A DNA stretch of 56,618 nt from a virus. The stretch lies in the UHGV virus genome UHGV-2050067; one strand, written 5' to 3'. The notes beneath the pieces were generated by a model, which worked only from the letters and a program-made list of their open reading frames with translations, was not told the origin of the DNA and ran no database searches. The position numbers and the translations under genes are program-made. Shown here piece by piece: positions 1 to 56,618 of the stretch. Within the stretch, counting starts at the first letter, position 1. Each line of letters begins with the position of its first letter.

Positions 1-362
1 AGTTTGTAGCGCATATCGTCGATGAGTTCCAACATCTGCCGCCGCTGGTGCTCTTCACGTAGTAGCTGTGCGTATCCCTTCAGGTTGGCAGCAGACGGGC
101 ACGATCGCGCCGTTTGCATTAGCGGTACGAAATTTTCATTACCAATCTCATCACCGACCAGCAATGCATCAATAAGATTTCTGTTTCTGGCTTGTGCCCG
201 GATAACTTCAAACGCACGTTTATAGAGCGGGATCGTGAACACTTCAGGATCAAGCGTGGCGAGAACATCTTGCGCGTTAGGAGTAAGGCCGCCCAACAGC
301 AGCCCGCCGATAACTGACGCTTCACGTTCCTGCCGTAGTGAGTTTATTTGCTCAGTTACCAT
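1..362 (-). CDS. replicative DNA helicase (DnaB-like), 5' portion; gene runs off the window start
   Basis: Minus-strand ATG at 362 gives [57 protein letters not shown]..., colinear with the N-terminus of the helicase ORF at 55260-56555; SD ggagg upstream. Confidence 0.7.
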
Positions 363-380
363 TATGTCATTACCTCCGGT

Positions 381-1499
381 TTACAAAATGGAATATTCAG
401 GGTAATAAACAAAGCGCCCGATCTCCCCATGATCCTGGCTGTAAATAATCACCGCTGCCATACGACGTGACCGCCAGCCGCCATTAGTTGAGTAAGCGTC
501 TTTACCCGCTAACGTGCCGTGATACTCAACAACGCCTAACGATGATTCAATCAGCCGTTGATGATGCCAGTGCCCGCAATGAGCGTAAACCGCCGCAGAC
601 TTGCCGAAATCCTCCCGCCAGTCAGATACGCAAGCCGACAATAAATTTTCTGGCTTTTTGATAGTGTGCCCGTGGTGGTAAGCGAGGAATGTTTTGCCGT
701 ACTGCGTGTGGTGGACGATAGCAGGGGACACATCAACAGTTACGCGCGGTTCGTCTTCGTAAAAAGCTGCCAGCGCAGCACGTAGCCAGATCATTCCTGA
801 CTGGTCGTGATTGCCGGATAACACCTGGATTTCTACATCCTTATGATTTAACAACATCTTCCCGACCGCCCGCCGTACCGACCGGATCGCTACATAGACA
901 AGTTTTGCATAGCGACTATCTTGATCAAGAATGTGCCCGCTTGTTGGTGTAACAGGAACCATTCCATCAGAGTGAAGCAGGTCGCCACCGAGAAGCAAAA
1001 CGGCTTTTTCAGACATCGGCGCGGCGCCCACAGCGTAGTCAAAGAAGTCATTTAACACGCGCTCAGCGATCCCAGTGTCGTAGCTCTCGCCGCATTCTGC
1101 TTTGTGAGCAAGTGCCCCGATATGCAGATCGAATACCGGATAAAGGGCCAGGCTTTTTTGGAAATCAATTTCAGGCACTGGCACAGCCTCCGCGCGTGGT
1201 ATCTCATCCGTGAAAGCGTCGCGGGCCGCTTCCATTAGCTGTTCCATTTCGTCGCGGTCACGGGCTGTTTTAATCCAGCGCATGATCACATTGCCGTTTT
1301 TATCGACTAGCAATGACTCGCCATTGACGCCAAAACCAGGCGCGCGGCGTGTTGATAATAAACCACGTTTCGCAAGTTTTGCGCCCAGACGCTCGACGTT
1401 GCGTTTTGACATGCAATATTTTTCAGCGATCTGTTTATACGTTAAACCGTTGTTATATTCAGCGATCAATTGCTCATCGCTTATCTTTCTTTGTGACAT
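381..1499 (-). CDS. N-terminal HTH fused to calcineurin-like metallophosphoesterase (NinI-like phosphatase fold)
   Basis: 372-aa ORF; metallophosphoesterase motifs DLHIG, GGDLLHSDG, GNHD, HHGH, GHWH; HTH-like N-terminus; stop 19 nt before the helicase start. Confidence 0.65.
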   Translation of the reverse strand: MSQRKISDEQLIAEYNNGLTYKQIAEKYCMSKRNVERLGAKLAKRGLLSTRRAPGFGVNGESLLVDKNGNVIMRWIKTARDRDEMEQLMEAARDAFTDEIPRAEAVPVPEIDFQKSLALYPVFDLHIGALAHKAECGESYDTGIAERVLNDFFDYAVGAAPMSEKAVLLLGGDLLHSDGMVPVTPTSGHILDQDSRYAKLVYVAIRSVRRAVGKMLLNHKDVEIQVLSGNHDQSGMIWLRAALAAFYEDEPRVTVDVSPAIVHHTQYGKTFLAYHHGHTIKKPENLLSACVSDWREDFGKSAAVYAHCGHWHHQRLIESSLGVVEYHGTLAGKDAYSTNGGWRSRRMAAVIIYSQDHGEIGRFVYYPEYSIL

Positions 1500-1533
1500 A
1501 GTGTCATTTCCTCACGAATAACAAATTGTATAC

Positions 1534-2202
1534 TTAGTTACAAGTTAAAAGCTCAGTGATCCATACTTGTCCTTTAGCAGTGAATACAGCCTGCTCATAT
1601 CCATCGTGAGTTACCCTCATTTCACCGTAGCCCTCATCAATAAACCACTGACTAAATACACGGCGGCGACAGCGAAGATCGTAAACACCAACAGCCGAAA
1701 GTTTTCTGTTTAATTTTACGGCTGACATTCCCAGCGGTTTAGCAACCTCTGAAGCCGTTCGGTGCATATCGTTTTTGACTATCGCGTCACATACAGCCGC
1801 TTTTGGCGCAAGTTCCTTATTAACCAGTGCAAGCCGTTCTTTTTCCTCAGCAAGATCGGCAGCAAGGCGCAACGCTTCGCTTAATGTTTGAGGAATTGCA
1901 GGGGCGTTTTGCTGTACCCGTTTTTCAAGTTCCTGCCAGCGGTCGATGATGCGAGCACGTAACTCAACGCTATAGCCAGATACAACCAGCAAAGAGTCAC
2001 GCTTAGTTAAAAGCCATTCCCTCTGTGTTTGATTGTTGTATCCTTTGTAAGTTACTGATTTGCTTGATTCCCCCAAATTTGGGGCAATGGCGTCAATGTC
2101 TCTCAATATGTGATCGTGCCGTTTACCAGTTAGCTTGGCGATCTCACGAGAAGACATTGTTAATACTTCGTTCGCCCCATTAAGCGCCATTAATTCAGAC
2201 AT
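1534..2202 (-). CDS. Rha-family phage regulatory protein / antirepressor
   Basis: 222-aa ORF; N-terminal SSREIAKLTGKRHDHILRDI resembles the Rha domain; C-terminal Ant/KilAC-like region. Confidence 0.65.
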   Translation of the reverse strand: MSELMALNGANEVLTMSSREIAKLTGKRHDHILRDIDAIAPNLGESSKSVTYKGYNNQTQREWLLTKRDSLLVVSGYSVELRARIIDRWQELEKRVQQNAPAIPQTLSEALRLAADLAEEKERLALVNKELAPKAAVCDAIVKNDMHRTASEVAKPLGMSAVKLNRKLSAVGVYDLRCRRRVFSQWFIDEGYGEMRVTHDGYEQAVFTAKGQVWITELLTCN

Positions 2203-2220
2203 TTTATTTTCTCCGGTTTA

Positions 2221-2236
2221 CTGAATATATATTCAC
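2221..2236 (-). promoter_or_regulatory. palindromic operator candidate (SOS-box-like) upstream of the antirepressor gene
   Basis: cTGAATATATATTCAc contains a perfect 14-bp palindrome about 20 nt upstream of the ant start codon; resembles the LexA box with symmetric substitutions. Confidence 0.35.
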
Positions 2237-2283
2237 AAAGAAAATTGACATCACCCGCCATAAATGACGTGGTTCTAATGCTT

Positions 2284-4101
2284 TCAATGGTGAAATAAAC
2301 CTTTAACCTTGCTAAAGAATCCGTCTTCTGGCTTTTTATCGAGCCGGTACAGTAATTCTTTTACTTTGTCTTGCAATGCCATTATCAGCTTACGATAACG
2401 TTCATGATTGCGCTGTTGACGCTGTTTCAGGTCGCCCATGTACCGTTTTTGTGCTGCCCGGCGTTGCATGTTGCGAGCAATCAGTTTGTTATATCTGTCT
2501 GATAGTTGGTTATAGCCAGATTGTAAGATGTTCACATTATTTTGCAGTTCCAGTTTATCATCCTCAAGTTCTGCCACTTTAAGCTGATAGCCCTTGATAA
2601 CTAGAGCCTTGTTGCTTGCCTCCTGTTGTTGCGCTTTGATTGTTTCCTTCGCTTCTGCCAGATCTGTACGAATGTCGTTGATTGTTTGTTTGTCTGCCGC
2701 AGCTTTCGCTTTTGCGTCGTCGTTATTTGCAGCGTTGACCTTTTGTCTTAGTTCGCAATTAGTTTTAACCAGATTGTCGCGCTCACTTTCTAGCTTCTGG
2801 CGTTTACCCTGTTCGTCACCAAATGCCTTATTCGCCTTGCTGTATTGGTGTTTCCAATAATCAACGCGGAGTTGGTAGCTGTCGCGATCTTCTCTCGCTA
2901 TGTTGAGCACTCCATGTAATTCCTTGATTTGTCCCTCCAGCGTTTTTACCTGGCATTTAAGATCTCCCACCTGTTTGCTATCTGTTTGCTGCGCAATAGC
3001 CGCGCTGATAGGGTTGTCTTTAAATTTGCGAAAAGCTACTGATAAATCAACCCTGTCCTTTTCCGCTCCTATCCGTGCCACGATCATTCCTGCGATCTCA
3101 AGCGGTGCATATCCTTTTTTGATCTGCATGTCACATTGTTCAGTGCAATAAATATAGCCAGGTAATTTATTCAAGCTTTCAATGCGGTGGCGTAATTCAT
3201 CCTCATTAATACCATACGCCGCAGCAATATCCATCAGATTGATTTCATCGGCGTCATTAACGCTAATATTATGACCGTGAAATTTGAATACTCGCGGTAA
3301 CTCATGTTCATGCGGTTCCGTGTTACTTTCTTGTTTCATTTCGTCACCCTTGTAATAACGCTGTTTTATGCGCTCCGCTTCTTCTGGTGAGATATAATCA
3401 GGGAAGTGGTTCATTTGCTTACCGTAGTATCTAATTTCGCCGTTGATGCGCTCTTTTATTGCGTCGTTAATATTATCGAAATAACCAAAGCCGTGATTTA
3501 TTGTATTAACTTTAATTGTTGCTTCCCATTTATTTTTCGCCTTATTCCATAGAACGCCCTTGATACCGCTATTTCCCCAAGGCTTACGTTTTATGCCTCT
3601 TTCGCCGCGTGATATTAATTTCAGGTTTTCAATTTTCGCGCATGAATTATCGCCGTTTTCTATTACATACCCATCAGGAATAGGGCCGTTAAACATTTCC
3701 CACACAACGCGATGCAGTTGATAATAGCGATCTTTTACACCGATTTGCAAACGTTCATAATCAGTGCCTTTTTTGCATTTAAACCCGCGAATTATATCGC
3801 CTGGTTTAATACGACATTTCCCACGCCCCCTAGTCACCTTACTAATCAGAAAACCATCAGGATGATAATCAAACAGTTCAGGCCAATTTTCCGCGCACTG
3901 GCTGCAATCAGCGTACTGAATATCGCCAGCTTCCACCGCTGTTATTTCCTTCCAATAGCCACCGGCCACCATGCGTACAAACTCGCTTTCTTTACCCCAA
4001 TGATTCCACGTTTGATATTTACGCTTCCGCATAAACACCATTCCTTCATCAATTTTTGCAAACAATTTACTTCCTCTTATCGATATAAAATATCTAGACA
4101 T
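2284..4101 (-). CDS. HNH_3-like/AP2-domain homing-endonuclease-like protein with long C-terminal coiled coil
   Basis: 605-aa ORF; HRVVWEMFNGPIPDGYVIENGDNSCAKIENLKL matches the HNH_3 pattern but lacks the catalytic His-Asp; GIKGVLWNKAKNKWEATI is AP2-like; C-terminal ~300 aa heptad-rich. Confidence 0.55.
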   Translation of the reverse strand: MSRYFISIRGSKLFAKIDEGMVFMRKRKYQTWNHWGKESEFVRMVAGGYWKEITAVEAGDIQYADCSQCAENWPELFDYHPDGFLISKVTRGRGKCRIKPGDIIRGFKCKKGTDYERLQIGVKDRYYQLHRVVWEMFNGPIPDGYVIENGDNSCAKIENLKLISRGERGIKRKPWGNSGIKGVLWNKAKNKWEATIKVNTINHGFGYFDNINDAIKERINGEIRYYGKQMNHFPDYISPEEAERIKQRYYKGDEMKQESNTEPHEHELPRVFKFHGHNISVNDADEINLMDIAAAYGINEDELRHRIESLNKLPGYIYCTEQCDMQIKKGYAPLEIAGMIVARIGAEKDRVDLSVAFRKFKDNPISAAIAQQTDSKQVGDLKCQVKTLEGQIKELHGVLNIAREDRDSYQLRVDYWKHQYSKANKAFGDEQGKRQKLESERDNLVKTNCELRQKVNAANNDDAKAKAAADKQTINDIRTDLAEAKETIKAQQQEASNKALVIKGYQLKVAELEDDKLELQNNVNILQSGYNQLSDRYNKLIARNMQRRAAQKRYMGDLKQRQQRNHERYRKLIMALQDKVKELLYRLDKKPEDGFFSKVKGLFHH

Positions 4102-4267
4102 TATTAATACCTCGCATTTAGTAATTTGCTTTTACATAGATACAATCAATAAAACGCGCTACAACGCAAAATTCCACCGCGACACCCGTTTGCACAGGTT
4201 GCAGTGTCTTATTGCGCCAGAGGCGCTCTCATATGGCTAATTTTTGATTTACAGACTGGTAGGTTGG

Positions 4268-4369
4268 TTATGGATTGACTAGAAGGAACAAACCGCCGAA
4301 CAAGGCGACGTTAACAGCGATTGCCGCAGCGATGGCAAAAGCCAGGGCGAAAACGTGTTTACCGTCCAT
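4268..4369 (-). CDS. mini-ORF, 33-aa hydrophobic single-pass peptide
   Basis: MDGKHVFALAFAIAAAIAVNVALFGGLFLLVNP with SD gagagg 7 nt upstream; in the 400-bp gap between the organizer and HNH genes; absent from the track (<60 aa). Confidence 0.3.
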   Translation of the reverse strand: MDGKHVFALAFAIAAAIAVNVALFGGLFLLVNP

Positions 4370-4502
4370 TTTAAAATCCTCTCTGTAACGCTCTATAACG
4401 AGCTAATCGCAAAAAGGTAAGCAAGTATAGCACCACATGCGATTTATCTCGCTGGCGAGCTTGTTTTGCGGGTTATTTTGGGTTTTTGTGGATCGTGGTT
4501 AG

Positions 4503-5555
4503 TCAAATAGCGCCAGCGCGTGTATCGCGTAGCGTTTTTGGTTTAAGCAGGAAATCAAGTGTCGCTGTGAAGCCATCGCCGAAGTAAAAGTCTGAAGCCT
4601 TGCTCTTGAATGCTTCAAAGTAGGCGATAAAGCCGTTAATGCTTTTGTCTTTCAGGTAGTCAGTGAACGCATAGATCTTGCGTTCAAGATCCCGGTCCAG
4701 TTCAGCAGGTGGCAACAGGCCATCAAACGTGATGTTAAACTCATTTACCACATCGGCAGCGTTTACAGTAACTGACAGATTGCGCCATTGTTCAGCATCA
4801 GCAAGATACCCATCGAATTTAGTTACCCGGCAAATGTTAACAGGCTTAGGCACTCCACCACGGCTACGCCATTGCGTCAAAGCCCACTCAATCACTAATG
4901 TGATCTCATCCTCCGTATACGCTTTACGTGTTTTTGTTTCTGTCAGTAGTTCGATGAATGGCTTCGCATCACGACATTTGCATCCTGCCTTGTCGTTGTA
5001 GAAGGCCAGGCAACGCAACGCCGCTTCGTTTACGCCATCATGATTGACCATTTTTTGTTCATTTTCGACAATACACGAAGTGTATATATCTTTTTCTCTT
5101 TCTTCTTCTACTTCTAATTCTAATTCATGACCCTTTCCTGACCCGGTCATGACCCTATCATGACCTTTTTGTGTTGGATTGATTAACTTTTCTAATTTTA
5201 ATTGCTCCTTAGCTGTGTTTATGGCGGCCCTGTACGCGCTTTTAGAAGTCATTGATTGGTCAAGCCTTTTCAATAACTTTAAACAAGTTATGTGGCCTTG
5301 AGAACATTCAAACAAACCAATTTCGATGAAGTATTTCATCATTTCTTCTATACGTTTTTCAGTCGATCCGACGTTTCGCGCAATGATTCTCGCGTCATGT
5401 CGTAGGTCAAAAGTCAGATTGTGCTGATCTACGTCATAAGTTATTAGTTCGAGGCAATACCAATAAAGCCCGTACCCTTCCAGGCCATAATCAAGCAAGA
5501 CGTTTTGAAGTTTTTCATCGCGGTTCGCATCGCTATCATGCTTAAACCACTTCAT
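4503..5555 (-). CDS. replication initiation / replisome organizer protein (O-like role)
   Basis: 350-aa ORF; N-terminus MKWFKHDSDANRDEKLQNVLLDYGLEGYGLYWYCLELI resembles the phage replisome-organizer N-terminal domain; iterons and an AT-rich tract lie inside the gene. Confidence 0.6.
   Translation of the reverse strand: MKWFKHDSDANRDEKLQNVLLDYGLEGYGLYWYCLELITYDVDQHNLTFDLRHDARIIARNVGSTEKRIEEMMKYFIEIGLFECSQGHITCLKLLKRLDQSMTSKSAYRAAINTAKEQLKLEKLINPTQKGHDRVMTGSGKGHELELEVEEEREKDIYTSCIVENEQKMVNHDGVNEAALRCLAFYNDKAGCKCRDAKPFIELLTETKTRKAYTEDEITLVIEWALTQWRSRGGVPKPVNICRVTKFDGYLADAEQWRNLSVTVNAADVVNEFNITFDGLLPPAELDRDLERKIYAFTDYLKDKSINGFIAYFEAFKSKASDFYFGDGFTATLDFLLKPKTLRDTRAGAI
5080..5166. other. candidate origin of replication (AT-rich tract plus three TCATGACC iterons) inside the organizer gene
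   Basis: tcatgaccc at 5125 and 5147, tcatgacct at 5158, preceded by tgtatatatctttttctctttcttcttctacttctaattctaattc; analogous to lambda ori inside O. Confidence 0.4.
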
Positions 5556-5558
5556 AGA

Positions 5559-5891
5559 TCATTCCTCCGGTAACATCACTACATAGACATCACTGAACGC
5601 ATCAAGACGACAAACAAACCCTTTATGCATTAACGCGGCGAAGGCATCATGTACCGTATGAACAGGAAGTTCACACATTTTTGCGATTTCTTGTCGTGAT
5701 ACCATGACGTGACGGCGGTTATCTGCCTTTTCAGCCAGAGCCATTAAGACCAGTTTTTGAATCAGGCTGTTAAGTTTTACTTTCCATACTTCGCTAATCA
5801 TGTTCATGCTCATTGTATTTTCTCCTATGGTTAAAATGAACGCGCGGGCGGGCATCCCATTAGCATTAGATAGCAGTGACTGACCGCTCAA
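5559..5891 (-). CDS. winged-helix HTH protein, first gene of the leftward early operon
   Basis: 110-aa ORF; LIQKLVLMALAEKADNRRHVMVSRQEIAKMCELPVHTVHDAFAALMHKGFV resembles HTH_36 domains of replication proteins; divergent from the CI-like gene. Confidence 0.5.
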   Translation of the reverse strand: MSGQSLLSNANGMPARAFILTIGENTMSMNMISEVWKVKLNSLIQKLVLMALAEKADNRRHVMVSRQEIAKMCELPVHTVHDAFAALMHKGFVCRLDAFSDVYVVMLPEE

Positions 5892-5921
5892 CAGATCCCG
5901 CCGTTGCGTGATATTTGTTTT

Positions 5922-5955
5922 TCGCTTCGCAGCGACACCGGATTTTTAAAGAGCT
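5922..5955 (-). promoter_or_regulatory. candidate nut-like site (boxA-like GCTCTTTAAAAA plus short hairpin) on the minus-strand transcript
   Basis: Minus strand reads GCTCTTTAAAAA, then 8 nt, then tcgc-tgcgaa-gcga stem-loop, upstream of the 5891 start. Confidence 0.3.
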
Positions 5956-5994
5956 TAAGTGGTTGGCCTTTTGTGCTTTCCTTTATCTTTTTTC

Positions 5995-6058
5995 TTGCAT
6001 CATTGCAACTATGGCCTTACCTTGTTTGCAAGTTTACAGAATGGCGTTGACAGGTCAA
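5995..6058. promoter_or_regulatory. immunity switch region: three palindromic operator candidates spaced about 26 bp apart
   Basis: TTGCAtcatTGCAA (5995-6008), cTTGtttgCAAg (6021-6032), TTGACaggTCAA (6047-6058) between divergent early and repressor genes. Confidence 0.45.
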
Positions 6059-6117
6059 GGCTTTAAAAATACGTTTTGTGACTTGTATCAAACTTTTTTA
6101 GGTTATAGGGTAGCGAC

Positions 6118-6765
6118 ATGAAAACAAAATGGTATGACTTAGCAAAACAACTCATGCGGGCGCAGGGCATGAGCCAGGATTCATTGGCTGATCTCATGGG
6201 GATAACCAAAGGTGGCCTTTCGCACTGGCTGAACGGTCGCCGTGAGCCGAATCTTGAAGATATTGCGCGTATCATGCGGGCGCTTGGGCGTCGGCAATTC
6301 ACTGTTACTCATGACGGAATGGTCATTGATGATTCTGTTTCTAACACGTTGCCGGGAGCGCCACCGCGTGATTTAGGCAGTTACCCGGTTGTTGACTGGA
6401 AGGATGTAGCAAACAATATGGAAGGCACACACCGATCAACATTGCCACACGTTGCTACTAGCGTTATTTGTTCGGATGATAGTTATTGGCTGGTTGCTAA
6501 AGGTGAATCAATGAACGCACCGCAAGGGTTGAGCATCCCGGCGGGGACTATGATACTTGTTGACCCGCACGCGCCAGCTATTGACGGAAAACTTGTTATA
6601 GCACAACTGGAGGAAGGGCAGATACCTACGTTTAAACAGTTGATTATTGATGGAGGCCGAAAACTTTTGCGTTCACTAAATCCGTTGTATCCGCCGATCC
6701 CTATGAATCCAGAGTCAAAAATCATTGGCGTGGTTGTTGACGCGAAGATCGTAAACCTGCCATAA
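6118..6765 (+). CDS. CI-like phage repressor (HTH_XRE plus S24 LexA-like peptidase domain)
   Basis: 215-aa ORF; N-terminal HTH (QDSLADLMGITKGGLSHWLNGRREP); C-terminal S24 motifs (VAKGESMNAPQ Ser, IDGKLVIAQL Lys). Confidence 0.85.
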   Translation: MKTKWYDLAKQLMRAQGMSQDSLADLMGITKGGLSHWLNGRREPNLEDIARIMRALGRRQFTVTHDGMVIDDSVSNTLPGAPPRDLGSYPVVDWKDVANNMEGTHRSTLPHVATSVICSDDSYWLVAKGESMNAPQGLSIPAGTMILVDPHAPAIDGKLVIAQLEEGQIPTFKQLIIDGGRKLLRSLNPLYPPIPMNPESKIIGVVVDAKIVNLP

Positions 6766-6770
6766 ACATT

Positions 6771-6796
6771 AGCCGCCGAATGGCGGCTTTTCTTTG
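6771..6796 (+). terminator. rho-independent terminator downstream of the repressor gene
   Basis: agccgcc-gaat-ggcggct hairpin followed by tttctttg. Confidence 0.6.
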
Positions 6797-6888
6797 CCTG
6801 GAAAACACCAAAACGTAAACAGAAAACGTTATTTATTATTTAAATATCAATGGGATATAAAATATTTTAAAAAAGTATACAAAATGGA

Positions 6889-6917
6889 TTGACTCGGTGT
6901 TTTACGGGGCGTATATT
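6889..6917 (+). promoter_or_regulatory. sigma70-like promoter (pL-like) for the rightward operon
   Basis: TTGACT, 17-bp spacer, TATATT; about 45 nt upstream of boxA. Confidence 0.5.
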
Positions 6918-6960
6918 GCGAGTCAAAGGAGGTAGCAAGGCAGGGAAAGGGAAGGTTATT

Positions 6961-6998
6961 TGCTCTTTAACAATCTGGTCAGCCGCTGGAAGTGCGGC
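6961..6998 (+). promoter_or_regulatory. nut-like site: boxA (TGCTCTTTAACAA) plus boxB-like hairpin
   Basis: boxA at 6961-6973 is identical to the rrn-type boxA consensus; gccgc-tggaagt-gcggc stem-loop at 6982-6998; between promoter and N-like ORF. Confidence 0.5.
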
Positions 6999-7055
6999 AA
7001 TTAACGAAGATGATTTTTTTATTAAGTATCATCAAGGATATACGGAGATCAGATT

Positions 7056-7346
7056 ATGAGCGTTACAATCATGTATGGCAAATGTGACAGTAAACTGAAT
7101 GCCAGGGAACGCAGAAAAATAAAAAGAGAAAACGAAAGAAAATCATCACCTGCAATTAATAAAACAGACAATGTGGATAAAGCTATTCGATTTGCAAACG
7201 AGGAAAGGTGCAAACCAAATAGCATTAAAGAACGTCGCAAAGGATCAGTAAAATGGTATATGGAAAATGAAAGCGGCAGCTACTACCACGCAACGCAACC
7301 ACGCCATTTAGGGGAAAAACCCCTGGATAAAGTCCGCTATCATTAA
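7056..7346 (+). CDS. N-like transcription antiterminator candidate (arginine-rich motif)
   Basis: 96-aa basic ORF with N-terminal NARERRKIKRENERK arginine-rich motif; first gene after the promoter and nut-like site. Confidence 0.4.
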   Translation: MSVTIMYGKCDSKLNARERRKIKRENERKSSPAINKTDNVDKAIRFANEERCKPNSIKERRKGSVKWYMENESGSYYHATQPRHLGEKPLDKVRYH

Positions 7347-7376
7347 TACAAAATGTAAACATTCGGAGGTGACATT

Positions 7377-7496
7377 ATGGTTATTCAGGCGCTCCAATTC
7401 AAACTAGCAGTAGCGGAAATGCTTCACGATGCCGAAATGTGGAGCGCCGCGAATAAAGCCTTATGCATAGTGTTAACAGCGAAGGAGGCTAGTTAA
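7377..7496 (+). CDS. small ORF (39 aa), hypothetical
   Basis: ATG at 7377 preceded by SD cggaggtgacatt; stop overlaps the HNH start (taATGg). Confidence 0.3.
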   Translation: MVIQALQFKLAVAEMLHDAEMWSAANKALCIVLTAKEAS

Positions 7497-8026
7497 TGGC
7501 TTATTCAAAACATGGAATGACGCACACAAAACTTTATGAAGTTTTCAAAGGAATGAAAACGAGATGCAGGAAAAGCGATAAGAATCCAAAAAATAAACAC
7601 TATAAAGATAAAGGTATAGCCATATGTGATGAGTGGTTGAATGATTCATCAAGGTTTATCGAGTGGGCTTTAAATAACGGTTATCAGGAAGGGTTAGAAA
7701 TAGACAGGACTGATAACGATAAAGGTTACTCCCCGGATAATTGCCGATGGGTTACACATGCTGAAAACATGCGTAATACATGTAAAACCAGAATATTAAC
7801 AGTGAATGGGGAAACTAACACAATACATTATTTTTCTGAAAAATACAGTATAGGTGAGGACACCATACGTTCAAGATTACGTCGCGGCTGGAGTCATGAA
7901 GCCGCTGTACTTCTTCCTTTAAGAAAGGGGAAACGATGTGAAGAAAGATTTATACAAAAAATTGTGGCTAATTCAGCAGCAATTAAAAGCGCCAAAATCT
8001 CAACGCAACTCATACGGTGGTTATAA
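7496..8026 (+). CDS. HNH endonuclease
   Basis: 176-aa ORF; DRTDNDKGYSPDNCRWVTHAENMRNT is an HNH-type motif; strong SD gaaggagg; 3' end overlaps the erf start by about 89 nt. Confidence 0.65.
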   Translation: MAYSKHGMTHTKLYEVFKGMKTRCRKSDKNPKNKHYKDKGIAICDEWLNDSSRFIEWALNNGYQEGLEIDRTDNDKGYSPDNCRWVTHAENMRNTCKTRILTVNGETNTIHYFSEKYSIGEDTIRSRLRRGWSHEAAVLLPLRKGKRCEERFIQKIVANSAAIKSAKISTQLIRWL

Positions 8027-8590
8027 TTACAGATCAGCGGAGGACATATTAGAGGCTGTTAAACCTTTATTAGAAGGCATCACATTGACTATTAACGATG
8101 AAGTAGTGTTAATTGGCGATCGTTATTACATTAAGGCAACGGCAATATTGAGCGATGGCGAGGACGAAATAACAGTTACTGCTTTCGCTCGCGAGGAAAA
8201 AGAACAAAAAGGCATGTCGGCAGGGCAGTTAACTGGCGCGACATCAAGTTACGCGCGGAAATATGCCCTGAACGGCCTGTTCTGTATAGACGATGCGAAA
8301 GATTTAGATACTGACGCTTACGCTAAGCAGACAGGCCAACAGCCTCGCCAGCAGAAAAACCCACCAAAACAAAAAACTAATCAGAAACCACAGCAGCAGA
8401 AAGCGCCGCCAAATCCTGACGAGGTGTTAGCGCGTTTCTGTGATGCAGCAGCTAAAGCGCCGGACGAAAAGGCATTAAAAGAAATTTTTGCTAAATGCTG
8501 GAAGTTGTTGCCGGAGGGTTCTGAGCAGCGAGTGAAAGCGCAAGATTGTTACCAGATCAGGAAAAGTGAACTTAATGGGGAGATTGCTTA

Positions 8591-8591
<1 letters not shown>
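7938..8591 (+). CDS. erf: Erf-family single-strand annealing recombinase
   Basis: 217 aa, GTG start; NSYGGYNYRSAEDILEAVKPLLEG...LIGDRYYIKATA...GATSSYARKYALNGLFCIDDAKD closely parallels P22 Erf as recalled. Confidence 0.85.
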
Positions 8592-9013
<422 letters not shown>

Positions 9014-9028
9014 TTCAGTAGGTTAGCG

Positions 9029-9307
9029 ATGGGTGATTATTTAAAACCGCCACCGCCACCGCGAACAAAAGAGCAAGTTTTAAAAGAAGCCCGTGATCAT
9101 ATCGATCATGGGCTTTTTTTATGCGGAACGGCAGCGGAACGGATGGCAAAAAGATTTAGTGACCTGTACGCAAAACAAATATGGTTCGACAACTGGCAGG
9201 CAAGTTTTTACCCACTGCAAAGAAAACCGGATATGCATTGGCCTGAATATGTCGATCCACGTATGCGCAAATATCGCGGGCGTATGGGCCAGGTCATTAA
9301 CGATTAA
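9029..9307 (+). CDS. hypothetical protein (92 aa)
   Basis: ORF track; same-strand operon packing. Confidence 0.4.
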   Translation: MGDYLKPPPPPRTKEQVLKEARDHIDHGLFLCGTAAERMAKRFSDLYAKQIWFDNWQASFYPLQRKPDMHWPEYVDPRMRKYRGRMGQVIND

Positions 9308-9319
9308 TGAGGTGTTATC

Positions 9320-9544
9320 ATGATTGAAGAAAAAGAAGTAGATAAGGAAATTCCTGACGGTCGTGATGAGCTTATTTGTTTTGACGGCGGCCTGTATGAG
9401 TTCGAAACGTCTGCGGGGTGGCACGATAAATGGCCTAAGCCTACTCGCCAGGAATTAAGCGACCGTAAATCATTCGGCGAAGATGCCGAACGGCTGGCTA
9501 ATAACAAATGGCTTGATAAGTTAATTGCGGAGGGTGGCAAATGA
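9320..9544 (+). CDS. hypothetical protein (74 aa)
   Basis: ORF track; stop overlaps the next start (ATGA). Confidence 0.4.
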   Translation: MIEEKEVDKEIPDGRDELICFDGGLYEFETSAGWHDKWPKPTRQELSDRKSFGEDAERLANNKWLDKLIAEGGK

Positions 9545-9654
9545 GCTTTGCAAAAATTGCCGCATTGCTTGCGGCTTTATCTATCGCTGTGCTGTATCTC
9601 AGCGTATCTCTTTATATCACGGTAGCGATTATTAAACTCATTACTAACATGTGA
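9541..9654 (+). CDS. mini-ORF, 37-aa hydrophobic peptide
   Basis: MSFAKIAALLAALSIAVLYLSVSLYITVAIIKLITNM; start overlaps the upstream stop. Confidence 0.35.
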   Translation: MSFAKIAALLAALSIAVLYLSVSLYITVAIIKLITNM

Positions 9655-9662
9655 GGCCAATC

Positions 9663-9782
9663 ATGAAAGTCGGTAAGGATATTGTGACTGTAGCGTTTTG
9701 CATTATTTGCTTCCTGTTTGTGGTTGTTTTTTGTGGCGCATTTGCCGCGCTGGTTAGCCTTATTTTCAGGGGATTACTGTGA
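9663..9782 (+). CDS. mini-ORF, 39-aa hydrophobic peptide
   Basis: MKVGKDIVTVAFCIICFLFVVVFCGAFAALVSLIFRGLL; SD gtgagg upstream; stop overlaps the next start. Confidence 0.35.
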   Translation: MKVGKDIVTVAFCIICFLFVVVFCGAFAALVSLIFRGLL

Positions 9783-10054
9783 TGAAAACATGGGATGCAA
9801 AGGCTGGTGATCTTGTCGTGTTGCCTGAATATCGTGATGACCCTGGTCTGGTTGTACTGAATAAGATGTGTAACGATCTCGAACGTCCATTACTGGTTAA
9901 ATACCTGGACGGAACAATCATAGAGCCGCGTTTCTTTGATGATATTGAACTGAAGGCCCGCAATGTTCGCGTTAAGCCGTTCCGGGCTTATGTTGAAAAC
10001 CACTGGCGGAAATTGTTTGCCGGACTGAATGGGATGTTTGGCGTATGGCTATAA
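9779..10054 (+). CDS. hypothetical protein (91 aa)
   Basis: ORF track; overlapping start/stop with neighbours. Confidence 0.4.
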   Translation: MMKTWDAKAGDLVVLPEYRDDPGLVVLNKMCNDLERPLLVKYLDGTIIEPRFFDDIELKARNVRVKPFRAYVENHWRKLFAGLNGMFGVWL

Positions 10055-10236
10055 AATTAGTGAAAGTTAAAGACCTGAAAGGCGGCGAAAAGATCCGCAC
10101 ATGGTATGGCTATAAATTTATTGTCGCTGCCTTTTCTTTCGGGCCAGGGGGGCAAGTAACATTATTTGATGAAGAAGACGACGAGGTGGGTAAATGGCAT
10201 CTTGAACAATATGTTGAGGTGTTAAATGAAAATTAA
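10045..10236 (+). CDS. hypothetical protein (63 aa)
   Basis: ORF track; operon packing. Confidence 0.35.
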   Translation: MAIKLVKVKDLKGGEKIRTWYGYKFIVAAFSFGPGGQVTLFDEEDDEVGKWHLEQYVEVLNEN

Positions 10237-10558
10237 ATTACATAAGGCCTATGATAGCGAAACAAATAAGCTATCACTATTTATTGAGTTCGAACGCCGG
10301 ATAGTGTGTGTACCGTGGGCGCGTCGCTTTAATGATGCAGCTGGGCGGCGACAGTTCGCGTTAGACATGTTGTTGCGCGGTTGCGGCCTTATGCGCCCGC
10401 TATCTGATTTAAAACGGATGATGCCTGGATCGTTCGGTCAGATTGATGAAATAGAAATAGGCCAGGAAGAGCTAAAACGGGCGCGTGATTTATTCCTTTC
10501 AAGTGAAGGAAACCCGTTCAACCCAGAAACTGAAATGAAATGGCATCACCCACTATAA
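10226..10558 (+). CDS. hypothetical protein (110 aa)
   Basis: ORF track; operon packing. Confidence 0.4.
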   Translation: MKIKLHKAYDSETNKLSLFIEFERRIVCVPWARRFNDAAGRRQFALDMLLRGCGLMRPLSDLKRMMPGSFGQIDEIEIGQEELKRARDLFLSSEGNPFNPETEMKWHHPL

Positions 10559-10562
10559 AAGG

Positions 10563-11192
10563 ATGAACATCATGAACGACATCAAAACAGCTTATTCACT
10601 TGGCAGCAATGGCATGTTAATCACTCGCTACACTGAAGATGCAAGTTTTCATGAAGTGGAAACGAAGGATTATCACGAAGTATTAAAAGATATGGAAGCT
10701 GGCGCGTATGACGCTGATTTAAACCTGGCTATGCAGATTGTTGATATTATGATGGACGCGTCGATCCGCGATTATGTGTCTTTAAACGCTGAAGAAAAAA
10801 CTGCCGTAGCTCGTTATGTCTTCTGCCTTGCTTTCGTAAAACGCATGGAAGAAGAATTTGGACGAGTACCAGTGCCGGAAGAAATTGACCCACTGGCGTT
10901 CGGAAGTGCTGTTATTTTCCCGTTAGATGAAAATCATACGGGTAGCGTTGCGCTGTATTCTGTGCGCGGCGTAATGAAAAAAGTATTCGAGGCTAAAGCG
11001 TTACAGAAGTGTATTGATGAAGGGCACAAAGAGGAAGAAGTAAAGGCGATCATGCCATTATTTTACGGCGAAATGGTTGGCAATAATATGCGCGCAAATG
11101 ATTTAGGTGTACAGGCAGCTATAGCTGTGCTTAATGACGCGCGGAAAGACGCACAGCTAGTGCCTGAACCTGAAAAACGCGTACTTCATTAA
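10563..11192 (+). CDS. hypothetical protein (209 aa)
   Basis: ORF track; no motif recognised. Confidence 0.45.
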   Translation: MNIMNDIKTAYSLGSNGMLITRYTEDASFHEVETKDYHEVLKDMEAGAYDADLNLAMQIVDIMMDASIRDYVSLNAEEKTAVARYVFCLAFVKRMEEEFGRVPVPEEIDPLAFGSAVIFPLDENHTGSVALYSVRGVMKKVFEAKALQKCIDEGHKEEEVKAIMPLFYGEMVGNNMRANDLGVQAAIAVLNDARKDAQLVPEPEKRVLH

Positions 11193-11195
11193 CAT

Positions 11196-11211
11196 TGTGA
11201 TTGCGATCACA
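11196..11211. promoter_or_regulatory. perfect TGTGA-N6-TCACA palindrome (CRP-consensus-like) in an intergenic gap
   Basis: tgtgattgcgatcaca; further TGTGA half-sites at about 11231 and 11249; about 80 nt upstream of the 11292 ORF. Confidence 0.4.
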
Positions 11212-11291
11212 TAAATATACATTTTGTTTTGTGATCGCATGTCCGTTTTGTGAACTGAAATCAAAAGGTTTACGGCGCGGAGGAAAACAAG

Positions 11292-11510
11292 ATGGCCCGC
11301 GAATTAATGCTTTATTGCGTTGAGGGTGGCGTAGGCCATGATGCCTATGTCGCAGGGAAAAGCTATCCAGCCGATGAAGTGCTTTCTAATATGCACTTCC
11401 GGGAAAATGAAAGCCGGGTGTCTGTGTGGAAACGGTGCATTGATGGTATTGAAGTTGTAAGTATAGAACGGTATTTAGGCACGTTTGATTACGGTGTTAT
11501 TGAGGCTTAA
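11292..11510 (+). CDS. hypothetical protein (72 aa)
   Basis: ORF track. Confidence 0.4.
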   Translation: MARELMLYCVEGGVGHDAYVAGKSYPADEVLSNMHFRENESRVSVWKRCIDGIEVVSIERYLGTFDYGVIEA

Positions 11511-11608
11511 TTATGGACGATACATTGTTTTATATGTGCTGTTGCTGGGGTTTTATTGCCTTATGCCTGTTTATCAGGTGGTTTATTGAATACCATATGA
11601 GGTGAGGC

Positions 11609-11803
11609 ATGGAACAGGAAACTGATTATAGAATACCTGAAAACCTGAAGTTAGTCGGCATTGGTTTTGGTTGTCGTTTTGTATCTGACGCAAACGGGGC
11701 GATTTATTTAGTGCGCCTCATTGATGGTGTTCAGCATATAAGAAGGCTAGGACTTTACATCAAAGCATTCAGAAGAGGTTATTTAAAAGCTCATGAAGTT
11801 TAA
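11609..11803 (+). CDS. hypothetical protein (64 aa)
   Basis: ORF track. Confidence 0.35.
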   Translation: MEQETDYRIPENLKLVGIGFGCRFVSDANGAIYLVRLIDGVQHIRRLGLYIKAFRRGYLKAHEV

Positions 11804-11996
11804 ACACTATAAAGAATGGAAAATTCCAGAATCAGCAACAAAGGCAGCGCCAGGAAATTTTTCTGGCGTTTATTTTTATATGGATGGCAAATGGTATTTC
11901 GGCAGCAGGCCGGATCACTATTATCAGGAAATATGCAAGCCTCACGTATGGGATATTAAAGAGCGCGTGAAAGGCGGTGTGATTGAGGACGTTTAG
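11793..11996 (+). CDS. hypothetical protein (67 aa)
   Basis: ORF track. Confidence 0.35.
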   Translation: MKFKHYKEWKIPESATKAAPGNFSGVYFYMDGKWYFGSRPDHYYQEICKPHVWDIKERVKGGVIEDV

Positions 11997-11997
11997 A

Positions 11998-12225
11998 ATG
12001 ATGCGTGCACTTATTGACTTTATTATGGGCTGGCTATTTTGTTCTTTTTTTGTATTCTCATGTATAGCTACGGTTCTTATTGGAATTTTATGCGGTGTGT
12101 CTTTTGTTACATGGGAACTACCAGAAATGCCATCACCTGATGATGCGCTTTATATGTTAAGGATCATTATTGCTGTTAGTGTATTTGTTGGGTTCTTTTT
12201 CGCTGATTCTACTGATGTTTTATGA
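11998..12225 (+). CDS. small membrane protein (two predicted TM helices)
   Basis: MMRALIDFIMGWLFCSFFVFSCIATVLIGILCGVSFV...IIIAVSVFVGFFF; ATG at 11998 just after the upstream stop. Confidence 0.4.
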   Translation: MMRALIDFIMGWLFCSFFVFSCIATVLIGILCGVSFVTWELPEMPSPDDALYMLRIIIAVSVFVGFFFADSTDVL

Positions 12226-12460
12226 AATGGCTTTATTTAACCTGTCAGAGCCGCAATTTAACGCCGTAAAAACTGCCGCACGCGCGGCGCTTTCTGCCTG
12301 CAAAACGGAGGTAGAAAAGAACGGCTACAGCGATAAAGCCACGCGGCTGATACTCGACAAGCATTATCGCAAGGTCGCCCCGCTAATCAGTATTGAGCGT
12401 TTTGTGTGGTTGGTTGGGTATTTAAACAACCGTTGGGGGACTGAACAAGATTATTTTTAA
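12215..12460 (+). CDS. hypothetical protein (about 81 aa)
   Basis: In-frame ATG at 12215 within track ORF 12170-12460, overlapping the upstream stop. Confidence 0.35.
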   Translation: MFYEMALFNLSEPQFNAVKTAARAALSACKTEVEKNGYSDKATRLILDKHYRKVAPLISIERFVWLVGYLNNRWGTEQDYF

Positions 12461-12470
12461 GGGGGGCGTA

Positions 12471-13010
12471 ATGAAAAATGATTTTGGAGGCAGCAGCACA
12501 CCGAAGGAAATTAAAGACCTGTGGCAGACACCTAAACCAGTTTTTAGAGGAATGGACCGCGAGTTTGAATTTGTCGCTGACGTGGCGGCAAACAAGGCAA
12601 ACGCATTAATCCCGCGATATATAACCGAAGAAATGGACACGCTTACTTATCCGTGGGGAGCGGTGGCAATGCCTGGCGAATATGTATGGATGAATCCGCC
12701 ATACTCAAATCCGGGTCCATTTATTGATAAAGCGGCGCTCGAACATCAACGGAATCACATCGGTTGCGTGATGTTGTTGCCCGCTGACATTTCTGTTAGC
12801 TGGTTTATGAACGGCGTGGAGACTGCAAACGAATGCCGATTAATCACGCGCGGGCGGCTGGCGTTTATCAATGCTGCAACAGGTAAACCAGCAAGTGGAA
12901 ACAATAAAGGGAGCTTGTTCTTGATCTGGCATCCACGATGCAGACATGAATGTATTTTCACGCAGATAACACGTAAAGAGCTATATGCAAGAGGTGCAGA
13001 AAATGAATAA
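12471..13010 (+). CDS. DNA N6-adenine methyltransferase (phage Dam-like)
   Basis: 179 aa; NPPY catalytic motif (VWMNPPYSNPGPF). Confidence 0.7.
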   Translation: MKNDFGGSSTPKEIKDLWQTPKPVFRGMDREFEFVADVAANKANALIPRYITEEMDTLTYPWGAVAMPGEYVWMNPPYSNPGPFIDKAALEHQRNHIGCVMLLPADISVSWFMNGVETANECRLITRGRLAFINAATGKPASGNNKGSLFLIWHPRCRHECIFTQITRKELYARGAENE

Positions 13011-13494
13011 AGCGGCTGAATTGCTGAGACTTGCGGCTGAAACTATCGAGGCAAGAGGAGAACAAAACGGATACGATCGAAAAGAAGAAAAATCAGCGCC
13101 AAAAATAGCCACTATTTACAACGCTAAGAAGGGGACAAGTTTAACCCCGCTTGATGTATGGGATCTAATGATTTGCCTCAAGGAGGCGCGATTAGAGGCC
13201 ATTTTAAGCAATGGAAGCGATCCGCTCGACACTCTCATAGACCTTATTGCTTACAACGCGCTAAAAGCGGAGCAAATATTAGCGGAGCGGGAGGAAGAGC
13301 AAAAGAAAAAACAGGGTGATTTTGATATGTCGTTAAATTGCCGCTGTAAGAAAACCTCAATACCAGGCGACCTAATCGCTAGTGGTGAAGTAATAATGAA
13401 TGGTAGCTTCCAGCTTGGTAACGGCTGGCGGTTTAATAAAGAGGCTTTATTGTATACACCGAAGGATCATAAAAATGGAAAGGGTGACGATTGA
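13003..13494 (+). CDS. hypothetical protein (163 aa)
   Basis: ATG at 13003 with SD gaggtg; overlaps the Dam stop; no motif recognised. Confidence 0.45.
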   Translation: MNKAAELLRLAAETIEARGEQNGYDRKEEKSAPKIATIYNAKKGTSLTPLDVWDLMICLKEARLEAILSNGSDPLDTLIDLIAYNALKAEQILAEREEEQKKKQGDFDMSLNCRCKKTSIPGDLIASGEVIMNGSFQLGNGWRFNKEALLYTPKDHKNGKGDD

Positions 13495-13978
13495 CAGGTT
13501 ATTAGCCTGCGTTTATGTCGCCGTTTTTGTGATCATCAACCTTATTGTTAACCACTGCGGCCCGTGGGTAATTCCGATCACCACGGTAGCCGCCGTGTGT
13601 GTCAATATGATGATCCGCGACTTTCTGTTATATGACGGCGGTCTGAAATGGTCGGCTACAACATGCGCCGCCGCTGGCGCAATCACGGTGCTGATAAATT
13701 ACGACGCAGGAATGGTGGCGATCGCGTCATTCGTTGCGGTTGTTTCCGGTGCGCTTATTTCTGGCGGCGTTTACCGGGTTTTACCTGGTGATTTCGATTC
13801 GAAACGCTGGCCTGCAAATATAGCGTCCGCCATCGGCGATGCGTTAATTTTTCCTACGCTATCGTTTATGGCATTTATGCCGGAAATATCAGCTATGCAA
13901 TTCATCTCAAAAATGGCAGCGGTAACGGTGATCACCATCATTATGCGCCGCTATTTCACGTTTGAGGGTAGAAAATGA
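13475..13978 (+). CDS. multi-pass membrane protein, YhhQ/VUT-family-like (queuosine-precursor transporter family)
   Basis: ATG at 13475; hydrophobic throughout; DSKRWPANIASAIGDALIFPTLSFMAF resembles the YhhQ motif SRRWWLAPTASTLFGNVSDTLAFFFIAF as recalled. Confidence 0.45.
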   Translation: MERVTIDRLLACVYVAVFVIINLIVNHCGPWVIPITTVAAVCVNMMIRDFLLYDGGLKWSATTCAAAGAITVLINYDAGMVAIASFVAVVSGALISGGVYRVLPGDFDSKRWPANIASAIGDALIFPTLSFMAFMPEISAMQFISKMAAVTVITIIMRRYFTFEGRK

Positions 13979-14733
13979 GCAGGGCTAAACATTGGTTAAA
14001 TAATTGGCTTAGAAGTTGGGTGGTGTGGTCGCTGTACGACGGCAGCGGGTACGCCGTTAAAGATTGGGCGGAAGCTGGATATAAGTGCTATTGCTTCAAC
14101 TATGACGGCGCAAATCACGGAGATTATGAAGGCGTTAAAATCATTCATCCAAATATTGAATACGTTAACATCTGGATTGATAGCCATTTCCTGGGAATGT
14201 TCTCCCCTGAATTGTCTGTTTATCCAGGGCCTGACATTATCCTGGGCTTTCCTCCATGCGACGATCTCGCTGTGTCAGGCGCTCGCTGGTTCGTTGATAA
14301 ATACAGGAAAGATCCTTGTTTTCAGAATAGGGCGGCAAGAAACGCAATGTTGGTTGAATCTCTGGCTAACATGTATAACGTGCCGTGGATGGTGGAGAAT
14401 CCTGTTGGTGTGCTGTCAACGCTATGGCGTAAACCGGATTTTATCTTCAATCCTTGCGCTTACGGTGGCTACCTGCCGGAAGATGACAAGCATCCTGCTT
14501 TCCCTGATGTTTACCCACCGCGCGACGCGTACACGAAGAAAACTTGCATATGGTGCGGCAACGGATTCAGGCAGCCGCTTTTTAGACCTGTAGATCTTAA
14601 CTCTGGTGATAACCCTGGGTGGGCGAAAACCGGAGGCAGGACGAAACGAACAAAGATGATCCGCTCACTAACACCGCGTGGCTTTGCCCGTGCTGTATTC
14701 CTGGCTAACCATGACCGCGTTTTACCGGACTGA
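13975..14733 (+). CDS. DNA cytosine-5 methyltransferase (short, orphan-type)
   Basis: 252 aa; LYDGSGY (motif I-like), GFPPCDDLAVSG (PC motif), MVENPVG (ENV motif). Confidence 0.6.
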   Translation: MSRAKHWLNNWLRSWVVWSLYDGSGYAVKDWAEAGYKCYCFNYDGANHGDYEGVKIIHPNIEYVNIWIDSHFLGMFSPELSVYPGPDIILGFPPCDDLAVSGARWFVDKYRKDPCFQNRAARNAMLVESLANMYNVPWMVENPVGVLSTLWRKPDFIFNPCAYGGYLPEDDKHPAFPDVYPPRDAYTKKTCIWCGNGFRQPLFRPVDLNSGDNPGWAKTGGRTKRTKMIRSLTPRGFARAVFLANHDRVLPD

Positions 14734-14892
14734 AGTTTACAAAATGGCGTCATTGCGTGATATGGATCACATAATGGCGCTTTTCGCCTTGTTCTGGTGT
14801 ATCCATTTTGTATACTTCAAGCAAACAAAATGCTCTTTAAAAATCCGGCAGCGCTGAAATGCGTAGAAATCACCTGAAAAGGAGAGAGCATT

Positions 14893-15069
14893 ATGACTTT
14901 TGATAATTACCAATGGCATGACGACTATGAACGAGAAAGCGTCATGCGTGCAATGTGCAATGTATGCAGCACGAAGAAAGGAGGCTGTAACGAGTGCAAC
15001 GAATGCTTAGAACATTGGCTAAAGGCCGGACACGCCGAAAGGCTGAACGAAACAGAGAATCAAAAATAA
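14893..15069 (+). CDS. small Cys-rich (zinc-ribbon-like) protein, 58 aa
   Basis: Strong SD aaaaggagagag 6 nt upstream of ATG 14893; MTFDNYQWHDDYERESVMRAMCNVCSTKKGGCNECNECLEHWLKAGHAERLNETENQK. Confidence 0.45.
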   Translation: MTFDNYQWHDDYERESVMRAMCNVCSTKKGGCNECNECLEHWLKAGHAERLNETENQK

Positions 15070-15083
15070 TCGGGGTGGTTTTT

Positions 15084-15689
15084 ATGCAGAACCCTAAAAA
15101 ACCTATAAGACGCCGTTGCAAATGCTGCGGCGTTTTTTTTGAGCCTAAATATCACAATCAAACGTGGTGCAGCGATGAATGTCTGGAAGAACTGAAGTTT
15201 GATCAGCTATGCCGCGATCGTGAAAAGGCTATGAAGGCTATGGAGCGGAAGAAACGCCGTGATAGCCAGCGGGAAGAACGCAACCGGAAACGGAAACAGT
15301 TAAATCCGCGTAGCTACTGGATTAAACAGGCACAAAACGTTTTTAACGCTTATATACGCGAGCGTGACGCGGGTCAGCCGTGTATATCTTGCGGGACTTA
15401 TTATTACGAACAATGCGGCGCTGATGCTGGACACTGGCGCACAGTAGCGGCAGCCGGACACCTTCGCTTTAACGAGGATAACGTAAACCTACAATGCCGA
15501 CATTGCAATCAGGTATTAGACGGCAATGTTGAGTTATACAGAATAAATTTAATAAAAAAAATAGGATTAGAAAGGGTGGAGGCATTAGAAAATAATAACG
15601 AAACTCACAAATGGACGATCGAAGAATGTAAGGAGATCATTAAAGTTTATCAGGCGAAATTAGACGCCTTAAGGAGAAAGGCGGCATGA
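15084..15689 (+). CDS. ninG: NinG/Rap-like recombination-associated protein
   Basis: Internal ATG at 15084 of track ORF 14994-15689; Cys-rich (CKCCG, CSDEC, CISCG, CRHCN) with basic region; directly followed by rusA. Confidence 0.6.
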   Translation: MQNPKKPIRRRCKCCGVFFEPKYHNQTWCSDECLEELKFDQLCRDREKAMKAMERKKRRDSQREERNRKRKQLNPRSYWIKQAQNVFNAYIRERDAGQPCISCGTYYYEQCGADAGHWRTVAAAGHLRFNEDNVNLQCRHCNQVLDGNVELYRINLIKKIGLERVEALENNNETHKWTIEECKEIIKVYQAKLDALRRKAA

Positions 15690-16114
15690 ATGAATATTCT
15701 TTTATCCTGCCTTACCCGCCATCATGTAACAGGTATTACCGCCACGCCAGAGGGGTTAACTATATAAGCAAGGAGGGGAAAAAATACAGAGAATGGGTGA
15801 GGGAAGTCATAAGGCGTTTTAATCTTGATATAAATCTAAAATGCAGGTTATCAATAACGGTTTATATTGCGCCGCCAGACAACAGGAGACGCGATATAGA
15901 TAATATAGGGAAAGCGTTATTTGACGCTATAACCTATTCCGGCTTTTGGGCCGATGACAGCCAGGTTGACGCAATGAAGTTTGTTCGTTGCCGGAAGGTA
16001 AAAGGCGGACTCTTATTTATCAAGGTGCGAGAACGCAACGACATGTTGCCGGATATTAATGAATACTTAACTGATATGTGGGGCGACAATGGAGTTAATA
16101 AACATTGTTGTTAA
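15686..16114 (+). CDS. rusA: RusA-family Holliday junction resolvase
   Basis: 142 aa; LPYPPSCNRYYRHARG...DNRRRDIDNIGKALFDAITYSGFWADDSQV matches RusA. Confidence 0.85.
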   Translation: MNEYSFILPYPPSCNRYYRHARGVNYISKEGKKYREWVREVIRRFNLDINLKCRLSITVYIAPPDNRRRDIDNIGKALFDAITYSGFWADDSQVDAMKFVRCRKVKGGLLFIKVRERNDMLPDINEYLTDMWGDNGVNKHCC

Positions 16115-16325
16115 ATGTACTCAATCAAGCGTCGATTTTTTCACTGAAGGTAAAAAATATTCAGGTTTTATAAAGCATGGGTGCTTTGCTTTCATTCTAC
16201 AAGACGATCTTGTATCGGATTTCGACGACGCCGACGCATGGCGATTAGTCCAGTATTTCCCATCAAAAAATGAGTATTTTTTGCAGGGTCATTTTAAAAC
16301 TCGGTTTAAGGTGGTAGAGAAATGA
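16089..16325 (+). CDS. hypothetical protein (78 aa)
   Basis: ORF track. Confidence 0.35.
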   Translation: MELINIVVKCTQSSVDFFTEGKKYSGFIKHGCFAFILQDDLVSDFDDADAWRLVQYFPSKNEYFLQGHFKTRFKVVEK

Positions 16326-16504
16326 AAAACGAAATTAAAGATCTGCAAATAGATATTCAGCGCGATGAGCATGATTTAGAGACTGTGCGACAAATACAGG
16401 CTTTCCACATGCGAGAATTGCTTGCGCTTAAAGAGCTTGAAAGAAAGTTGGTGCAAGCAATATCTGATCGCAAAAGACTTGTTGCGCGTTACGGGGGCAA
16501 GTAA
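16322..16504 (+). CDS. hypothetical protein (60 aa)
   Basis: ORF track. Confidence 0.35.
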   Translation: MKNEIKDLQIDIQRDEHDLETVRQIQAFHMRELLALKELERKLVQAISDRKRLVARYGGK

Positions 16505-17226
16505 TGAATCTGGAATCTATTCTCAAATTCCACTTCCCAAAATCACCGCGTTTATCAGATGAAAGCCGGGGAACGTCCCCGGATGCTCTTAATACTACGG
16601 ATGCACTAACTGCCGCAGGTATGGCGCAATCGCGCGTAGAGCTTGGTTACAGCGCTTTTTTAGGGAAGATGGAACTATCACAAGCCGAAAAGCATAAGGC
16701 CGTAGTTTTGCTTACAGAGCGTTTAAGGGCTATGGCAAAAGATTATGAATACGTTATGGAACTGGACGAGGCCAAACGCAATGATCTCATTATTCTTGTT
16801 GCCGTTTTCGCATTTCGGGATTATTGCCAGAGTGCCGCGACGGAAAAAACTTGTATGGAGTGCGGCGGATATAAATTTACGTTTGACGAATACGGAGAAA
16901 AACACCTTTGCAAAAAATGCAAGGGGCATGGGACAGTTCGCAATCATTGTAAACAATGCAAGGGCCGTGGCGAAGTACCGGATAAAGCAGCCAGTGAAGC
17001 GGCGGAAATGCCAGTGTTCAAAACGTGCCAGCATTGCGGCGGGCGCGGGTACTCGCGTTTCCCTGTAGATCTTGTACGGCGGGCGGTTAATCAGCTTGTT
17101 TTCCCGGTAAGCCGATCAACGTGGTGGAAGAAATACCGCGCTTTCTATGAAGACGCCATTGCTGAATTGTTCAAAGAAGAGGCGCGGGCTGACAACGAAA
17201 TCAAACGAGTAACACGGGGTGAATGA
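16504..17226 (+). CDS. DnaJ-type zinc-finger protein (four CxxCxGxG repeats); possible Q-like regulator
   Basis: 240 aa; CMECGGYK, CKKCKGHG, CKQCKGRG, CQHCGGRG. Confidence 0.5.
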   Translation: MNLESILKFHFPKSPRLSDESRGTSPDALNTTDALTAAGMAQSRVELGYSAFLGKMELSQAEKHKAVVLLTERLRAMAKDYEYVMELDEAKRNDLIILVAVFAFRDYCQSAATEKTCMECGGYKFTFDEYGEKHLCKKCKGHGTVRNHCKQCKGRGEVPDKAASEAAEMPVFKTCQHCGGRGYSRFPVDLVRRAVNQLVFPVSRSTWWKKYRAFYEDAIAELFKEEARADNEIKRVTRGE

Positions 17227-17429
17227 TGGATAAGCTGGAAATAAACGATCAGTTTGCTGTTATCTTGTTCGAAGATAAAACAGGCGGTGCATGGTGTAAG
17301 AAAGTCACTGGTGCTGAAGCGCGTTTAATATTAGGCATGGCAAGCGCGTTAAATGATGGTGAATTGCCAGCCGTACCGGTTGAGCCAGTACATATTTACG
17401 GACGGAATAAAGACAATGAAAATACTTAA
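17223..17429 (+). CDS. hypothetical protein (68 aa)
   Basis: ORF track. Confidence 0.35.
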   Translation: MMDKLEINDQFAVILFEDKTGGAWCKKVTGAEARLILGMASALNDGELPAVPVEPVHIYGRNKDNENT

Positions 17430-24780: not shown

Positions 24781-25266
24781 ATGGCCCGCACTAAAAAGGC
24801 AAGTGCTGACGATAAAAAGCCAGCCGCCAAAAAGGTGGGCCGTCCGCATGGTTATACCGAAGAAAAGGCATTAGAGATCTGTGAGCTGGTTGCGGACGGT
24901 CAGAGTATTAACAAAATCTCGAAGATGCCTGACATGCCGAACCGTTCAACAATCCTCAAATGGTTCCGTGATGTGCCCGAGTTTTCCACCATGTACGCGC
25001 GCGCGAAGGAGATCGGATTTGAGGTATTGGCTGATGAGATCATCGACATAGCCGATGCAGCGGAGAACACCGATAAAGACCAATGCCGCCGCCATCAATT
25101 GATGATTGAAACCCGTAAATGGCTATTGGCAAAACTGCAACCGCGTAAGTATGGCGAACGCGTTACGCAGGAAATCGTAGGCAACAGGGAAGAAGCGCCC
25201 GTACAGGTAGAAGTCACAAAAGAAGAGATCGCCCGCATCGTTCAGGAAGTAGAAGATGAGGTGTGA
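24781..25266 (+). CDS. terminase small subunit
   Basis: 161 aa; basic HTH-like N-terminus (KKVGRPHGYTEEKALEICELVADGQSINKISK); SD gagaggtg; directly precedes the large subunit. Confidence 0.7.
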   Translation: MARTKKASADDKKPAAKKVGRPHGYTEEKALEICELVADGQSINKISKMPDMPNRSTILKWFRDVPEFSTMYARAKEIGFEVLADEIIDIADAAENTDKDQCRRHQLMIETRKWLLAKLQPRKYGERVTQEIVGNREEAPVQVEVTKEEIARIVQEVEDEV

Positions 25267-25268
25267 TT

Positions 25269-26747
25269 ATGTTGACAATCAAAGAACGAGTTATTCAGTC
25301 CAAATGTGAAAACGATGGCCTGTTTTTCAATCGCTACTTCTACAAGCAAGCGAACGGAACGAAGATGTTAATCTCAGGCCATCATTTAGCTATCCGCGAC
25401 GCACTGCAACACGTTATTAATGGTGAGATAACCCGACTCATCATCAACATCCCCCCAGGGTACGGCAAAACCATGATCGCCACTATCAACATGATGGCGC
25501 GGTCCCTCGCAATAAATCCCCGCACAAGATTCCTTCACGTTTCATATTCCAACAACCTGGCGTTACTCAACTCCTCTACTGTAAGAAACATGATTTGTAC
25601 GCCTGAGTATCAGGCAATGTGGCCCATGAAGATCCGCAACGATGCAAACAGTAAATCGATGTGGTGGACTGAATACGGTGGCGGCGTGTATGCAACGTCA
25701 TCGCTTGGTCAGGTAACTGGGTTCCGTGCTGGGTATATGGAACCAGGATTTAACGGCGCGTTAATCATCGACGACCCATTAAAACCCGCTGACGCTTATT
25801 CTGACGTGGTGAGAAAGCAGGTTAACACTAACTATAACGACACGCTTGCTTCACGTCTGGCAGTGCAAACGACGCCTGTTATCGTCATCATGCAGCGCAT
25901 CCACTACGATGATTTGTCCGGCTACCTGCTACGCGGTGGAAGTGGTGAGAAATGGCATCACCTTAACCTGCCAGTGAAGATTGACAACAGAATCGACTAT
26001 TGGGATCTGTACCCGGAAAACGAATTCGCTATTCCTATCGCTCACAACCTGCCGGACGGCTGGCTGTGGCCTAAAAAGCACAATGACGCCCATGAAGCTG
26101 GATTGAAGGCACACAGACGGTCATTTGAGGCCCAGTACATGCAGCGCCCGCGTAAATTCGACGAAGAGGGTGCATTGTGGACTGAAGCGATGATAACCGC
26201 AGCGCACCGGATGCAGATAACGCAGGACAAGATCCGCACGGTGATAGCCATTGACCCAGCGACAACGTCATCTGATGAGTCTGACGAAACGGGGATCGTG
26301 GCGTGTTCCGCATATGGTGGCGGCAAGAATGCTCAGTATTCTGTTGATGGTGACTATTCAGGCCGCATGTCGCCTAACGACTGGGCGCAAGCATCAATGA
26401 ACGCCTACAACATCCATGAAGCTGACGCGATGGTTATCGAAACCAACCAGGGTGGGGAAATGGCAGAGGCCACACTACGCAATGCAGGATTTAAGGGCCG
26501 CATTGTTAAGGTGCACGCAAGTAAAGGTAAATTCGCCCGCGCCGAACCAATATCAGCACTATATGCCCAGGGCAGAGTAGCCCACACTGGCAGCCTGTAC
26601 ACGCTGGAAAATCAAATGATGGAATACGTGCCAGCTACCGCAAAAAAATCCCCTGACCGTATGGATGCGATGGTGTGGGGCATCACTGAATTAAGCCAAC
26701 CACAGGCAATGGGCCTCATGTTACCGAAGCGCCTGCGCGGATTTTAA
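25269..26747 (+). CDS. terminase large subunit (ATPase plus nuclease)
   Basis: ATG at 25269 within track ORF 25263-26747; P-loop-like PPGYGKT, Walker-B-like LIIDDPLK, C-terminal acidic nuclease-like region (VIAIDPATTSSDESDETGIV). Confidence 0.8.
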   Translation: MLTIKERVIQSKCENDGLFFNRYFYKQANGTKMLISGHHLAIRDALQHVINGEITRLIINIPPGYGKTMIATINMMARSLAINPRTRFLHVSYSNNLALLNSSTVRNMICTPEYQAMWPMKIRNDANSKSMWWTEYGGGVYATSSLGQVTGFRAGYMEPGFNGALIIDDPLKPADAYSDVVRKQVNTNYNDTLASRLAVQTTPVIVIMQRIHYDDLSGYLLRGGSGEKWHHLNLPVKIDNRIDYWDLYPENEFAIPIAHNLPDGWLWPKKHNDAHEAGLKAHRRSFEAQYMQRPRKFDEEGALWTEAMITAAHRMQITQDKIRTVIAIDPATTSSDESDETGIVACSAYGGGKNAQYSVDGDYSGRMSPNDWAQASMNAYNIHEADAMVIETNQGGEMAEATLRNAGFKGRIVKVHASKGKFARAEPISALYAQGRVAHTGSLYTLENQMMEYVPATAKKSPDRMDAMVWGITELSQPQAMGLMLPKRLRGF

Positions 26748-26825
26748 AATCTGCCTCACAATCACCCACAAGTTTTTCTATTTTTCGCGTAGCAACGCGT
26801 AAACATGTATTCAGGAGTAAACATT

Positions 26826-28196
26826 ATGCCATCAAATTTAGATTTGGCGGTTAATGCTGCCTTGTCACAACGCCAGGCGGCCTATGCCCGCTATGCAGCC
26901 GCCAACCCATTCACTATGGGGATAGATGCCAAACGCGATACTGCATGGAGTGAATACGGATTCAAAGAAGAGATCACGTATAGCGACCTATACAAATTGT
27001 ATCGACGTGGCGGTATCGCTCATGGTGCTGTAGAAAAGATTATTACAACTTGCTGGCGCACAATGCCAATGATGATCGAGGGAACAGAAGACGAGAAAGC
27101 GGAAACGGAAACACCCTGGGAAAGAGAAATCAAGAAACGGTTTGATAACAGGTTCTGGCGCATCATTGCCGAATGTGACCGCCGCCGCCTCATTGGTCGT
27201 TATGCTGGCCTGTTGATTCATGTCAGAGATAACCAGCCGTGGGATCAGCCAGTGACAAAAGGCGTAGGCATTGCCAAATTTACCCCGGTATGGGCTGGCG
27301 CTCTTACACCGAAGGACTTCGAAGAAAACCCTGATAATGAAAACTATGGCCTGCCTACATGGTGGGAATACAAGGAACGCATTAACAATAAGACCATTGC
27401 AAGAAAGATCCACCCTGACCGCATATTTATCTTTGGTGACTATTCTGATGATGCTATCGCTTTCCTTGAACCTTCCTATAACGCATTTGTGTCACTGGAG
27501 AAAGTGGAGGGGGGTAGCGGTGAATCATTCCTGAAAAACGCCGCCCGTCAGCTTGCTATCTCATTCGATAAGGATATTGATTTTCGTTCCCTGGCAGCTA
27601 CATACGGATGCGACGTCACAGAGCTACGCGAAAGATTCAATGAGGCTGCGGCTGAAATGAACAAGGGTAACGATGTGATGATGGCATTACAAGGGGCGAC
27701 AGTAAGCCCGCTGGTGACTGCCGTATCTGACCCGTCAGCAACCTATGACGTCAACCTGCAAACCGCCGCCGCTGGTATTGATATTCCAACCCGCATCCTG
27801 GTTGGGAACCAGCAGGGGGAACGCGCATCAACTGAAGACCTCCGCTATTTCAACAGTCGCTGCATGACACGCAGGGAGGAAATCGGGGGTGAGCTTGAAG
27901 ATCTGTTTCGCAAGATGGCAGATCTCCGCCTTGTCAGTATGCCAGTCGATGTATCAGTCTTATGGGACGACCTAAACGCCATGACCAAAGCCGAACTACT
28001 GGAAGCGGCATACAAAATGGCACAAATCAATCAGGCTTGTTTGGCTACTGGTGAAGAAATATTTAGCGGTGATGAGATCCGCGAGGCTGCCGGATACGAA
28101 GGCCCAGCCAGTGAGGTAGAAACGGAAGAGGAGGACGATGATGAAGGTGAAAAAGATAATCAGGCGAATACCTCCAGCCGCGATAATGCCATCTAA
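26826..28196 (+). CDS. portal protein (putative)
   Basis: ATG at 26826 with SD aggag 8 nt upstream; about 456 aa; acidic C-terminal tail; sits between terminase and head-morphogenesis gene. Confidence 0.6.
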   Translation: MPSNLDLAVNAALSQRQAAYARYAAANPFTMGIDAKRDTAWSEYGFKEEITYSDLYKLYRRGGIAHGAVEKIITTCWRTMPMMIEGTEDEKAETETPWEREIKKRFDNRFWRIIAECDRRRLIGRYAGLLIHVRDNQPWDQPVTKGVGIAKFTPVWAGALTPKDFEENPDNENYGLPTWWEYKERINNKTIARKIHPDRIFIFGDYSDDAIAFLEPSYNAFVSLEKVEGGSGESFLKNAARQLAISFDKDIDFRSLAATYGCDVTELRERFNEAAAEMNKGNDVMMALQGATVSPLVTAVSDPSATYDVNLQTAAAGIDIPTRILVGNQQGERASTEDLRYFNSRCMTRREEIGGELEDLFRKMADLRLVSMPVDVSVLWDDLNAMTKAELLEAAYKMAQINQACLATGEEIFSGDEIREAAGYEGPASEVETEEEDDDEGEKDNQANTSSRDNAI

Positions 28197-29082
28197 CACC
28201 GAAGACCCGACCATGACAGGGAAGTTAAGGTCTGGTGCTATCAAGCGTTTTAAAGCCTGCCTGAAGAAAGTAGCCGATCCATATATCGCCATACTGGACA
28301 GAATACAATATACCCTGGCTGTTAATAAAAAATACACCTTCCAGATCTACATCGACGAATTACATGATTTGCTGGAGGACGCCAGCGACATGATTGATGA
28401 AATATTCGAGTTAACCGACCCGGAAGACTTCTGGTTCTGGCAGGAATACGTGAAGGTGGCGTATCAGCGTGGCACTTCCCAAGAGTACGCTAACCTCGCC
28501 AATCAGTCAGTTACATATTCCAGGGCTTACCCCGAAGTGTCAGCGGTATTAACCAGCCAGACCTATCGCACGCGCCTTGCCCTGGTTCGTACCCGTGTAT
28601 TTGAAGAGATGCGCGGGCTGACCGCGCAGATCAAGAAGGATATGGCCCGCCGATTAACCGAAGGCATGGCCCGTGGCTTAAACCCACTTGAAATAGCGCG
28701 CACATTGCAGCAGGAAACGCAATTGCCGCTATACAGGTGCAAACGTATTGCCCGTACTGAAATATGTACAGCGTTGCGCACAGCGCGTATGGATGAGGCA
28801 GAAGCAGCTTCAGAAGAGCTTAACTTGCGCACCATGCAAATGCACATTTCGGCATTGTCACCGACTACCAGGCTATCACACGCACAGCGACACGGGAAAA
28901 CATACACCATAGAAGAGCAGCGCGAATGGTGGAGCAGATCCCCTAATTCAATTAACTGCAAATGTAGCACGATTACCGTATTAGTTGACGAAGACGGTAA
29001 TATATTAAACAAACGAATATTAGATCGGGCGCAAGAAAACTATAAGGTTGCGCACGCTAAATATGGCGAAGATTGGGAGTAA
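28138..29082 (+). CDS. head morphogenesis protein (Mu F / SPP1 gp7-like)
   Basis: 314-aa track ORF; LEIARTLQQE...RIARTEICTALRTARMDEAE contains the ARTE signature; true start may be 28186 or later. Confidence 0.6.
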   Translation: MMKVKKIIRRIPPAAIMPSNTEDPTMTGKLRSGAIKRFKACLKKVADPYIAILDRIQYTLAVNKKYTFQIYIDELHDLLEDASDMIDEIFELTDPEDFWFWQEYVKVAYQRGTSQEYANLANQSVTYSRAYPEVSAVLTSQTYRTRLALVRTRVFEEMRGLTAQIKKDMARRLTEGMARGLNPLEIARTLQQETQLPLYRCKRIARTEICTALRTARMDEAEAASEELNLRTMQMHISALSPTTRLSHAQRHGKTYTIEEQREWWSRSPNSINCKCSTITVLVDEDGNILNKRILDRAQENYKVAHAKYGEDWE

Positions 29083-29087
29083 AAATC

Positions 29088-30356
29088 GTGAGTAAAGAAC
29101 TGATTCAGGTTAATACCAAATTAACCGCTAATACCATCCGCCGGGAAACATATAACGGGCGTGAACACATTGTAGTCCCGTCGTATACGTTGCCCTTCAA
29201 TATCGTTATGAATCGTGAATATTACCCGGAAGCCGAAATCATTGCTAATTATCAATCTCTGGAAGGCACGCTCGCACCGCTGGGCCATCCTACGGTTGAC
29301 GGCGAATTTGTTTCCGCATTTAGCCCTGAAGGTCTGAATATTGGCTTTTGTGGCGCATGGAACAGGAATGTAGAATTACGCGGGAACCGTGTTTATGTGG
29401 AAAAGTGGGTGGATGTTGAAACCGCCAGCCATTCAGAACAAGGCCGCGAATTATTAAGCCGACTGGAAGCACTGGAAAAAGGCGAAAGCAAAGATCCGAT
29501 CTGGTCATCTGTTGCCGTATATCGTCAGCGTATGCCAGCTACTGAAGAAATGAAAGCCCAGGGCGCTGACAGCGTTGTCAAAATCATGTCGATTGACCAT
29601 GACGCCATCTTACTGCATGAACCGCCAGCCGCATCGCCTGAACAGGGCGTTGGCCTGATGGTTAACACTGACCAGGCGAAGCCGTTAATGGCGGTGGCAA
29701 TGAAAGAAAACAGCTATCGCACGCTTGAAAGACAACTTGAGGAAGCGGCGCGTAAACTGTTCCCCGATGCAGATTATGTCTATGTCGTGGACTTCACTGA
29801 TAAAGAAGTGACGATTGCTACTAACGCTGAAAATGCTCAAGTTTGCACGTATGAAAAACAGGCTGATAAAATAATTCTCAATAATGGCGAGCTTGCAACC
29901 AATGAGGAAAGTAAATCATGGTTCGCTCAGTTCGCTGAACACCTATCTAATCTTTTCTCACTAAGCGAAAAAATTAAGGCCAATAAATCGGAGGACGATC
30001 CCATGCCTTTGACCAAAGAAGAACGCGCCGAACTGGTAAAAGAAATTAACGAAAGCATCACCGCTAATATGGCTAATGCAATCGCTGAAGCACTTAAACC
30101 AGTGCAGGCAAGCGTTGAAGAATTACAGACCAATCAGAAAGCGATTAAAGAAGAGATCGCAGCAAACGCAGATAAAGAAGTAGCAGAAAAACGCGCCGCA
30201 GTAGCAAAAGTACACGGCGAAATTGTTGCTAACGCATTAAGTGGTGAAGCGTTAGAAGCAATGTTTAAATCCCTGGGCAAAGCCGCGCCGATGGCAACCA
30301 ATGCAGCAAGCGAAGGTAAAAAAGGCGAAGTACCAGACTTTAACACTTATTTCTAA
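29088..30356 (+). CDS. scaffolding / prohead core protein (DUF2213-like as recalled)
   Basis: GTG at 29088 after SD gggag; about 422 aa; C-terminal half alanine/glutamate-rich coiled coil; upstream of the capsid gene. Confidence 0.45.
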   Translation: MSKELIQVNTKLTANTIRRETYNGREHIVVPSYTLPFNIVMNREYYPEAEIIANYQSLEGTLAPLGHPTVDGEFVSAFSPEGLNIGFCGAWNRNVELRGNRVYVEKWVDVETASHSEQGRELLSRLEALEKGESKDPIWSSVAVYRQRMPATEEMKAQGADSVVKIMSIDHDAILLHEPPAASPEQGVGLMVNTDQAKPLMAVAMKENSYRTLERQLEEAARKLFPDADYVYVVDFTDKEVTIATNAENAQVCTYEKQADKIILNNGELATNEESKSWFAQFAEHLSNLFSLSEKIKANKSEDDPMPLTKEERAELVKEINESITANMANAIAEALKPVQASVEELQTNQKAIKEEIAANADKEVAEKRAAVAKVHGEIVANALSGEALEAMFKSLGKAAPMATNAASEGKKGEVPDFNTYF

Positions 30357-30372
30357 TTAAAAGGGGATCACA

Positions 30373-30801
30373 ATGTTTCGTTTTCGTCGTGTAAATATTG
30401 ATGGTAAGTCCATCACCGAAACCCGCCTCGCTGGTGCTGAATTAAAACCGGGTGAACTGGTTAAACTGGCTAGCGGTAAATTTGCTAAAGCCACCCCAAC
30501 TGATGTGGGCGCAACTCAACTGTTTGTCGTTAACCCGGCATTCCATGAAGGTAAAACCATTGCTGATGCAATTGCAGCTAATGCTACGGCTGTTGCTGAT
30601 TATGTAGAACAGGGCCGTGAGTTTGCTCTTCGTGTTCCCGCTGCCACTTACACCAAAGGCGCGGCTATCGCTCTTTCTGCTACTGGCGTCAAGCTGTTTA
30701 CCGCGCCGGGTGATGAGGGTACTGCGGACCCAATCATCGCATACTGCCAGGAAGACGTAACCCTGGAAGCGGAAGACTTCATTCGCGTTCGCGTAGCTTA
30801 A
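30373..30801 (+). CDS. head decoration / cement-like protein (DUF2190-like as recalled)
   Basis: 142-aa ORF between scaffold and major capsid genes. Confidence 0.4.
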   Translation: MFRFRRVNIDGKSITETRLAGAELKPGELVKLASGKFAKATPTDVGATQLFVVNPAFHEGKTIADAIAANATAVADYVEQGREFALRVPAATYTKGAAIALSATGVKLFTAPGDEGTADPIIAYCQEDVTLEAEDFIRVRVA

Positions 30802-30818
30802 TTTAAAAGGGGAAAAAC

Positions 30819-31868
30819 ATGTACTTTACTAAAGAAAACCTCGCTACCAACGCCCGTATGCAGGGCCATTGGAAAGAACTGTGGGCGCAACGCAACATCT
30901 TCAACGATCAGCATGACGCCATGATTGCAGCAAATAAAGCAAACATGACCGCTGAAATGATTGCCTGTAACGCCGTTGGTGGCTTTGCAAAAGAGTTCTG
31001 GAAAGAAATCGATAACCAGATCATCGAACTGAACACCGAAGAAATCGGCATTGAAATCGTAAATGACCTGATGGGTGTACAAACCGTACTGCCTATCGGT
31101 AAAACGCTGAAAATGTACAGCGTATCCGGCGACATCAACGATGAAGTCGTAATGTCTATGGATGGTCAGGCGCCTCACGGCTATGATCACACCGAATACG
31201 GCAGCGATGGCGACCCGATCCCGATGTTCGCAGCGGGTTACGGTGTTAACTGGCGTTTAGCCCAGGGGTTAAATACCGTAGGCATCGACCTTGCCCTGGA
31301 CAGTCAGCGCCTGAAACTGAAAAAATTCAACAAAGCACGCGTTAAATTCTACCTTGAAGGTAACGAAAACATCGTGGTTGATGGTCATAAAGCTATGGGT
31401 ATTAAAAAACATAAAAACACCCAACAACTGACGCTGACCGCTGACCTTACCACTGCAAAATTTGACGCACTGATCGACTTCTTCACCGTTGGTGAATTTG
31501 GTGTTCTGGCCCGCAATAACTTCGTTGCAAAATATGATGTGATGTGGGTATCACCTGAAATCATGGCTAACCTGGCACGTCCGCATATCGTTAACGGCGC
31601 TGTCGTTGGCAGTGTACTTAATACGGTTATGCCGTTCGCCCCTGTTGGTGAAATCCGTCAGACCTTTGCACTGAAAGGCAACGAAATCATTGCTTATCAG
31701 CGCCGCCGTGATGTCATCACCCCGCTGATCGGTATGACTACTGGTGTGGTTCCTGTTCCGCGCATGATGCCTACTGATAACTACAACTTCAAAATCATGT
31801 CTGCCGAAGGCTTACAAATCACCTGCGACATGCTGGGCCGTTCCGGTGTAGTTTACGGTCACAAATAA
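30819..31868 (+). CDS. major capsid protein
   Basis: 349-aa ORF at canonical position; followed by a strong terminator. Confidence 0.7.
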   Translation: MYFTKENLATNARMQGHWKELWAQRNIFNDQHDAMIAANKANMTAEMIACNAVGGFAKEFWKEIDNQIIELNTEEIGIEIVNDLMGVQTVLPIGKTLKMYSVSGDINDEVVMSMDGQAPHGYDHTEYGSDGDPIPMFAAGYGVNWRLAQGLNTVGIDLALDSQRLKLKKFNKARVKFYLEGNENIVVDGHKAMGIKKHKNTQQLTLTADLTTAKFDALIDFFTVGEFGVLARNNFVAKYDVMWVSPEIMANLARPHIVNGAVVGSVLNTVMPFAPVGEIRQTFALKGNEIIAYQRRRDVITPLIGMTTGVVPVPRMMPTDNYNFKIMSAEGLQITCDMLGRSGVVYGHK

Positions 31869-31886
31869 TTTCTTATTTCCTGTAAC

Positions 31887-31916
31887 TCCCCGGCGCGATG
31901 CCGGGGATTTTTTTTG
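31887..31916 (+). terminator. rho-independent terminator after the major capsid gene
   Basis: tccccggc-gcgat-gccgggga hairpin followed by nine T. Confidence 0.7.
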
Positions 31917-31933
31917 TATGTGGAGAAGACAAA

Positions 31934-32320
31934 ATGGTCACTACAGAACAGGCGCGGGAATATCTTGAAAGCCAGGGTATTGACCTGCCAGACATTATCT
32001 TATCCTTGCTGGTGGAGCAGGCAAATAGCGTTAATGAATGCCTTGATGCCAACTATCCGGCCTCCACTGCAACATTGATCCAACTTTATCTGATCGGCCT
32101 GTTAGGACTCACCCAGGCTAACAAGTACGTTTCCTCGCAAACTGGTCCGAACGGTGCAGGCCAGTCATACCGCTATGTCGATTTTAATAAGAAATGGAAG
32201 GCGGCCTATTCGTTGCTTTATTCCCTGGACAAACATAACTGTACAGCAGAACTAATTCCACCAGATCCAGAAAACACAGCACACGCCGGGCTGTGGATAG
32301 GTAAAAGCGGGAGGATGTGA
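31934..32320 (+). CDS. head-tail connector / DNA packaging-stabilisation protein (putative)
   Basis: ATG at 31934 with SD tggagaag; about 128 aa; position-based call. Confidence 0.4.
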   Translation: MVTTEQAREYLESQGIDLPDIILSLLVEQANSVNECLDANYPASTATLIQLYLIGLLGLTQANKYVSSQTGPNGAGQSYRYVDFNKKWKAAYSLLYSLDKHNCTAELIPPDPENTAHAGLWIGKSGRM

Positions 32321-32508
32321 CGATGTGGAACGACCTTACATTACCGGACCCGTTATTACCGAAACTGTTTACCCGTGTATGGGTGAAAACTGACGCCGGG
32401 CGACAGGTGGCGGCCTATCTTAATGACGCTGGCGAATGGGTAATTCTTTGCCCGCGCGTGGCGAAAACCCATCCGAAAATTGTTAAATGGAGCTATGGCT
32501 ATGAGTAA
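32317..32508 (+). CDS. hypothetical small structural protein (63 aa)
   Basis: ORF track; overlapping start/stop. Confidence 0.35.
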   Translation: MTMWNDLTLPDPLLPKLFTRVWVKTDAGRQVAAYLNDAGEWVILCPRVAKTHPKIVKWSYGYE

Positions 32509-32887
32509 GATTGCGAGATTCAGCTACAAGGCATTAGCCACCATTTACCCCGTAACGCGTGACGACTGGAATAATTCGAAGGTATACGGGCAACCTTACC
32601 TGATTGATTGCGCCTGGACATCGACGGAAGGTAAAGACGAAGACGAGCGCGGGAGTGAAACCGATGTTAGTTACGTCATATTTACCGAACTGCTTTACAA
32701 CCTGCAACCAGTGGAGCGCCCCCAGAAAGGGTGGATGATTGCACCAGGTGACACCACGGCTTTTTCTGATCCGCTTGAAGCTGGCGCGAATGAGATCTCC
32801 GGCGTGGTTGAATGGGATATGAGCATGTTTAACGACACGCCGGATTATAAAATCATTACAGGTAACAGCATGTACAGTAAATATTAA
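32501..32887 (+). CDS. head-tail joining protein (putative)
   Basis: Internal ATG at 32501; about 128 aa; position-based. Confidence 0.4.
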   Translation: MSKIARFSYKALATIYPVTRDDWNNSKVYGQPYLIDCAWTSTEGKDEDERGSETDVSYVIFTELLYNLQPVERPQKGWMIAPGDTTAFSDPLEAGANEISGVVEWDMSMFNDTPDYKIITGNSMYSKY

Positions 32888-32897
32888 AGGGGTTTTT

Positions 32898-33338
32898 ATG
32901 CCTATCAAGGGTGTTAAACGTGTCAGGGAGCGATTGAAGCAGGAAATAAAGGAAATTACAGACAGAAAAACGCACGATGTATTATGGCGAGTGGGGCTTG
33001 TTGCTGGTGGATTCGCTGCGAACATGACACCGATCGATACTGGTTTTTTAATTAACAGTCAATTCCAGTACATAGGTAACACGGCTGAGGGTATGCAGTT
33101 ACGGCTGGGATATACGGCCCGTTACGCTGAATGGGTGCATAATATGCCGGGTAAATTAAAAGGCCAGCCGCGCGAACATTTCGGTAAAACAAGAGAAGGC
33201 GTCGAATTTGGCGGCGGTACTGGTAAGGGTGATTACTGGGATCCAAACGCGGAACCGGAATTTTTGCGCAAGGCATTCGAAAAACCAGATAACGCCGACG
33301 ATATTTATAAAACGATTGTAGAAGGTTACAAAACATGA
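32898..33338 (+). CDS. tail component, HK97 gp10-like (putative)
   Basis: 146-aa ORF; position-based. Confidence 0.4.
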   Translation: MPIKGVKRVRERLKQEIKEITDRKTHDVLWRVGLVAGGFAANMTPIDTGFLINSQFQYIGNTAEGMQLRLGYTARYAEWVHNMPGKLKGQPREHFGKTREGVEFGGGTGKGDYWDPNAEPEFLRKAFEKPDNADDIYKTIVEGYKT

Positions 33339-33721
33339 AACGCAGCGAAGTATACGACGAAATAAGGGATTGGATTAAATCCCACGGGTACGACGAAGGT
33401 TATATTTTGCAGGCCCGTTTCTGGAATGAGCGATCCAATTCGAATAACAGCAGATATATTGTCATACAGCAAAACGGCGGAGCGGCGGGAGAAGAGGCGA
33501 TAACCCGCGACTATTTCCGCATCCTGGTTATTTCAGCGCGTAATGACGCAAATATCAGTGAAGTGGAAGATCTCGCCGACGCTATACGGCAAAGTATGAT
33601 AACAGAGTATAAAACTGATAAAATTACACACATGAAGCCAGTAGGCGCTATTCCTGCAATGCAGACAAGAGAAGGGCGCTTTATTTTTACCGTAGCTTTT
33701 CAAACTACCATATCAAGATAA
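33335..33721 (+). CDS. tail completion / tail terminator protein (putative)
   Basis: 128-aa ORF immediately upstream of the major tail protein gene. Confidence 0.4.
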   Translation: MKRSEVYDEIRDWIKSHGYDEGYILQARFWNERSNSNNSRYIVIQQNGGAAGEEAITRDYFRILVISARNDANISEVEDLADAIRQSMITEYKTDKITHMKPVGAIPAMQTREGRFIFTVAFQTTISR

Positions 33722-33734
33722 GAGGTAATAAGAC

Positions 33735-34211
33735 ATGTCTGAGACTTGCAAAAATGGCTCATTTACAGGCCGTGACGTTGCTGTATTCTTTGCTATCGCT
33801 TGCCCTAACGCCAAACCGGAAACTGGAGCGTACAAGGCGTTAGGCATGATGCGCGGCAAAACACTTTCCGTAGAATGGGAAACCGCAGACGCCACCGCTG
33901 ATAAATCCGCCGACTATACCAAAGAATCCCTGGTCACTTACAAATCTGTTTCTTTCTCCGGCGACGGCGTATCACGTAGTGATGCTCTACACAACCAGAA
34001 AGAACTAAAGCGTCATGTAATGTCACCGGGCACTGCTACCGGAAATCAGCCATACGTGTGGCTAAAAATCGTCACTCCCACCGATGTGACTGAGGGTCCA
34101 TTCCTTTGCACATCTTTCGAAGAAGAGGCGCCGCACGATGATGTGACAACCTGGTCCATTGAGTGCGAAAGCGCGGGCCAGGTAACTGTAACCGATCCGG
34201 TTGCCGCATAA
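33735..34211 (+). CDS. major tail (tube) protein
   Basis: 158-aa ORF followed by a terminator and the chaperone/tape-measure genes. Confidence 0.55.
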   Translation: MSETCKNGSFTGRDVAVFFAIACPNAKPETGAYKALGMMRGKTLSVEWETADATADKSADYTKESLVTYKSVSFSGDGVSRSDALHNQKELKRHVMSPGTATGNQPYVWLKIVTPTDVTEGPFLCTSFEEEAPHDDVTTWSIECESAGQVTVTDPVAA

Positions 34212-34218
34212 ACAATAA

Positions 34219-34246
34219 AAGGGGGCCATTTGGCCCCCTTCCTTTT
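34219..34246 (+). terminator. rho-independent terminator after the major tail gene
   Basis: gggggcca-tt-tggccccc hairpin followed by T-rich tract. Confidence 0.6.
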
Positions 34247-34258
34247 AGGGTGAAGACT

Positions 34259-34939
34259 ATGATTCATGTTCGTACCGGACAATTTGCGGCTGTGGTGAAC
34301 GGTAAGCGCTATAAATTTAACCCGTGTTTCGCTGCGATGGCTAAAATCGGTAATGACAGGGAGCTTGTGGAATGTTTCGCAACCATCCACGGTAGCAAAT
34401 ACCCTTCACGATTACCTACAGATCCAGGCCTCCGCAATCGCATTATGGCGCGGTGTTATGGTGAGATAGTACAAACGTCAATGCGCATCCTGAAATGTTG
34501 CTCAGACGACGAAACAGGCCCGTTATTAGGCGAATGCTGGTTCACTCCTTCGGGTAAATTGAGATTAAAACCGGGAATAATGCCAGTTGATGATGTTATC
34601 ACGCTGGCGCAACACTGCATGTACCACGGTTTAATTGGTGACGGCCCTGAAGAGGTCGCAAGCGAGAGGCGGGAAGGTGAATACAAACCAACGTTCGACA
34701 TACTGGAGTTTGTTTATTCTGCCGTTGCTCACCTGGGGTTATCAGAATCAGAAGCGTGGAATATGACAATGACCGGATATAGGGCCGCTGTGCGTGCTAA
34801 AACGCCGCCAGAAGCAAGAAACAAACAAAAACGACCAGATGTATTACTGGATAAAAAGGCTTATGACGATGGAATGAGGGAGGCTATGGAGATACTAAAA
34901 AGAATGGAAAATAGCGAGCAAGAAAAAGCCCGGGATTAG
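34259..34939 (+). CDS. tail assembly chaperone (G/GT-position)
   Basis: ATG at 34259 within track ORF 34163-34939; about 226 aa; between major tail and tape-measure genes; no convincing slippery heptamer seen. Confidence 0.45.
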   Translation: MIHVRTGQFAAVVNGKRYKFNPCFAAMAKIGNDRELVECFATIHGSKYPSRLPTDPGLRNRIMARCYGEIVQTSMRILKCCSDDETGPLLGECWFTPSGKLRLKPGIMPVDDVITLAQHCMYHGLIGDGPEEVASERREGEYKPTFDILEFVYSAVAHLGLSESEAWNMTMTGYRAAVRAKTPPEARNKQKRPDVLLDKKAYDDGMREAMEILKRMENSEQEKARD

Positions 34940-34945
34940 CCGGGC
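34923..34945 (-). terminator. terminator for the minus-strand moron
   Basis: gcccgg-gattag-ccgggc hairpin; on the minus strand it is followed by TTTTT. Confidence 0.45.
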
Positions 34946-34960
34946 CTCTAAAATTCTGTG

Positions 34961-35320
34961 TTAGTTGAAATACGCATCAACTCTGTGGGCCACGTTTACA
35001 CCATAAGACTCGCCATCCTTAAACGCATTTAGTGACGCTTTATTGTTTTTTGCCGCCTCTTTTAATCCATTGTACTTGCTATTAAGATCTTTCCATTCAG
35101 CGGTTTTTTCTAATACTGGCTTCATTGCGTAATGAATACAGCCAACGTTAAATGGCATTTCCAGATCACCATTACCGTCACCATGCTTTATATCGTACAA
35201 CTGAGCATTATGCGCACATTCACGAAGTATGTATTTTGCGGACGGAGAGTGCTCAGCATTAGCATTAAGCGCAACTCCTGCAAGTACCGCCACGATTAAG
35301 ATTTTTGCCAGACTTTTCAT
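34961..35320 (-). CDS. secreted protein moron (signal peptide, two Cys), unknown function
   Basis: 119 aa; N-terminal MKSLAKILIVAVLAGVALNANA; opposite strand to flanking tail genes. Confidence 0.6.
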   Translation of the reverse strand: MKSLAKILIVAVLAGVALNANAEHSPSAKYILRECAHNAQLYDIKHGDGNGDLEMPFNVGCIHYAMKPVLEKTAEWKDLNSKYNGLKEAAKNNKASLNAFKDGESYGVNVAHRVDAYFN

Positions 35321-35332
35321 ATTTCACCCCGC

Positions 35333-35422
35333 TTAGTTTTTGTTTTTCAGCGCTTTTAACATTTGCTCGATAAAGTCAGCATAGCGCTCATGTTCGTTGG
35401 GGTGGTAGTTTACGTTTTTCAT
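35333..35422 (-). CDS. small ORF (29 aa) upstream of the secreted moron
   Basis: MKNVNYHPNEHERYADFIEQMLKALKNKN with SD aagagga; same strand as the moron. Confidence 0.25.
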   Translation of the reverse strand: MKNVNYHPNEHERYADFIEQMLKALKNKN

Positions 35423-35500
35423 TTTCTTATCCTCTTTTGCTTCCTCCGGTCAATCCGGCCTTTTAAGTCCCTTCGCTCTATCCCTTTCCTTTGGCTTCTT

Positions 35501-35570
35501 TATACAAAATGTGTTCACTGAAGTAAATCCATTTTGTATAAAATAGAGGCATAGATCACATTTTGTATGA
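35501..35570. promoter_or_regulatory. inverted TACAAAATG / CATTTTGTA motif cluster in divergent intergenic region (candidate moron promoter/operator)
   Basis: tatacaaaatg (35501-35511), ccattttgtataa (35529-35541), cacattttgtatg (35558-35570); same motif recurs at other junctions. Confidence 0.4.
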
Positions 35571-35579
35571 GGTTAAATC

Positions 35580-38500
35580 ATGTCAACAAATTTAGGCACA
35601 ATTTATTACGAGGTTGATGCAAAAACGGGTCAGCTTCTGACTGTTCAGCGCGAGGTAGATCGCGCAACTGGCAAAATGGAAAAGGATTTGGAGCGCGTGG
35701 ATAGTGCCGCCACTCAGGCAAGTAAGTCACTGTCAAAGCTATCCTCGATTGCCAGTGCCCTGGGTGCTGCAATGGCAGCAAAAAAAATCATTGAGTATGC
35801 AAACGCCTGGCAGGAGGTGAATAACAGGCTAATCAATAGCGTTCGTGCTGGTGAATCACTGGCAGACGTTAATCAGCGTGTATTTCAGATCGCGCAAAAT
35901 TCACGAAGCGATCTTGATGCTACGGCAGATCTTTACGGTAAATTAGAGCGCTCGACGCGCGACGCTGGTTTATCGACGCAAGCACTTGGTGATATGGTTG
36001 AAACCATTAACAAAACATTCCGCATTTCTGGCGCTTCTGCCGCTGAAGCAGAAGGCGGGATCCGTCAGTTAGGTCAGTCCCTCGCCAAAGGTATTTTGAA
36101 TGGCGATGAATTTAACTCCGTTACAGAAAACGCCACCAGGCTGTCAGAGGGTTTGGCTAAATCATTGGGCGTATCGTCGGCAGAAATGCGCAAGATGGCA
36201 GCAGAAGGGAAAATCACCCGTGAAGCTATCATTAAAGCCCTTAAGGAAATGAAAGCGGAGGTTGATGCTGAGTTTTCTAAACTCACCCCAACTATGCAGG
36301 AGGCTTTCACTGTTGCAGGCAACAACGCAGCTAAATTTTTCGGCAGCAATTCGTCAATTATGGGCGGGATTGGTGCTTTTAATTCGGCAGTTGTAACCCT
36401 GTCAGAAAACCTTAACGAAATAGCTACTGCATTTATTGGCCTTGCCACTGTGATGGGTGGCAGAGTGGTAAATAAATTCGTGGCTGCAACAGCAGAGGCA
36501 TTAACTAACGCTCAGGCAACCAGGGCACAAACGGCAGCGGCACGGCAGGCCGCTCAGAGTGAATTGGCGCTAGCTAACGCTCAGGTGGTATCAGCACGGC
36601 AATCAGCGGCGGCGTCGGCGGCAAGGCTGAGAGAGGCACAGGCTTATGCTGCGGCAAATGCCGGAACAAAATTCGAAGTTCAGACGCTGAAAGAGTTGGC
36701 TGTAGCCAAAGCACAGAACACAGCGGCATCAAACGCCCTTACTGCGGCAGAGCAGCGCCTTGCTGCGGCCCACACTGCGGCGGCGACTAATGCGGGACTA
36801 CTAAAAACAGCATTTAGCGCTACTCTGGGCGCGATCGGCGGTATCCCTGGCGCGTTAATGCTTGCTGTTTACGGGTTGACAGCATATGTAGATCACGTAG
36901 ATCAAACAGCAGAGGCAAACCGCAACCTTGCTGATTCAGTGGATGTTAGTACCGAATCACTGGAGCGAATGAGCAAGGCGGCTAAACTGGCTGGCGCAGA
37001 TAAACTACAAATATCAATGGGTCAGTTAGAGGAAGACATTGACAGTCTTAACAAACAGATTGACCAGGACACGCAGGCGCTGGAACTGAATAAGCGGGCA
37101 CTGGAGAACGCCGAGGAGGGATCACGCGCTTACGCCAACCTATCGAAAGCTAATCAGGAAATCACAGCCCGCCTGACCAGGGAAGAAGCACAGCGTGAAG
37201 ATATTCTCGACCGCCTTAATCAAATGCAGCGCAAATATATTCTGCTTATGCAGGATACAGATCCGCTAATGAAGACCATTGCCACTTCTTTGGGGTTGGT
37301 GGCAGACGCATACGGAAGAATCACCACAGAAGCAGAACGCGCAGCAGCAGCAACGCAACACGCTTCAGCAGCGCTTAACGCAGATCAACAAGAACTAATG
37401 GATCTGGCAAACCGCCGCCTGGAACTGGCAAAACTCGACTCCAAAACAGCCAGCAGGGAAAAGGCGATTGATGGGTTTAAGCGTGAGGCTGAGAAAGCAA
37501 ACCTGACCGGGGAAGCGTATGAAAAATACATGGCTACAATGACCAAAGCATACGACACAGAGCAGAAACGCGCCGAAGCTGAAAGAAAGGCCAGTCATGG
37601 GAAAAAAACTGGCGAAAGCGAGGAGAAAAAACGTCTAAAAGAGGCTGAACGCCTGCGCAAAGAGCTTGAGAAGCGGGGCCAGAATGTTGCAGACAAATAC
37701 AACGTAGAAGCCGCAGCACAACGGAAATTAAAAGAGGATCAGGATGCGCTAAACGCCGCACTTAAAAGCGGAAAAATAAATACCGAACAATATACTACGG
37801 CATGGAAAGCGCTGGTTGCGGCGGAAGAGCAACGCAAACGCCAATCTAGTTGGGATAATCTGGTAAACAATGAGCTGCAACTACGCGGGCAGCTAGACCC
37901 AATTCAGCAGGCGATGAACGAATGGGCGGTTCGCAAGCAGATGCTCACAGATTTAGGCGCTACAGAGCAATATATGAGGGAGCAAGAAAAAGCGCATGAG
38001 AGGGAAATGCTATCACTTCAGTGGGAGAGGTATAAGGCGCAGTCATTGACCAACCAACTGTTAGGCGATGCTGTTGATGCAATGAGCGGATCTGCAACTA
38101 ACGCGCTTGTCGGCCTGATTAACGGTACTCAAAATTGGCAACAGGCGATCGCTAACATTGGCAATACAATCCTTTCCTCCGTGATTGGTACGATTGTTCA
38201 AATGGGTACTGAGTGGGTCAAGCAGCAATTGATTGGTGATACGGCAAGAACTATGGCAACAACCAAAGCACTGGCAGAGGCGGCAGCGTTATCATCAGCG
38301 TGGGCTACTCCTGCATACTTGGCAAACGTAGCCACGATGGGCGGCGCGGCGACCGTGGGGACTACGAGCCTTACTACTGGTGTGGCTGGAGCAAAAGCGC
38401 TTGGCCTGGCTGGCGCTCGTTATAACGGCGGTGCGGTGGCTGCGGGCAGCCTCTACAAGGTCGGCGAACACGGCAAACCGGAAATCTTTCAGGCAAGCAA

Positions 38501-38732
38501 TGGGAGTCAGTACATGATTCCTGGTGACAACGGCAGGGTAATACCAAATCGCGACATTGGCGGCAGTGGTGGCAACGTTAGTATAAACGCGCCGATTAGT
38601 GTTTACCCACAAAATGGATGGAGTGATGAGGACGCCAAAAAGCTACAGCAGGATATGGAAAAGATCTGCATGGGCCTGATACACCGCGAATCATCCAGAC
38701 CGGGCGGAATGCTGCAACCGCGCCGCAAATAA
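35580..38732 (+). CDS. tail tape measure protein
   Basis: 1050-aa ORF, Ala/Gln-rich extended helical composition, between chaperone and minor tail genes; followed by a terminator. Confidence 0.85.
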   Translation: MSTNLGTIYYEVDAKTGQLLTVQREVDRATGKMEKDLERVDSAATQASKSLSKLSSIASALGAAMAAKKIIEYANAWQEVNNRLINSVRAGESLADVNQRVFQIAQNSRSDLDATADLYGKLERSTRDAGLSTQALGDMVETINKTFRISGASAAEAEGGIRQLGQSLAKGILNGDEFNSVTENATRLSEGLAKSLGVSSAEMRKMAAEGKITREAIIKALKEMKAEVDAEFSKLTPTMQEAFTVAGNNAAKFFGSNSSIMGGIGAFNSAVVTLSENLNEIATAFIGLATVMGGRVVNKFVAATAEALTNAQATRAQTAAARQAAQSELALANAQVVSARQSAAASAARLREAQAYAAANAGTKFEVQTLKELAVAKAQNTAASNALTAAEQRLAAAHTAAATNAGLLKTAFSATLGAIGGIPGALMLAVYGLTAYVDHVDQTAEANRNLADSVDVSTESLERMSKAAKLAGADKLQISMGQLEEDIDSLNKQIDQDTQALELNKRALENAEEGSRAYANLSKANQEITARLTREEAQREDILDRLNQMQRKYILLMQDTDPLMKTIATSLGLVADAYGRITTEAERAAAATQHASAALNADQQELMDLANRRLELAKLDSKTASREKAIDGFKREAEKANLTGEAYEKYMATMTKAYDTEQKRAEAERKASHGKKTGESEEKKRLKEAERLRKELEKRGQNVADKYNVEAAAQRKLKEDQDALNAALKSGKINTEQYTTAWKALVAAEEQRKRQSSWDNLVNNELQLRGQLDPIQQAMNEWAVRKQMLTDLGATEQYMREQEKAHEREMLSLQWERYKAQSLTNQLLGDAVDAMSGSATNALVGLINGTQNWQQAIANIGNTILSSVIGTIVQMGTEWVKQQLIGDTARTMATTKALAEAAALSSAWATPAYLANVATMGGAATVGTTSLTTGVAGAKALGLAGARYNGGAVAAGSLYKVGEHGKPEIFQASNGSQYMIPGDNGRVIPNRDIGGSGGNVSINAPISVYPQNGWSDEDAKKLQQDMEKICMGLIHRESSRPGGMLQPRRK

Positions 38733-38736
38733 ACAA

Positions 38737-38766
38737 AACCCCGGTACAATGCCGGGGTTATCTTTT
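38737..38766. terminator. bidirectional rho-independent terminator
   Basis: aaccccgg-tacaatg-ccggggtt hairpin with T/A-rich tracts on both sides. Confidence 0.6.
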
Positions 38767-38941
38767 AGTTGTTCTCAAAACCTGTGTATCCTCTCTCAAT
38801 TTTCCCGCCTCTTACGCTTTTAGCGAATACAGCGTCAGTGTATCTGAAAAACGGTTCTGTGTATGTCTCACCTTTGCTATCCATCCATTTAACTACCCAG
38901 GCCATGCGTTTAATGTTGCTTTTGCTTGCTGTAGTTTTCAT
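38765..38941 (-). CDS. small protein (58 aa), third gene of minus-strand moron cassette
   Basis: MKTTASKSNIKRMAWVVKWMDSKGETYTEPFFRYTDAVFAKSVRGGKIERGYTGFENN with SD ggagg; stop abuts the terminator; absent from the track. Confidence 0.4.
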   Translation of the reverse strand: MKTTASKSNIKRMAWVVKWMDSKGETYTEPFFRYTDAVFAKSVRGGKIERGYTGFENN

Positions 38942-38972
38942 TTTGTTTTCCTCCGCAACATTCCAGTCTGTA

Positions 38973-39227
38973 TCACTTGTGAGCGCCTTTTACGCCACAT
39001 AACTTGTTATAGGCATGGTGCTCAACAATTAACCAAACCTTCAAATCTTCGCTAAACAGCCTCCAATCAAGATTGATATCCATTTTGTATCCGTAACCGT
39101 CGCGTAACTTTTTGGGGTAAACTTCTTTTCTCAGAAAGGCGTTAAGCAATTCCTTACCTTTCTTGATGATCCGGTCCTGTGCGTTTTTCTGTGCTTTCAA
39201 GTTTTTACCAATCGCCACCAATTTCAT
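38973..39227 (-). CDS. RelE/YafQ/ParE-superfamily-like toxin candidate
   Basis: ATG at 39227 with SD gtgggg; ...YKMDINLDWRLFSEDLKVWLIVEHHAYNKL resembles the RelE/YafQ C-terminal pattern. Confidence 0.4.
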   Translation of the reverse strand: MKLVAIGKNLKAQKNAQDRIIKKGKELLNAFLRKEVYPKKLRDGYGYKMDINLDWRLFSEDLKVWLIVEHHAYNKLCGVKGAHK

Positions 39228-39245
39228 AACACACCCCACAATCCA

Positions 39246-39401
39246 TTAGTTGACCACTTTCAGGAAGAAATCACGGTATTCATCTTCTTTTGCATTCATC
39301 ATGAATTGACCGTATTTGAATGCATCATCAAAGCCCTTCACAATCGCAACTTCCACCTGTTCGAATGCTTTGTTCAGCATCACAACCACATAGCGTTCCA
39401 T
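39246..39401 (-). CDS. small protein (51 aa) upstream of the RelE-like gene; possible cognate partner
   Basis: ATG at 39401 with strong SD agggggg; MERYVVVMLNKAFEQVEVAIVKGFDDAFKYGQFMMNAKEDEYRDFFLKVVN. Confidence 0.4.
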   Translation of the reverse strand: MERYVVVMLNKAFEQVEVAIVKGFDDAFKYGQFMMNAKEDEYRDFFLKVVN

Positions 39402-39571
39402 GTTGTCCCCCCTTTGTCGGTACTGCTTTTTCTTCTTGCTTACTATATACATCTTGTCACGCCTTATGTGAAGCCATTTTGTAAACTGGTTATAATTCTT
39501 GTGATGAATTTCTCATTTTTCGCGTAGAAGCGCGTAAAGATGTATGCAATATGTAACTTATAGGGGGAATC

Positions 39572-39925
39572 ATGCCAGAAGTTTTCAGATGGACGCCGCA
39601 AAGAAGCTACAGCGTGACCAGGGAACCAAATGTGTCTGTCGTTAAACTTGGTGACAACTATGAACAAAGGCAGGCGAAAGGGATTAACACGTTGCTTGAT
39701 AGTTATACCCTGGTTTTCAAAGGCAGTAGCGCGGGATGTGGTGATGGTGGAAACGTGGCGATCCAGGCTGAAGCATTTTTGAGGGCGCGCGGCGCTGTCG
39801 ATGCTTTCTACTGGACGCCTTCGATGGATGGGGTGCAAAGGCTTTTCGTTTGCCGTAGCTGGAGCATGACCAAAGACGGGCCTGTGTACACGCTAAACGC
39901 AACGTTTGAACAAGTTGTTGGCTAA
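39572..39925 (+). CDS. minor tail protein M-like
   Basis: 117 aa; MPEVFRWTPQRSYSV...ATFEQVVG parallels lambda gpM (FRW...FEQVV) as recalled. Confidence 0.7.
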   Translation: MPEVFRWTPQRSYSVTREPNVSVVKLGDNYEQRQAKGINTLLDSYTLVFKGSSAGCGDGGNVAIQAEAFLRARGAVDAFYWTPSMDGVQRLFVCRSWSMTKDGPVYTLNATFEQVVG

Positions 39926-40122
39926 TGGGGGTTGTTATGTACGGGACTTGTGTAGTTGACAAAACTTACGCTTTTACATTGTTTGACGACTATGAGATCA
40001 ACGACCTTACTGTAAAAGCTGACAACGGCGATATATGGTATCTTCACGACGTTGGTGATGGGTACGTGGGGTGTAGATCCCGGGAAGGGAAGGAGGTTTT
40101 ATTTTTGGTTGATGGCGTATAA
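39925..40122 (+). CDS. hypothetical protein (65 aa)
   Basis: ORF track; start overlaps the M stop; followed by a terminator. Confidence 0.35.
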   Translation: MGVVMYGTCVVDKTYAFTLFDDYEINDLTVKADNGDIWYLHDVGDGYVGCRSREGKEVLFLVDGV

Positions 40123-40126
40123 ACAC

Positions 40127-40155
40127 AACCCCGCGAGAAGCGGGGTTATTGTTAT
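40127..40155. terminator. bidirectional rho-independent terminator
   Basis: aaccccgc-gagaa-gcggggtt hairpin followed by attgttatt. Confidence 0.55.
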
Positions 40156-40268
40156 TCCATTTCCATTAATGCTATATTTTCCGCTATCGTTTTCCAGTCC
40201 AGTTCTACAGCATGAACACCAAATACTATCAATCCCATTATTATTAGCGCCAAAACTTCTATTTTCAT
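40152..40268 (-). CDS. mini-ORF, 38-aa hydrophobic peptide, last gene of minus-strand cassette
   Basis: MKIEVLALIIMGLIVFGVHAVELDWKTIAENIALMEME with SD aggtga. Confidence 0.3.
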   Translation of the reverse strand: MKIEVLALIIMGLIVFGVHAVELDWKTIAENIALMEME

Positions 40269-40278
40269 AATCTGTCAC

Positions 40279-40527
40279 CTATAAGTTATCACGCAGATAA
40301 TTAACGCCCTTATCAGTGACGAATGAATGATTAACCTGGTTTTCGTCCGTCATGATGATAAATAACTTTTCCTGTAGGTATTTCGCTTTTGGGTACAGCG
40401 TTAAACAGACCTGGTACAGTATCCCGCGCTCAATCAGCAAATCAATAAATTCGTGCTCATGATAACCGATGAGGCGGGCGGCCTGTTTCAACGTGTACAC
40501 ATAATCGCCGTGATTGCGCCTCCCCAT
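40279..40527 (-). CDS. hypothetical protein (82 aa), moron cassette
   Basis: ORF track; opposite strand to tail genes. Confidence 0.45.
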   Translation of the reverse strand: MGRRNHGDYVYTLKQAARLIGYHEHEFIDLLIERGILYQVCLTLYPKAKYLQEKLFIIMTDENQVNHSFVTDKGVNYLRDNL

Positions 40528-40536
40528 GTTGCCGCC

Positions 40537-40887
40537 TTATTTATCGAATGCGCCCAGGTTATCTATGCAGAAGTCTTTCGCAGCTTTTTCGTATTCGCGT
40601 TTTGCTTCTGGATCGTCAGCAGGGAAACCTTTTGCGTGTATTTCACCAGGGCAAGACTGATCCATAGAGTCAGCAAATTCAACACTGACGTTAAAGTTAA
40701 TATCTTTCGGGTTCATCTCTTCCACCTTATCCTGCACTTGTACCGGAATAACATAATAATCACGAGCACTAGACCAACAGCGGAGCAATTCACAACCTTC
40801 ATCACGCGCTGATTCGAATGTGTCAAATAGCCCCATGCTTTCCCATTCGCATTTATCAGTCCACACGTCTAACCTGTATTTTTTCAT
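40537..40887 (-). CDS. hypothetical protein (116 aa), moron cassette
   Basis: ORF track; acidic, four Cys. Confidence 0.45.
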   Translation of the reverse strand: MKKYRLDVWTDKCEWESMGLFDTFESARDEGCELLRCWSSARDYYVIPVQVQDKVEEMNPKDINFNVSVEFADSMDQSCPGEIHAKGFPADDPEAKREYEKAAKDFCIDNLGAFDK

Positions 40888-40901
40888 TTTTTGTTAACCT
40901 C

Positions 40902-41132
40902 CTATTTGGCAGGTTCGATCCTGTATCCCAAAACGCGGTCATCTTCAGCAAGTAAAAGCGCGTCAGTTAGTGCCTCGCCTTCGTCTTTATACAGAGCTAC
41001 AGTCATTTCCCTGCCGCCTGACAGGAATACCGTCAACCTCCACACCTTATCAGCCATCCCACACCTCCGCGCCATTTTGTTAACCCTGCTTCCTTTTGAG
41101 TACAATATACATATTGTAAAAAGCGCTATCAA
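40902..41132 (-). CDS. hypothetical protein (76 aa or shorter), first gene of moron cassette
   Basis: ORF track; inverted repeat TACAATAT-ac-ATATTGTA lies just upstream at about 41100-41120. Confidence 0.4.
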   Translation of the reverse strand: MIALFTICILYSKGSRVNKMARRCGMADKVWRLTVFLSGGREMTVALYKDEGEALTDALLLAEDDRVLGYRIEPAK

Positions 41133-41185
41133 CCGTTTTGGTATGATTTAGCGTGACAGCGATCACAAAATGACAAGGTGAAAAA

Positions 41186-41890
41186 ATGCGCAGCATACCT
41201 ACAGAAATGATTATTGATTCCGTCGATGCCGGAGTCGGCGCAGTAATTGACTTGTTTGAATTAGACCTAACGCCCCTGGGTGGCGAGGTTATCCGCTTCC
41301 ATTCCGGCGCGAATGGCTATTACGGCCCGGTTATCTGGAAGGGAGTGACTTACAACAGCTACCCAATCGAGGCTACTGGCTTCGAAATGAAAAACGAAGG
41401 CGTTTACTCGCGCCCGCAAATGGTTGTAGCCAACATTGGCGGACTCATTACGGGGATGAATAACGATTTCAACGACCTGCGAGGAATGAAGGTTACGCGC
41501 CGCCAGGTGGAAGTAAAATACCTGGATGCCATCAATTTCCCTAACGGCAATCCAGATGCAGATCCATCTATTGAGGCTGTATCTTTTTACGTCGTTGAAG
41601 CGATGAGCGAAGAAACAGCGGACCAGGTGCAATATGAACTGTCAACGCCAATTGATGCTGATAAGGCGGTTATCCCTGGGCGCACAATTCTCGCTGACGT
41701 TTGCCAGTGGCAATATCGCGGCGACGGTTGCAGATACAGTGGCGGCCCCGTAGCTACTGACAAAGACGAGCCAACCAGTGATCCGAAGCTGGATAAATGC
41801 AGCCACCGCCTGAGCGGTTGCCGTTTGCGTTTTCCGCGTCCTAATCCGTTACCAATTTCCTGTTTCCCAGGATCCAGCAAGGTGGGTTGA
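41186..41890 (+). CDS. minor tail protein L-like
   Basis: 234 aa; lambda gpL-like N-terminus and Cys-rich C-terminus (CQWQYRGDGCRYSG...CSHRLSGCRLRF). Confidence 0.75.
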   Translation: MRSIPTEMIIDSVDAGVGAVIDLFELDLTPLGGEVIRFHSGANGYYGPVIWKGVTYNSYPIEATGFEMKNEGVYSRPQMVVANIGGLITGMNNDFNDLRGMKVTRRQVEVKYLDAINFPNGNPDADPSIEAVSFYVVEAMSEETADQVQYELSTPIDADKAVIPGRTILADVCQWQYRGDGCRYSGGPVATDKDEPTSDPKLDKCSHRLSGCRLRFPRPNPLPISCFPGSSKVG

Positions 41891-42624
41891 TTATGGCGCT
41901 TGAAGATAAAATGATTCGCTATGCAGCGGCCCACCCTGACGAGGAAGTATGCGGGCTGGTGATAGATAACGATTATTTTTACCCGTGTTTAAACGTGTCT
42001 GAAACGCCTTATAACAGCTTTAAAATCTCGTCTGACGATTATATCAAAGCTGACGAATTAGGCGTTATAACAGCCGTCTTCCACTCTCACATTGAAGATA
42101 TTCCTGTATTGTCAGCACGGGATCGACAACAGCAGGTTATTTCCGGCCTACCGTGGTTTTTATGTTCCGGTGGCAGGGTAAGAAAATTCCGCCCGGTAGC
42201 GCACCTGTTAGGTCGTAAATTTGAGCACGGGAAAACAGACTGCTACTCGCTTTTTCGTGACTCCTATCACCTTTGCGGCGTGGATCTACCGGACTTTGAG
42301 CGCCACGATGGGTGGTGGCTGCGTGGGGAAAACCTGTACATAAAAAACCTGCCATTGAACGGGTTTTTCATGGTTGACGCGCAAAGTATTCAGCCAGGTG
42401 ACGTAATTATCCGTCAGCCGTTTAAAGGCGCTGACCCATGTCACGCGATGATTTACCTGGGCGATAACACTGTTTTGCATCATGACAATGCCGGACTGTT
42501 AAGCCGCCGCGAGCAAATGCGGCCCGCGTATGTTCGACAAACGCATTCAATATGGAGATCTGACAAATGCTCAAATTTAGATTTACGGGCAATCTTCGAA
42601 GATATTACGGCAAAGTGTGTTTAA
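41887..42624 (+). CDS. tail assembly protein K-like (MPN/JAB plus NlpC/P60-like)
   Basis: 245 aa; EEVCGLV...AVFHSHIEDIPVLSARD is an MPN/JAMM-like motif; Cys/His pattern in second half. Confidence 0.7.
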   Translation: MIMALEDKMIRYAAAHPDEEVCGLVIDNDYFYPCLNVSETPYNSFKISSDDYIKADELGVITAVFHSHIEDIPVLSARDRQQQVISGLPWFLCSGGRVRKFRPVAHLLGRKFEHGKTDCYSLFRDSYHLCGVDLPDFERHDGWWLRGENLYIKNLPLNGFFMVDAQSIQPGDVIIRQPFKGADPCHAMIYLGDNTVLHHDNAGLLSRREQMRPAYVRQTHSIWRSDKCSNLDLRAIFEDITAKCV

Positions 42625-43097
42625 ACGTTGATACGCCAGCGCAAGGACTTAGCTTATTGACCGCGCAGGATCAGGAGTTCAAGAAGGCTTTTTTAAATAC
42701 ACCTTTGCGCTTACGAATTGCCGGAAAAGATTATGACGAAAACACCGCACCCGCAGCGGTTAACAGTAAATACCCGGATGGGACTACCGTCATTATTGCC
42801 CCAGTGGTTGAAGGTGGTATTGCTGGGATTGGTGTCGTTGGTTGGATCTTGATTGGTGTTTCAGTAGTTAGCGTTGCGTTCTCGATCTTTATGTCACGCA
42901 ACATGAAGATAAAAACATCAGCAGAAAGCGCACAAGATAACACCATAACTAACAACACCTACACCAGCATTGAAAACAAGGTTGGACAGGGCAGGCCAGT
43001 ACCAATCCTGTTGGGTGAAATGAAAATAGGTTCAAACGTCGGATCGTTAGGCATAGACACAAGCAACAACAAAGACGCCTTAGACGTTGTAAGTTAA
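42567..43097 (+). CDS. tail assembly protein I-like
   Basis: 176 aa; N-terminal ubiquitin-like region and C-terminal hydrophobic segment; overlaps the K stop. Confidence 0.6.
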   Translation: MLKFRFTGNLRRYYGKVCLNVDTPAQGLSLLTAQDQEFKKAFLNTPLRLRIAGKDYDENTAPAAVNSKYPDGTTVIIAPVVEGGIAGIGVVGWILIGVSVVSVAFSIFMSRNMKIKTSAESAQDNTITNNTYTSIENKVGQGRPVPILLGEMKIGSNVGSLGIDTSNNKDALDVVS

Positions 43098-43110
43098 CAG
43101 GAGAAAAACC

Positions 43111-46100
43111 ATGAGTAGCGGCGGCGGCAAAGCCAAAACACCAGTATTATTAAACGATAACCTGTATCATAAACAGTTTTATCGTGTTTTAGATATTCTC
43201 AGCGAAGGGCCGATATACGGTCCGGTAAACCAGAAAGCGCCACTGAATGACGTGATGCTTAATGACACGCCTGTTACTGACGCAAACGGGAATACATCAA
43301 TCCCGGGGATTAGTGTAGCCTGGCGCAACGGCACGGCTGACCAATCGCCGATTAATGGCTTTAATGCCATCGAGTCAACCGTTATTGTCAACACAAAGGT
43401 AACTCACGACACACCAATAATCAGGACTGTTTCAGATCCAAACGTTACCCGCGTTAGGTTAAATCTTGGTGTCGATGCTCTGGTCCAGTCAGATGAAAAG
43501 GGCAACCAGTACAATACTTCCGTCATGTTGATGGTCGATGTTAAACCTTCATCATCTTCTACGTGGTCGCTGATTAAGGATATACAAATTGGCCCCGGAA
43601 AACAAAGCGGTGAGTATCTGGAAGCTCACATCATTAAAGCACCGGACGAAAAACCGTTTGATATTCGCGTGCGTCGCATAACAGCAGACAGCCACAGCGA
43701 TCTATTGCGGAACGATACGCGGTGGAGCAGTTACAGCGAAATAATTGACGATAACCTGTCTTATCCTCATACCGCTGTAGCTGGCGCAGTAATTGACCAC
43801 GATCAATATACTGATACGCCTACGCGTACCTATCACCTTCGCGGCCTGATTGTTGATGTTCCTGATAACTACAACACAGAAACGCGCACATATTCTGGTT
43901 TATGGCTTGGTGGATTCAAAAAAGCGTACACCAATAACCCTGCGTGGATTTTCCGGTATCTGGTTAAAAATGAGCGCTTCGGGCTTGCTAAACATGCTGG
44001 TTACATTGATGTTGATGATGGCGCTTTGTACGTGCTTTCTCAATACTGCGACCAGTTGGTTGATGATGGCTATGGTGGCCTTGAACCTCGCATGACTCTC
44101 AACGCTTACATTACGGAGCAAATGAGCGCCCGCGACCTACTGGATAACATCGCAGGTATGTTCCGTGGTATCGCGTTATGGGATGGACAGCGCCTTACTG
44201 TAATGATTGATGCACCGCAAGATCCAATTGCCACCATCACAAACGCAAACGTCGTTGATGGCGCGTTTACTCGCTCAAGTCTTCCGCTTGCAGAGTGTTA
44301 CAACGCCGTGATCGTATCATGGACTGACCCGGAAAACGGCTGGGAGCAATCAAAAGAATACGTGGCAGATGATGAACTAATCGCCCGCGATGGTTATAAC
44401 GAAACCACGTTGGAGGCGTTCGGGTGCACGTCACGCGGGCAAGCGTACCGCGCTGGTAAATGGCTGATAGAAACAGCAAAACGCGAGCCGTCTAAATTCA
44501 CGTTTAAAATGGCCCGTGACGCAATTCACTTCACCCCCGGTGATATTATCGAGATACTCGACAATAACCGCGCTGGCGCTCGTTTAGGCGGTCGCATCGT
44601 GGCAAACAACGGCAGGGTTATCACTGTCGATAAGGTTGATTCTGAATATATCGCCCCCGGCGACACCATTAGCCTGCTTGATAGTGACGGCAAATTTAAA
44701 AAACACCAGATCACCGGAGTTAGCGGAAACAAAATTACCCTTGCATCTGCCCCGGCATGGATTCGTAACGGTACTGTGTTTGCCGTGTCAACTAACGCAG
44801 CAAAACCCGTATTGTGTCGAATCGTCAGCGTGGCGGAAACTGAAAATAACAGCGTGTACACCATAGAGGCTGCACAGCATGATCCGCACAAACAGGCTGT
44901 AGTAGATAATGGCGCAATCTTTGAGGTCAACAACGATACGCTTAATCACTTCCGCGTGCCGAACATTGAAAACCTGAAGGTGTTAAACATTGGATCTGAA
45001 ACAGTTCAATGCCGCGCAACATGGGAAACATTGACGACAACTCATCGCCTGACCTTTGAAATCCGCGTATACAATTCAGCGGGGGCAGTAGTTAAATACT
45101 ACGAAACTACTAATTACAGTTATGATTTTTATGGCATTGATGCGGGAACCTACTCATTAGGCATCCGTGGCAGAAATGACACGGGCATGAAGGGTGCAGA
45201 AAGTATTGTGGATCTGGTTATTGGTGCACCAGCGGCCCCGGTAGGAGTTAACTGGGTTCCCGGTGTATTTCAGGCTACAGTTTACCCGATCAGCAGAACA
45301 ACACTTACCACTGACACCAGTTATGAGTTTTATTACTCAGGCGAAACACAAATCACCGATCCGACATCAGTAACCACTAAGGCACAATATACCGGGCGTG
45401 GTCATCAGTGGACGTTTGGCGGCATGAACACGGGCCACACCTATTACGTTTATGTGCGCACACGCAATGCTTTTGGCGTGTCTGACTTTGTGGAGGCATC
45501 AGGTAAGCCGACAGAGAATTTTGATGAAATCAGCGATTACGTCACCAAAGACGTGATGAACTCAGAACAGTTCAAGGAAATGATTGGTGACATCAAAGAT
45601 CTTGGTAACCGCACGGATGTTATTGAAAATGCTACAAATGAACTAAAAGCAGCTACTGACAACCTCAAAACTGCAACTGATAATCTGACCAATATAACTG
45701 ACGATTTAAGAACTGAAACCGACAACCTGACTAACATAACCGAAGATTTAAGAAATGATACTGACAACCTAATTACAGAAACAGGATCAATAAAAGCTGA
45801 TACCGATACGCTAAAAAAAGAAACAGAAGATCTTTATAAAAGAGTTAAGGAAAACGCCGATGATATTGGTCAGCATGAGTCAAGAATTGATTCATTAGAA
45901 GTGTCCAGCGAAAAAGTTGGCAGCGAACTGGCGCAAGCGAAAGCAAGCATGCAAAACGCGTCACTTGCTCTTATTAATAACTCACTTGCACAGACTAACA
46001 CCCGCGTAACTCTTACCGCTCAGTACAAGAAAGGCAGGACAGAGACGAAAGCGGAAATTGACCGTATTGACAACGTTATCGCTGAAGAGAAGAAGGCGAC

Positions 46101-48552
46101 AGCGGAATCACTGAAAACCATCACGGCAGAAATGAATACGATGGATTCAAACCTCAAAGGTCAGATTTCTAGCGTGCAACGCGCAGTAGCTGACGAGGCC
46201 AGCGCACGCGCTGAAGCTATTAACGGTGTAAACGCCTCAATAAGCAATCTTGACAAGAAAACTGACGCCAGCGTTAACCGCCTTGATCAAGCTATCGCCG
46301 ACGAAACAAGCGCACGCACCCAGGCAGTCAGCGACGTTAACGCAAATATCTCAGCACTTGACAAGAAAACTGACGCCAGCGTTAAACGTTTGGATCAAGC
46401 TATTGCAGACGAAACAAGCGCCCGCAGCGAGGCTATTAGTGGAGTAAACGCCTCGGTATCAGCTCTCGACAAGAAAACTGACTCAAGTATAAGCCGTCTT
46501 GATAAGGCAATAGCAGACGAGACGAGCGCGAGAACTGAAGCCATTAACGGTGTGAAGGCGTCAATTTCCACACTTGACGGTAAGGTCACAAGTAACGTTA
46601 ATCGTCTTGATAAGGCGATTGCTGACGAAACGAAGGCGCGCACTGACGCTATCAGCAGTGTAAATGCAAGTATTAGCACACTTGAAAGCAACACCAAATC
46701 AGAAGTAAGCAGACTTGATCAGGCGATTGCTGACGAGGCCAGCGCACGCGCACAAGCAATCAGTGGCGTGAACGCCTCAATAGACAGTCTAGAAAGAAAA
46801 ACCGACGCGAGCGTTTCCCGTCTTGATAAAGCAATAGCAGATGAAACGCAGGCAAGAAGCGACGCAATAACAGAGGTTAAAGCAGATTTAACAACGCTTG
46901 AGAACAGCACAAACGCCAGCGTTAAGCGTCTTGATCAGGCAATTGCCGATGAATCAAGCGCCCGCGCACAGGCAATATCAGGCCTCAGCGCAAATCTTGG
47001 CACTGTTGAAAATAATGTTGGCAAAAACAGCGACGAAATAAATCAGGCAAAAGCAAGCCTGCAAAACGCATCTATTGCACTTATCAATAACTCAATCGCT
47101 CAAACCAACACGCGAGTTACTCTTACGGCCCAATACAAGAAAGGCCTCAGAGAAACAAACGCGCAAATTGACCGTATTGACAATGTTATTGCTGAAGAAA
47201 AAAAAGCTACGGCAGAAGCCATTAGCGGGGTAAACGCATCTATCACTAATCTTGATGATAAGACTGAAGCAAGCGTAAACCGTCTTGATCAGGCAATTGC
47301 AGACGAAACAAGCGCCAGAGGACAAGCTATCAGCGAAGTTAGCGCAAGTGTCAGCACGCTTGATAATAAAGTGACAAGCAACGTCACCAGGATGGACAAA
47401 GCCATCGCCGACGAAACAAAAGCACGCACAGACGCAATAAGCGGCCTCAGTGCATCGCTTACCAGTACGATTAATTCAAAAGTATCTGAAGTGTCGACAG
47501 CGCTCTCTACGCATGAGGAATCAAGCGCGGAAAAATTTAGCCAGATCTCAGCGTCTTTCGAATCAGTAAACTCAAGTATTACAGAATGGTCGCAGGCAAT
47601 GGCAACGGCTGACGAGGCATTATCAAGCAAAATTGATCAGTTGACAGTAACAGTTAACGGGAACAAAACGGCGATAGAGACGACATCGAAAGCGTTAACC
47701 GACTTCAAAGGTAATGTTGATGCGTCGTACTCTATCAAGCTGGCGACCGACAACAACGGAATGAAATACGCAACAGGTATGTCGCTTGGCCTCACTGGTG
47801 ACGGCACTAACTTTCAGTCACAGTGTATTTTCCTTGTTGACCGTTTCGTGTTAATGACCGCAGCAAACGGCACATATACAACGCCTTTCTATGTCACCAA
47901 TGGCGCAATGTATGTAAGAGAAGCGTTTATTAAGGACGGAACTATCAACTCCGCCAAAATAGCCGATCGAATACAGTCAGTTAATTACAGCTGGGGAAAC
48001 GGTACAGGATGGGCGATAGATAAAGCCGGTGACGCAGTATTTAACCAGGTAACCGTAAGGGGTACGGTATACGCTTATGCTGGTGTGTTTAACGGTACTG
48101 TTTACGCAACTGGCGGTAAATTTACTGGAGCAGTTGAAGCTACAAGTTTTGTTGGTGACGTAGCAAGTATGTCAGTGATAAACGAGGATGTATTTCCGTC
48201 AATGAGGGGAAATGGCAGCAGGCGCGTTTCGAAAACTTATCTTGATTCAAGTTCATCAAGTTTATCAAAAACAGTTTACGTTATGATTCCATATGATTTG
48301 TCATACTATACATATGGGGAATCTTCTCGCATCAATGTAACTATAAATATAAGCGGACACGCAAAAACAATTGATATAGAAAGGCCAGCATCAACCCCAG
48401 CAATGTCAACTGTCGCGGTGCACTGTGTATCTGGCCTCACATACCCAACAATTACAGTAGAGGTGACGGAAAACTTTACCAATACATCTAATGCAGCAAA
48501 AAGAAAACCAGGTTTAATACTTATAACAAGAAGTTCAGGAACATGGATATAA
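43111..48552 (+). CDS. host specificity / central tail fiber protein (J-like), 1813 aa with internal repeat domain
   Basis: Largest ORF; conserved J-like N-terminal region followed by repetitive fibrous region; follows I-like gene. Confidence 0.85.
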   Translation: MSSGGGKAKTPVLLNDNLYHKQFYRVLDILSEGPIYGPVNQKAPLNDVMLNDTPVTDANGNTSIPGISVAWRNGTADQSPINGFNAIESTVIVNTKVTHDTPIIRTVSDPNVTRVRLNLGVDALVQSDEKGNQYNTSVMLMVDVKPSSSSTWSLIKDIQIGPGKQSGEYLEAHIIKAPDEKPFDIRVRRITADSHSDLLRNDTRWSSYSEIIDDNLSYPHTAVAGAVIDHDQYTDTPTRTYHLRGLIVDVPDNYNTETRTYSGLWLGGFKKAYTNNPAWIFRYLVKNERFGLAKHAGYIDVDDGALYVLSQYCDQLVDDGYGGLEPRMTLNAYITEQMSARDLLDNIAGMFRGIALWDGQRLTVMIDAPQDPIATITNANVVDGAFTRSSLPLAECYNAVIVSWTDPENGWEQSKEYVADDELIARDGYNETTLEAFGCTSRGQAYRAGKWLIETAKREPSKFTFKMARDAIHFTPGDIIEILDNNRAGARLGGRIVANNGRVITVDKVDSEYIAPGDTISLLDSDGKFKKHQITGVSGNKITLASAPAWIRNGTVFAVSTNAAKPVLCRIVSVAETENNSVYTIEAAQHDPHKQAVVDNGAIFEVNNDTLNHFRVPNIENLKVLNIGSETVQCRATWETLTTTHRLTFEIRVYNSAGAVVKYYETTNYSYDFYGIDAGTYSLGIRGRNDTGMKGAESIVDLVIGAPAAPVGVNWVPGVFQATVYPISRTTLTTDTSYEFYYSGETQITDPTSVTTKAQYTGRGHQWTFGGMNTGHTYYVYVRTRNAFGVSDFVEASGKPTENFDEISDYVTKDVMNSEQFKEMIGDIKDLGNRTDVIENATNELKAATDNLKTATDNLTNITDDLRTETDNLTNITEDLRNDTDNLITETGSIKADTDTLKKETEDLYKRVKENADDIGQHESRIDSLEVSSEKVGSELAQAKASMQNASLALINNSLAQTNTRVTLTAQYKKGRTETKAEIDRIDNVIAEEKKATAESLKTITAEMNTMDSNLKGQISSVQRAVADEASARAEAINGVNASISNLDKKTDASVNRLDQAIADETSARTQAVSDVNANISALDKKTDASVKRLDQAIADETSARSEAISGVNASVSALDKKTDSSISRLDKAIADETSARTEAINGVKASISTLDGKVTSNVNRLDKAIADETKARTDAISSVNASISTLESNTKSEVSRLDQAIADEASARAQAISGVNASIDSLERKTDASVSRLDKAIADETQARSDAITEVKADLTTLENSTNASVKRLDQAIADESSARAQAISGLSANLGTVENNVGKNSDEINQAKASLQNASIALINNSIAQTNTRVTLTAQYKKGLRETNAQIDRIDNVIAEEKKATAEAISGVNASITNLDDKTEASVNRLDQAIADETSARGQAISEVSASVSTLDNKVTSNVTRMDKAIADETKARTDAISGLSASLTSTINSKVSEVSTALSTHEESSAEKFSQISASFESVNSSITEWSQAMATADEALSSKIDQLTVTVNGNKTAIETTSKALTDFKGNVDASYSIKLATDNNGMKYATGMSLGLTGDGTNFQSQCIFLVDRFVLMTAANGTYTTPFYVTNGAMYVREAFIKDGTINSAKIADRIQSVNYSWGNGTGWAIDKAGDAVFNQVTVRGTVYAYAGVFNGTVYATGGKFTGAVEATSFVGDVASMSVINEDVFPSMRGNGSRRVSKTYLDSSSSSLSKTVYVMIPYDLSYYTYGESSRINVTINISGHAKTIDIERPASTPAMSTVAVHCVSGLTYPTITVEVTENFTNTSNAAKRKPGLILITRSSGTWI
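45640..45790 (+). repeat. short in-frame coding repeats (TDNL-type) within J-like gene
   Basis: NATNELKAATDNLKTATDNLTNITDDLRTETDNLTNITEDLRNDTDNLITE. Confidence 0.7.
46174..47470 (+). repeat. about ten tandem 108-bp (36-aa) coding repeats in J-like gene, plus a higher-order duplication
   Basis: Units of the form V-x-RLDQAIADETSAR-x-x-AISGVNASIS-x-LDKKTDAS repeated; AKASxQNASxALINNSxAQTNTRVTLTAQYKKG block at about 45940 duplicated at about 47050. Confidence 0.85.
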
Positions 48553-48557
48553 AAAAT

Positions 48558-48585
48558 AACCCCGCTTCGCGCGGGGTTTTCTTTT
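48558..48585. terminator. bidirectional rho-independent terminator between J-like gene and lipoprotein moron
   Basis: aaccccgc-ttcgc-gcggggtt hairpin flanked by A-run upstream and T-run downstream. Confidence 0.65.
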
Positions 48586-48832
48586 AGTAGTTAGCTACAC
48601 AGTTAGAAGGGCTACCGATGCGGCGCATGTTGTGATCGAGTTCGTGACACCATTGACCAGTATAAGGCAGTTTTTCAGTGTCATAGACAAGATGCCCGTT
48701 AACATCATAAACAACATCCTGTGGAATTACTCCACTATTCGGCAGGTTATGCAATGCAGCTTCCTTATCAACAGCACATCCAGTAAGAGCTACAGCCGCA
48801 GCGAACAAAACCACTTTGAACATGTTTTTCAT
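48584..48832 (-). CDS. lipoprotein moron (possible Cor-like superinfection-exclusion lipoprotein)
   Basis: 82 aa; signal peptide with lipobox (VALTGC); opposite strand between J and tail fiber genes. Confidence 0.55.
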   Translation of the reverse strand: MKNMFKVVLFAAAVALTGCAVDKEAALHNLPNSGVIPQDVVYDVNGHLVYDTEKLPYTGQWCHELDHNMRRIGSPSNCVANY

Positions 48833-48926
48833 TTTTAAAGCCTCATTCTCGTTTGTTCATCCGGTTCATCCGGTGGCTTAAATATCCGACAAAAGCACAT
48901 TTCGTATATTGACACAAATCAACAAA

Positions 48927-49000
48927 TACATTTTGTGTAAGCAGAAAATGCAACACAGATCACAAAATGGTAGAATTATTCCGTTAATTAACAAAATGGA
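48927..49000. promoter_or_regulatory. TACAAAATGG-family motif cluster upstream of tail fiber gene / lipoprotein moron
   Basis: tacattttgtg (48927), atcacaaaatgg (48958), aacaaaatggagtcattgcg (48990) immediately before the fiber ATG. Confidence 0.35.
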
Positions 49001-49009
49001 GTCATTGCG

Positions 49010-51214
49010 ATGATTTACACAACTGGAACAATTGCCATCAACGGCAATACTGTTACAGGCACGGGAACAAACTTTTCCGCGCCGCTTTCTCTTATTCGTG
49101 TAGGTTGCACGCTCATTGCTGTTGGCAATCCGGTACAGATCTTTACCATCACAGAAATTAAAAGCGGCACTGAACTGTCAGTGACGCCAGCGGCTAACCC
49201 CGCCATCCCTGCCGGGACAAAATTCAGCATCCTGCTATCTGACTCGATCTCAGTTGATGGGCTTGCTCAGGATGTGGCTGAAACCCTGCGTTACTACCAG
49301 GGCAAGGAAACAGAGATCGCCGCCGCTGTCGAGTGGTGGGAGGATTTTGGCGGCGAAGGTCAGTTGGATCAGCTTCTTACCAACATTCGCGCAGAGACAG
49401 CCAAATCAACCGCCAACGCTCAAAAAACAGGATCCGACAAAAACGCAGCAGAAGCGTCAAAAACAGCGGCTGCAAAATCCGCCACGGCAGCGAAAACATC
49501 AGAAACCAACGCTAAGGCAAGTGAGACGGCAGCGAAAACAAGCGAAACCAACGCCAAAACATCAGAGAACAGGGCGCAAAAATATCTGAATCAAATGGGA
49601 AGGCTTACCAGCCCAATGGTCCAATGTGCTTGGCCTGTTAATACTAGCGGTAATGGCGCTTACGTTAAGATTGCTAAACTTAGCGATCCAAAGTTTTCAG
49701 AGTGCCACTTAACGCTAATGGTTACAAATGGCGGTGGCTACGGTTTAAGTTACGGGAATATTGACTTTATAGAGATCTCCGCTCGAGATCTTAACGACAC
49801 AGGCGAAGTAACCAGTGAAAATATATCTAAATTTTTAAGTATTCGCCGACTCGGTTCACCAAACCTTCCCAATAATAGTCAAATGCGTTACGGCCTGGTT
49901 AAAGGTGACGGCTATATCGAGGTCTGGTGCTACCAGCGATCTTATATTCAAGGCACAAAAGTAGCGGTGCTGGCGCAGACTGGCAACACGGAATTATACA
50001 TTCCTGAAGGATTTGTTAAACAAGACAATGCACCTTCAGGATTTATTGAAAGCCCAGCAGCAAGGATTTACGACCAGGTAAACAAACCTACTAAAGCAGA
50101 TTTAGGCCTTTCTAATGCTATGCTTATAGGCGCTTTTGGTCTTGGCGGTAGCGGTCTTACTTTGGATGGTAAAATGACCGATAAGGAACTACTACAAGAG
50201 CTAAGGGCGAAAGGTGGGTGTTTCTGGAGGTCAGGAAAACCAACAGGTAGCGAATCAACAATTTTCAGCCACGGTTCTGGTATATTCTCGCGGTGCGGCG
50301 ATACGTGGTCAGCTATTAATATCGATTACGAAAGCGGTAGAGTAAAGATTTACTCTAGTAACGATAATAGACTCAACAATGGTACTTTTAACATAAATGA
50401 GCTATACGGAACCAAATACAAGCCGTCGAAATCGGATGTTGGACTTGGTAACGTAACTAACGATGCGCAGGTGAAAAAATCCGGCGACATTATGTCAGGT
50501 GATCTGTCGATCACTAAAGCAACACCTTCACTATACCTGCGTTCAAAAAGTGGAACCGCCCATGTATGGTTCCAAAATGAGGATCAGTCGGAACGCGGCG
50601 TTATTTTTGCGCCTACAAATACTGATACGCTTGGAGAAGTTCACATCAGGGCTAAAAACGCAAAAGGTGAAACAAACGGTGATCTTATTGTTCGCCACGA
50701 TGGGAGGGTTGAAGTCCGTGATCTCTCAGTAGAGTATAAGATTAAAAGCGCCACCGCAGAAGTTAGCGGTAATATCACATGCCAGACACTTCACCAATCA
50801 TCTGACCGCGACCTTAAAGATAACATTCAGGTTATAGGTGAAGCCACTGAATTAATCCGCAAAATGAACGGGTACACCTACACGCTCAAGGAAAACGGCC
50901 TTCCTTATGCTGGCGTTATTGCACAGGAAGTAATGGAGGCGCTACCGGAAGCCGTAGGATCGTTTACTCGTTACGGTGAAGAATTGCAGGGTCCGACCGT
51001 TGACGGCAACGAGCTACGAGAAGAAACACGTTACCTTAATGTTGACTATGCGGCGGTGACTGGTTTACTTGTCCAGGTGGCACGCGAAACGGATAACCGC
51101 GTCACCGAACTGGAAGAGGAGAACGCAAGCCTGAAAGCTAACATTGCCGCAATGGATGAGCGGATAGCAAAACTTGAAGCGCTTATCAGTCAGTTGACCG
51201 GAAGCGAAGAATAA
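49010..51214 (+). CDS. tail fiber protein with C-terminal intramolecular chaperone (S74-type) domain
   Basis: 734 aa; Ala/Thr-rich repeats (KTSETNAKASETAAKTSETNAKTSE); C-terminal DLKDNIQVIGEATELIRKMNGYTYTLKENGLPYAGVIAQEV and final coiled coil typical of autoproteolytic chaperone domains. Confidence 0.75.
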   Translation: MIYTTGTIAINGNTVTGTGTNFSAPLSLIRVGCTLIAVGNPVQIFTITEIKSGTELSVTPAANPAIPAGTKFSILLSDSISVDGLAQDVAETLRYYQGKETEIAAAVEWWEDFGGEGQLDQLLTNIRAETAKSTANAQKTGSDKNAAEASKTAAAKSATAAKTSETNAKASETAAKTSETNAKTSENRAQKYLNQMGRLTSPMVQCAWPVNTSGNGAYVKIAKLSDPKFSECHLTLMVTNGGGYGLSYGNIDFIEISARDLNDTGEVTSENISKFLSIRRLGSPNLPNNSQMRYGLVKGDGYIEVWCYQRSYIQGTKVAVLAQTGNTELYIPEGFVKQDNAPSGFIESPAARIYDQVNKPTKADLGLSNAMLIGAFGLGGSGLTLDGKMTDKELLQELRAKGGCFWRSGKPTGSESTIFSHGSGIFSRCGDTWSAINIDYESGRVKIYSSNDNRLNNGTFNINELYGTKYKPSKSDVGLGNVTNDAQVKKSGDIMSGDLSITKATPSLYLRSKSGTAHVWFQNEDQSERGVIFAPTNTDTLGEVHIRAKNAKGETNGDLIVRHDGRVEVRDLSVEYKIKSATAEVSGNITCQTLHQSSDRDLKDNIQVIGEATELIRKMNGYTYTLKENGLPYAGVIAQEVMEALPEAVGSFTRYGEELQGPTVDGNELREETRYLNVDYAAVTGLLVQVARETDNRVTELEEENASLKANIAAMDERIAKLEALISQLTGSEE

Positions 51215-51243
51215 GAGGTGATGTGCGAAGAACATCGCCGCGC

Positions 51244-51273
51244 GAAACGAGGCTAACGCCTCGTTTCTTTTTG
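51244..51273 (+). terminator. rho-independent terminator after the tail fiber gene
   Basis: gaaacgaggc-taac-gcctcgtttc hairpin followed by ttttt. Confidence 0.7.
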
Positions 51274-51535
51274 TGTACCAAATAGTGACCAAATACCCAA
51301 AACCAAAAACAAAAGCACTGCAACATACTGTTTTATAAATTATTATTCACAAAGCTAACCATTCCAGACAGTAACGATTCGTGGTGTTCAATCCCGTTCA
51401 GACTCGTTCACGGTTGATAAAAAATATCATTTAAATTCACTAAGTTACATCTCAATCATCCTGTCGTGTGTTTAAATCCGTTCAATGGTGTTAATATCCG
51501 TTCAGATAAAACTGTGTACCAAATCGTGACCAAAA
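51272..51535. other. attP-like / prophage junction region with direct repeats and candidate integrase arm sites
   Basis: 22-bp direct repeats tgtgtaccaaat(a/c)gtgaccaaa at 51272-51293 and 51514-51535; TCCGTTCA-type motifs at about 51393, 51405, 51478, 51498; AT-rich; directly upstream of int. Confidence 0.45.
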
Positions 51536-51550
51536 AAAAGAGGTATCAGA

Positions 51551-52765
51551 ATGCTGACGGATACGAAATTACGCGCAATAGCAAACAAGCCATATGACGG
51601 CCCGAACGAGATAGCGGATCGCGACGGCTTGTCTGCCAGGATAAGCCCGAAGGGGAAAATTATTTTCCAGTTCAGGTACAGGTTCAACGGTAAGCCTGTA
51701 AGGATGAAGATTGGCGATTACGGCAGTATGACATTGAAAGATGCACGCTACGCGGTGGCAGAATACAAAGAGCTATTAGCGAAGGGGAAAAACCCAACTG
51801 TTTCAGTAAAGCAAGCGATAAATATTGAGCGTGGCAAATTAACAATAAGCGCCATTGTGAGTGACTATTTATCCCTGCCGAACGTTATTAAGCTGGTTGC
51901 ATATAATGACGTCAGGAGCGCGCTTAAGCGCCATGTTGTCGATAAATTCGGTGAGTATATTGCCGATGATGTCAGCACTAAACAATGGATGGACATATTC
52001 GGCGAGATCACTGCGGCGGGCCACGCGGTTACGGCTGGGCTGATACTCAAGCGAATGAAGATTGTTGTGAACAGCGCTATCCGGCGCGGGCTAATGACCA
52101 GTACAGCGATAAACAATATCAGGGTTGTTGACGTAGGCGAAAATTATGCGGTTGGCGAGCGTTATTTATCGTGCGATGAAATAGGCCATTTCTGGCGAAC
52201 GGTGGATGATTCGCAGATCTACCGTCAGAACAAGATAGCATTAAAGCTATTATTGCTAACCGGGTGCAGGGTGGGGGAGTTGCAGAAAATGAGAAGGGAA
52301 CACCTCGACCTGGACAACGGAGTATGGACCGTCCCGGCGGCGGTGGCGAAGACAAGAAGTGAAATCAGGCGTGGATTATCAGATTTGTCGATAAAAATGC
52401 TCAGGGAGGTATTATCCTCCCATGAGTATGATTATGTGTTCCCGCCAGTGATTAACGGAGGGAACAGACCAGTAAACGCATCAGTGATAAAAGTAGCTGC
52501 AATCTTCGTGCGTAAAAGGATGGGAGGCAAATCATGGTCCTGTCACGACCTCCGCAGGACGTGCCGTACACACCTTTCAGCTATAGGTGTTCCGGTACAT
52601 GTCGCGGAAAAGGTATTAGGCCATTCACTCAGGGGAATACTGGCAGTGTACGACAAATATGATTATCTTGATGAACAAAAGGAGGCGTTAAATAAATTTG
52701 CGGATTACGTCTTATCCCTGGCTGGCGTTAATCCGATCTTATCAAAGAACCGCATCACCTCCTGA
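51551..52765 (+). CDS. int: tyrosine integrase (P4-type)
   Basis: 404 aa; arm-binding-like N-terminus; catalytic region with GCRVGELQKMRREHLD (Arg), HDLRRTCRTH (His-x-x-Arg), VLGHS, VYDKYDY (Tyr). Confidence 0.9.
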   Translation: MLTDTKLRAIANKPYDGPNEIADRDGLSARISPKGKIIFQFRYRFNGKPVRMKIGDYGSMTLKDARYAVAEYKELLAKGKNPTVSVKQAINIERGKLTISAIVSDYLSLPNVIKLVAYNDVRSALKRHVVDKFGEYIADDVSTKQWMDIFGEITAAGHAVTAGLILKRMKIVVNSAIRRGLMTSTAINNIRVVDVGENYAVGERYLSCDEIGHFWRTVDDSQIYRQNKIALKLLLLTGCRVGELQKMRREHLDLDNGVWTVPAAVAKTRSEIRRGLSDLSIKMLREVLSSHEYDYVFPPVINGGNRPVNASVIKVAAIFVRKRMGGKSWSCHDLRRTCRTHLSAIGVPVHVAEKVLGHSLRGILAVYDKYDYLDEQKEALNKFADYVLSLAGVNPILSKNRITS

Positions 52766-52935
52766 TAGCGGTACATGACGCCCCGCCCGGTCCCCAACAC
52801 ATCAACAGGGTCCGGGAATGGAGTTCCGTTTTCCTCCCACTTTTTACGCCATGAATAGAACGTTCCCCTGCTAATTCCCCCAAGCATACGGCAGATGGCA
52901 GGGCGACTAAGAAGAATTGTTGCCGTCTTATCCAT
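52705..52935 (-). CDS. AlpA-family excisionase / transcriptional regulator
   Basis: 76 aa; RPAICRMLGGISRGTFYSWRKKWEENGTPFPDPV matches the AlpA-type HTH pattern; convergent with and overlapping the int 3' end by about 61 bp. Confidence 0.65.
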   Translation of the reverse strand: MDKTATILLSRPAICRMLGGISRGTFYSWRKKWEENGTPFPDPVDVLGTGRGVMYRYQEVMRFFDKIGLTPARDKT

Positions 52936-53594
52936 TATCTTTTCCCCGTGTATTCAACGTGTCCGATACATCCATCAATAATTGCTTGCGCCATATTGCG
53001 ATAATCGCACGTAAAATCGTTGTCACGTTTAAAGTCAATCTCTTTTGCCGCGTCTTCACCCATGACCTTAGTTGCAAGTGCGAACGCTATTTCAGCAAGC
53101 GCCTTTTCTATCGGACCAACATGAATCCTGAAAGCGCATGTCGTCCATGATATCGGCCTCTCTAAGCCTAAATCTTCCTTGCTTTCACATATAGCCCATT
53201 TATCACCAACATATTTAAATTTAACGACATCGAGAACCGTTCCGCTCGTAAGACCTACACAATCAAGCCACACACCAACAGGAGGCTTTTCGCCTGCCAA
53301 CCATTCAGTTTTTTCCGGTTGCGTTTCGCAATCATGCCGCTCATCTTCGATTAATTCATCAATGATCTCACTTTCTTTATTCATGCCGTCATCATCCTTA
53401 TTAGATAAATTAGCGTATTTATCAAATTTCCAGCTTGCAGCCATAACCGAATAAGTGCCGCCATCCGCGCGAACACCCAATAAATAGTATGATCCAAAAT
53501 TATATTCTGTGCGGCATGTTGTTACCTCAAACGATGGGTAACACTCAGGGTTAGTGCGATGGCTAATCACGCCAATTACTTTAAGTTTATTCAT
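52935..53594 (-). CDS. hypothetical protein (219 aa)
   Basis: ORF track; no motif recognised. Confidence 0.45.
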   Translation of the reverse strand: MNKLKVIGVISHRTNPECYPSFEVTTCRTEYNFGSYYLLGVRADGGTYSVMAASWKFDKYANLSNKDDDGMNKESEIIDELIEDERHDCETQPEKTEWLAGEKPPVGVWLDCVGLTSGTVLDVVKFKYVGDKWAICESKEDLGLERPISWTTCAFRIHVGPIEKALAEIAFALATKVMGEDAAKEIDFKRDNDFTCDYRNMAQAIIDGCIGHVEYTGKR

Positions 53595-53608
53595 TTGCTT
53601 ATCCTCAA

Positions 53609-53770
53609 TTACGCCACAGTTACATTGTCAACTTTGATAAAATATTCAGGGTGATTTTCTATTTCGTGCTTAAAGTGCGCGTGACACAATCGCCAATCAC
53701 GCGCCTGGTTGTGAAAGTAATAAACGTATTCGCCATCAATCTTATACAAAATGCCTGTAGGTTTAGCCAT
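53609..53770 (-). CDS. small ORF (about 53 aa), hypothetical
   Basis: MAKPTGILYKIDGEYVYYFHNQARDWRLCHAHFKHEIENHPEYFIKVDNVTVA; alternative upstream start at 53785; absent from the track. Confidence 0.3.
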   Translation of the reverse strand: MAKPTGILYKIDGEYVYYFHNQARDWRLCHAHFKHEIENHPEYFIKVDNVTVA

Positions 53771-53784
53771 GTAATAACTAACCA

Positions 53785-54216
53785 TTATTGCCCCCAGCGT
53801 TTTATAAATTCCTCGTTCAACTTAGTGTCACCAGACCATTGAACATTATGTTCAGCGCCGAACGAGTAGATCAGTTCAATTAATTCGCTAAATTCTGTTT
53901 TACTCATCCGGCTGGTTGACGTTCCCAGCACAACAAAGCCGGATTTATCCAGATTAGGGACAACGCCATATTTCTTAAGCCCGGCAGTGAATACCGCCTT
54001 CCAGTCTTCCGGTGACAGCTTTTTACCGTACCAATTAACCTGATCGCTAACGTCTGTTAATAGCGCCCATAAAAGGCTGTTTTGACTCAGTGATCGTGTT
54101 TTCTCCTGGATGGTAATTATCAGCGGGCTTTTGCTATCAGGCTGGATCTCCCTTATCTGCCTGATAGCGTTTTCTTTTACGGCGTCGTTTACTATCTCAA
54201 ATCTAATTTGCTTCAT
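53785..54216 (-). CDS. ninB: NinB-family recombination protein
   Basis: 143 aa; MKQIRFEIVNDAVKENAIRQIREIQPDSKSPLIITIQEKTRSLSQNSLLWALLTDVS...GFVVLGTSTSRMSKTEFSELIELI parallels lambda NinB as recalled. Confidence 0.8.
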   Translation of the reverse strand: MKQIRFEIVNDAVKENAIRQIREIQPDSKSPLIITIQEKTRSLSQNSLLWALLTDVSDQVNWYGKKLSPEDWKAVFTAGLKKYGVVPNLDKSGFVVLGTSTSRMSKTEFSELIELIYSFGAEHNVQWSGDTKLNEEFIKRWGQ

Positions 54217-54410
54217 AATACACCGTTGCTATTTTTCCATTGCGCCCGCGCATACATGATCGCCCGCAAAGAAATTAGGCGCGAGCTTGTCATGAAAGCG
54301 CTTTTTAAGTACCTCATATCAACAACAACAGGCTTATCAGGATCGTCGCCGCGCATGTATTCCGCAATTGTGCTTAAGTCTTCCACGGTCAAATCTAATT
54401 CCCTATTCAT
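54213..54410 (-). CDS. hypothetical protein (65 aa)
   Basis: ORF track; overlapping stop/start with neighbours. Confidence 0.35.
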   Translation of the reverse strand: MNRELDLTVEDLSTIAEYMRGDDPDKPVVVDMRYLKSAFMTSSRLISLRAIMYARAQWKNSNGVL

Positions 54411-54419
54411 GGTCGCCCC

Positions 54420-54626
54420 TTACACAATCCGCATTGTGTTTCGTAATTCACCGCGCAACGCCTGCAAAGCGTAACGAATCGGCACAAAAGCCCGGTTAAA
54501 TTTTACGTGCTTATACTTGCGCATTAGTGGCGGCGTATAAACCATTGTGCCGCAAGGATCGCATGCGAATTTAAAGTGAGATTCGTCAACAAACGTTTCA
54601 ACTGAATAAAAAATTACCCGTCTCAT
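54420..54626 (-). CDS. hypothetical protein (68 aa)
   Basis: ORF track; Cys-containing (CDPCG). Confidence 0.35.
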   Translation of the reverse strand: MRRVIFYSVETFVDESHFKFACDPCGTMVYTPPLMRKYKHVKFNRAFVPIRYALQALRGELRNTMRIV

Positions 54627-55216
54627 AATTCCAACCCCGTTTCGCCGTTAAGTTTTTCAATCTCAAATACTGGTTTATCCGGTAGCAGGCCGTTATTTTT
54701 CCGGTATTCGTTCAGACGACTGTCAAAGTCAAACGCCAAATCATTAGCGTGACCGAATCGCCCAGGTTTAAACAGTGAGTAAAAATTAACCCCGTGCCTA
54801 TTTGGATCAACGCAAAGCGTTTCATCAATCACCATTAAACGCATAGTACGAGAAAGATAATTCCACGGTATTCCCGTTTCAGCGCTAATGTCGCGCATAC
54901 GCTTTTTAACGCTGTAGTCACTAAATAACGCCGCCACACGATCGCGCCGTTGCGCATACAAATATTTAATTCGATACCCCAACAAGCGGCGGCGCGGTCC
55001 AAAATATGTATATACACGCTCAACAATACCAGTGTCGATTAAGTGTTTAATTGTCTCAGGTAAGCATCCGGCTTCGTCATATTCCGCTGATAATCCTGTT
55101 TTCTGGCGTAACTGGTGCATTGTGTCGATGCCATCAAGTTCAAGGATATTGATAATTTTTGCTTCAAGTTCAATGCTCATTGTTTTTCGCCTCGTTTTAA
55201 GCACAAAAACAGCCAC
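54623..55216 (-). CDS. hypothetical protein (185-197 aa) downstream of helicase
   Basis: ORF track; likely start at MSIELEAKIINILELDG (about 55180). Confidence 0.45.
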   Translation of the reverse strand: MAVFVLKTRRKTMSIELEAKIINILELDGIDTMHQLRQKTGLSAEYDEAGCLPETIKHLIDTGIVERVYTYFGPRRRLLGYRIKYLYAQRRDRVAALFSDYSVKKRMRDISAETGIPWNYLSRTMRLMVIDETLCVDPNRHGVNFYSLFKPGRFGHANDLAFDFDSRLNEYRKNNGLLPDKPVFEIEKLNGETGLEL

Positions 55217-55259
55217 CAGAAAGCGGTCAACTTTCCGGTAAGCCGTTTGCTCAAGTTAA

Positions 55260-56618
55260 TTAAAAGGATGCGTTATTCTGGTTGTTTCGTTGGTTAAATC
55301 GACTTGTGCGATGATTCATCGACTGAATACATGCAGACGCTGCGCGGGCCTGGTCGCAAGGGAGGATATTGCCGTTGTCGTCAAATCGCTGGTAAACAGT
55401 CCCCGTTTTCCCGTGACGGTTTTTCGAAACAATGATCTCCATATATTCGCGGGCAACAGACTGTTCATCATAGTACCCGTCGCGATAGACCATGATGATC
55501 CGGTCTGCGTCCTGTTCAAGATTCCCGGAATCGCGCAGATCAGAATTATTCGGGCGCTTGTTCGGTCGTTCCTCAACGCGGCGGGATAATTGCGCCAGCG
55601 CCAACACTGGTACGCGCAATTCTTTCGCCATCATCTTCAACGACCATGACAATTGCCCTACAGCGAGATCGTGACGTTCGGCCTTAGCCAGCTTCATTAG
55701 ACCGATGTAGTCAATCATTACCATACCCAGGTTCGGGTGTTCCTGCTTCATGCGTTCCGTTGTTGCGCGTATTTCCTCAACCGTCAACTGCGACGCGTCA
55801 ACGATCCACACCTCAAGATTAGCAAGTGCGCTCATCCCCTGGCCTACATGCGCCCAACCCTCATCATCAAGTTTTACCGGATTGCGCAGGCAGTCAGTTG
55901 ATAAATTACCAGCGCCAGCGATAGCACGCTCAGTCATCTGATCGAGTGACATTTCAAGCGTGAAGAGCAAAACGCCAACCCGCTGTTCTTTACCACCAGG
56001 GTAAGGGCGTTCAGCGGCTGCGCGGGCAATTGTCAGCGCCAACGCAGATTTACCAGACCCAGGGCGTCCGGCGAGAAGTACCAAATCAGTAGCGTTAATG
56101 CCGCCCAACATTTCGTCGAGTGGTTCTATACCTGTTTTGATGTTGTCAGAATTGACACCGCATTCCATGCGCGTGCTTAAAACATCCGTATATTCCTGTA
56201 CCGCATCGCGCAACAGAACCGGAATGATCTTATCTTTCGTTACCTTCAATTTTGAATACCGGGAATCAAAATCTTTCATCGTCTCTTTGACGACCTCAAG
56301 CGTCCCCGTTTCCAGTTTGTAGCGCATATCGTCGATGAGTTCCAACATCTGCCGCCGCTGGTGCTCTTCACGTAGTAGCTGTGCGTATCCTTTCAGGTTT
56401 GCGGCAGAAGGACACGATCGCGCCGTTTGCATCAGAGGAACAAAGTTTTCATTGCCAATCTCATCGCCAACCAATAACGCGTCGATAAGATTCCTGTTTC
56501 TGGCTTGCGCCCGGATAACCTCAAACGCACGTTTGTAAAGCGGGATCGTGAACACTTCAGGATCCAGAGTGGCGAGAACATCTTGCGCGTTAGGAGTGAG
56601 GCCGCCTAACAGCAGCCC
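55260..56618 (-). CDS. replicative DNA helicase (DnaB-like); 5' end lies beyond the window end
   Basis: Walker A LLAGRPGSGKSALALT and DnaB-like C-terminal domain; reading frame stays open upstream of the track start at 56555 to the window edge, matching the longer N-terminus of the left-edge copy. Confidence 0.85.
   Translation of the reverse strand, partial: GLLLGGLTPNAQDVLATLDPEVFTIPLYKRAFEVIRAQARNRNLIDALLVGDEIGNENFVPLMQTARSCPSAANLKGYAQLLREEHQRRQMLELIDDMRYKLETGTLEVVKETMKDFDSRYSKLKVTKDKIIPVLLRDAVQEYTDVLSTRMECGVNSDNIKTGIEPLDEMLGGINATDLVLLAGRPGSGKSALALTIARAAAERPYPGGKEQRVGVLLFTLEMSLDQMTERAIAGAGNLSTDCLRNPVKLDDEGWAHVGQGMSALANLEVWIVDASQLTVEEIRATTERMKQEHPNLGMVMIDYIGLMKLAKAERHDLAVGQLSWSLKMMAKELRVPVLALAQLSRRVEERPNKRPNNSDLRDSGNLEQDADRIIMVYRDGYYDEQSVAREYMEIIVSKNRHGKTGTVYQRFDDNGNILPCDQARAASACIQSMNHRTSRFNQRNNQNNASF

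What the first reader, a model, noticed from the sequence alone, without database searches (positions are those of the whole stretch)
35501..35570. Recurrent TACAAAATGG / CCATTTTGTA motif family at many module junctions
Close variants occur at 381-391, 6875-6888, 7351-7362, 14738-14757 and 14803-14814, 35501-35570 (three copies as inverted repeats), 39474-39486, 48927-49000 (three copies) and 53744-53754, and a related inverted repeat TACAATAT-ac-ATATTGTA at about 41100-41120. Most lie in intergenic regions at divergent junctions between plus-strand tail genes and minus-strand morons. Two copies extend to a shared 20-mer ACAAAATGG(C/A)GTCATTGCG (14741, 48991). This may be an operator for a phage regulator, a promoter element, or a conserved linker for modular recombination.
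Basis: seen in the sequence. Interest (0 to 1): 0.6.

Follow-up and report, generated by a model that had tools for sequence, protein, structure and literature searches.

The report
Dispersed repressor operators in a coliphage
The recurring TACAAAATGG motif is most likely the DNA site bound by this temperate E. coli phage's lambda-like CI repressor, but it is spread over about a dozen promoter regions across the genome instead of sitting only next to the repressor gene.

Summary
TACAAAATGG/CCATTTTGTA words are the most over-represented 9-, 10- and 11-mers in the window: 24 hits with at most one mismatch against 6 expected, and 8 exact copies against about 0.2 expected. In the curated relative mEp021, 13 of 18 hits lie in the 12.5% of DNA that is non-coding.

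The window is a temperate E. coli siphophage of the mEpimmI group (mEp021/mEp515). The sites are kept at syntenic positions in about 45 related genomes.

The motif extends to a 17-bp pseudo-palindrome, GTWTACAA-A-ATGGmtwc. It sits at two fixed positions relative to sigma-70-like promoters, centred at -16/-17 or -41/-42. These are the positions of lambda OR1 and OR2 at PR, which I checked on the lambda record.

The phage repressor is a full-length lambda CI homologue. In eight other prophage contexts that carry homologues of this CI, the same operator family (GTATACA-N4-GT) occurs as two to four copies flanking the cI gene. A control with a P22-C2-type DNA-binding domain lacks it.

So the motif is very probably the CI (immunity) operator. 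In this clade it is dispersed to about 12 regulatory regions, including reverse-oriented cassettes in the tail operon. The recombination-linker idea is not supported. Binding and transcription starts remain untested.

The parts
35500..35516 (+). Operator copy A, TTATACAAAATGTGTTC. Centred at -16 of the leftward promoter P35(-) and at -41 of the rightward promoter P35(+).
   Evidence: PWM score 21.0; geometry; sequence.
35525..35541 (-). Operator copy B, TTATACAAAATGGATTT. Centred at -16 of P35(+) and at -41 of P35(-), 25 bp from copy A.
   Evidence: PWM score 24.0.
35554..35570 (-). Operator copy C, TCATACAAAATGTGATC. Lies at +13 of P35(+), in the 5' leader of the tape-measure gene (ATG at 35580), 29 bp from copy B.
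   Evidence: PWM score 17.5.
35499..35526 (-). Predicted leftward promoter P35(-), TTTACT-17-TATAAA, TSS about 35492. It would drive a 29-aa ORF (ATG at 35422) and the 119-aa ORF 34961-35320.
   Evidence: Relaxed promoter scan. The -35 hexamer is conserved in relatives. The strict scanner missed it because -7 is A.
35514..35542 (+). Predicted rightward promoter P35(+), TTCACT-17-TATAAA, TSS about 35549, facing the tape-measure gene. Its -35 is poor in most relatives.
6118..6765 (+). cI-like repressor gene (215 aa; HTH_3 plus Peptidase_S24). This is the proposed binder of the motif.
   Evidence: Pfam; full-length match to lambda repressor 3bdn, E = 1.3e-18; PMC11893012 shows that gp15/Rep021 confers immunity.
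6032..6048 (+). Operator GTTTACAGAATGGCGTT. Centred at -16 of leftward PL (TTGACC-16-TAAACT, TSS about 6024) and at -42 of a weak rightward cI promoter (TTGACA-17-TACGTT), overlapping its -35 by 2 nt.
6066..6082 (+). Weaker family-type operator AAATACGTTTTGTGACT. It overlaps the -10 of the putative cI promoter and abuts the CRP-like box at 6077-6092.
   Evidence: Family pattern scan.
6875..6891 (+). Operator GTATACAAAATGGATTG. Centred at -41 of PR (TTGACT-17-TATATT, TSS about 6924). Its last 3 nt are the first 3 nt of the -35 hexamer, exactly as for lambda OR2 at PR.
7344..7360 (+). Intra-operon copy TAATACAAAATGTAAAC, between the N-like gene (7056-7346) and the next gene.
   Evidence: PWM score 21.1; conserved in 44 loci.
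11215..11255 (-). Two tandem copies (11215-31 and 11239-55) with centres 24 bp apart. The downstream copy covers the -10 of a rightward promoter. Both are degenerate here but exact in most relatives.
14735..14751 (+). Operator GTTTACAAAATGGCGTC, upstream of the CRP box in the nutR2 region.
   Evidence: PWM score 22.2.
14799..14815 (-). Best-scoring and most palindromic operator, GTATACAAAATGGATAC. Centred at -16 of the promoter TTGTTC-16-TATACT, which starts just upstream of the nutR2 boxA.
   Evidence: PWM score 24.6.
20090..20106 (+). Operator GTATACGAAATGGCATT, centred at -42 of the promoter TTGTTC-17-TATATA (TSS about 20140), between a perfect CRP box and the -35.
39470..39486 (-). Operator GTTTACAAAATGGCTTC, centred at -41 of the leftward promoter TTCACA-17-TATATA. 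That promoter drives the reverse cassette containing a ParE-like toxin (38973-39239). A degenerate second copy lies at 39542-58.
   Evidence: conserved in 44 loci.
41105..41121 (-). Operator-like TTTTACAATATGTATAT inside the perfect palindrome 41101-41118. Centred at -16 of the leftward promoter TTGATA-17-TATATT, which drives the cassette containing a KilAC/antirepressor-like gene.
48924..49003 (.). Three copies (48924-40 on -, 48958-74 on +, 48987-49003 on +) between the lipoprotein gene (48584-48832, - strand) and the tail-fibre gene (ATG at 49010). The middle copy is centred at -17 of an extended -10 promoter, TGgTAGAAT.
379..395 (+). Intra-operon copy GTTTACAAAATGGAATA, immediately upstream of the RBS of the DnaB-like helicase gene in the leftward operon.
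   Evidence: PWM score 21.9; syntenic in 43 loci.
53742..53758 (+). Copy TTATACAAAATGCCTGT in the leftward operon, between the NinB-like gene and the next gene.

Best explanation
The motif is the operator of the phage's lambda-CI-like immunity repressor.

Shown:
- Each copy is the strong half (GTWTACAA) plus the centre of a 17-bp pseudo-palindrome. The family consensus, seen more symmetrically in relatives, is ATAC-N5-GTAT.
- Copies occupy two stereotyped positions relative to predicted sigma-70 promoters. One spans about -24 to -8 and ends inside the -10 hexamer, like lambda OR1. The other spans about -49 to -33 and shares 2-3 nt with the -35 hexamer, like lambda OR2.
- At back-to-back divergent promoters such as 35501-35570, a pair of copies 25 bp apart fills both positions for both promoters.

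Inferred:
- In a lysogen, CI dimers bind these sites, probably cooperatively where copies are 24-25 bp apart.
- This shuts off PL, PR, the nutR2 promoter, the 11.2-kb and 20.1-kb promoters and the promoters of the reverse-oriented cassettes in the tail region.
- Copies that occupy only the -41/-42 position (the cI promoter and the ParE-cassette promoter) could instead be activated, as lambda PRM is from OR2.
- Copies just upstream of ribosome-binding sites inside operons (379, 7344, 53742, 35554, 48987) may act as roadblocks or looping partners.

Unlike lambda, the operators are dispersed over about 12 regulatory regions of the genome.
For: 1. Enrichment: top-ranked k-mers of the window; 24 hits against 6 expected; in mEp021, 13 of 18 hits fall in the 12.5% of DNA that is non-coding, P = 8e-9.
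2. Conservation: syntenic retention in about 45 related genomes.
3. It is the only non-nut element shared by the three early promoter regions.
4. Geometry: 10 site-promoter pairs have the site centre at -16/-17 or -41, against 0.56 expected for random centres (0 of 2000 trials). On the lambda record, OR1 is centred at -17 and OR2 at -41 with a 3-nt overlap of the -35.
5. The repressor is a full-length lambda CI homologue, and its HTH region is nearly invariant across the clade.
6. Co-occurrence across other contexts: the sister clade, whose CI is 56% identical but has an identical recognition helix, keeps TACAAAATGG at cro-cI, after cI and at dispersed sites. The Citrobacter prophage locus L224, and L225 with identical hits, have only 2 hits in 20.7 kb, and both flank cI. 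The Enterobacter, Serratia, Tatumella, Shewanella and L047/L049 prophages carry up to 3-4 copies of (G)TATACA-N4-GT next to cI, at 5-58 per kb in the spacer upstream of cI against 0.1-1.1 per kb elsewhere.
7. A control with a P22-C2-type N-terminal domain has P22-type operators and none of these.
8. The Q-dependent late promoter lacks the motif.
Against: - No binding, footprint or transcription-start data exist. All promoters are consensus predictions, and the motif itself supplies the T-12 and A-11 of the '-16' class.
- The right half-site is weak in this clade (0.2-0.55 bit per position), so dimer binding is an inference from relatives.
- PR has only one copy, at -41, and none over its -10, which is an unusual way to repress the key lytic promoter.
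- Spacings of 29, 34 and 54-88 bp in some clusters do not match lambda's 23-24 bp.
- Intergenic regions are about 90-100% conserved throughout the clade, so footprinting within the clade has little power.
- In the lambdoid relatives a Cro-type gene borders the same spacers, so co-occurrence cannot separate CI from Cro as the binder.
Confidence: 0.7

Rival explanations
1. The motif is bound by a different sequence-specific protein. Candidates are a Cro-like lytic regulator, the small O-N-terminal-like winged-helix protein encoded first in the PL operon (5559-5891), or a host factor. It would not be bound by CI, or not only by CI.
For: In lambdoid relatives the operator-bearing spacers also border a Cro-type HTH_3 gene, and in lambda Cro shares CI's operators. 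The window clade encodes a winged-helix protein at the Cro position. The sites are asymmetric here.
Against: The window clade has no HTH_3 Cro, yet it keeps and multiplies the motif. The O-like winged-helix gene is absent from the relatives that share the operator family. The common denominator of all nine contexts is the CI N-terminal domain type. From memory I recognise no E. coli transcription-factor consensus that matches; this was not tested.
Confidence: 0.15
2. The motif is an intrinsic promoter element read by RNA polymerase alone. In one orientation it would be an A-tract proximal UP subsite at -46 to -38. In the other it would be the spacer and -10 region of a divergent promoter. It would be conserved because each copy serves two overlapping promoters.
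For: The AAAA tract falls at -43 to -40 in six promoters, where the UP-element consensus has AAA (my reading). Three to five of these promoters have class-I-positioned CRP boxes, which need alpha-CTD docking there. The last two bases, TA, coincide with -12/-11 of predicted -10 hexamers.
Against: The flanking TAC and TGG are invariant, but they are not alpha-CTD or sigma contact positions, and TG is one base off the extended -10 register. Copies occur in 5' leaders and inside operons without promoters (379, 7344, 35554, 48987). The upstream copy of the 11.2-kb promoter is in the opposite orientation. The strong late promoter PR' lacks the motif. The same sequence family forms tandem palindromic operators next to cI homologues in other phages.
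Confidence: 0.1
3. The motif is a conserved linker at module boundaries that promotes recombinational exchange of modules between related phages.
For: Several copies lie at junctions between tail genes and reverse-oriented accessory cassettes whose content differs between relatives.
Against: The copies are only 10-17 bp and occur in both orientations within one genome, so recombination between them would delete or invert essential DNA. Half the copies are in the early region at fixed promoter positions. The flanking intergenic DNA is conserved as well, so no discrete 'linker' stands out.
Confidence: 0.03

Closest known systems
Phage lambda CI repressor with its OR/OL operators
   Same: The repressor is homologous over its full length (3bdn). 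The sites are 17-bp pseudo-palindromes with a strong and a weak half. Site centres at -16/-17 and -41/-42 of promoters match lambda OR1 and OR2 at PR, including the 2-3 nt overlap with the -35 hexamer. Paired sites are 24-25 bp apart. One site is shared by a leftward lytic promoter and a weak rightward cI promoter.
   Different: The operator sequence differs (GTATACA... rather than TATCACC...). cI is not divergent from PR; it lies upstream of PR in the same orientation, behind a terminator. There is no Cro-type gene in this clade. There are about 20 sites in about 12 regions rather than 6 sites in 2 regions. PR carries only the OR2-like site.
Phage P1 C1 repressor and its dispersed, asymmetric operators (from established knowledge; not tested here)
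   Same: A single immunity repressor controls many operators scattered over the genome, each overlapping a promoter of a separate operon. The sites look asymmetric.
   Different: C1 is unrelated to lambda CI, and its 17-bp consensus is different. P1 is a plasmid prophage with a tripartite immunity system.
Stoperators of Cluster A mycobacteriophages (L5 gp71) (from established knowledge)
   Same: A 13-14 bp asymmetric repressor site recurs about 20-30 times, including in short intergenic gaps inside operons. Several copies here (379, 7344, 53742, 35554, 48987) sit just upstream of ribosome-binding sites, where they could block read-through.
   Different: Stoperators have one orientation relative to transcription, whereas these sites occur in both. 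Most copies here coincide with promoter elements rather than lying mid-operon. The repressor type is different.
UP elements and class I CRP promoter architecture
   Same: The motif's A-tract lies where alpha-CTD binds (-43 to -40) in six promoters, and consensus CRP boxes lie at about -60.5 in several of them.
   Different: UP elements are not conserved to 10 exact bases and do not recur over -10 regions or in leaders.

Membership tests
Lambda-type CI operator | Bound specifically by the phage's CI repressor | not testable with these tools
   No binding data are available. PMC11893012 shows that Rep021 confers immunity but maps no operators.
Lambda-type CI operator | A pseudo-palindrome of about 17 bp suited to an HTH dimer | tested here: inconclusive
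   The core from -3 to +10 is strongly informative. The right arm carries only 0.2-0.55 bit per position. The best site, GTATACAAAATGGATAC, is symmetric in 6 of 8 pairs. Relatives show a clear ATAC-N5-GTAT palindrome.
Lambda-type CI operator | Overlaps the core elements of early promoters so that a bound repressor occludes RNA polymerase | tested here: met
   Ten site-promoter pairs have centres at -16/-17 or -41, against 0.56 expected (0 of 2000 trials). PL, PR and P41(-) were also found by the strict scanner. Lambda reference values were verified. The promoters are predictions only.
Lambda-type CI operator | Multiple copies flank the repressor gene and are shared by the divergent or early promoters | tested here: met
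   Copies lie at 6032, 6066, 6120 and 6875 around cI. The motif is the only non-nut element shared by the PL, PR and nutR2-promoter regions.
Lambda-type CI operator | Operator sequence type travels with the repressor's DNA-binding-domain type across phages | tested here: met
   Eight other contexts with this CI N-terminal domain type carry the operator family next to cI. A control with a P22-C2-type N-terminal domain does not.
Stoperator (Cluster A mycobacteriophage type) | Single orientation relative to the direction of transcription | tested here: not met
   Both orientations occur within co-directional operons. For example, 7344(+), 14735(+), 14799(-) and 11215/11239(-) all lie in the rightward early operon.
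P1 C1-type dispersed operators | Repressor of the P1 C1 family | tested here: not met
   The repressor is HTH_3 plus Peptidase_S24 and homologous to lambda CI. Only the dispersed layout is analogous.
UP element (alpha-CTD site) | A/T-rich tract at about -38 to -59, without a requirement for specific flanking G/C bases, found only upstream of -35 hexamers | tested here: not met
   The A-tract position fits in six promoters. However, the invariant TAC/TGG flanks, the copies over -10 regions and the copies in leaders and inside operons do not fit.
Q-binding element of a late promoter | Present at the Q-dependent late promoter PR' | tested here: not met
   PR' (TTGTGG-17-TAAAAT, 21651-21679), followed by terminator 21706-21724 and then the holin gene, has no copy.

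The most novel reading that the evidence does not exclude
A lambda-CI-type repressor here runs a genome-wide regulon. About 20 operators in about 12 regions would let one protein silence, and at -41-only sites perhaps activate, all early promoters plus the reverse-oriented accessory cassettes embedded in the tail operon (a ParE-like toxin-antitoxin pair, a KilAC antirepressor-like gene and a lipoprotein). Several of these promoters are also wired to cAMP-CRP.

Because the operators are scattered, immunity cannot be swapped as a cI-operator module. This would explain why this widespread phage family (9 proposed genera, 50 of 96 isolates in the original collection) has a single immunity type, while the lambdoid phages from the same samples have 19.
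Probability: 0.4. Interest if true: 0.7.

Novelty: new variant of a known kind. Interest (0 to 1): 0.55.

Why it matters
- The mEpimmI phages were described in 2025 as a new, gut-prevalent coliphage family. Their repressor was shown to confer immunity, but no operators or promoters were defined (PMC11893012). This analysis gives a concrete, testable operator sequence and a map of about 20 candidate sites.
- It predicts which promoters belong to the immunity regulon. These include cassettes in the tail region that would otherwise be called 'morons' and assumed to be expressed in lysogens.
- It offers a mechanistic alternative to the authors' 'recent emergence' explanation for the family's single immunity group.
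- It shows a lambda-type repressor used in a P1-like or L5-like dispersed layout.

Tried and rejected
- I first read CCATTTTG-TAnnnT as a special -10 or extended -10 promoter class, or a P1-Lpa-like late promoter. I rejected this because -35 hexamers are inconsistent, -7 T is present in only about half the copies, TG is one base off register, and many copies point against local transcription.
- Q-binding element: rejected, because PR' lacks the motif.
- RNA motif: rejected, because the motif occurs in both senses relative to the mRNA.
- Host transcription-factor sites (OmpR, CpxR, IHF, TyrR, MlrA, GadE) were compared from memory only. None fits. This was not a real test.
- Literature search for the motif string returned only primers and unrelated hits.
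- A scan of viral contigs for the inverted pair returned mostly chance matches. The 36-bp configuration appeared essentially only in contigs already known to belong to this clade.
- A protein search with the N-terminal domain alone returned only 5 near-identical hits. The full-length search was needed.
- A naive greedy ORF model for intergenic enrichment was unreliable because spurious ORFs fill the gaps. I replaced it with the curated mEp021 annotation.
- I first took L047-L049 as motif-free distant controls. They turned out to carry the operator family in a diverged form.
- Phylogenetic footprinting within the clade has little power because the intergenic regions are 90-100% conserved.
- The 2023 paper on Gp17 and the nut sites is not held in the library.

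Full report
**What the window is.** Megablast places the window in the mEpimmI group of temperate E. coli siphophages. It is 96.8% identical to mEp515 over 34000-38000, and 85-89% identical to mEp010, mEp013, mEp021, mEp044, mEp554 and MagusPhagus over the early region. This group was described in 2025 as a new family-level clade with a single immunity type. It has a lambda-CI-like repressor (gp15/Rep021), an N-like antiterminator (gp17) with three nut sites, and a Q-like protein. No operators or promoters were mapped (PMC11893012). In the window, cI is 6118-6765 (+), the N-like gene is 7056-7346, the Q-like gene is 16504-17226, and the tape-measure gene starts at 35580.

- TACAAAATGG with at most one mismatch occurs 24 times, against 6.0 +/- 2.2 in dinucleotide-preserving shuffles (0 of 100 shuffles reach 24). 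There are 8 exact copies against about 0.2 expected.
- In an unbiased enumeration with a third-order Markov expectation, words of this motif rank first among all 9-, 10- and 11-mers, with z = 14-24.
Further copies exist at 6035, 11219/11243 and 20093.
- A few hits are coincidences of ...AAAATGG start-codon or coding contexts (6123, 31928, 41072, 28011, 39080, 56312).
- Using the curated annotation of mEp021, 13 of 18 hits fall in the 12.5% of DNA that is non-coding (P = 8e-9).
- The sites are retained at syntenic positions in about 45 related genomes from IMG/VR, for both the early region and the tail region.
- Intergenic DNA in this clade is highly conserved overall, so within-clade footprinting adds little. 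The motif columns are invariant where neighbouring spacer columns vary.

**Anatomy of a site.** I aligned 18 independent intergenic site classes.
- The informative block runs from 3 nt upstream to the end of the 10-mer and slightly beyond. The consensus is G-T-W-TACAAAATG-K-a.
- The six following positions carry weak information, 0.2-0.55 bit each.
- The block fits a 17-bp pseudo-palindrome centred on the third A of the A-tract. The C...G and A...T pairs are conserved and the outer pairs are partly conserved.
- The best site, 14799-14815 GTATACAAAATGGATAC, is symmetric in 6 of 8 pairs.
- A 17-mer weight matrix finds 30 sites of at least 9 bits, against 9 +/- 3 in simulated sequence. About 20 of these fall in 12 regulatory regions. 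This count is partly circular, because the matrix was trained on the same sites.

**Position relative to promoters.** I scanned for sigma-70-like promoters (relaxed consensus, TSS taken as 7 nt after the -10 hexamer) and measured the position of each site centre.
- Ten site-promoter pairs have the centre at -16 (five pairs), -17 (one pair) or -41 (four pairs). Random centres give 0.56 on average, and none of 2000 trials reaches 10.
- By hand, the nutR2 promoter and the 11.2-kb promoter add two more at -16. The cI promoter and the 20.1-kb promoter add two at -42.
- The -41/-42 copies end with the first 2-3 nt of the -35 hexamer. An example is GTATACAAAATGGATTG|ACT at PR.
- I verified on the lambda record that OR1 is centred at -17 of PR. 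OR2 is centred at -41, and its last three bases, TTG, are the start of the -35 hexamer TTGACT.
- So the geometry copies lambda's. One caveat applies: the motif ends in TA, which itself supplies -12/-11 for the '-16' class. The matching -35 hexamers and the whole '-41' class are not built in.

**The flagged locus, 35501-35570.**
- Copy A (35500-16) and copy B (35525-41) are inverted, with centres 25 bp apart.
- They lie within two overlapping, back-to-back promoters. TTTACT-17-TATAAA points left into a small reverse-oriented cassette (a 29-aa ORF and the 119-aa ORF 34961-35320). TTCACT-17-TATAAA points right towards the tape-measure gene.
- Each copy is the OR1-like site of one promoter and the OR2-like site of the other.
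- Copy C (35554-70) lies 29 bp further on, in the tape-measure leader.
- In relatives, the -35 of the leftward promoter is conserved and the -35 of the rightward promoter is poor. The element therefore looks mainly like the control region of the reverse cassette.

**Who binds it?**
- The motif is the only element other than the boxA/nut sequences that is shared by the PL, PR and nutR2-promoter regions. This is what one expects of the immunity operator.
- The repressor is a full-length homologue of lambda CI (3bdn, E = 1.3e-18; HTH_3 plus Peptidase_S24).
- Across 43 clade members, its variable positions are concentrated in the linker, and the HTH region is nearly invariant.

The strongest evidence is comparative. 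I collected more distant CI homologues and fetched their genomic contexts.
- **Sister clade.** These phages have the same genome architecture but a CI only 56% identical, with an identical recognition helix (ITKGGLSHWLNGRREPN). They keep TACAAAATGG in the cro-cI spacer, after cI, upstream of an antirepressor gene and in the nutR2-equivalent region, with 16 hits in 20.6 kb.
- **Citrobacter lambdoid prophage.** It has a different replication module and only two hits with at most one mismatch in 20.7 kb, and both flank cI. One is an exact TACAAAATGG in the 98-bp cro-cI spacer.
- **Other prophages.** Those from Enterobacter, Serratia, Tatumella and Shewanella, and loci L047/L049 (CI 36% identical but with the same MKTKWYDLAK N-terminus), carry up to three or four copies of (G)TATACA-N4-GT(AT) next to cI, typically 25-33 bp apart. 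The density is 5-58 per kb in the spacer upstream of cI, against 0.1-1.1 per kb elsewhere.
- **Control.** A control whose CI has a P22-C2-type N-terminal domain has P22-type operators and none of these.

The window's motif is therefore the strong half-site plus centre of the operator family that travels with this CI N-terminal-domain type. Co-occurrence cannot separate CI from a Cro partner in the lambdoid relatives. The window clade, however, has no Cro-type HTH_3 gene. The first gene of its PL operon resembles the N-terminal winged helix of O-type replication initiators.

**What is unusual.**
- In the lambdoid relatives the operators are confined to the immunity region.
- In the mEpimmI clade and its sister clade they are dispersed. 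In the window they lie at PL and the cI promoter, PR, downstream of the N-like gene, the 11.2-kb promoter, both sides of the nutR2 promoter and the 20.1-kb promoter. They also lie in four divergent junctions in the tail region (35.5, 39.5, 41.1 and 48.9 kb) and at two intra-operon positions in the leftward operon.
- The family-pattern density outside the immunity spacer is 0.6-1.0 per kb here, against 0.1 per kb in the Citrobacter prophage.
- The dispersed copies are also unusually uniform (AAAATGG), whereas the centres and right halves vary in relatives.
- The layout resembles P1 C1 operators or mycobacteriophage stoperators rather than lambda. The orientation rule of stoperators is not met.

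**Likely mechanism.**
- Inferred: in lysogens CI occupies these sites. It represses promoters whose -10 is covered: PL, the nutR2 promoter, the 11.2-kb promoter, both P35 promoters, P41(-) upstream of a KilAC/antirepressor-like gene, and the promoter facing the tail-fibre gene.
- PR has only the OR2-like site. Repression from there is plausible, since the site overlaps the -35, but it is the weakest point of the model.
- Sites present only at -41/-42 could repress or, as at lambda PRM, activate. These are the weak cI promoter, the ParE-cassette promoter P39(-) and the 20.1-kb promoter. The sign cannot be determined from sequence.
- Copies just upstream of ribosome-binding sites may act as roadblocks or looping partners.
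- The Q-dependent late promoter (21651-21679, followed by terminator 21706-21724 and the holin gene) carries no copy. This is consistent with late genes being controlled by Q rather than directly by CI.

**Alternatives.**
- A purely RNA-polymerase-read element (UP subsite plus -10 region) explains the A-tract position. It does not explain the invariant TAC/TGG, the leader and intra-operon copies, the mixed orientations, or the cross-phage association with cI.
- A different binder cannot be excluded without experiments.
- A recombination linker is very unlikely.

**Novelty and interest.** Repressor operators are a known kind of element. This is a previously undefined operator for a newly described phage family, in a dispersed architecture that is unusual for a lambda-type CI. 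It also suggests why the family shows one immunity type, where the authors invoked recent emergence. With operators scattered over the genome, immunity cannot be exchanged as a compact module. All functional claims remain predictions until binding and transcription starts are measured.

Noticed in passing
window 6077-6092, 11196-11211, 14756-14771, 20072-20087, 41152-41167, 39500-39515: These are consensus CRP boxes (TGTGA-N6-TCACA; two are perfect). There are 7 hits with at most one mismatch against 1.6 expected. Five lie about 60-62 bp upstream of predicted transcription starts (PL, the 11.2-kb promoter, the nutR2 promoter, the 20.1-kb promoter and P41(-)), which is class I geometry. In relatives the half-sites are conserved and the N6 spacers vary. 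The phage's early promoters and one cassette promoter appear wired to cAMP-CRP. This is not mentioned in PMC11893012.
   Followed up: partly
window 1-305 versus 56314-56618: The two ends of the window are homologous but only 91% identical over 305 bp. Both are the 5' part of the DnaB-like helicase gene. The window therefore spans more than one phage-genome unit (period about 56.3 kb) with two non-identical copies. This suggests tandem related prophages or a chimeric or concatenated assembly rather than one clean circular genome.
   Followed up: partly
window 21651-21724: This is a canonical late-promoter unit: TTGTGG-17-TAAAAT, a short leader, then a strong terminator (ACCCGGCCCCGCGCCGGGT followed by a T-run) just before the holin gene. 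It lies about 4.4 kb downstream of the Q-like gene (Pfam Antiterm PF03589), with eight or more small genes in between, rather than immediately after Q.
   Followed up: partly
window 5944-5956 (-), 6961-6973 (+), 14831-14843 (+): Three rrn-like boxA sequences, GCTCTTTAA(C/A)AA(T), mark nutL, nutR1 and nutR2. Each lies shortly downstream of a predicted promoter (PL, PR and the operator-covered promoter at 14789-14816). nutR2 therefore seems to have its own CRP-dependent, CI-controlled promoter.
   Followed up: partly
window 5559-5891 (-): The first gene of the leftward operon sits where Cro would be expected. It is instead a small protein resembling the N-terminal winged-helix domain of O-type replication initiators (PHROG 4617, E = 2e-17), separate from the 350-aa replication protein downstream. 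The sister clade has a Cro-type HTH_3 gene at this position (L221 9649-9876).
   Followed up: no
window 14747-14763, 48999-49009 and 5902-5915: There are extra shared strings next to some operator copies: GTCATTGCG follows the motif at 14738 and 48990, and TTGCGTGATAT is shared by 5904 and 14753. They are unexplained. They may be remnants of duplicated control regions or part of the CRP half-site context.
   Followed up: no
window 38973-39239 (-), 40279-40527 (-), 48584-48832 (-): The reverse-oriented cassettes inside the tail operon encode a ParE-like toxin (PF24732), a KilAC/antirepressor-like protein (PF03374) and a lipoprotein (PHROG 12984). Each lies behind a promoter region that carries operator copies. 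They may therefore be CI-regulated rather than constitutive 'morons'.
   Followed up: partly
L002 (mEp021) 11167-11218: The GenBank annotation of the mEp021 repressor starts 17 codons downstream of the MKTKWYDLAK... start. That N-terminus is conserved in CI homologues down to 36% identity, so the annotated start is probably too short and removes helix 1 of the DNA-binding domain.
   Followed up: partly
window 41101-41118: The perfect palindrome TACAATAT-AC-ATATTGTA holds the -10 hexamers of two overlapping divergent promoters: TTGTTA-18-TACAAT on the + strand and TTGATA-17-TATATT on the - strand. It also scores as an operator (16 bits).
   Followed up: partly

Follow-up and report, generated by a model that had tools for sequence, protein, structure and literature searches.

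The virus genome UHGV-2050067 (56,618 nt; the whole of this stretch is called the window here) carries three short minus-strand genes within its tail operon. The initial annotation, made from the sequence alone, proposed that they might form a defence cargo, with a RelE/YafQ-like toxin candidate encoded by the middle gene and a possible antitoxin or accessory factor on either side. This raises the question of whether the three open reading frames are genes at all, what kind of protein the middle one encodes, and whether its neighbours make it a toxin-antitoxin (TA) system or something else.

Layout and transcription signals of the cassette

The source genome belongs to a mEp021-like (‘mEpimmI’) temperate coliphage. 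The cassette region was matched at 83-90% DNA identity in the phages mEp554, mEp010, mEp044, mEp021, mEp013, mEp515 and MagusPhagus, and also in prophages of 33 of 5,426 complete E. coli genomes. The three minus-strand genes, designated A, B and C, were found as annotated, inserted between the tape-measure and gpM-like tail genes (Table 1). Each is preceded by a purine-rich ribosome-binding site: the G-rich AAAGGGGGG 5 nt 5’ of the ATG of A, GGGGTG upstream of the start of B, and GGAGG 8 nt upstream of the start of C, in agreement with the Shine-Dalgarno (SD) sequences claimed earlier for the flanking 51-aa and 58-aa genes. The length (84 aa) and start (39227) given for the middle gene were likewise correct, but its C-terminal end is not ...YNKL and goes on to CGVKGAHK. 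Pairwise dN/dS among relatives was 0.13 for A (28 distinct sequences), 0.08 for B (37) and 0.14 for C (13). These low ratios, together with a score for B above the Pfam threshold, indicate that A, B and C are real genes under purifying selection and not chance open reading frames.

Table 1. Coordinates of the cassette, its flanking genes, the second cassette and the upstream element in the window
Feature	Coordinates	Strand	Description
Gene A	39401..39246	-	51 aa, ATG; acidic, promoter-proximal; specific to mEp021-like lineage; putative partner/modulator of B
Gene B	39227..38973	-	84 aa; basic; PF24732 member, RelE/ParE-superfamily fold; putative RNase-type effector
Gene C	38941..38765	-	58 aa; basic; facultative downstream cargo
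Cassette promoter	39444..39488	-	Element AGTTTACAAAATGGC + TTCACA + 17 nt + TATATA
Bidirectional intrinsic terminator	38726..38766	.	Common to tape-measure gene (+) and cassette (-)
Tape-measure protein gene (flank)	35580..38732	+	PF20155, E=7.5e-55
gpM-like minor tail protein gene (flank)	39572..39925	+	PF05939, E=1.1e-28
Second cassette gene	40279..40527	-	82 aa, KilAC/ANT-domain
Second cassette gene	40537..40887	-	116 aa
Second cassette gene	40902..41132	-	Up to 76 aa
Upstream element copies	378-392, 6031-6045, 6874-6888, 14734-14748, 20090-20102, 35500-35512	+	
Upstream element copies	14802-14816, 35529-35541, 39473-39487, 41071-41085	-	

The terminator proposed at 38737-38766 was borne out by a G+C stem of 8-10 bp (38737-38759) with T-runs on both strands. 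The minus-strand RNA folds stably (-16.4 kcal/mol, z = -2.94), and it is annotated as a terminator in the phages mEp554 and mEp021. A strict sigma-70 consensus scan of 39402-39571, the interval proposed as the cassette’s own promoter region, called no promoter because the -10 hexamer, TATATA, is without the final T. The interval contains on the minus strand a -35 hexamer, TTCACA (39472..39467), a 17-nt spacer and TATATA (39449..39444), and in an alignment of 12 relatives the hexamers were conserved and the spacer sequence was variable.

Directly 5’ of the -35 hexamer lies the 15-mer AGTTTACAAAATGGC (39487..39473), an element that occurs seven times in the window against 0.39 expected (none of 100 shuffles gave seven); its 13-mer form has 25 matches against 5.7 expected, and the consensus over 13-15 nt is GT(A/T)TACA(A/G)AATGG(C/A). 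Six of its copies, the one at the cassette promoter and those at 6032+, 6875+, 20090+, 35500+ and 35529-, are followed after 1-2 nt by a -35 and a -10 hexamer that lie 17 nt apart. The promoters that bear it include that of the CI-like repressor gene (6118..6765), a strong early promoter 5’ of a boxA/boxB site and an N-like gene (7056), and those of minus-strand accessory cassettes. The element lacks palindromic symmetry and may act as an UP-like sequence or be bound by a regulator. The conservation of the hexamers and the recurrence of the element before other -35/-10 pairs argue for a genuine cassette promoter of this phage’s own type, as the earlier claim of a separate promoter region had implied. 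Since the element is common to the repressor and early promoters, it is uninformative on the expression of the cassette in lysogens.

At 6889-7000 the early promoter (TTGACT-17-TATATT) is followed by a boxA-like TGCTCTTTAA and then by GCCGCTGGAAGTGCGGC, a hairpin resembling boxB; a 96-aa open reading frame lies downstream at 7056. This arrangement matches nutR1 described for mEp021 (nut sites per PMC11893012). The boxA-like CTTTAAAAAT(A/C)CG is also present at 5939-5951(-) and 6061-6073(+).

The locus has what is expected of a phage moron, namely a promoter, a terminator, an insertion between conserved genes and mosaic content, the last seen over 50 related loci. Like the lambdoid morons HK97 gp15 and lambda lom and bor, it is a short insert between essential late genes, equipped with a promoter and a terminator and present in some relatives but not in others. 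Unlike them, it has a fixed A-B head followed by interchangeable tail genes, and its promoter comes from a phage-wide family that includes immunity-region promoters.

Gene B and the RelE/ParE fold

B is strongly basic (pI 9.9, net charge about +10) and scored 46 bits against the Pfam model PF24732 (ParE_like; gathering threshold 24.4, E=5.1e-12). Residues 19-75 of B align to positions 2-67 of the 67-position model, which makes B, by sequence comparison, a clear full-length member of PF24732; it also matched PHROG 1525. The homologues retrieved, close or distant, have PF24732 as well, short fragments aside. Nothing else in Pfam was matched even at E<=10. HMMER searches of the PDB with B and with a broad B alignment matched no solved RelE/ParE toxin or other structure.

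Only one of five AlphaFold (AF2) models of B was confident (pLDDT 82.7). In this model one helix packs on a sheet of three strands and a short helix comes after it, the compact alpha/beta arrangement of the RelE/ParE structural superfamily. The model is supported by its superposition on PF24732 proteins from jumbo phages whose structures were predicted independently (TM 0.72-0.87). The best fold matches were the RNase members YoeB, RelE and YafQ, albeit with modest TM-scores to PDB toxins (0.45-0.52), and RNase members ranked above ParE members in both fold searches, one of them by Foldseek. The depositors of phage Muenster had recorded an HHpred match to YafQ (97.7%) for a relative 33% identical to B. 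The profile and model comparisons support a RelE/ParE fold for B. The initial annotation had called for comparing the middle gene with RelE/YafQ by profile or structure prediction; when this was done the fold was found, and PF24732 membership with YoeB, RelE and YafQ as top matches agrees with the RelE/YafQ/ParE-like protein it had proposed. The assignment is not new and is already in public annotation, where RefSeq, PGAP and UniRef name homologues of B, including those in E. coli prophages, ‘ParE family toxin-like protein’. The family was named for its fold, and PF24732 is catalogued but uncharacterised; our literature search found no paper mentioning it or assaying the activity of any member, and the mEpimmI genome paper does not discuss the cassette or toxins.

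Among members of the wider family, some only 29% identical, L41, R56 and H70 never vary and K40 and N74 hardly do; position 73 is mostly Tyr, with Phe in a few sequences. The charge pattern of B is strongly conserved, and no conserved C-terminal tail was seen beyond the YN motif. H70, Y73 and N74 fall just after the last strand of B, and RelE-type RNases have their acid/base residues after the last strand. A weak hhalign alignment to four YoeB sequences (E 0.025), used solely for residue correspondence, placed R56 on YoeB R65 and K39 on YoeB E46.

In one relative (IMGVR_UViG_3300045988_049781, L046/L102) an indel swaps the first 7 residues of B, and a GTG start gives MSYETGNYRKNLK... at the N terminus. 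Since 5 contigs have the variant protein (P0032), it is probably a tolerated N-terminal variant and not a sequencing error.

The partners of B

We compared 50 related loci. A lies 17-21 nt 5’ of B in 47 of them (about 94%), and 14 cassettes consist of A and B only. In the window, 18 nt separate the stop of A from the start of B, and a single promoter and a single terminator serve both. Among 44 A-bearing viral contigs, 43 have a full-length B directly downstream and in the remaining one the N terminus of B is altered; A was in no case found there without a B gene. Many DNA matches between relatives stop exactly at the stop codon of B (query position 374). From these patterns A-B appears as the fixed core of the cassette, with A the only plausible candidate for a partner of B.

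The reverse association is looser. In L038, a prophage in the completely sequenced genome of the cultured isolate E. coli UMNK88, and in another, diverged prophage (L031), A is precisely absent and B directly follows the same promoter and SD. Both prophages have an intact B, and the two copies differ by 7 synonymous and 3 non-synonymous changes (pS 0.141 vs pN 0.015), so that B has been kept by selection without A. In a third genome (L009) A is frameshifted by a 1-nt deletion. Identity to the B of the window was 95%, 82% and 68% among B alleles accompanied by one and the same A allele; A and B alleles are shuffled or recombined among relatives, with no sign of co-variation.

A is an acidic 51-aa protein (pI 4.85) that matched phrog_29810 (E=1.7e-35). 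It had no match in Pfam, PADLOC or NCBIfam and no similarity to antitoxin families or DNA-binding proteins, and among PDB sequences only a chance-level match to CagT was found. All 60 homologues with E <= 0.01 were close relatives; 53 are at least 76% identical over at least 98% of A, and the other seven are fragments or a frame-shifted copy. No homologue was found outside the mEp021-like phage group. The AF2 model of A, one long helix, is uninformative and conflicts with its Val/Ile-rich segments. The conserved product, as judged from the relatives, is the 51-aa form. Many public records start A further upstream and list it with 68 aa, or with 76 or 89 aa. The 68-aa form (ATG 39452) was rejected, its extension overlapping the predicted -10 hexamer and being missing from many relatives.

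C had no match in Pfam, PADLOC, NCBIfam or the PDB. It is carried by 24 of the 50 cassettes, usually behind a 30-aa gene (F2) that is missing in this genome, and the region downstream of B is mosaic throughout: F2 is present at 26 loci, a 60-aa gene (F4) at 19 and a 49-aa gene at seven, and some loci have zinc-ribbon and other inserts there. At least eight recurrent gene families mix and match in the cassettes. Because everything 3’ of B is mosaic, C is interchangeable downstream cargo and no part of a B system.

The F2-like/C-like pair was also found on an unrelated contig (L003; Logan contig SRR25667327_70150), 2.3 kb from a B-like gene. This contig is a 5.8-kb array of 16 small one-directional genes, with the pair at 175-539 and the B-like gene (52% identical to B) at 2838-3104. 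One other gene on it has about 85% DNA identity to virulent coliphages of ~150 kb. The presence in one array of the F2-like/C-like pair, a B-like gene and a virulent-coliphage gene places the small cassette genes in a pool common to temperate and virulent phages. The suggestion that the 58-aa protein is a component of the system therefore fails: it is in just 24 of 50 cassettes, travels with F2 and recurs with it on this contig. In the three-gene PaaR2-PaaA2-ParE2 systems of E. coli O157:H7 prophages the third gene is a required regulator; here C is facultative cargo, and A, B and C have no sequence similarity to that system.

Possible functions of the cassette

The explanation we prefer, while giving it somewhat less than an even chance, is a modular accessory cassette in which B is a RelE-fold effector, probably an RNase, A is its dedicated but dispensable partner, and C is unrelated cargo. 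A sigma-70 promoter belonging to the cassette would drive its transcription, antisense to the tail genes, and the transcript would end at the terminator that the cassette has in common with the tape-measure gene. B would be an mRNA endonuclease of the RelE/YoeB/YafQ type, in which Arg56 would be the counterpart of YoeB Arg65 and His70, Tyr73 and Asn74 would form an acid/base cluster after the last strand. The strongly basic surface of B may bind RNA or the ribosome, and B would shut down translation. A, a small acidic protein dedicated to B, would most likely bind B and temper or time its activity, and C would play no part in the function of A and B. We infer the RNase activity of B, the binding of A to B and the timing of expression from the comparisons given here.

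An effector of this kind would differ from YefM-YoeB, RelBE and DinJ-YafQ in several ways. These systems have no HMMER-detectable similarity to B. In the weak hhalign alignment the position of YoeB Glu46 is Lys in B, and the putative acid/base cluster is H-x-x-Y-N in B against H-Y at the C terminus of the RelE/YoeB/YafQ type. The upstream partner, A, shows no similarity to Phd/YefM, RelB or DinJ and can be dispensed with in nature.

An exhaustive HMMER search of 1.84 billion representatives returned only 10 proteins at E <= 0.001; the subfamily is small and isolated. A profile search gave 69 clusters, of which 59 are full-length and carry PF24732 and 10 are 40-61-aa fragments without a Pfam call. 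The PF24732 members sampled are mostly in phages or prophages and mostly without an obvious partner gene. In virulent phages the relatives lie in long one-directional arrays of small unannotated genes; such arrays were seen in Sortsne, in PBECO4-like phages and, for jumbo phages of the RaK2/Muenster type, in the terminal-repeat region. In Mixta and related prophages the PF24732 gene is in an operon running from a CI-like repressor gene towards the integrase, and it overlaps both neighbours by 4 nt; a further member is on Pantoea plasmids with genes of integrative-conjugative-element and SPI-7-island type. No conserved neighbour or partner was found among these distant contexts. Such a distribution fits a phage tool used during infection better than an addiction or defence module of lysogens.

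This distribution bears on a first alternative, which we consider improbable though the strongest of the rivals: that B is a solo effector comparable to RegB of phage T4, a RelE-fold RNase that needs no antitoxin, would be produced early in lytic growth to remodel host or phage mRNA pools or counter a host system, and would be silent in the lysogen, with A unrelated or regulatory. RegB is roughly twice as long as B. Its absence from the structural matches of B in two fold searches counts against the comparison. RegB is a phage RNase of the RelE/YoeB fold with no known antitoxin, made early in infection; it carries an additional helix at its N terminus, and its two catalytic histidines are arranged differently (PMC3014915). 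It is the closest functional precedent for the PF24732 genes of virulent phages. The alternative is consistent with the relatives in the early or terminal-repeat arrays of Sortsne, RaK2/Muenster and PBECO4-like phages and with the one on contig L003, with those in the repressor-gene operon described above for Mixta and related prophages, and with the tolerance of B for the loss of A. The cassette promoter also shares its element and layout with the early promoter that leads into boxA/boxB and the N-like gene; however, this element precedes the repressor-gene promoter too, and early-only expression is not implied. A, moreover, is under purifying selection, lies directly 5’ of B and never occurs without a B gene, which argues for a functional tie between the two. 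A version of this idea that accommodates A, and that we hold to be possible but doubtful, is that PF24732, found nearly always on phages and other mobile elements, comprises RelE-fold RNases without an obligatory antitoxin, analogous to RegB and used early by virulent and temperate phages for reprogramming translation or disarming a host system, and that the mEp021 lineage secondarily acquired A as a private modulator. The cassette would then be a case of a toxin fold gaining a partner and not a decayed TA module.

The classical type II TA system, with A as labile antitoxin and B as toxin, aborting infection or stabilising the prophage, seems to us unlikely. The order of a small acidic gene and a basic toxin-fold gene, tightly spaced behind one promoter, is what such a system would have, and A is an adjacent, co-transcribed small partner linked to B in most relatives. 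The moron-like layout, with a promoter and terminator antisense to late genes, and the PGAP and UniRef label of B would also suit it. A is not, however, a recognisable antitoxin in Pfam, NCBIfam, PADLOC or the PDB, and neither A, B nor C matched the PADLOC-DB defence models (E<=10) or NCBIfam. Rfam (E<=1) and tandem-repeat scans of 38500-41300 found nothing, so that the interval gives no hint of an RNA antitoxin of type I or III. B is intact and under selection without A in UMNK88 and L031, unlike a classical type II toxin, which should not tolerate the loss of its antitoxin; B is sometimes alone and A never, which is the reverse of the asymmetry of TA pairs, and distant members of the family have no conserved neighbour. 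The survival of B without A suggests that A is not a conventional or indispensable antitoxin. Of the earlier view of both flanking proteins as antitoxin or accessory factors, then, the linkage of A to B stands, whereas A is without antitoxin similarity and C is cargo. The proposal of a TA or defence moron is partly supported by the moron layout, the toxin fold and the A-B linkage, and weakened by B without A and by the empty PADLOC search, which leaves defence cargo as one possibility that we do not favour.

A third alternative, that B is a ParE-type poison that blocks DNA gyrase rather than cutting RNA, the activity to which its Pfam and PGAP name would point, is in our judgement very unlikely as an account of the cassette. 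B did not match the Pfam ParE_toxin model at E <= 10, RNase members outranked ParE members in both fold searches, and the wider family has no conserved C-terminal tail past the YN motif. To our knowledge, ParE toxins do not have the catalytic-type signature of an invariant Arg and His with a near-invariant Asn. With R56 and H70 invariant, N74 nearly so and B very basic, an RNase is favoured over a gyrase poison and is fairly probable. That B is a non-toxic, non-enzymatic RelE-fold decoy or binder of a host factor, in a cassette that is a string of independent accessory genes, would agree with the highly mosaic content of at least eight recurrent families and with the tolerated loss of A, but it can be nearly dismissed given an Arg and a His invariant over 29-100% identity, the strongly conserved charge pattern and the tight A-B linkage.

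If B is an active RNase without a mandatory antidote, as the preferred modular cassette would allow, PF24732 would be the second case, after T4 RegB, of the offensive or regulatory use of a toxin fold, and the A-B pair would be a natural system for how a toxin gains a dedicated inhibitor. The automatic label ‘ParE family toxin-like’ in prophage tail regions is no evidence of a TA defence system. The shared promoter element connects the cassettes with promoters of the immunity region in a phage group that the human gut commonly harbours, and this link makes the regulation of accessory cassettes directly testable.

A second minus-strand cassette lies at 40127-41185 (genes in Table 1), between a gpM-adjacent 65-aa open reading frame (39925..40122) and gpL (41186..41890). 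It has a bidirectional terminator at 40127-40147 and a promoter, TTGATA-17-TATATT (41132..41104), and its content varies among relatives too. Just 5’ of the tape-measure gene is a minus-strand open reading frame of 119 aa (34961..35320) with no Pfam match, and between the two are divergent promoters at 35500+ and 35529-, each with the shared element. The tail region of this phage appears to be segmented by antisense accessory units.

Follow-up and report, generated by a model that had tools for sequence, protein, structure and literature searches.

Tandem repeats in the J-like tail fibre gene of an mEpimmI-group E. coli prophage: a probable lengthened alpha-helical shaft

The J gene and its place in the tail module

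The window analysed here, a 56,618-nucleotide stretch of viral DNA (UHGV virus genome UHGV-2050067), contains the tail gene order of siphophages, tape measure ... L-K-I-J. The tape measure gene occupies positions 35580-38732, and the three ORFs directly 5' of the J gene (41186-41890, 41887-42624, and 42567-43097) are the counterparts of the genes annotated as L, K, and I in the mEp phages. Phages of the mEp021 type cover 73 to 91% of the 23-kb structural module at 86 to 93% nucleotide identity, and the J gene itself is 84 to 88% identical in nucleotide sequence to J of mEp044, mEp554, mEp013, mEp021, and mEp010. The gene and the domains that flank its repeat region are as follows.

43111..48552, plus strand: J-like central tail fibre/tail tip gene, an ORF of 1813 aa with 0 internal stops
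43111..45543, plus strand: hub and FNIII/Ig domains, aa 1-811, from Pfam matches and alignment with lambda J 1-857
47671..48084, plus strand: Phage_Tail_Tip (PF09327) beta-prism domain, aa 1521-1658, Pfam E = 2e-39
48091..48549, plus strand: C-terminal receptor-binding domain, aa 1661-1813, from per-domain identity to relatives

A preliminary description made from the letters alone had called the product a J-like tail-tip protein, and Pfam bore this out: besides Phage_Tail_Tip, we found FNIII-A_GpJ (aa 88-214; E = 8e-35), Phage-tail_3 (aa 335-492; 1e-28), Ig_J (aa 609-707; 6e-14), and Ig_J_second (aa 709-811; 1e-32) in the hub part. Lambda gpJ (8iyk) matched the 1813-aa protein over aa 1-850 with an E value of 2.7e-183 (phmmer). 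The full lambda J alignment covers aa 1-850 and 1516-1688, with the PF09327 domain aligned to lambda J 839-1001, and the ~665 aa between these stretches are inserted. At 1813 aa versus 1132 aa, the protein thus exceeds lambda J by about the 700 aa originally estimated. Beta strands begin at ~aa 1513 in an AlphaFold2 (AF2) model, and the C-terminal order is that of the TipJ family, a PF09327 beta-prism followed by a variable last 153 aa.

Among relatives, aa 1-811 are 91 to 99% identical. [quoted passage not shown] MEpimmI J proteins have been reported to vary in size and to have "repeats of different length (positions 950-1,475)" (Front Microbiol 2025, PMC11893012), and J of mEp021 has been found in virions by mass spectrometry (PMC11893012). 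The window's J has the same layout, with a conserved N terminus, repeats at ~aa 950-1475, a conserved stretch, and a variable terminus. Its heptads, its block A, and its 36-aa units, described below, are all common to mEpimmI J. Repeats in mEpimmI J are therefore already noted in print, and the window is a further member of this group; its combination of 1+8 and 3 units in 1813 aa is absent from all seven sequenced mEpimmI-group phages, and the published account contains no unit-level, structural, or evolutionary dissection of the repeats (PMC11893012). By homology, we assign the 43111-48552 product as a central tail fibre of the lambda J type, carried by an E. coli prophage of the mEpimmI group. 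By homology, too, a trimer of J would close the tail tip.

Architecture of the repeat region

The repeats belong to a long segment that follows the second FNIII/Ig domain and precedes the tail-tip prism domain; we refer to this segment as the shaft. It contains the features listed here, together with two ORFs on the opposite strand.

45544..47640, plus strand: expanded alpha-helical shaft, aa 812-1510 (~700 residues), proline-free, predicted helix
45652..45840, plus strand: nine acidic xTDNLxx-type heptads, aa 848-910, with a 14-aa/42-nt super-period
45916..46065, plus strand: block A copy 1, aa 936-985, 'QAKASMQNASLALINNSLAQTNTRVTLTAQYKKG...', from repeat search and phmmer
46063..46170, plus strand: degenerate unit a0, aa 985-1020, 3.7 bits with the unit HMM
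46171..47034, plus strand: units a1-a8, eight contiguous units of 36 aa (108 nt), aa 1021-1308, from the HMM and lag-108 autocorrelation
47026..47175, plus strand: block A copy 2, aa 1306-1355, from repeat search and phmmer
47173..47496, plus strand: units b0-b2, three 36-aa units, aa 1355-1462, from the unit HMM
47497..47640, plus strand: terminal shaft segment running into the beta-prism, aa 1463-1510, AF2 helix, aligned to 9l9p_S and 25vf_A
46395..46697, minus strand: antisense ORF of 100 aa, an artefact of repeat codon composition with a periodic translation (ALVSSAIALSRRL...)
47289..47630, minus strand: antisense ORF of 113 aa, an artefact of the same kind

The unit HMM recovered 12 units in J, 11 of them good (E = 1e-13 to 1e-23 each) and one degenerate, arranged as 1+8 and then 3 (9+3). 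This count agrees with the "about ten" tandem 36-aa repeats first described, as do the coordinates given for them (45640-47470), the whole helical insert extending over ~45544-47640. The consensus of units a1-a8 is RLDxAIADETSARxxAISGVNASISxLDxKTxxSVx. Tandem Repeats Finder reported a 108-nt period at 46183-46529, and a repeat search found 8 copies spaced 108 nt and one more 462 nt beyond. Base identity at lag 108 in the first array was 0.59, compared with 0.286 +/- 0.03 at other in-frame lags (~10 SD). One 36-aa unit equals 2 heptads plus 2 hendecads, or ten helical turns, and the hydrophobic seam would therefore be nearly straight. Glu9 is invariant in the units, and Arg13, at i+4, is present in 10/11. 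The unit HMM had zero matches in lambda J, indicating that multiplication of the lambda shaft does not by itself account for the units.

Short TDNL-type repeats do precede the units, as had been noted, in the form of nine heptads rich in Asp and Glu; identity within this array is 0.53 at lag 21 and 0.63 at lag 42, versus a background of 0.31. The higher-order duplication that had been proposed is also real, although its size of roughly 100 aa was an overestimate: positions 45934-46107 and 47044-47217 match over 174 nt at 80% identity, corresponding to ~50-65 aa (aa 936-999 and 1306-1369). A single block A is found in mEp515, in MagusPhagus, and in the short J-like proteins of E. coli (~1230 aa).

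Several observations point to a coiled coil, in keeping with the coiled-coil-like character attributed to the repeats at the outset. There are 0 prolines in aa 812-1515 (704 aa), compared with 35 in aa 1-811. Hydrophobic periodicity is 3.54 in the heptad stretch and 3.60 in the 36-aa unit array, both within the 3.5-3.67 range of coiled coils, and the peak at 3.60 has a power of 8.6, versus ~1 in a control region. AF2 run on the single sequence predicted nearly all of the shaft as helix at a low pLDDT (62), with breaks and a pLDDT of <50 at aa 928-972 (block A copy 1) and a further break at ~aa 1312-1336 (block A copy 2). Because the model kinks at both copies of block A, the shaft may be segmented or bent. 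With an alignment of 38 sequences, AF2 predicted aa 1356-1509 as a helix with a pLDDT of 92-98, ending at aa 1509. When the entire protein was compared with Pfam at E <= 0.1, aa 812-1520 gave sub-threshold noise only, with no match to a family of repeats or coiled coils.

The two antisense ORFs were considered as genes and rejected, as the preliminary description had anticipated. Both occupy the codon-complementary frame and yield translations that mirror the repeat, with endpoints that differ from one relative to the next.

Length and possible roles of the shaft

Lambda gpJ (PDB 8iyk and 8xcj) likewise has a shaft after FNIII-2 and before the beta-prism, with homologous flanking domains. There it comprises residues 809-861 (53 residues) and forms a three-helix bundle that joins the tail-tip FNIII domains to the beta-prism and receptor-binding domain (PMC11101478). 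Lambda gpJ has no 36-aa unit, and its 53 residues contrast with the ~700 of the window's shaft. The central fibre of F-type pyocins is also J-like, and its FNIII domains are separated from a beta-prism by a long trimeric coiled coil; in F7 pyocin this comprises fibre residues 921-1083 (163 residues) (preprint, PMC12874032). The window's aa 1365-1540, from the b0-b2 stretch onward, align to residues 914-1086 of the F2-pyocin fibre (25vf_A; E = 4e-6), the end of the shaft also aligns to 9l9p_S, and Glu/Arg i+4 pairs are common to the F-pyocin fibre and the window's units. The F-pyocin coiled coil differs in having 163 residues and no array of 36-aa units, and its fold switch has been shown experimentally. 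A third group consists of the short J-like proteins of E. coli prophages (~1230 aa; P0009, P0010, P0012, and P0015), in which one block A and 1-2 36-aa units are followed by Phage_Tail_Tip, with neither a unit array nor a block duplication. To judge from their sequences, these short proteins look like the unexpanded state.

We propose, with a probability of about 0.78, that in this temperate siphophage of the mEpimmI type the repeats greatly lengthen the alpha-helical shaft of the trimeric gpJ-type central tail fibre. In the lengthened shaft, ~700 predicted helical residues would replace the 53 of lambda, made up of acidic heptads, two copies of a short non-regular block, and twelve 36-residue units. 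Parallel three-stranded packing along the shaft is suggested by the structures of lambda gpJ and F7 pyocin, to which the fibre is related by homology. If the shaft were one continuous coiled coil, the receptor-binding domain would be ~100 nm from the tail tip, compared with ~8 nm in lambda. The selective reason for such a length might be reach through O-antigen or capsule, or the spacing of side fibres. Counting against a long shaft, transmission electron microscopy of mEpimmI phages showed tails of ~130 nm, and a conspicuous long tip fibre is unmentioned in that account (PMC11893012). MEpimmI phages with 5 to 13 units by our count all plate on E. coli K-12 (PMC11893012); since both short and long shafts infect this host, shaft length is not essential on K-12.

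The kinks at block A raise a further possibility, which is compatible with a lengthened shaft rather than opposed to it and which we consider unlikely, though worth stating: the side tail fibres, trimers encoded downstream of J at 49010-51214, could dock on the acidic heptads and on block A, the second block A providing a second tier and the units acting as spacers between tiers. The coiled coil of F7 pyocin has an acidic gap to which three trimers of the side fibre bind, and the same preprint suggests that kinks without coiled coil in phage fibres are attachment sites for side fibres (PMC12874032). The Asp/Glu-rich heptads fit this idea, as does block A, where alone the AF2 model is kinked and of low confidence, and which is present twice in the window and once in mEp515 and MagusPhagus. 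An S74-type side-fibre gene lies just downstream of J.

Somewhat less probable still is that the shaft is a metastable spring, most of whose ~700 residues refold to a triangular beta-prism after receptor binding. The fibre would then become several-fold shorter, the tail tip would be drawn to the outer membrane and its opening aided, and the number of units would set both reach and stored energy. Homology to the F2-pyocin region that matches the switching region of F7 (PMC12874032) is consistent with this but is confined to the C-terminal ~175 aa of the shaft. A beta-prism that could serve as a seed lies immediately C-terminal of the shaft, and the Glu9/Arg13 pair at i+4 is the buried salt-bridge signature described in the preprint (PMC12874032). 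Residues 841-861 of lambda gpJ, at the C-terminal end of its shaft, become beta strands on LamB binding (PMC11101478); according to the preprint, however, an extensive switch is absent in lambda and T5 (PMC12874032).

The strand motif associated with switching fits the window's shaft in part. When the SxSxxMxxLxS motif was placed on units a1-a8 in an 18-residue tiling of our own, the L and M positions fit in 63/64 cases (L, 32/32; M, 31/32), but these are mostly core positions, at which such fits are expected of any 18/5 coiled coil, and the tiling was inferred here. Just 26/48 of the "small" S positions are small, and position 4 of the unit is Gln or Lys, whereas in F7 Gln at S positions blocked switching (PMC12874032). 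AF2 modelling of the monomer with the 38-sequence alignment gave a confident helix with no prism, a result that is uninformative about a trimeric switch; the published test for fold switching used multimer models at several alignment depths (PMC12874032). We hold it just as doubtful that all of these elements combine, such that a ~100-nm metastable trimeric coiled coil would collapse several-fold after receptor binding and reel the virion to the outer membrane, with unit count as an evolvable dial of reach and stored energy and the block A kinks as side-fibre tiers.

Unit variation among relatives

Whether the lengthened shaft differs among relatives was assessed by comparing copy number in annotated phage and E. 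coli genome records from 16 relatives; two runs of homologous-protein searches had yielded nothing longer than 1243 aa, and many of the hits were fragments from contig ends. The 16 relatives have 4-12 plus 0-5 units, 3-10 TDNL-like heptad matches, and J lengths of 1393-1935 aa, so the earlier suggestion that fibre length varies holds. Units are position-specific orthologues across relatives, with differences consisting of the gain or loss of whole units. Thus, MIN12 lacks exactly unit a2 relative to near-identical relatives, Ec_190 and PRO_A have 3 units extra, and mEp515 has 5 units and one block A, compared with 10 units in mEp010 and 13 in mEp044. Orthologues of unit a0 are 87-98% identical in nucleotide sequence.

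Such variation, and the clean single-unit loss in MIN12, could suggest a fast contingency locus in which similar repeats slip or recombine often and the population keeps producing fibre-length variants. We regard this as very unlikely. Paralogous units are only 50-73% identical in DNA (mean, ~60%), with longest exact runs of 5-29 nt, few of them >20 nt, rather than the near-identical DNA units of a hypervariable tandem repeat. Their identity at third codon positions is 36%, near saturation at synonymous sites, versus 72% at positions 1 and 2, the pattern of long-standing duplications subject to purifying selection. Orthology of units by position persists across phages ~85% identical in DNA, and the 9+3 layout is unchanged at 91% nucleotide identity. 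"Recombination-prone," the term first applied to the region, was therefore an overstatement. On the sequence comparisons, the array is not a fresh slippage array but the product of old in-frame duplications maintained by purifying selection. For the lengthened shaft, we accordingly picture units that would have arisen by old in-frame tandem duplications, each then individually conserved, with an occasional gain or loss of a whole unit, or of a super-repeat of block plus units, that would reset shaft length and leave the hub and receptor-binding domain untouched.

The concern that the repeat count reflects a collapsed or expanded assembly is very probably unfounded. Many homologues in the databases are "partial" proteins whose sequence stops within the repeat region, suggesting that short-read assemblies often break there. 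The window's J reading frame is intact, however, and reads of >=100 nt would place uniquely because units 50-73% identical share exact runs of <=29 nt. The 9+3 layout and 1813-aa length recur in genomes 2-331 and 127, both complete and independent (96.8% and 91.2% DNA identity to the window's repeat region, respectively), and N921 (96.7%) aligns without gaps over the entire repeat region as a single piece of the same length.

The receptor-binding domain follows a different pattern from the shaft. It is 100% identical in Ec PRO_A (12+3 units) and 97% identical in MIN12 (8+3 units), only 31-57% identical to that of the mEp phages and MagusPhagus, and 50-54% identical to the J C terminus of MagusPhagus, CAjan-type, and Seurat-type phages. 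A neighbouring lipoprotein has 96% identity to Lpp010, which is LamB-associated. With near-identical copies on 8+3, 9+3, and 12+3 units, the domain is evidently exchanged independently of shaft length. The value of these genomes lies in the resulting natural length series, in which near-identical receptor-binding domains are carried on 11-, 12-, and 15-unit shafts. Phages that have already been isolated, and that plate on one K-12 host, span 5 to 13 units, and the series makes it testable whether central-fibre length matters for reaching an outer-membrane receptor through O-antigen or capsule. In database records, PF28217 is assigned to some C-terminal homologue fragments.

The repeat anatomy of the J insert

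The J gene (ORF 43111-48552, plus strand) is open throughout its 1813 codons and encodes a lambda-gpJ-like central tail fibre. A Pfam scan placed FNIII-A_GpJ, Phage-tail_3, Ig_J, and Ig_J_second within aa 88-811 and Phage_Tail_Tip at aa 1521-1658, completing the lambda-J domain set; no Pfam match was found between Ig_J_second (to aa 811) and Phage_Tail_Tip (from aa 1521). In a comparison with solved structures, lambda gpJ (8iyk) aligned with two stretches, aa 1-850 and aa 1516-1688. Therefore, ~665 residues are inserted relative to lambda's 1132-aa protein. The insert, called the shaft here (aa 812-1510), has the same position as the "alpha-helical shaft" of lambda gpJ (residues 809-861), a three-helix bundle between FNIII-2 and the beta-sheet prism that flips and refolds in part upon LamB binding (PMC11101478). 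J is 84-88% identical in DNA to the J genes of mEp044, mEp554, mEp013, mEp021, and mEp010, and the same phages cover 73-91% of the 23 kb upstream at 86-93% identity. J is preceded by a tape measure gene and followed by an S74-type side-fibre gene and an integrase. Taken as a whole, the window represents an mEpimmI-group prophage.

The repeats within the shaft are as follows, all on the plus strand.

aa 848-910, plus strand: nine xTDNLxx heptads
aa 936-985 and 1306-1355, plus strand: two copies of block A, a non-regular stretch of ~50 aa (repeat search and protein comparison)
aa 985-1020, plus strand: degenerate 36-aa unit, a0 (unit profile)
aa 1021-1308, plus strand: eight contiguous units, a1-a8 (unit profile)
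aa 1355-1462, plus strand: three further units, b0-b2 (unit profile)

Tandem Repeats Finder reported a 42-nt period at 45669-45770 and a 108-nt period at 46183-46529, and a repeat search found eight copies at exact 108-nt spacing with one further copy 462 nt downstream. A profile built from the clear units and searched against J recovered 12 units, the good ones at E values of 1e-13 to 1e-23, and lag-108 base identity in the first array was 0.59, versus 0.286 +/- 0.03 at other in-frame lags. These results bear out the tandem 36-aa and TDNL-type repeats of the preliminary description. The higher-order duplication of ~100 aa that it proposed is also real but shorter, comprising the ~50-aa block plus the first 15 residues of the next unit; at the DNA level it is a 174-nt pair with 80% identity (45934-46107 and 47044-47217).

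The opposite-strand ORFs had been dismissed as repeat artefacts, and we agree: all minus-strand open stretches inside the repeats lie in the codon-complementary frame, their translations are a mirror-image periodic peptide, and their boundaries vary between relatives, with sizes between 71-aa pieces and 328 aa. The repeat's codon usage generates them as a by-product. Antisense Rho-independent terminators within the J repeats are also predicted in deposited mEp annotations; these are probably prediction artefacts because the sequence is periodic.

L001 (mEp044 locus) 6185-6231, minus strand: predicted terminator (deposited annotation)
L004 (related phage locus) 6189-6227, minus strand: predicted terminator (deposited annotation)
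L006 (mEp515 locus) 7184-7222, minus strand: predicted terminator (deposited annotation)

Gain and loss of whole units in an old array

It is very unlikely that the repeat count is an assembly artefact, because the exact layout (nine plus three units) and the 1813-aa length recur in the complete E. coli genomes 2-331 and 127 (repeat-region identity, 96.8% and 91.2%), the repeat region of N921 (96.7%) matched in one piece of equal length, and the units have diverged. The J gene is a common breakpoint of short-read E. coli assemblies: many database homologues (P0001-P0003, P0006, P0011, P0013, P0014, P0018-P0021, and P0099-P0110) are "partial," with ends inside the repeat region. Second J-like genes may contribute to these; genomes with a match had a median of 2 matching places.

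The mEpimmI-group description of 2025 reported that these J proteins differ in size and that their repeats vary in length (PMC11893012); the present analysis adds their unit-level anatomy and an evolutionary picture. When modules were mapped in seven phages and nine complete E. coli genomes, J ranged from 1393 to 1935 aa, with 4, 5, 8, 9, or 12 units in the first array (degenerate unit included), 0, 1, 3, or 5 in the second, and 3-10 TDNL-type motifs; where relatives differed in the heptad region alone, their lengths differed by 14 aa. In DNA, every relative's unit clearly best matches one particular window unit, and the arrays differ by whole units gained or lost. MIN12 exactly lacks unit a2, its remaining units being 91-100% identical one by one; Ec_190 and PRO_A have three units more than the window; and mEp515 has a single block A, with its first array joined directly to the last unit. 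To these the window adds a further J allele, distinct in unit layout and in receptor-binding domain.

Within the window, paralogous units are only ~60% identical in DNA (36% at third codon positions and 72% at positions 1+2), and their longest shared exact runs are 5-29 nt. These values mark the array as old and maintained by protein-level selection, not as a young slippage array; calling it recombination-prone, as was first done, therefore overstates the case.

In the wider search, the unit profile matched just 43 clusters at E <= 1e-3 among 1.84 billion representative proteins, so this sequence type is uncommon; it found no unit in lambda J. In E. coli J-like proteins of ~1230 aa, a single block A precedes one or two units; these proteins probably represent the unexpanded state. 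Some metagenomic J-like proteins have 5-7 units in the 36-residue register. A different long protein among the representative proteins, P0062 (1922 aa), has 15 irregularly spaced unit-profile stretches, which may point to more than one origin of such long shafts. Residues 877-976 of PDB 9l9p_S, a "putative tail fiber protein" of 1172 aa, contain IADETQARxxAIxxLKAS-type repeats resembling the unit, so a related short shaft may already have been solved experimentally.

Helical character of the shaft and a possible fold switch

There is no proline in aa 812-1515, whereas aa 1-811 contain 35. A sharp hydrophobic periodicity marks both the heptads (3.54) and the unit arrays (3.60), with a power of 8.6 versus ~1 in an N-terminal control. 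Read from the sequence itself, the ten core positions per unit are spaced 4,4,3,4,3,4,3,4,4,3; therefore, each unit comprises two hendecads and two heptads, or ten turns, and such units should form a nearly straight bundle. AF2 without an alignment modeled aa 791-1540 as a nearly unbroken helix, with modest confidence (pLDDT 62); breaks and pLDDT <50 fell at both block A copies. With a 38-sequence alignment, aa 1356-1509 of the segment 1355-1700 were helical (pLDDT 92-98) and led into beta strands. Were the shaft a single continuous coiled coil, ~700 residues at ~0.15 nm each would span on the order of 100 nm, compared with ~8 nm for the lambda shaft.

According to a January 2026 preprint (PMC12874032), a 163-residue trimeric coiled coil occupies the shaft position in the J-like central fibre of the F7 pyocin and becomes a beta-prism upon cell binding; side fibres dock at an acidic gap in the coiled coil, and switching regions are marked by the strand motif SxSxxMxxLxS and Glu/Asp-Arg i+/-4 pairs. 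That the J shaft is likewise a fold-switching "spring" is a minority reading that we consider improbable, although its last three units and terminal segment align to F2-pyocin fibre residues 914-1086 (E 4e-6) and Glu9 is invariant in the units, with Arg13 at i+4 in 10 of 11. The motif gives a mixed result: its L and M positions fit in 63 of 64 cases, but these are plain coiled-coil core, and its "small" positions are small in only 26 of 48. Gln or Lys occupies unit position 4; in F7, a Gln at S positions prevented switching. The prism was absent from a monomer AF2 run. As an additional hypothesis, side fibres might dock at block A or the acidic heptads. The shaft would gain in importance only if it proved to be a scaled-up fold switch.

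Receptor-binding domain and neighbouring genes

Over its last 153 aa, J matches PRO_A (12+3 units) at 100% identity and MIN12 (8+3 units) at 97%, yet strain 127, which shares the window's layout, has an unrelated C-terminus (35% identity). Thus, shaft length and receptor-binding domain assort independently. Published phages fit this pattern: OmpA is used by both mEp515 (5 units) and mEp021 (13 units), J of LamB-using phages ranges from 1504 to 1828 aa, and all of them plate on K-12 (PMC11893012). Infection of a rough laboratory host therefore does not hinge on shaft length. A longer shaft might still bring a benefit, for example in reach through O-antigen or capsule.

Immediately downstream of J, an 82-aa lipoprotein gene (48584-48832, minus strand; lipobox LTGC) encodes a product 96% identical to Lpp010 of mEp010, a type-C superinfection-exclusion lipoprotein reported to exclude LamB-using phages, lambda included (PMC11893012). 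This resemblance hints that the window phage is a LamB user, although in the receptor-binding domain its J shares only 31-46% identity with the LamB-using mEp phages. The fibre and integrase genes follow.

49010-51214, plus strand: side tail fibre, 734 aa, with a C-terminal Peptidase_S74 intramolecular chaperone domain
51551-52765, plus strand: tyrosine integrase (Arm-DNA-bind_3 and Phage_integrase), right after the fibre genes

The attachment site, and with it the end of the prophage, is expected near 52.8 kb; ORFs past that point are probably host genes. In relatives, the side-fibre slot holds a "pyocin knob domain-containing S74 family peptidase," a "phage head spike fiber domain-containing protein," or a "tail structural protein," which makes this position mosaic as well. 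Both OmpA-using phages have a 567-nt ORF between I and J (L003, mEp021, 2437-3003; L006, mEp515, 3437-4003) that neither the window nor the other relatives have. The mEp021 annotation calls it a putative HNH endonuclease, that of mEp515 a hypothetical protein; it resembles a mobile homing-endonuclease insertion.

Follow-up and report, generated by a model that had tools for sequence, protein, structure and literature searches.

What does the small lipoprotein gene do that lies, on the opposite strand, between the genes for the tail-tip protein J and the tail fiber of a 56,618-nucleotide viral genome (UHGV-2050067; hereafter the window, meaning this whole stretch of DNA, whose coordinates are used throughout)? 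An earlier note, made from the sequence alone, had placed the gene in a lambdoid phage, compared its position with that of Cor and considered superinfection exclusion at the level of the receptor as its role, while calling its actual function untested. Here we establish what the gene is, in what kind of genome it lies and which receptor it is likely to concern, and then weigh the ways in which its product might act.

The gene, its product and its neighbors

The open reading frame was confirmed at 48584..48832 on the minus strand, with an ATG start and a translation of 82 aa (MKNMFKVVLFAAAVALTGC followed by AVDKEAALHNLPNSGVIPQDVVYDVNGHLVYDTEKLPYTGQWCHELDHNMRRIGSPSNCVANY). It is preceded, 8 nt upstream of the ATG, by the Shine-Dalgarno sequence GAGG (48841-48844, minus strand), which is conserved in the phages mEp010 and mEp013 and in a prophage of E. 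coli MIN12. The signal peptide (residues 1-18; 48779..48832, minus strand), of the Sec/Lsp kind as read from the sequence, has the n-region MKNMFK and the h-region VVLFAAAVA, and leads into the lipobox L16-T17-G18-C19 (LTGC; 48776-48787, minus strand), which fits the pattern [LVI][ASTVI][GAS]C and ends in the codon of the putatively lipidated Cys19 (48776-48778, minus strand). The mature protein of 64 aa (7.2 kDa) comprises a variable tether of about 11 residues (20-30), followed by a 52-residue core (residues 31-82; 48587..48742, minus strand), which we delimited by family alignments, by dN/dS and by its identity of 70-72% to the Seuratvirus and Dhillonvirus homologs. This core displays the motif PNSGVIP...DTEKLPxTGQWCHExDHxxRRIGSPSNCVxxY, with all family-invariant columns present.

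Cys19 is invariant across 23 aligned family members, and in the family alignment Cys78 is likewise invariant and Cys62 nearly so (at least 90% of members). The latter two probably form a disulfide, which would close a C-terminal loop of 15 residues. In the window protein, as in all mEp-type members, the residue at +2 is Ala; across the 23 aligned members it is A, S or G in 20 and Asp in three (clusters P0008, P0012 and P0013 only), and in cluster P0026 it is T. Under the Lol sorting rule of E. coli an Ala at +2 directs a lipoprotein to the outer membrane, and the mature protein is therefore predicted to be sorted there by Lol.

Upstream on the plus strand lies the gene for a J-like tail-tip (host-specificity) protein of 1813 aa (43111..48552), with which the lipoprotein gene is convergent; on its other side the lipoprotein gene diverges from that of a lateral tail fiber of 734 aa (49010..51214, plus strand), annotated as a tail fiber at the orthologous position in mEp010, CAjan, EP23 and KurtStettler. 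Between the stop codons of J (48552) and of the lipoprotein gene (48584) sits an intrinsic terminator (48558..48578) with a stem of 8 bp and a T-run on each side, which was called on both strands and is common to the two genes; a similar hairpin also separates J from the lipoprotein gene in CAjan. The order of J, convergent lipoprotein gene and divergent tail-fiber gene is kept in mEpimmI phages, Seuratvirus, Dhillonvirus and metagenomic contigs, the family always occupying this slot. In these respects, namely the lipoprotein with its lipobox on the opposite strand, the bidirectional terminator shared with J and the position ahead of the tail-fiber gene, the earlier description was accurate. 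A chance open reading frame is excluded: the gene is genuine, given the match of residues 7-82 of its product to the PHROG 12984 family ('lipoprotein'; E=9e-27), the existence of 25 homologous clusters in a collection of 5.8 billion proteins, the low dN/dS of the core (0.02-0.08, where synonymous sites are unsaturated) and a gene order kept across unrelated lineages. As judged by these substitution ratios, the core is under strong purifying selection.

A complete genome of the mEpimmI group

DNA comparisons place the window firmly. Its bases 1-25000 match positions 4943-28388 of mEp010 at 88.6% identity, and the region of J, the lipoprotein gene and the tail-fiber gene matches mEp010, mEp013, mEp044, mEp554 and MagusPhagus. 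In E. coli MIN12, the counterpart of the integrase region at 51200-56618 lies at the far end of the same prophage, about 46 kb from the lipoprotein gene. Accordingly, the window is an entire phage genome in circularly permuted form, from the mEpimmI (mEp021) group, that is, of the 'Nus-dependent non-lambdoid' temperate coliphages. Two other readings of the stretch were ruled out: a lambdoid prophage with host flanks, by the mEp010 and MIN12 matches, and a second mobile element behind the integrase that follows the tail-fiber gene, which is the other end of the same permuted genome. The lambdoid setting assumed at the outset thus gives way, on the mEp010 matches, to the non-lambdoid mEpimmI group (PMC11893012).

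Family and phyletic spread

The product is the ortholog of Lpp010 (mEp010 gp116), the 'type-C Lpp' of mEpimmI phages, as supported by both the reading frame and homology. It is 96% identical to the mEp010 protein, 95% to that of mEp013 and 94% to those of mEp044, mEp554 and MagusPhagus, and only three substitutions separate it from Lpp010: M4V in the signal peptide, and V44G and N45S in a family-variable loop of the mature part. The two proteins share family, length, locus, terminator and phage group but differ in their surroundings in one respect: the J tip beside Lpp010 is of the subtype that we designate I, whereas that of the window is of subtype II, with 22-24% identity between the two over the last 125 aa.

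A tblastn search with the mature protein matched 44 of 50,697 phage records, namely five mEpimmI phages, about thirty Queuovirinae (Seuratvirus and Nonagvirus 9g), the Dhillonvirus phages EP23, PNS1, Maverick, CS16 and HH3, and one Enterobacter phage. The lipoproteins of the Seuratvirus, Nonagvirus and Dhillonvirus members (Bas21-24, CAjan, Seurat, 9g and EP23) have cores 68-77% identical to that of the window over 52 aa, and share with it the two cysteines, the slot between J and the lateral tail fiber, and the convergent terminator; however, they have a different signal peptide and tether (GNGLNTGK as against AVDKEAALHNL in the window), and their carriers are virulent. When 1.84 billion representative proteins were searched exhaustively with an HMM, only three genuine clusters at 50% identity were recovered, the most divergent of which, P0026, is encoded between the J and tail-fiber genes on 44-kb Dhillonvirus-like contigs. 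A fourth match, P0028, was spurious, being a 4467-aa adhesin with CshA/SdrD repeats that was drawn in by a repeated DG-G motif. Scans of the lipoprotein against Pfam, NCBIfam and PADLOC assigned it to no family, the NCBIfam matches being confined to the signal peptide, and a sequence-profile search of the PDB with the family returned nothing below E=0.48.

Superinfection exclusion and the link to LamB

Functional evidence comes from Lpp010, named type-C Lpp by Negrete-Mendez et al. (2025; PMC11893012). Expressed from a low-copy Ptac vector, it excludes mEp010, mEp044 and mEp554 and, unexpectedly, lambda too, but spares mEp013 (PMC11893012); tests with Keio mutants established a requirement for LamB in all four of these mEp phages, mEp013 included (PMC11893012). 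The exclusion was read in spot assays with plasmid expression, in which plaque formation was scored and adsorption and later steps were pooled (PMC11893012). The distribution of the gene among phages of the BASEL collection points to the same receptor. Table S5 of that collection lists Bas21 GottfriedDienst, Bas22 KurtStettler, Bas23 WildeMaa and Bas24 SeppeHuegi as dependent on LamB, and Bas25 VogelGryff as dependent on LptD; all four of the LamB-dependent Seuratviruses are among the 44 records with a homolog, and Bas25 is absent. Lipoproteins of the Seuratvirus type downstream of gpJ had already been flagged as likely exclusion proteins (Maffei, 2021; van den Berg et al., 2022; PMC9586334), the latter authors stating of LamB-targeting phages, with Bas23 as an example, that they 'likely do have SE lipoproteins' at that place.

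The lipoprotein has therefore been described before, under the name of type-C Lpp in mEpimmI phages, as a LamB-directed exclusion lipoprotein, and what the window adds is only a new pairing of a type-C Lpp with a J tip of subtype II. Exclusion at the level of the receptor, which the earlier note had considered, is borne out as the function of the family; its description of the function as untested was overtaken by the cloning of the 96%-identical Lpp010, which excludes LamB-dependent phages including lambda (PMC11893012). The experiment that it had suggested, expression in a sensitive host challenged with phages of known receptors, was thus in print for a near-identical protein, with a positive outcome (PMC11893012). 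For the window protein itself we consider it very likely that it is an exclusion lipoprotein directed at LamB, and the account as a whole, that of a type-C Lpp superinfection-exclusion lipoprotein of a temperate mEpimmI phage, is in our judgment the probable one and the best explanation at hand.

The lipoprotein follows the receptor and not the J tip

The lipoproteins were compared with the J tips beside them. The J tips that adjoin these lipoproteins constitute one loose family with TYTDSS-like and ...VIxxxRGSGS(F/W) motifs, in which at least three subtypes are apparent. Subtype I includes the tips of mEp010, mEp013 and Bas22; subtype II those of the window, CAjan, EP23 and Bas21, Bas23 and Bas24; and a third is seen at a metagenomic locus (L015). 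Subtypes I and II each include phages with a verified dependence on LamB. The tip of the window (the last approximately 125 aa of J; 48175-48549, plus strand) is 40-41% identical over its last 125 residues to those of CAjan, Bas21, Bas23 and Bas24, aligning end to end with the three Bas tips, and 22-29% identical to the tips of mEp010, mEp013 and Bas22. Given this identity of about 40% to verified LamB tips, the window phage itself may use LamB.

The lipoproteins partition quite differently. The core of Bas22, whose tip is of subtype I, is 100% identical to those of CAjan, Bas21 and Bas23, whose tips are of subtype II, and the core of the window (subtype II) is 96% identical to that of mEp010 (subtype I). 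Across all pairs, identity ranges over 60-100% for the lipoprotein core as against 17-70% for the J tips. A megablast match to mEp010 begins at about position 48549, where the J gene ends, just upstream of the terminator, which is thus the left edge of the mEp010-type DNA similarity, i.e. a recombination joint. Because this similarity starts only at the end of J, tips have been swapped independently of the lipoprotein. Judged by these alignments, the lipoprotein tracks the receptor and not the receptor-binding tip. Moreover, the tip of lambda has been described as having 'little to no homology' to these J tips; a conserved core beside variable tips, together with the exclusion of a phage with an unrelated tip, implies that the protein would act on LamB rather than on a phage protein.

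Comparison with other lipoproteins and genes of the J region

The obvious comparison is with T5 Llp and the Cor family (T1, phi80, HK022 and N15), which are also small outer-membrane lipoproteins with a mature part of about 60 aa and one disulfide, are encoded next to a receptor-binding gene and inactivate the receptor of their own phage. In their case, however, that receptor is FhuA, a TonB-dependent transporter with a plug, whereas that of the type-C Lpp is LamB. When the mature proteins were aligned with hhalign, after removal of the signal peptide, the probabilities were 0.2% for Cor, 0.1% for T5 Llp, 2.1% for Rtp45 and 0.3% for mEp021 gp81 ('type-A Lpp'); likewise, BLASTP with the mature lipoprotein gave no match to Cor, Llp or mEp021 gp81 and a non-significant one to Rtp45 (best E=0.46). 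The cysteines, too, are differently placed: they fall at mature positions 44 and 60 in the window protein and at 11-12 and 58-60 in Cor and Llp (12 and 60 in HK022 Cor; Cys11-Cys58 in Llp), such that the disulfide of the latter ties the two ends of the protein together, whereas that predicted here closes only the C-terminal loop. On these comparisons, the resemblance to Cor and Llp is functional and positional only, and the protein falls outside their family. The label 'Cor-like' hence stands for the position and the general kind of protein, and fails for the mature sequence and the cysteine pattern; the comparison with Cor sequences that the earlier note had proposed came out negative, and the FhuA receptor that a Cor-like model would imply is replaced by LamB, the receptor of the relatives.

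Rtp45 of phage Rtp, which mediates exclusion at LptDE, is closer in layout, with its gene convergent with J as is that of the window lipoprotein. However, it is encoded along with a separate receptor-binding protein, Rtp44, whereas the J of the window carries the tip itself and the lipoprotein stands alone; the list of open reading frames in the window has no Rtp44-like gene between J and the tail fiber. Among the genes of lambda, lom occupies the equivalent slot after J, but Lom is a beta-barrel with no homology to the window lipoprotein; Bor is a small lipoprotein expressed from the prophage, but it too lacks homology and confers serum resistance. To our knowledge, neither Lom nor Bor of lambda excludes phages.

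How LamB might be disabled

The mechanistic question is how a small lipoprotein would disable a porin with neither a plug nor known allostery, a point raised by the authors of the Llp structure (PMC9586334). We posit that the Lol-sorted lipoprotein would sit on the periplasmic side of the outer membrane and bind LamB there; that the bound LamB would be changed or locked, such that J tips meet it with no productive engagement; and that the lysogen, or the infected cell and its debris, would thereby be protected from LamB-using phages, with escape open to those whose tip contacts LamB otherwise, as mEp013 may do. The periplasmic-binding step, which draws on analogy, we would put at even chances.

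Two solved systems furnish the analogy, both of them small exclusion lipoproteins with a disulfide. [quoted passage not shown] It is not obvious that LamB, which lacks a plug and any known allostery, is open to the Llp-type route; Rtp45 is instructive here in that LptD is no TonB-dependent transporter either. That the core is strongly conserved in phages of E. coli, Shigella, Salmonella, Cronobacter and Enterobacter, next to tips that evolve fast, is in keeping with a conserved target surface, periplasmic or lumenal, and the escape of mEp013 points to a LamB that is altered but still in the membrane.

Structure prediction gave little to build on. AlphaFold2 models of the full precursor (alignment of 23 sequences; pLDDT 55.8) and of the mature part (20 sequences; pLDDT 51.5) were unreliable, and a Foldseek search of the PDB with the precursor model had no match below E=5.9 and was discarded as meaningless. 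Free Llp was likewise mispredicted by AlphaFold2 according to the T5 authors (PMC9586334), and the low-confidence models are uninformative for that reason.

A more far-reaching version of the proposed binding to LamB, which we offer tentatively and hold to be rather less probable than its opposite, is that the family represents a third, structurally unrelated solution to receptor inactivation, acting on a trimeric diffusion porin that has neither plug nor lateral gate. Here, part of the core might thread into or clamp the periplasmic mouth of LamB, shifting its extracellular loops and possibly closing the channel to maltodextrins. Were this correct, it would explain how two unrelated tips, those of the lambda J and of the mEp and Seuratvirus J proteins, are blocked while mEp013 escapes, and the protein would constitute a genetically encoded LamB inhibitor of 7 kDa.

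Against direct action on assembled LamB, one may suppose that the lipoprotein lowers the amount of functional LamB, by interfering with folding and assembly through BAM, by promoting degradation or by damping the mal regulon, so that only high-affinity tips like that of mEp013 still succeed. The exclusion of two unrelated tip types (mEp and lambda) is what a scarce receptor would produce, a threshold effect would accommodate the escape of mEp013, and LamB has no known allostery. Nevertheless, we regard this as unlikely: both of the solved analogs, Llp and Rtp45, act on the assembled receptor, the sequence hints at no link to BAM or regulators, and lytic Seuratviruses are short of the time needed to dilute LamB, yet keep the gene under strong purifying selection.

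The unrelated tips would be accounted for directly if the lipoprotein were exposed at the surface, where it could cover the extracellular loops of LamB and compete sterically with J tips; van den Berg et al. raised surface exposure as an option for exclusion lipoproteins whose receptors are not TonB-dependent transporters (PMC9586334). This we take to be decidedly unlikely, in that LptD, the case for which it was proposed, proved periplasmic in the Rtp45 complex, and no known surface-export signal is present. Further, a core conserved across phages of E. coli, Salmonella, Cronobacter and Enterobacter suits a periplasmic or lumenal surface better than the outer loops of LamB, which are variable.

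Since the published assay scored plaque formation only, and its authors list interference with DNA ejection among the options (PMC11893012), the lipoprotein could in principle block a step after adsorption, namely the passage of DNA through the envelope, in the manner of some Sie/Imm-type proteins. The predicted outer-membrane location (Ala at +2), the way in which the protein goes strictly with LamB-type tips rather than with phage lineage, and the escape of mEp013, a phage set apart by its tip (69% identity to the mEp010 tip), make such a block very improbable. Finally, the chance that the protein is a Cor/Llp family member inactivating FhuA is next to negligible, for although it is a lipoprotein of the same size class that adjoins J, with a full-length hhalign probability of 89% to HK022 Cor and a match to PHROG 1119 (Cor) at E=0.058, the former is an artifact of the signal peptide that falls to 0.2% when only the mature parts are aligned and the latter spans residues 4-29 only, i.e. 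the signal peptide again, while the cysteine positions differ and the associated phages use LamB and not FhuA.

Implications for annotation and host range

With exclusion directed at LamB as the preferred reading, several practical consequences ensue. The locus is rare, being present in 17 of 5426 complete E. coli genomes, in which the protein is named 'hypothetical' by PGAP; this annotation can be relabeled as LamB-directed superinfection-exclusion lipoprotein. The lipoprotein together with the J tip furnishes a sequence marker for the use of LamB in siphoviruses. In terms of phage therapy and host range, prophages with this gene should make their strains resistant to LamB-dependent phages.

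Expression of the gene

A moron is understood here as an independently transcribed prophage gene, with its own promoter and its own terminator. The terminator is present at the lipoprotein gene, and a strict sigma-70 scan of 48400-49100 found no promoter for it. The divergent intergenic region between the lipoprotein and tail-fiber genes (48833..49009) yielded weak sigma-70 candidates only: in a lenient scan, TTGTTA-16-TACCAT (48994-48967) scored 8/12 upstream of the lipoprotein gene, and a second candidate, ATGACT-19-AATAAT, scored 9/12 with a poor spacer. With no convincing promoter of its own, the gene can be termed a moron, as in the earlier note, only tentatively. A good sigma-70-like promoter (TTGACT-16-TATATT), shared by CAjan and KurtStettler, precedes the Seuratvirus homologs but is absent from the window. 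At 96% conservation, the intergenic regions of the window, mEp010, mEp013 and the MIN12 prophage are too alike for promoter inference.

An Rfam scan of 48000-49500 gave only sub-threshold matches, which were driven by the terminator. Small open reading frames annotated upstream of the gene in mEp010 and mEp013 have no conserved counterpart of at least 40 aa in the window, and are for this reason probably over-calls. The intergenic region also contains two tandem copies of CCGGATGAA, at 48856-48873.

The J tip and its junction with the terminator

DNA similarity to phages of the mEp010 type begins at the end of the J gene, immediately 5' of the terminator (window 48549-48580), and the J tip encoded upstream of this point belongs to a different subtype, with 22-29% identity to the tips of mEp010, mEp013 and the LamB-dependent phage Bas22 and 40% to Seuratvirus tips. 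The terminator looks like a recombination joint for the swapping of J tips. At 1813 aa, the J protein itself (43111-48552, + strand) is unusually long. Approximately codons 850-1450 are taken up by an extended run of repeats that look like coiled coil (...RLDQAIADETSAR..AI..VNASIS.LD.KTDASV...). Across the members of the group J ranges from 1504 to 1813 aa, a variation that presumably arose through both gain and loss of repeats.

The region between the lipoprotein and tail-fibre genes

This region (48833-49009) contains an extended -10-like element, TGgTAGAAT (48966-48976, + strand), which ends 34 nt 5' of the tail-fibre ATG (49010). It is a possible promoter of the tail-fibre gene's own, lying 3' of the J terminator, and the strict sigma-70 promoter scan did not see it because it has no -35 element. 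Just 5' of the lipoprotein ribosome-binding site, at 48856-48873, the - strand reads CCGGATGAA CCGGATGAA, two direct copies in tandem. This repeat is mostly retained in mEp010, mEp013 and the related prophage of E. coli MIN12; it could be an operator or could be functionless. In the corresponding interval PHANOTATE calls small ORFs in mEp010 (gp117) and mEp013 (gp105). We found no counterpart of at least 40 aa in window 48833-49009, the only ORFs there being of 26-38 aa with GTG or TTG starts, and gp117 and gp105 are probably over-calls.

Genome layout

The window (1-56618) is a whole mEpimmI-type phage genome in circularly permuted form. In E. coli MIN12 the block 3' of the tail fibre, comprising the integrase, AlpA-like and helicase genes, forms the opposite end of one and the same prophage; accordingly, attP is expected in the junction region 51215-51550, which separates the tail-fibre stop (51214) from int (51551). 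ARAGORN found no tRNA genes across the window.

Lipoprotein loci in other phages

For phages mEp021 and mEp515, OmpA has been given as the main receptor (Negrete-Mendez et al., 2025; PMC11893012). The 'type-A Lpp' locus of mEp021, gp80 and gp81 (comparison locus L006, MH706966.1, 6797-7950, outside the window), resembles a pair of genes in phage Rtp: gp80 shows 64% identity to Rtp44 (311/311 aa) and gp81 49% to Rtp45. The role of Rtp45 as the LptD exclusion lipoprotein has been verified structurally; the adjoining Rtp44 is a receptor-binding protein whose assignment to LptD comes from its homology to the Oekolampad RBP. Because LptD is essential and invisible to a Keio screen, it may be the terminal receptor of mEp021 and mEp515. 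Finally, the lipoprotein homologue in Shigella phage EP23 (comparison locus L003, NC_016566.1, 5920-6162) is an intact ORF with the lipobox LMTAC; the EP23 and PNS1 records carry no annotation at the homologue despite the intact lipobox ORF.

Follow-up and report, generated by a model that had tools for sequence, protein, structure and literature searches.

In phage lambda, three adjacent arm sites lie at a spacing of about 10 bp, and the excisionase sites X1, X1.5 and X2 form a row in which a weaker site separates two strong ones that lie 20 bp apart; IHF sites are also part of its attP. The sites bound by excisionases (RDFs) are typically direct repeats one helical turn apart that are bound cooperatively (PMC7498355). 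For IntS and TorI of the KplE1 prophage, overlap of binding sites with the int promoter and repression of int have both been demonstrated, the int promoter lying inside attL (PMC2951348). IntS of ICEMlSymR7A, a member of the P4 family, is a second case in which repression of int has been demonstrated, a precedent for autoregulation, by an integrase and its RDF, of an int promoter inside attL, and has an experimentally supported arm-site consensus, TGKTGGTATC (PMC11963761). Among temperate coliphages, the mEpimmI group has four integrase types with a conserved N-terminal region; types Ia and Ib are assigned to ydaM, type II to abgT and type III to mppA, three genes given as about 7 kb from one another, and for mEp021 PCR has verified integration in the 5' part of ydaM, as dgcM was formerly called (PMC11893012).

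The DNA analysed here, called the window throughout, is a whole 56.6-kb stretch of viral sequence. That it contains an attP with its core at 51363-51371 is as good as certain. It is also likely that the region 51272-51534 is the complete attP of a temperate coliphage of the mEp021 group (mEpimmI, integrase type Ib), in which a pair of 22-mers serve as arm-type sites and two repeat arrays as RDF sites. The features of the locus are as follows.

51244-51267, + strand: intrinsic terminator hairpin of the tail-fibre gene, with a 10-bp stem, six GC pairs and a T-run.
51272-51293, + strand: P-arm 22-mer TGTGTACCAAATAGTGACCAAA, made of tandem units TGTGTACCAAA and (T)AGTGACCAAA; kept at the prophage attR.
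51294-51362, no strand assigned: inner P arm, with an A-tract run (CCCAAAACCAAAAACAAAAG) and, at 51329-51347, a block conserved in the type I alignment, TGTTTTATAA.T.ATTATT.
51363-51371, no strand assigned: core (common core, crossover region) TCCAGACAG, 9 bp, identical in attP, attB, attL and attR.
51381-51410, + strand: array A, three 10-bp-phased units, GTGGTGTTCA, ATCCCGTTCA and GACTCGTTCA, ending in GTTCA; proposed RDF (Xis) sites.
51465-51504, + strand: array B, four 10-bp-phased units, CGTGTGTTTA, AATCCGTTCA, ATGGTGTTAA and TATCCGTTCA; proposed RDF sites.
51489-51497, + strand: extended -10-like element TGTTAATAT, candidate int promoter, inside array B and invariant in types Ia and Ib.
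51513-51534, + strand: P'-arm 22-mer TGTGTACCAAATCGTGACCAAA, ending 16 nt before the int ATG; kept at attL.
51551-52765, + strand: int, encoding a 404-aa tyrosine integrase, with the Shine-Dalgarno sequence AAGAGG at 51539-51544.
52705-52935, - strand: gene for a 76-aa helix-turn-helix protein, the proposed excisionase (RDF), convergent with int and overlapping its 3' end.

The gene on the left of the site (49010-51214) encodes a tail-fibre protein with a Peptidase_S74 domain, and the first 22-mer directly follows its terminator hairpin, in agreement with the original prediction. The T-run of this terminator extends into the first 22-mer. The DNA between the repeats had been described as AT-rich, which the composition bears out: the 219-bp inter-repeat segment 51294-51512 has a GC content of 34.2%, compared with 45.9% for the whole window. 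The original prediction had likewise seen no convincing tRNA 3' end. ARAGORN finds no tRNA or tmRNA gene in the window, and no Rfam family reaches its gathering score, the sole match being a sub-threshold CRISPR repeat (E 0.69). A tRNA-gene-targeting attP was discarded on this basis, and because attB lies inside dgcM.

Comparison with GenBank links the int-side half of the region to mEp554 (96% identical) and to mEp021 and mEp515 (91%), and the records of all three phages start at a point equivalent to window position ~51363-51366. In complete E. coli genomes the region occurs in two halves about 55 kb apart: window 51363-51560 adjoins dgcM, and window 51215-51371 adjoins the ynaN/zntB side. 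The switch between phage and host sequence falls exactly at TCCAGACAG, both in the attL of MIN12 and in the attR of MLI107, PAR and MIN12; the MIN12 prophage is 100% identical to the window on both sides. In the prophage state, host DNA lies directly to the left of the core. When the two host flanks are joined via one 9-mer, many E. coli genomes contain the resulting sequence uninterrupted and 100% identical, and this composite attB is found with at least 80% of its length in one piece in 5361 of 5426 E. coli genomes. The identity of the region as an attP and the position of its core are read directly from these junctions. Within the host, the core corresponds to nt 45-53 of the dgcM (ydaM) reading frame, i.e. 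codons 15-18.

Since the core lies between the two 22-mers, integration distributes them over the two junctions, the P-arm copy going to attR and the P'-arm copy to attL. The original prediction of an attP with core and arm-type sites is upheld in that an intact attP is present beside int and arm-type sites are the best reading of the 22-mers, but the 22-mer is not the core, the junctions lying at 51363-51371. A search of the host with the 22-mer had been suggested as the route to attB, and this route leads nowhere, for the 22-mer is missing from the attB locus even at 6 mismatches; with the junctions elsewhere as well, the 22-mer was rejected both as core and as attB. The comparison with empty sites that had been suggested as a check places the crossover elsewhere than the 22-mer, while the idea of an attP itself stands.

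Integration leaves dgcM without a start. Read from attL, the phage supplies no replacement 5' end: there is an in-frame TGA six codons upstream, and no ATG, GTG or TTG. Because the gene is split at codons 15-18 without a replacement start codon, lysogens should lose dgcM. This gene is a curli and biofilm regulator; the disruption itself is already in the literature.

To the left of the core, the inner P arm is a candidate bending or host-factor region on the strength of its sequence, and its A-tracts and the conserved AT-rich block at 51329-51347 may aid bending. Inspection by eye for IHF gave no clean WATCAANNNNTTR match and no convincing consensus site between the arm sites and the core.

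The 22-bp direct repeats named in the original prediction are real. They have the same orientation, 21 of their 22 bases are identical and their starts are 241 bp apart; the second begins at 51513 and not, as first given, at 51514, and its predicted distance of 16 nt from the int start is correct, the ATG being at 51551. No further copy exists in the window at up to 3 mismatches, and 100 dinucleotide shuffles yielded 0 matches. Each 22-mer is itself a tandem pair of ~11-bp units (GTGTACCAAA / GTGACCAAA), reading TGTGTACCAAA, a junction base and then GTGACCAAA, and within type I the only variation in the 22-mer is at this junction base between the units. At the level of sequence, both arms carry a repeated motif that is not the core. 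The distance from the start of the P pair to the core is 91 bp here and ~93 bp in type III.

The int product is a member of PHROG 1 (integrase). It carries PF13356 (Arm-DNA-bind_3, E 1.3e-20, residues 2-88), the P4-type N-terminal arm-DNA-binding domain, together with PF00589 (E 1.3e-21) and a sub-threshold match to Phage_int_M. As Int has an arm-binding domain of the PF13356 family, arm-type sites are to be expected, and the 22-mers are probably pairs of such sites, bound by this N-terminal domain.

Related integrase loci show how far this arrangement is conserved. Types Ia, Ib and II have the 22-mer on both arms. Its type III forms are the variants TGTGCACCATTA-TGTGTACCATAT and TGTGTACCATAT-TGTGCGCCAAAT, which are tandems of TGTG(T/C)(A/G)CCA(T/A)(A/T)T. 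A profile query made from an alignment of the four integrases found an extra set of ~45%-identical integrases, here called group V, in other phage contigs, in Citrobacter genomes and in one Escherichia sp. genome. The related loci are not phylogenetically independent. All group V loci have TGTGTACCAAAT-(T/C)G(T/C)GTACCAA at 50-52 nt upstream of int, and in the intact group V attP a second pair lies 230-231 bp further upstream, with flanks unrelated to those of the window phage. An Aeromonas integrase gene is preceded, at -55, by the tandem TGTGTACCAAAG-TGTGTACCAT.

The conservation of the repeats is accompanied by a conserved geometry, and both are observed directly. Every related integrase group has its int-proximal pair 24-52 nt upstream of int, and the pair-to-pair spacing is 241, 241, 231, 232, 231 and 230 bp, so that the spacing classes differ by about one helical turn, which suggests a helical-phase constraint. 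Between the pairs, the DNA of type III and group V matches the window at 52-54%, no better than shuffled sequence (54-56%), while the pairs are 71-88% identical. The type III core is TCTCTTTC, as read from the attR comparison and by eye, a 1-nt indel having upset the direct comparison of attL and attP. The tandem unit occurs 0 times in 481 kb of control flanks. It is also missing upstream of integrase genes with more divergent N-domains, with the exception of one weak, far-upstream match in locus L114. The tandem-unit pattern misses types I and II, in which the second unit is one base shorter, and these two types were scored by the 22-mer.

The integrases of the different types and of group V all have the arm-binding domain PF13356 in conserved form, and across types this N-domain is the best-conserved part of the protein (63-85% identity). 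The central domain is 32-44% identical, the catalytic domain 45-56%, and the small neighbouring protein, the proposed Xis, 43-58%. Because Xis is also homologous in all groups, conservation of the 22-mer would by itself leave Xis possible as its ligand; what argues against Xis in this role is that its recognition helix varies between types. It is from comparisons of this kind that we infer which protein binds which repeat.

The second class of repeats lies between the core and int. Four CGTTCA motifs had been noted in the original prediction; they are present, as part of a more ordered pattern: the + strand has seven GTT[C/T/A]A units, three at 51386, 51396 and 51406 and four at 51470, 51480, 51490 and 51500, which keep exactly to a 10-bp register. 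A search for GTTCA-N5-GTTCA with at most one mismatch, for which 3.8 matches are expected over the whole window, gave five matches window-wide, all of them within 51386-51504. Array A begins 10 bp to the right of the core and array B stops 9 bp before the P' 22-mer; both are confined to the int-side (P') arm, and the P arm has no copy. Strong and weak units alternate in array B, the strong ones (TCCGTTCA) being 20 bp apart with weaker ones between. The two strong units have changed in concert in type Ia, where each is CCGTACA. Analogous arrays with 10-11-bp phasing and other motifs are present in types II and III and in group V, the motif being CCGTTCA in type I, ATCGTGTCA in type II, GCGTAAAC in type III and TGTTTCA in group V.

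A candidate ligand for these arrays is encoded next to int. The single-sequence AlphaFold model of the 76-aa protein has a pLDDT of 82.5, and a fold search with this protein matches excisionases. At the sequence level, a profile search against the PDB found nothing significant (AlpA, E 0.86), and NCBIfam gave only a sub-threshold match to Xis_Gifsy_1 (E 0.004). Homologues of the protein occupy the equivalent position in every group, and their predicted recognition helix reads SRGTFYSWRKKW in type I, SKSAFFKLVKKW in type II, SRTTFRVWKMKW in type III and SRTTFYRKRKQW in group V. The module can be described as encoding a putative RDF together with helically phased direct-repeat sites on one arm.

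We lean towards reading the GTTCA arrays as excisionase (RDF) binding sites, a role suggested by their sequence and arrangement. The arrays fit RDF sites better than arm sites because they are confined to one arm, have a 10-bp phasing and change their motif between integrase types while the N-domain and the 22-mer are conserved; the earlier suggestion that the CGTTCA motifs are arm-type sites is not favoured on the same grounds. The array motif and the Xis recognition helix differ in parallel by type. As there are just four or five integrase/Xis/motif combinations, this covariation makes a thin case for the arrays and is suggestive only.

The reverse assignment, in which the GTTCA arrays are the arm-type Int sites, as with P'1-P'2-P'3 of lambda, and the 22-mers bind the excisionase, a regulator of int or a host factor, seems to us unlikely. 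Lambda does offer a precedent for three neighbouring arm sites about 10 bp apart, the arrays occupy the place between core and int where P' sites would be expected, and a 22-mer directly upstream of int could be an operator. The absence of any array copy from the P arm does not sit well with this assignment, however, and neither does the fact that the array motif is wholly different between types whose Int N-domains, including the conserved beta-strand residues, are still 63-85% identical. It is the 22-mer that tracks the N-domain across groups, and a recognition helix as variable between types as that of Xis is at odds with a conserved 22-mer as its target. We therefore retain the 22-mers as the probable arm-type sites.

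Two further readings deny the 22-mers a role in recombination by Int. They might be functionless, conserved edges of mosaic modules, that is, short homologies kept for, or left by, exchange of att/int cassettes. It is true that the homology that several type II prophages share with type I breaks off precisely where the first 22-mer ends (51293/51294), and two viral contigs, L070 and L104, show a clean deletion between the 22-mers. Passive scars, though, would not be expected to retain tandem units, orientation, a 230-241-bp spacing and a distance from int beside integrases that are 45% identical and flanks that are unrelated, nor would the junction base be the one place where they vary. Functional sites could moreover be used as recombination edges, and indeed this would be expected of them as a by-product; we consider the purely passive reading improbable. 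The same two contigs resemble "empty sites" with a single 22-mer, and with the direct repeats around an AT-rich segment they could suggest that a small element (a MITE or IS remnant), the present 240-bp segment, has inserted here with the 22-mers as its target-site duplication; the original prediction had allowed for boundaries of this sort. We consider this scarcely credible, and rejected it, because the segment holds the functional crossover core of every prophage examined, no terminal inverted repeats accompany the direct repeats, and the segment and its repeat have no second copy in the window. The same bracketed layout also recurs around unrelated inner DNA, and a duplication of 22 bp would be unusually long. 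L070 and L104 are identical to each other and have no att core, and the int gene of L104 is frameshifted, consistent with a degenerate deletion derivative; they are better explained by deletion, or possibly by assembly collapse, than as empty sites.

With the 22-mers as arm-type sites and the arrays as RDF sites, a mechanism can be proposed by analogy with lambda. Strand exchange takes place within the 9-bp core TCCAGACAG. The central and catalytic domains of Int would contact the core and its N-domain the two arm pairs, so that the protein would bridge arms and core in the intasome. For excision, the P' arm would be bent by the putative 76-aa excisionase bound cooperatively to the arrays. The same sites may also regulate int. 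Transcription of int runs away from the core, which means that in the prophage only the P' arm can hold its promoter, and the element TGTTAATAT is a candidate for it by sequence. Int bound at the P' 22-mer, just downstream of the candidate promoter and upstream of the start codon, would repress int, as would Xis bound on array B, which overlaps the candidate promoter. A simple consensus scan for a + strand sigma-70 promoter in the P' arm gave no match at threshold, and for that reason the negative autoregulation of int by Int and the RDF is a step that we infer, by analogy with described systems.

The comparison of types also prompts a more tentative suggestion, about which we are rather doubtful: that the 22-mer pairs and the Int N-domain form a constant "arm cassette", inside which the core, the core-binding and catalytic domains, and the RDF with its sites are swapped. 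If so, such swaps in the mEpimmI phages and their relatives would have retargeted integration to ydaM, abgT and mppA while the intasome geometry stayed fixed, with pairs 230-241 bp apart and the P pair ~91-93 bp away from the core, and the 22-mers would double as recombination edges for the exchange or loss of the core segment, as in L070 and L104. The group would then be a natural worked example of the re-programming of a heterobivalent integrase. The constancy of the arm pairs across different cores makes this a handy natural system for studying the evolution of target specificity in arm-dependent integrases and for building orthogonal integration tools.

The attP described here is an ordinary, neatly organised example of a thoroughly known kind of system. 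It resembles that of lambda in its length of ~240-260 bp, in a short core identical to attB and in a heterobivalent integrase with a separate N-terminal arm-binding domain. Both arms carry probable arm-type sites, neighbours being separated by about one helical turn, and the putative RDF sites are phased direct repeats on one arm only, array B resembling X1/X1.5/X2. It differs from lambda in that Int is of the P4-like PF13356 class and not of the family of the lambda Int N-domain, and in that its arm sites, for which binding is predicted from sequence, form two tandem pairs (2+2) where lambda has 2+3. The putative RDF arrays here are two in number and occupy the int-proximal arm; the direction of int is away from the core, and instead of an int-xis operon there is a convergent putative xis gene; and attB lies inside a protein-coding gene.

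In gene layout, there is a likeness to KplE1 (CPS-53), where int also sits beside attL and is transcribed away from it, with a promoter in an arm that carries both Int arm-type and RDF sites, an arrangement from which negative autoregulation by Int and the RDF is predicted, and where transcription of int and of the RDF gene is uncoupled (PMC2951348). KplE1 differs in targeting a tRNA gene, argW, in having unrelated site sequences, and in that repression has been demonstrated there and is proposed here (PMC2951348). With ICEMlSymR7A the likeness is in the arm sites, TGKTGGTATC and the reverse complement of the 22-mer unit sharing TTGGTA. ICEMlSymR7A, unlike the present system, has five single arm sites in place of two tandem pairs and resides in a tRNA gene, and its RdfS is without a clear consensus motif and is encoded far from intS (PMC11963761).

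A further close system is that of mEp021 and the mEpimmI phages, which belong to the same phage group, have the same 5' integration site in ydaM (dgcM) and the same four integrase types (PMC11893012). The integration site and the integrase types are already published. The main text of that report, PMC11893012, never uses the words attP, arm-type, direct repeat, excisionase or Xis; what is added here is the set of arm pairs, phased arrays, RDF candidate and conserved geometry. What had been published as an "insertion motif" can accordingly be extended to a full map of the attP, with a core, two arm pairs, two putative RDF arrays, a candidate promoter and a proposed RDF gene.

Integration of the window phage into dgcM, the gene of a curli regulator, supplies no replacement start codon, unlike that of type III phages into mppA. 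Upstream of the dgcM junction (window 51363-51420, minus strand), ATG, GTG and TTG are all absent, and an in-frame TGA lies six codons away. Integration therefore costs dgcM its promoter and its first approximately 15-17 codons. RefSeq annotates the dgcM remnant as 'frameshifted' in MIN12 and with an ATC start in PAR. A candidate promoter sits between arrays A and B, facing leftwards to the core; in a lysogen it would be directed into truncated dgcM.

Features at the attachment site of the window and at related loci (L-numbers)
Window 51363-51420, minus strand, and L002 2500-2520: dgcM junction read
Window 51455-51426, minus strand: promoter-like site, TTGAGA, 18 nt, AATGAT (consensus match only)
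L008 700-850: type III junction, attR of LSU61
L072 about 2771-2860: type III attP
L004 150-188: int-start/ORF locus of mEp010 (PP180001.1)
L001 101-232: int-start/ORF locus, mEp554_01
Window 51466-51597: ORF
Window 49010-51214: tail-fibre gene, with a C-terminal Peptidase_S74 intramolecular chaperone domain (residues 598-649)
L003: attR of MLI107, compared with hit H67
L070 (IMGVR_UViG_3300045988_076816) and L104 (IMGVR_UViG_3300045988_064823), about 2940-3003: viral contigs whose integrase is of type II

In type III phages, the P arm (the tail-fibre side of attP) encodes an ATG followed by MNKIMIYI(L/S)FLPLCI(I/M)SLS, which joins mppA in frame upon integration. In the fusion, the phage-encoded stretch takes the place of mppA's own start codon and the beginning of its signal peptide (native MKHSVSVTCCALLVSSISLS), so the split gene appears to have its 5' end rebuilt by the phage itself. 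PGAP annotates the hybrid reading frame as mppA.

On the int side, the conserved MLTDTKLR start lies only 2-4 nt past the end of the 22-mer direct repeat in type II phages, and this gap contains no Shine-Dalgarno sequence. The int start in the type II GenBank record is an ATG further upstream, which would place the 22-mer inside the coding sequence. In mEp554 and mEp010, small ORFs annotated as 'hypothetical protein' span the P' arm and cover parts of the arrays and the 22-mer; these are probably not genes.

L070 and L104 run from the tail-fibre terminator through one 22-mer directly to the int ATG, lacking the entire inter-repeat segment, att core included, as if the two identical 22-mers had recombined. 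The int of L104 additionally carries a frameshift near codon 326. Since both contigs stem from a single dataset and match exactly in this region, they represent either one event or an assembly collapse.

The last ~115 nt of the tail-fibre gene (from window 51100) and its terminator are common to prophages with other integrase types (~84-100% identity), and most hits include the first 22-mer. The tail-fibre gene itself is 3411 nt in MIN12 versus 2205 nt in the window, though attP is identical.

The attR of the MLI107 prophage has the P arm and core of type I, joined to the ydaM/zntB side, while the integrase at its other end is type II. This mixture suggests a hybrid or rearranged site, and fits the >7-kb host deletion noted previously (PMC11893012).

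The same paper is internally inconsistent on integrase subtype: the text of section 3.4 assigns mEp021, mEp515 and mEp554 to type Ia, whereas in Table 2 and the Discussion they are listed, with MIN12, under Ib. The core is 9 bp in the window (TCCAGACAG) versus 12 bp in PAR-type phages (TCCAGACAGGAC); by this feature, the window groups with mEp021 and MIN12.
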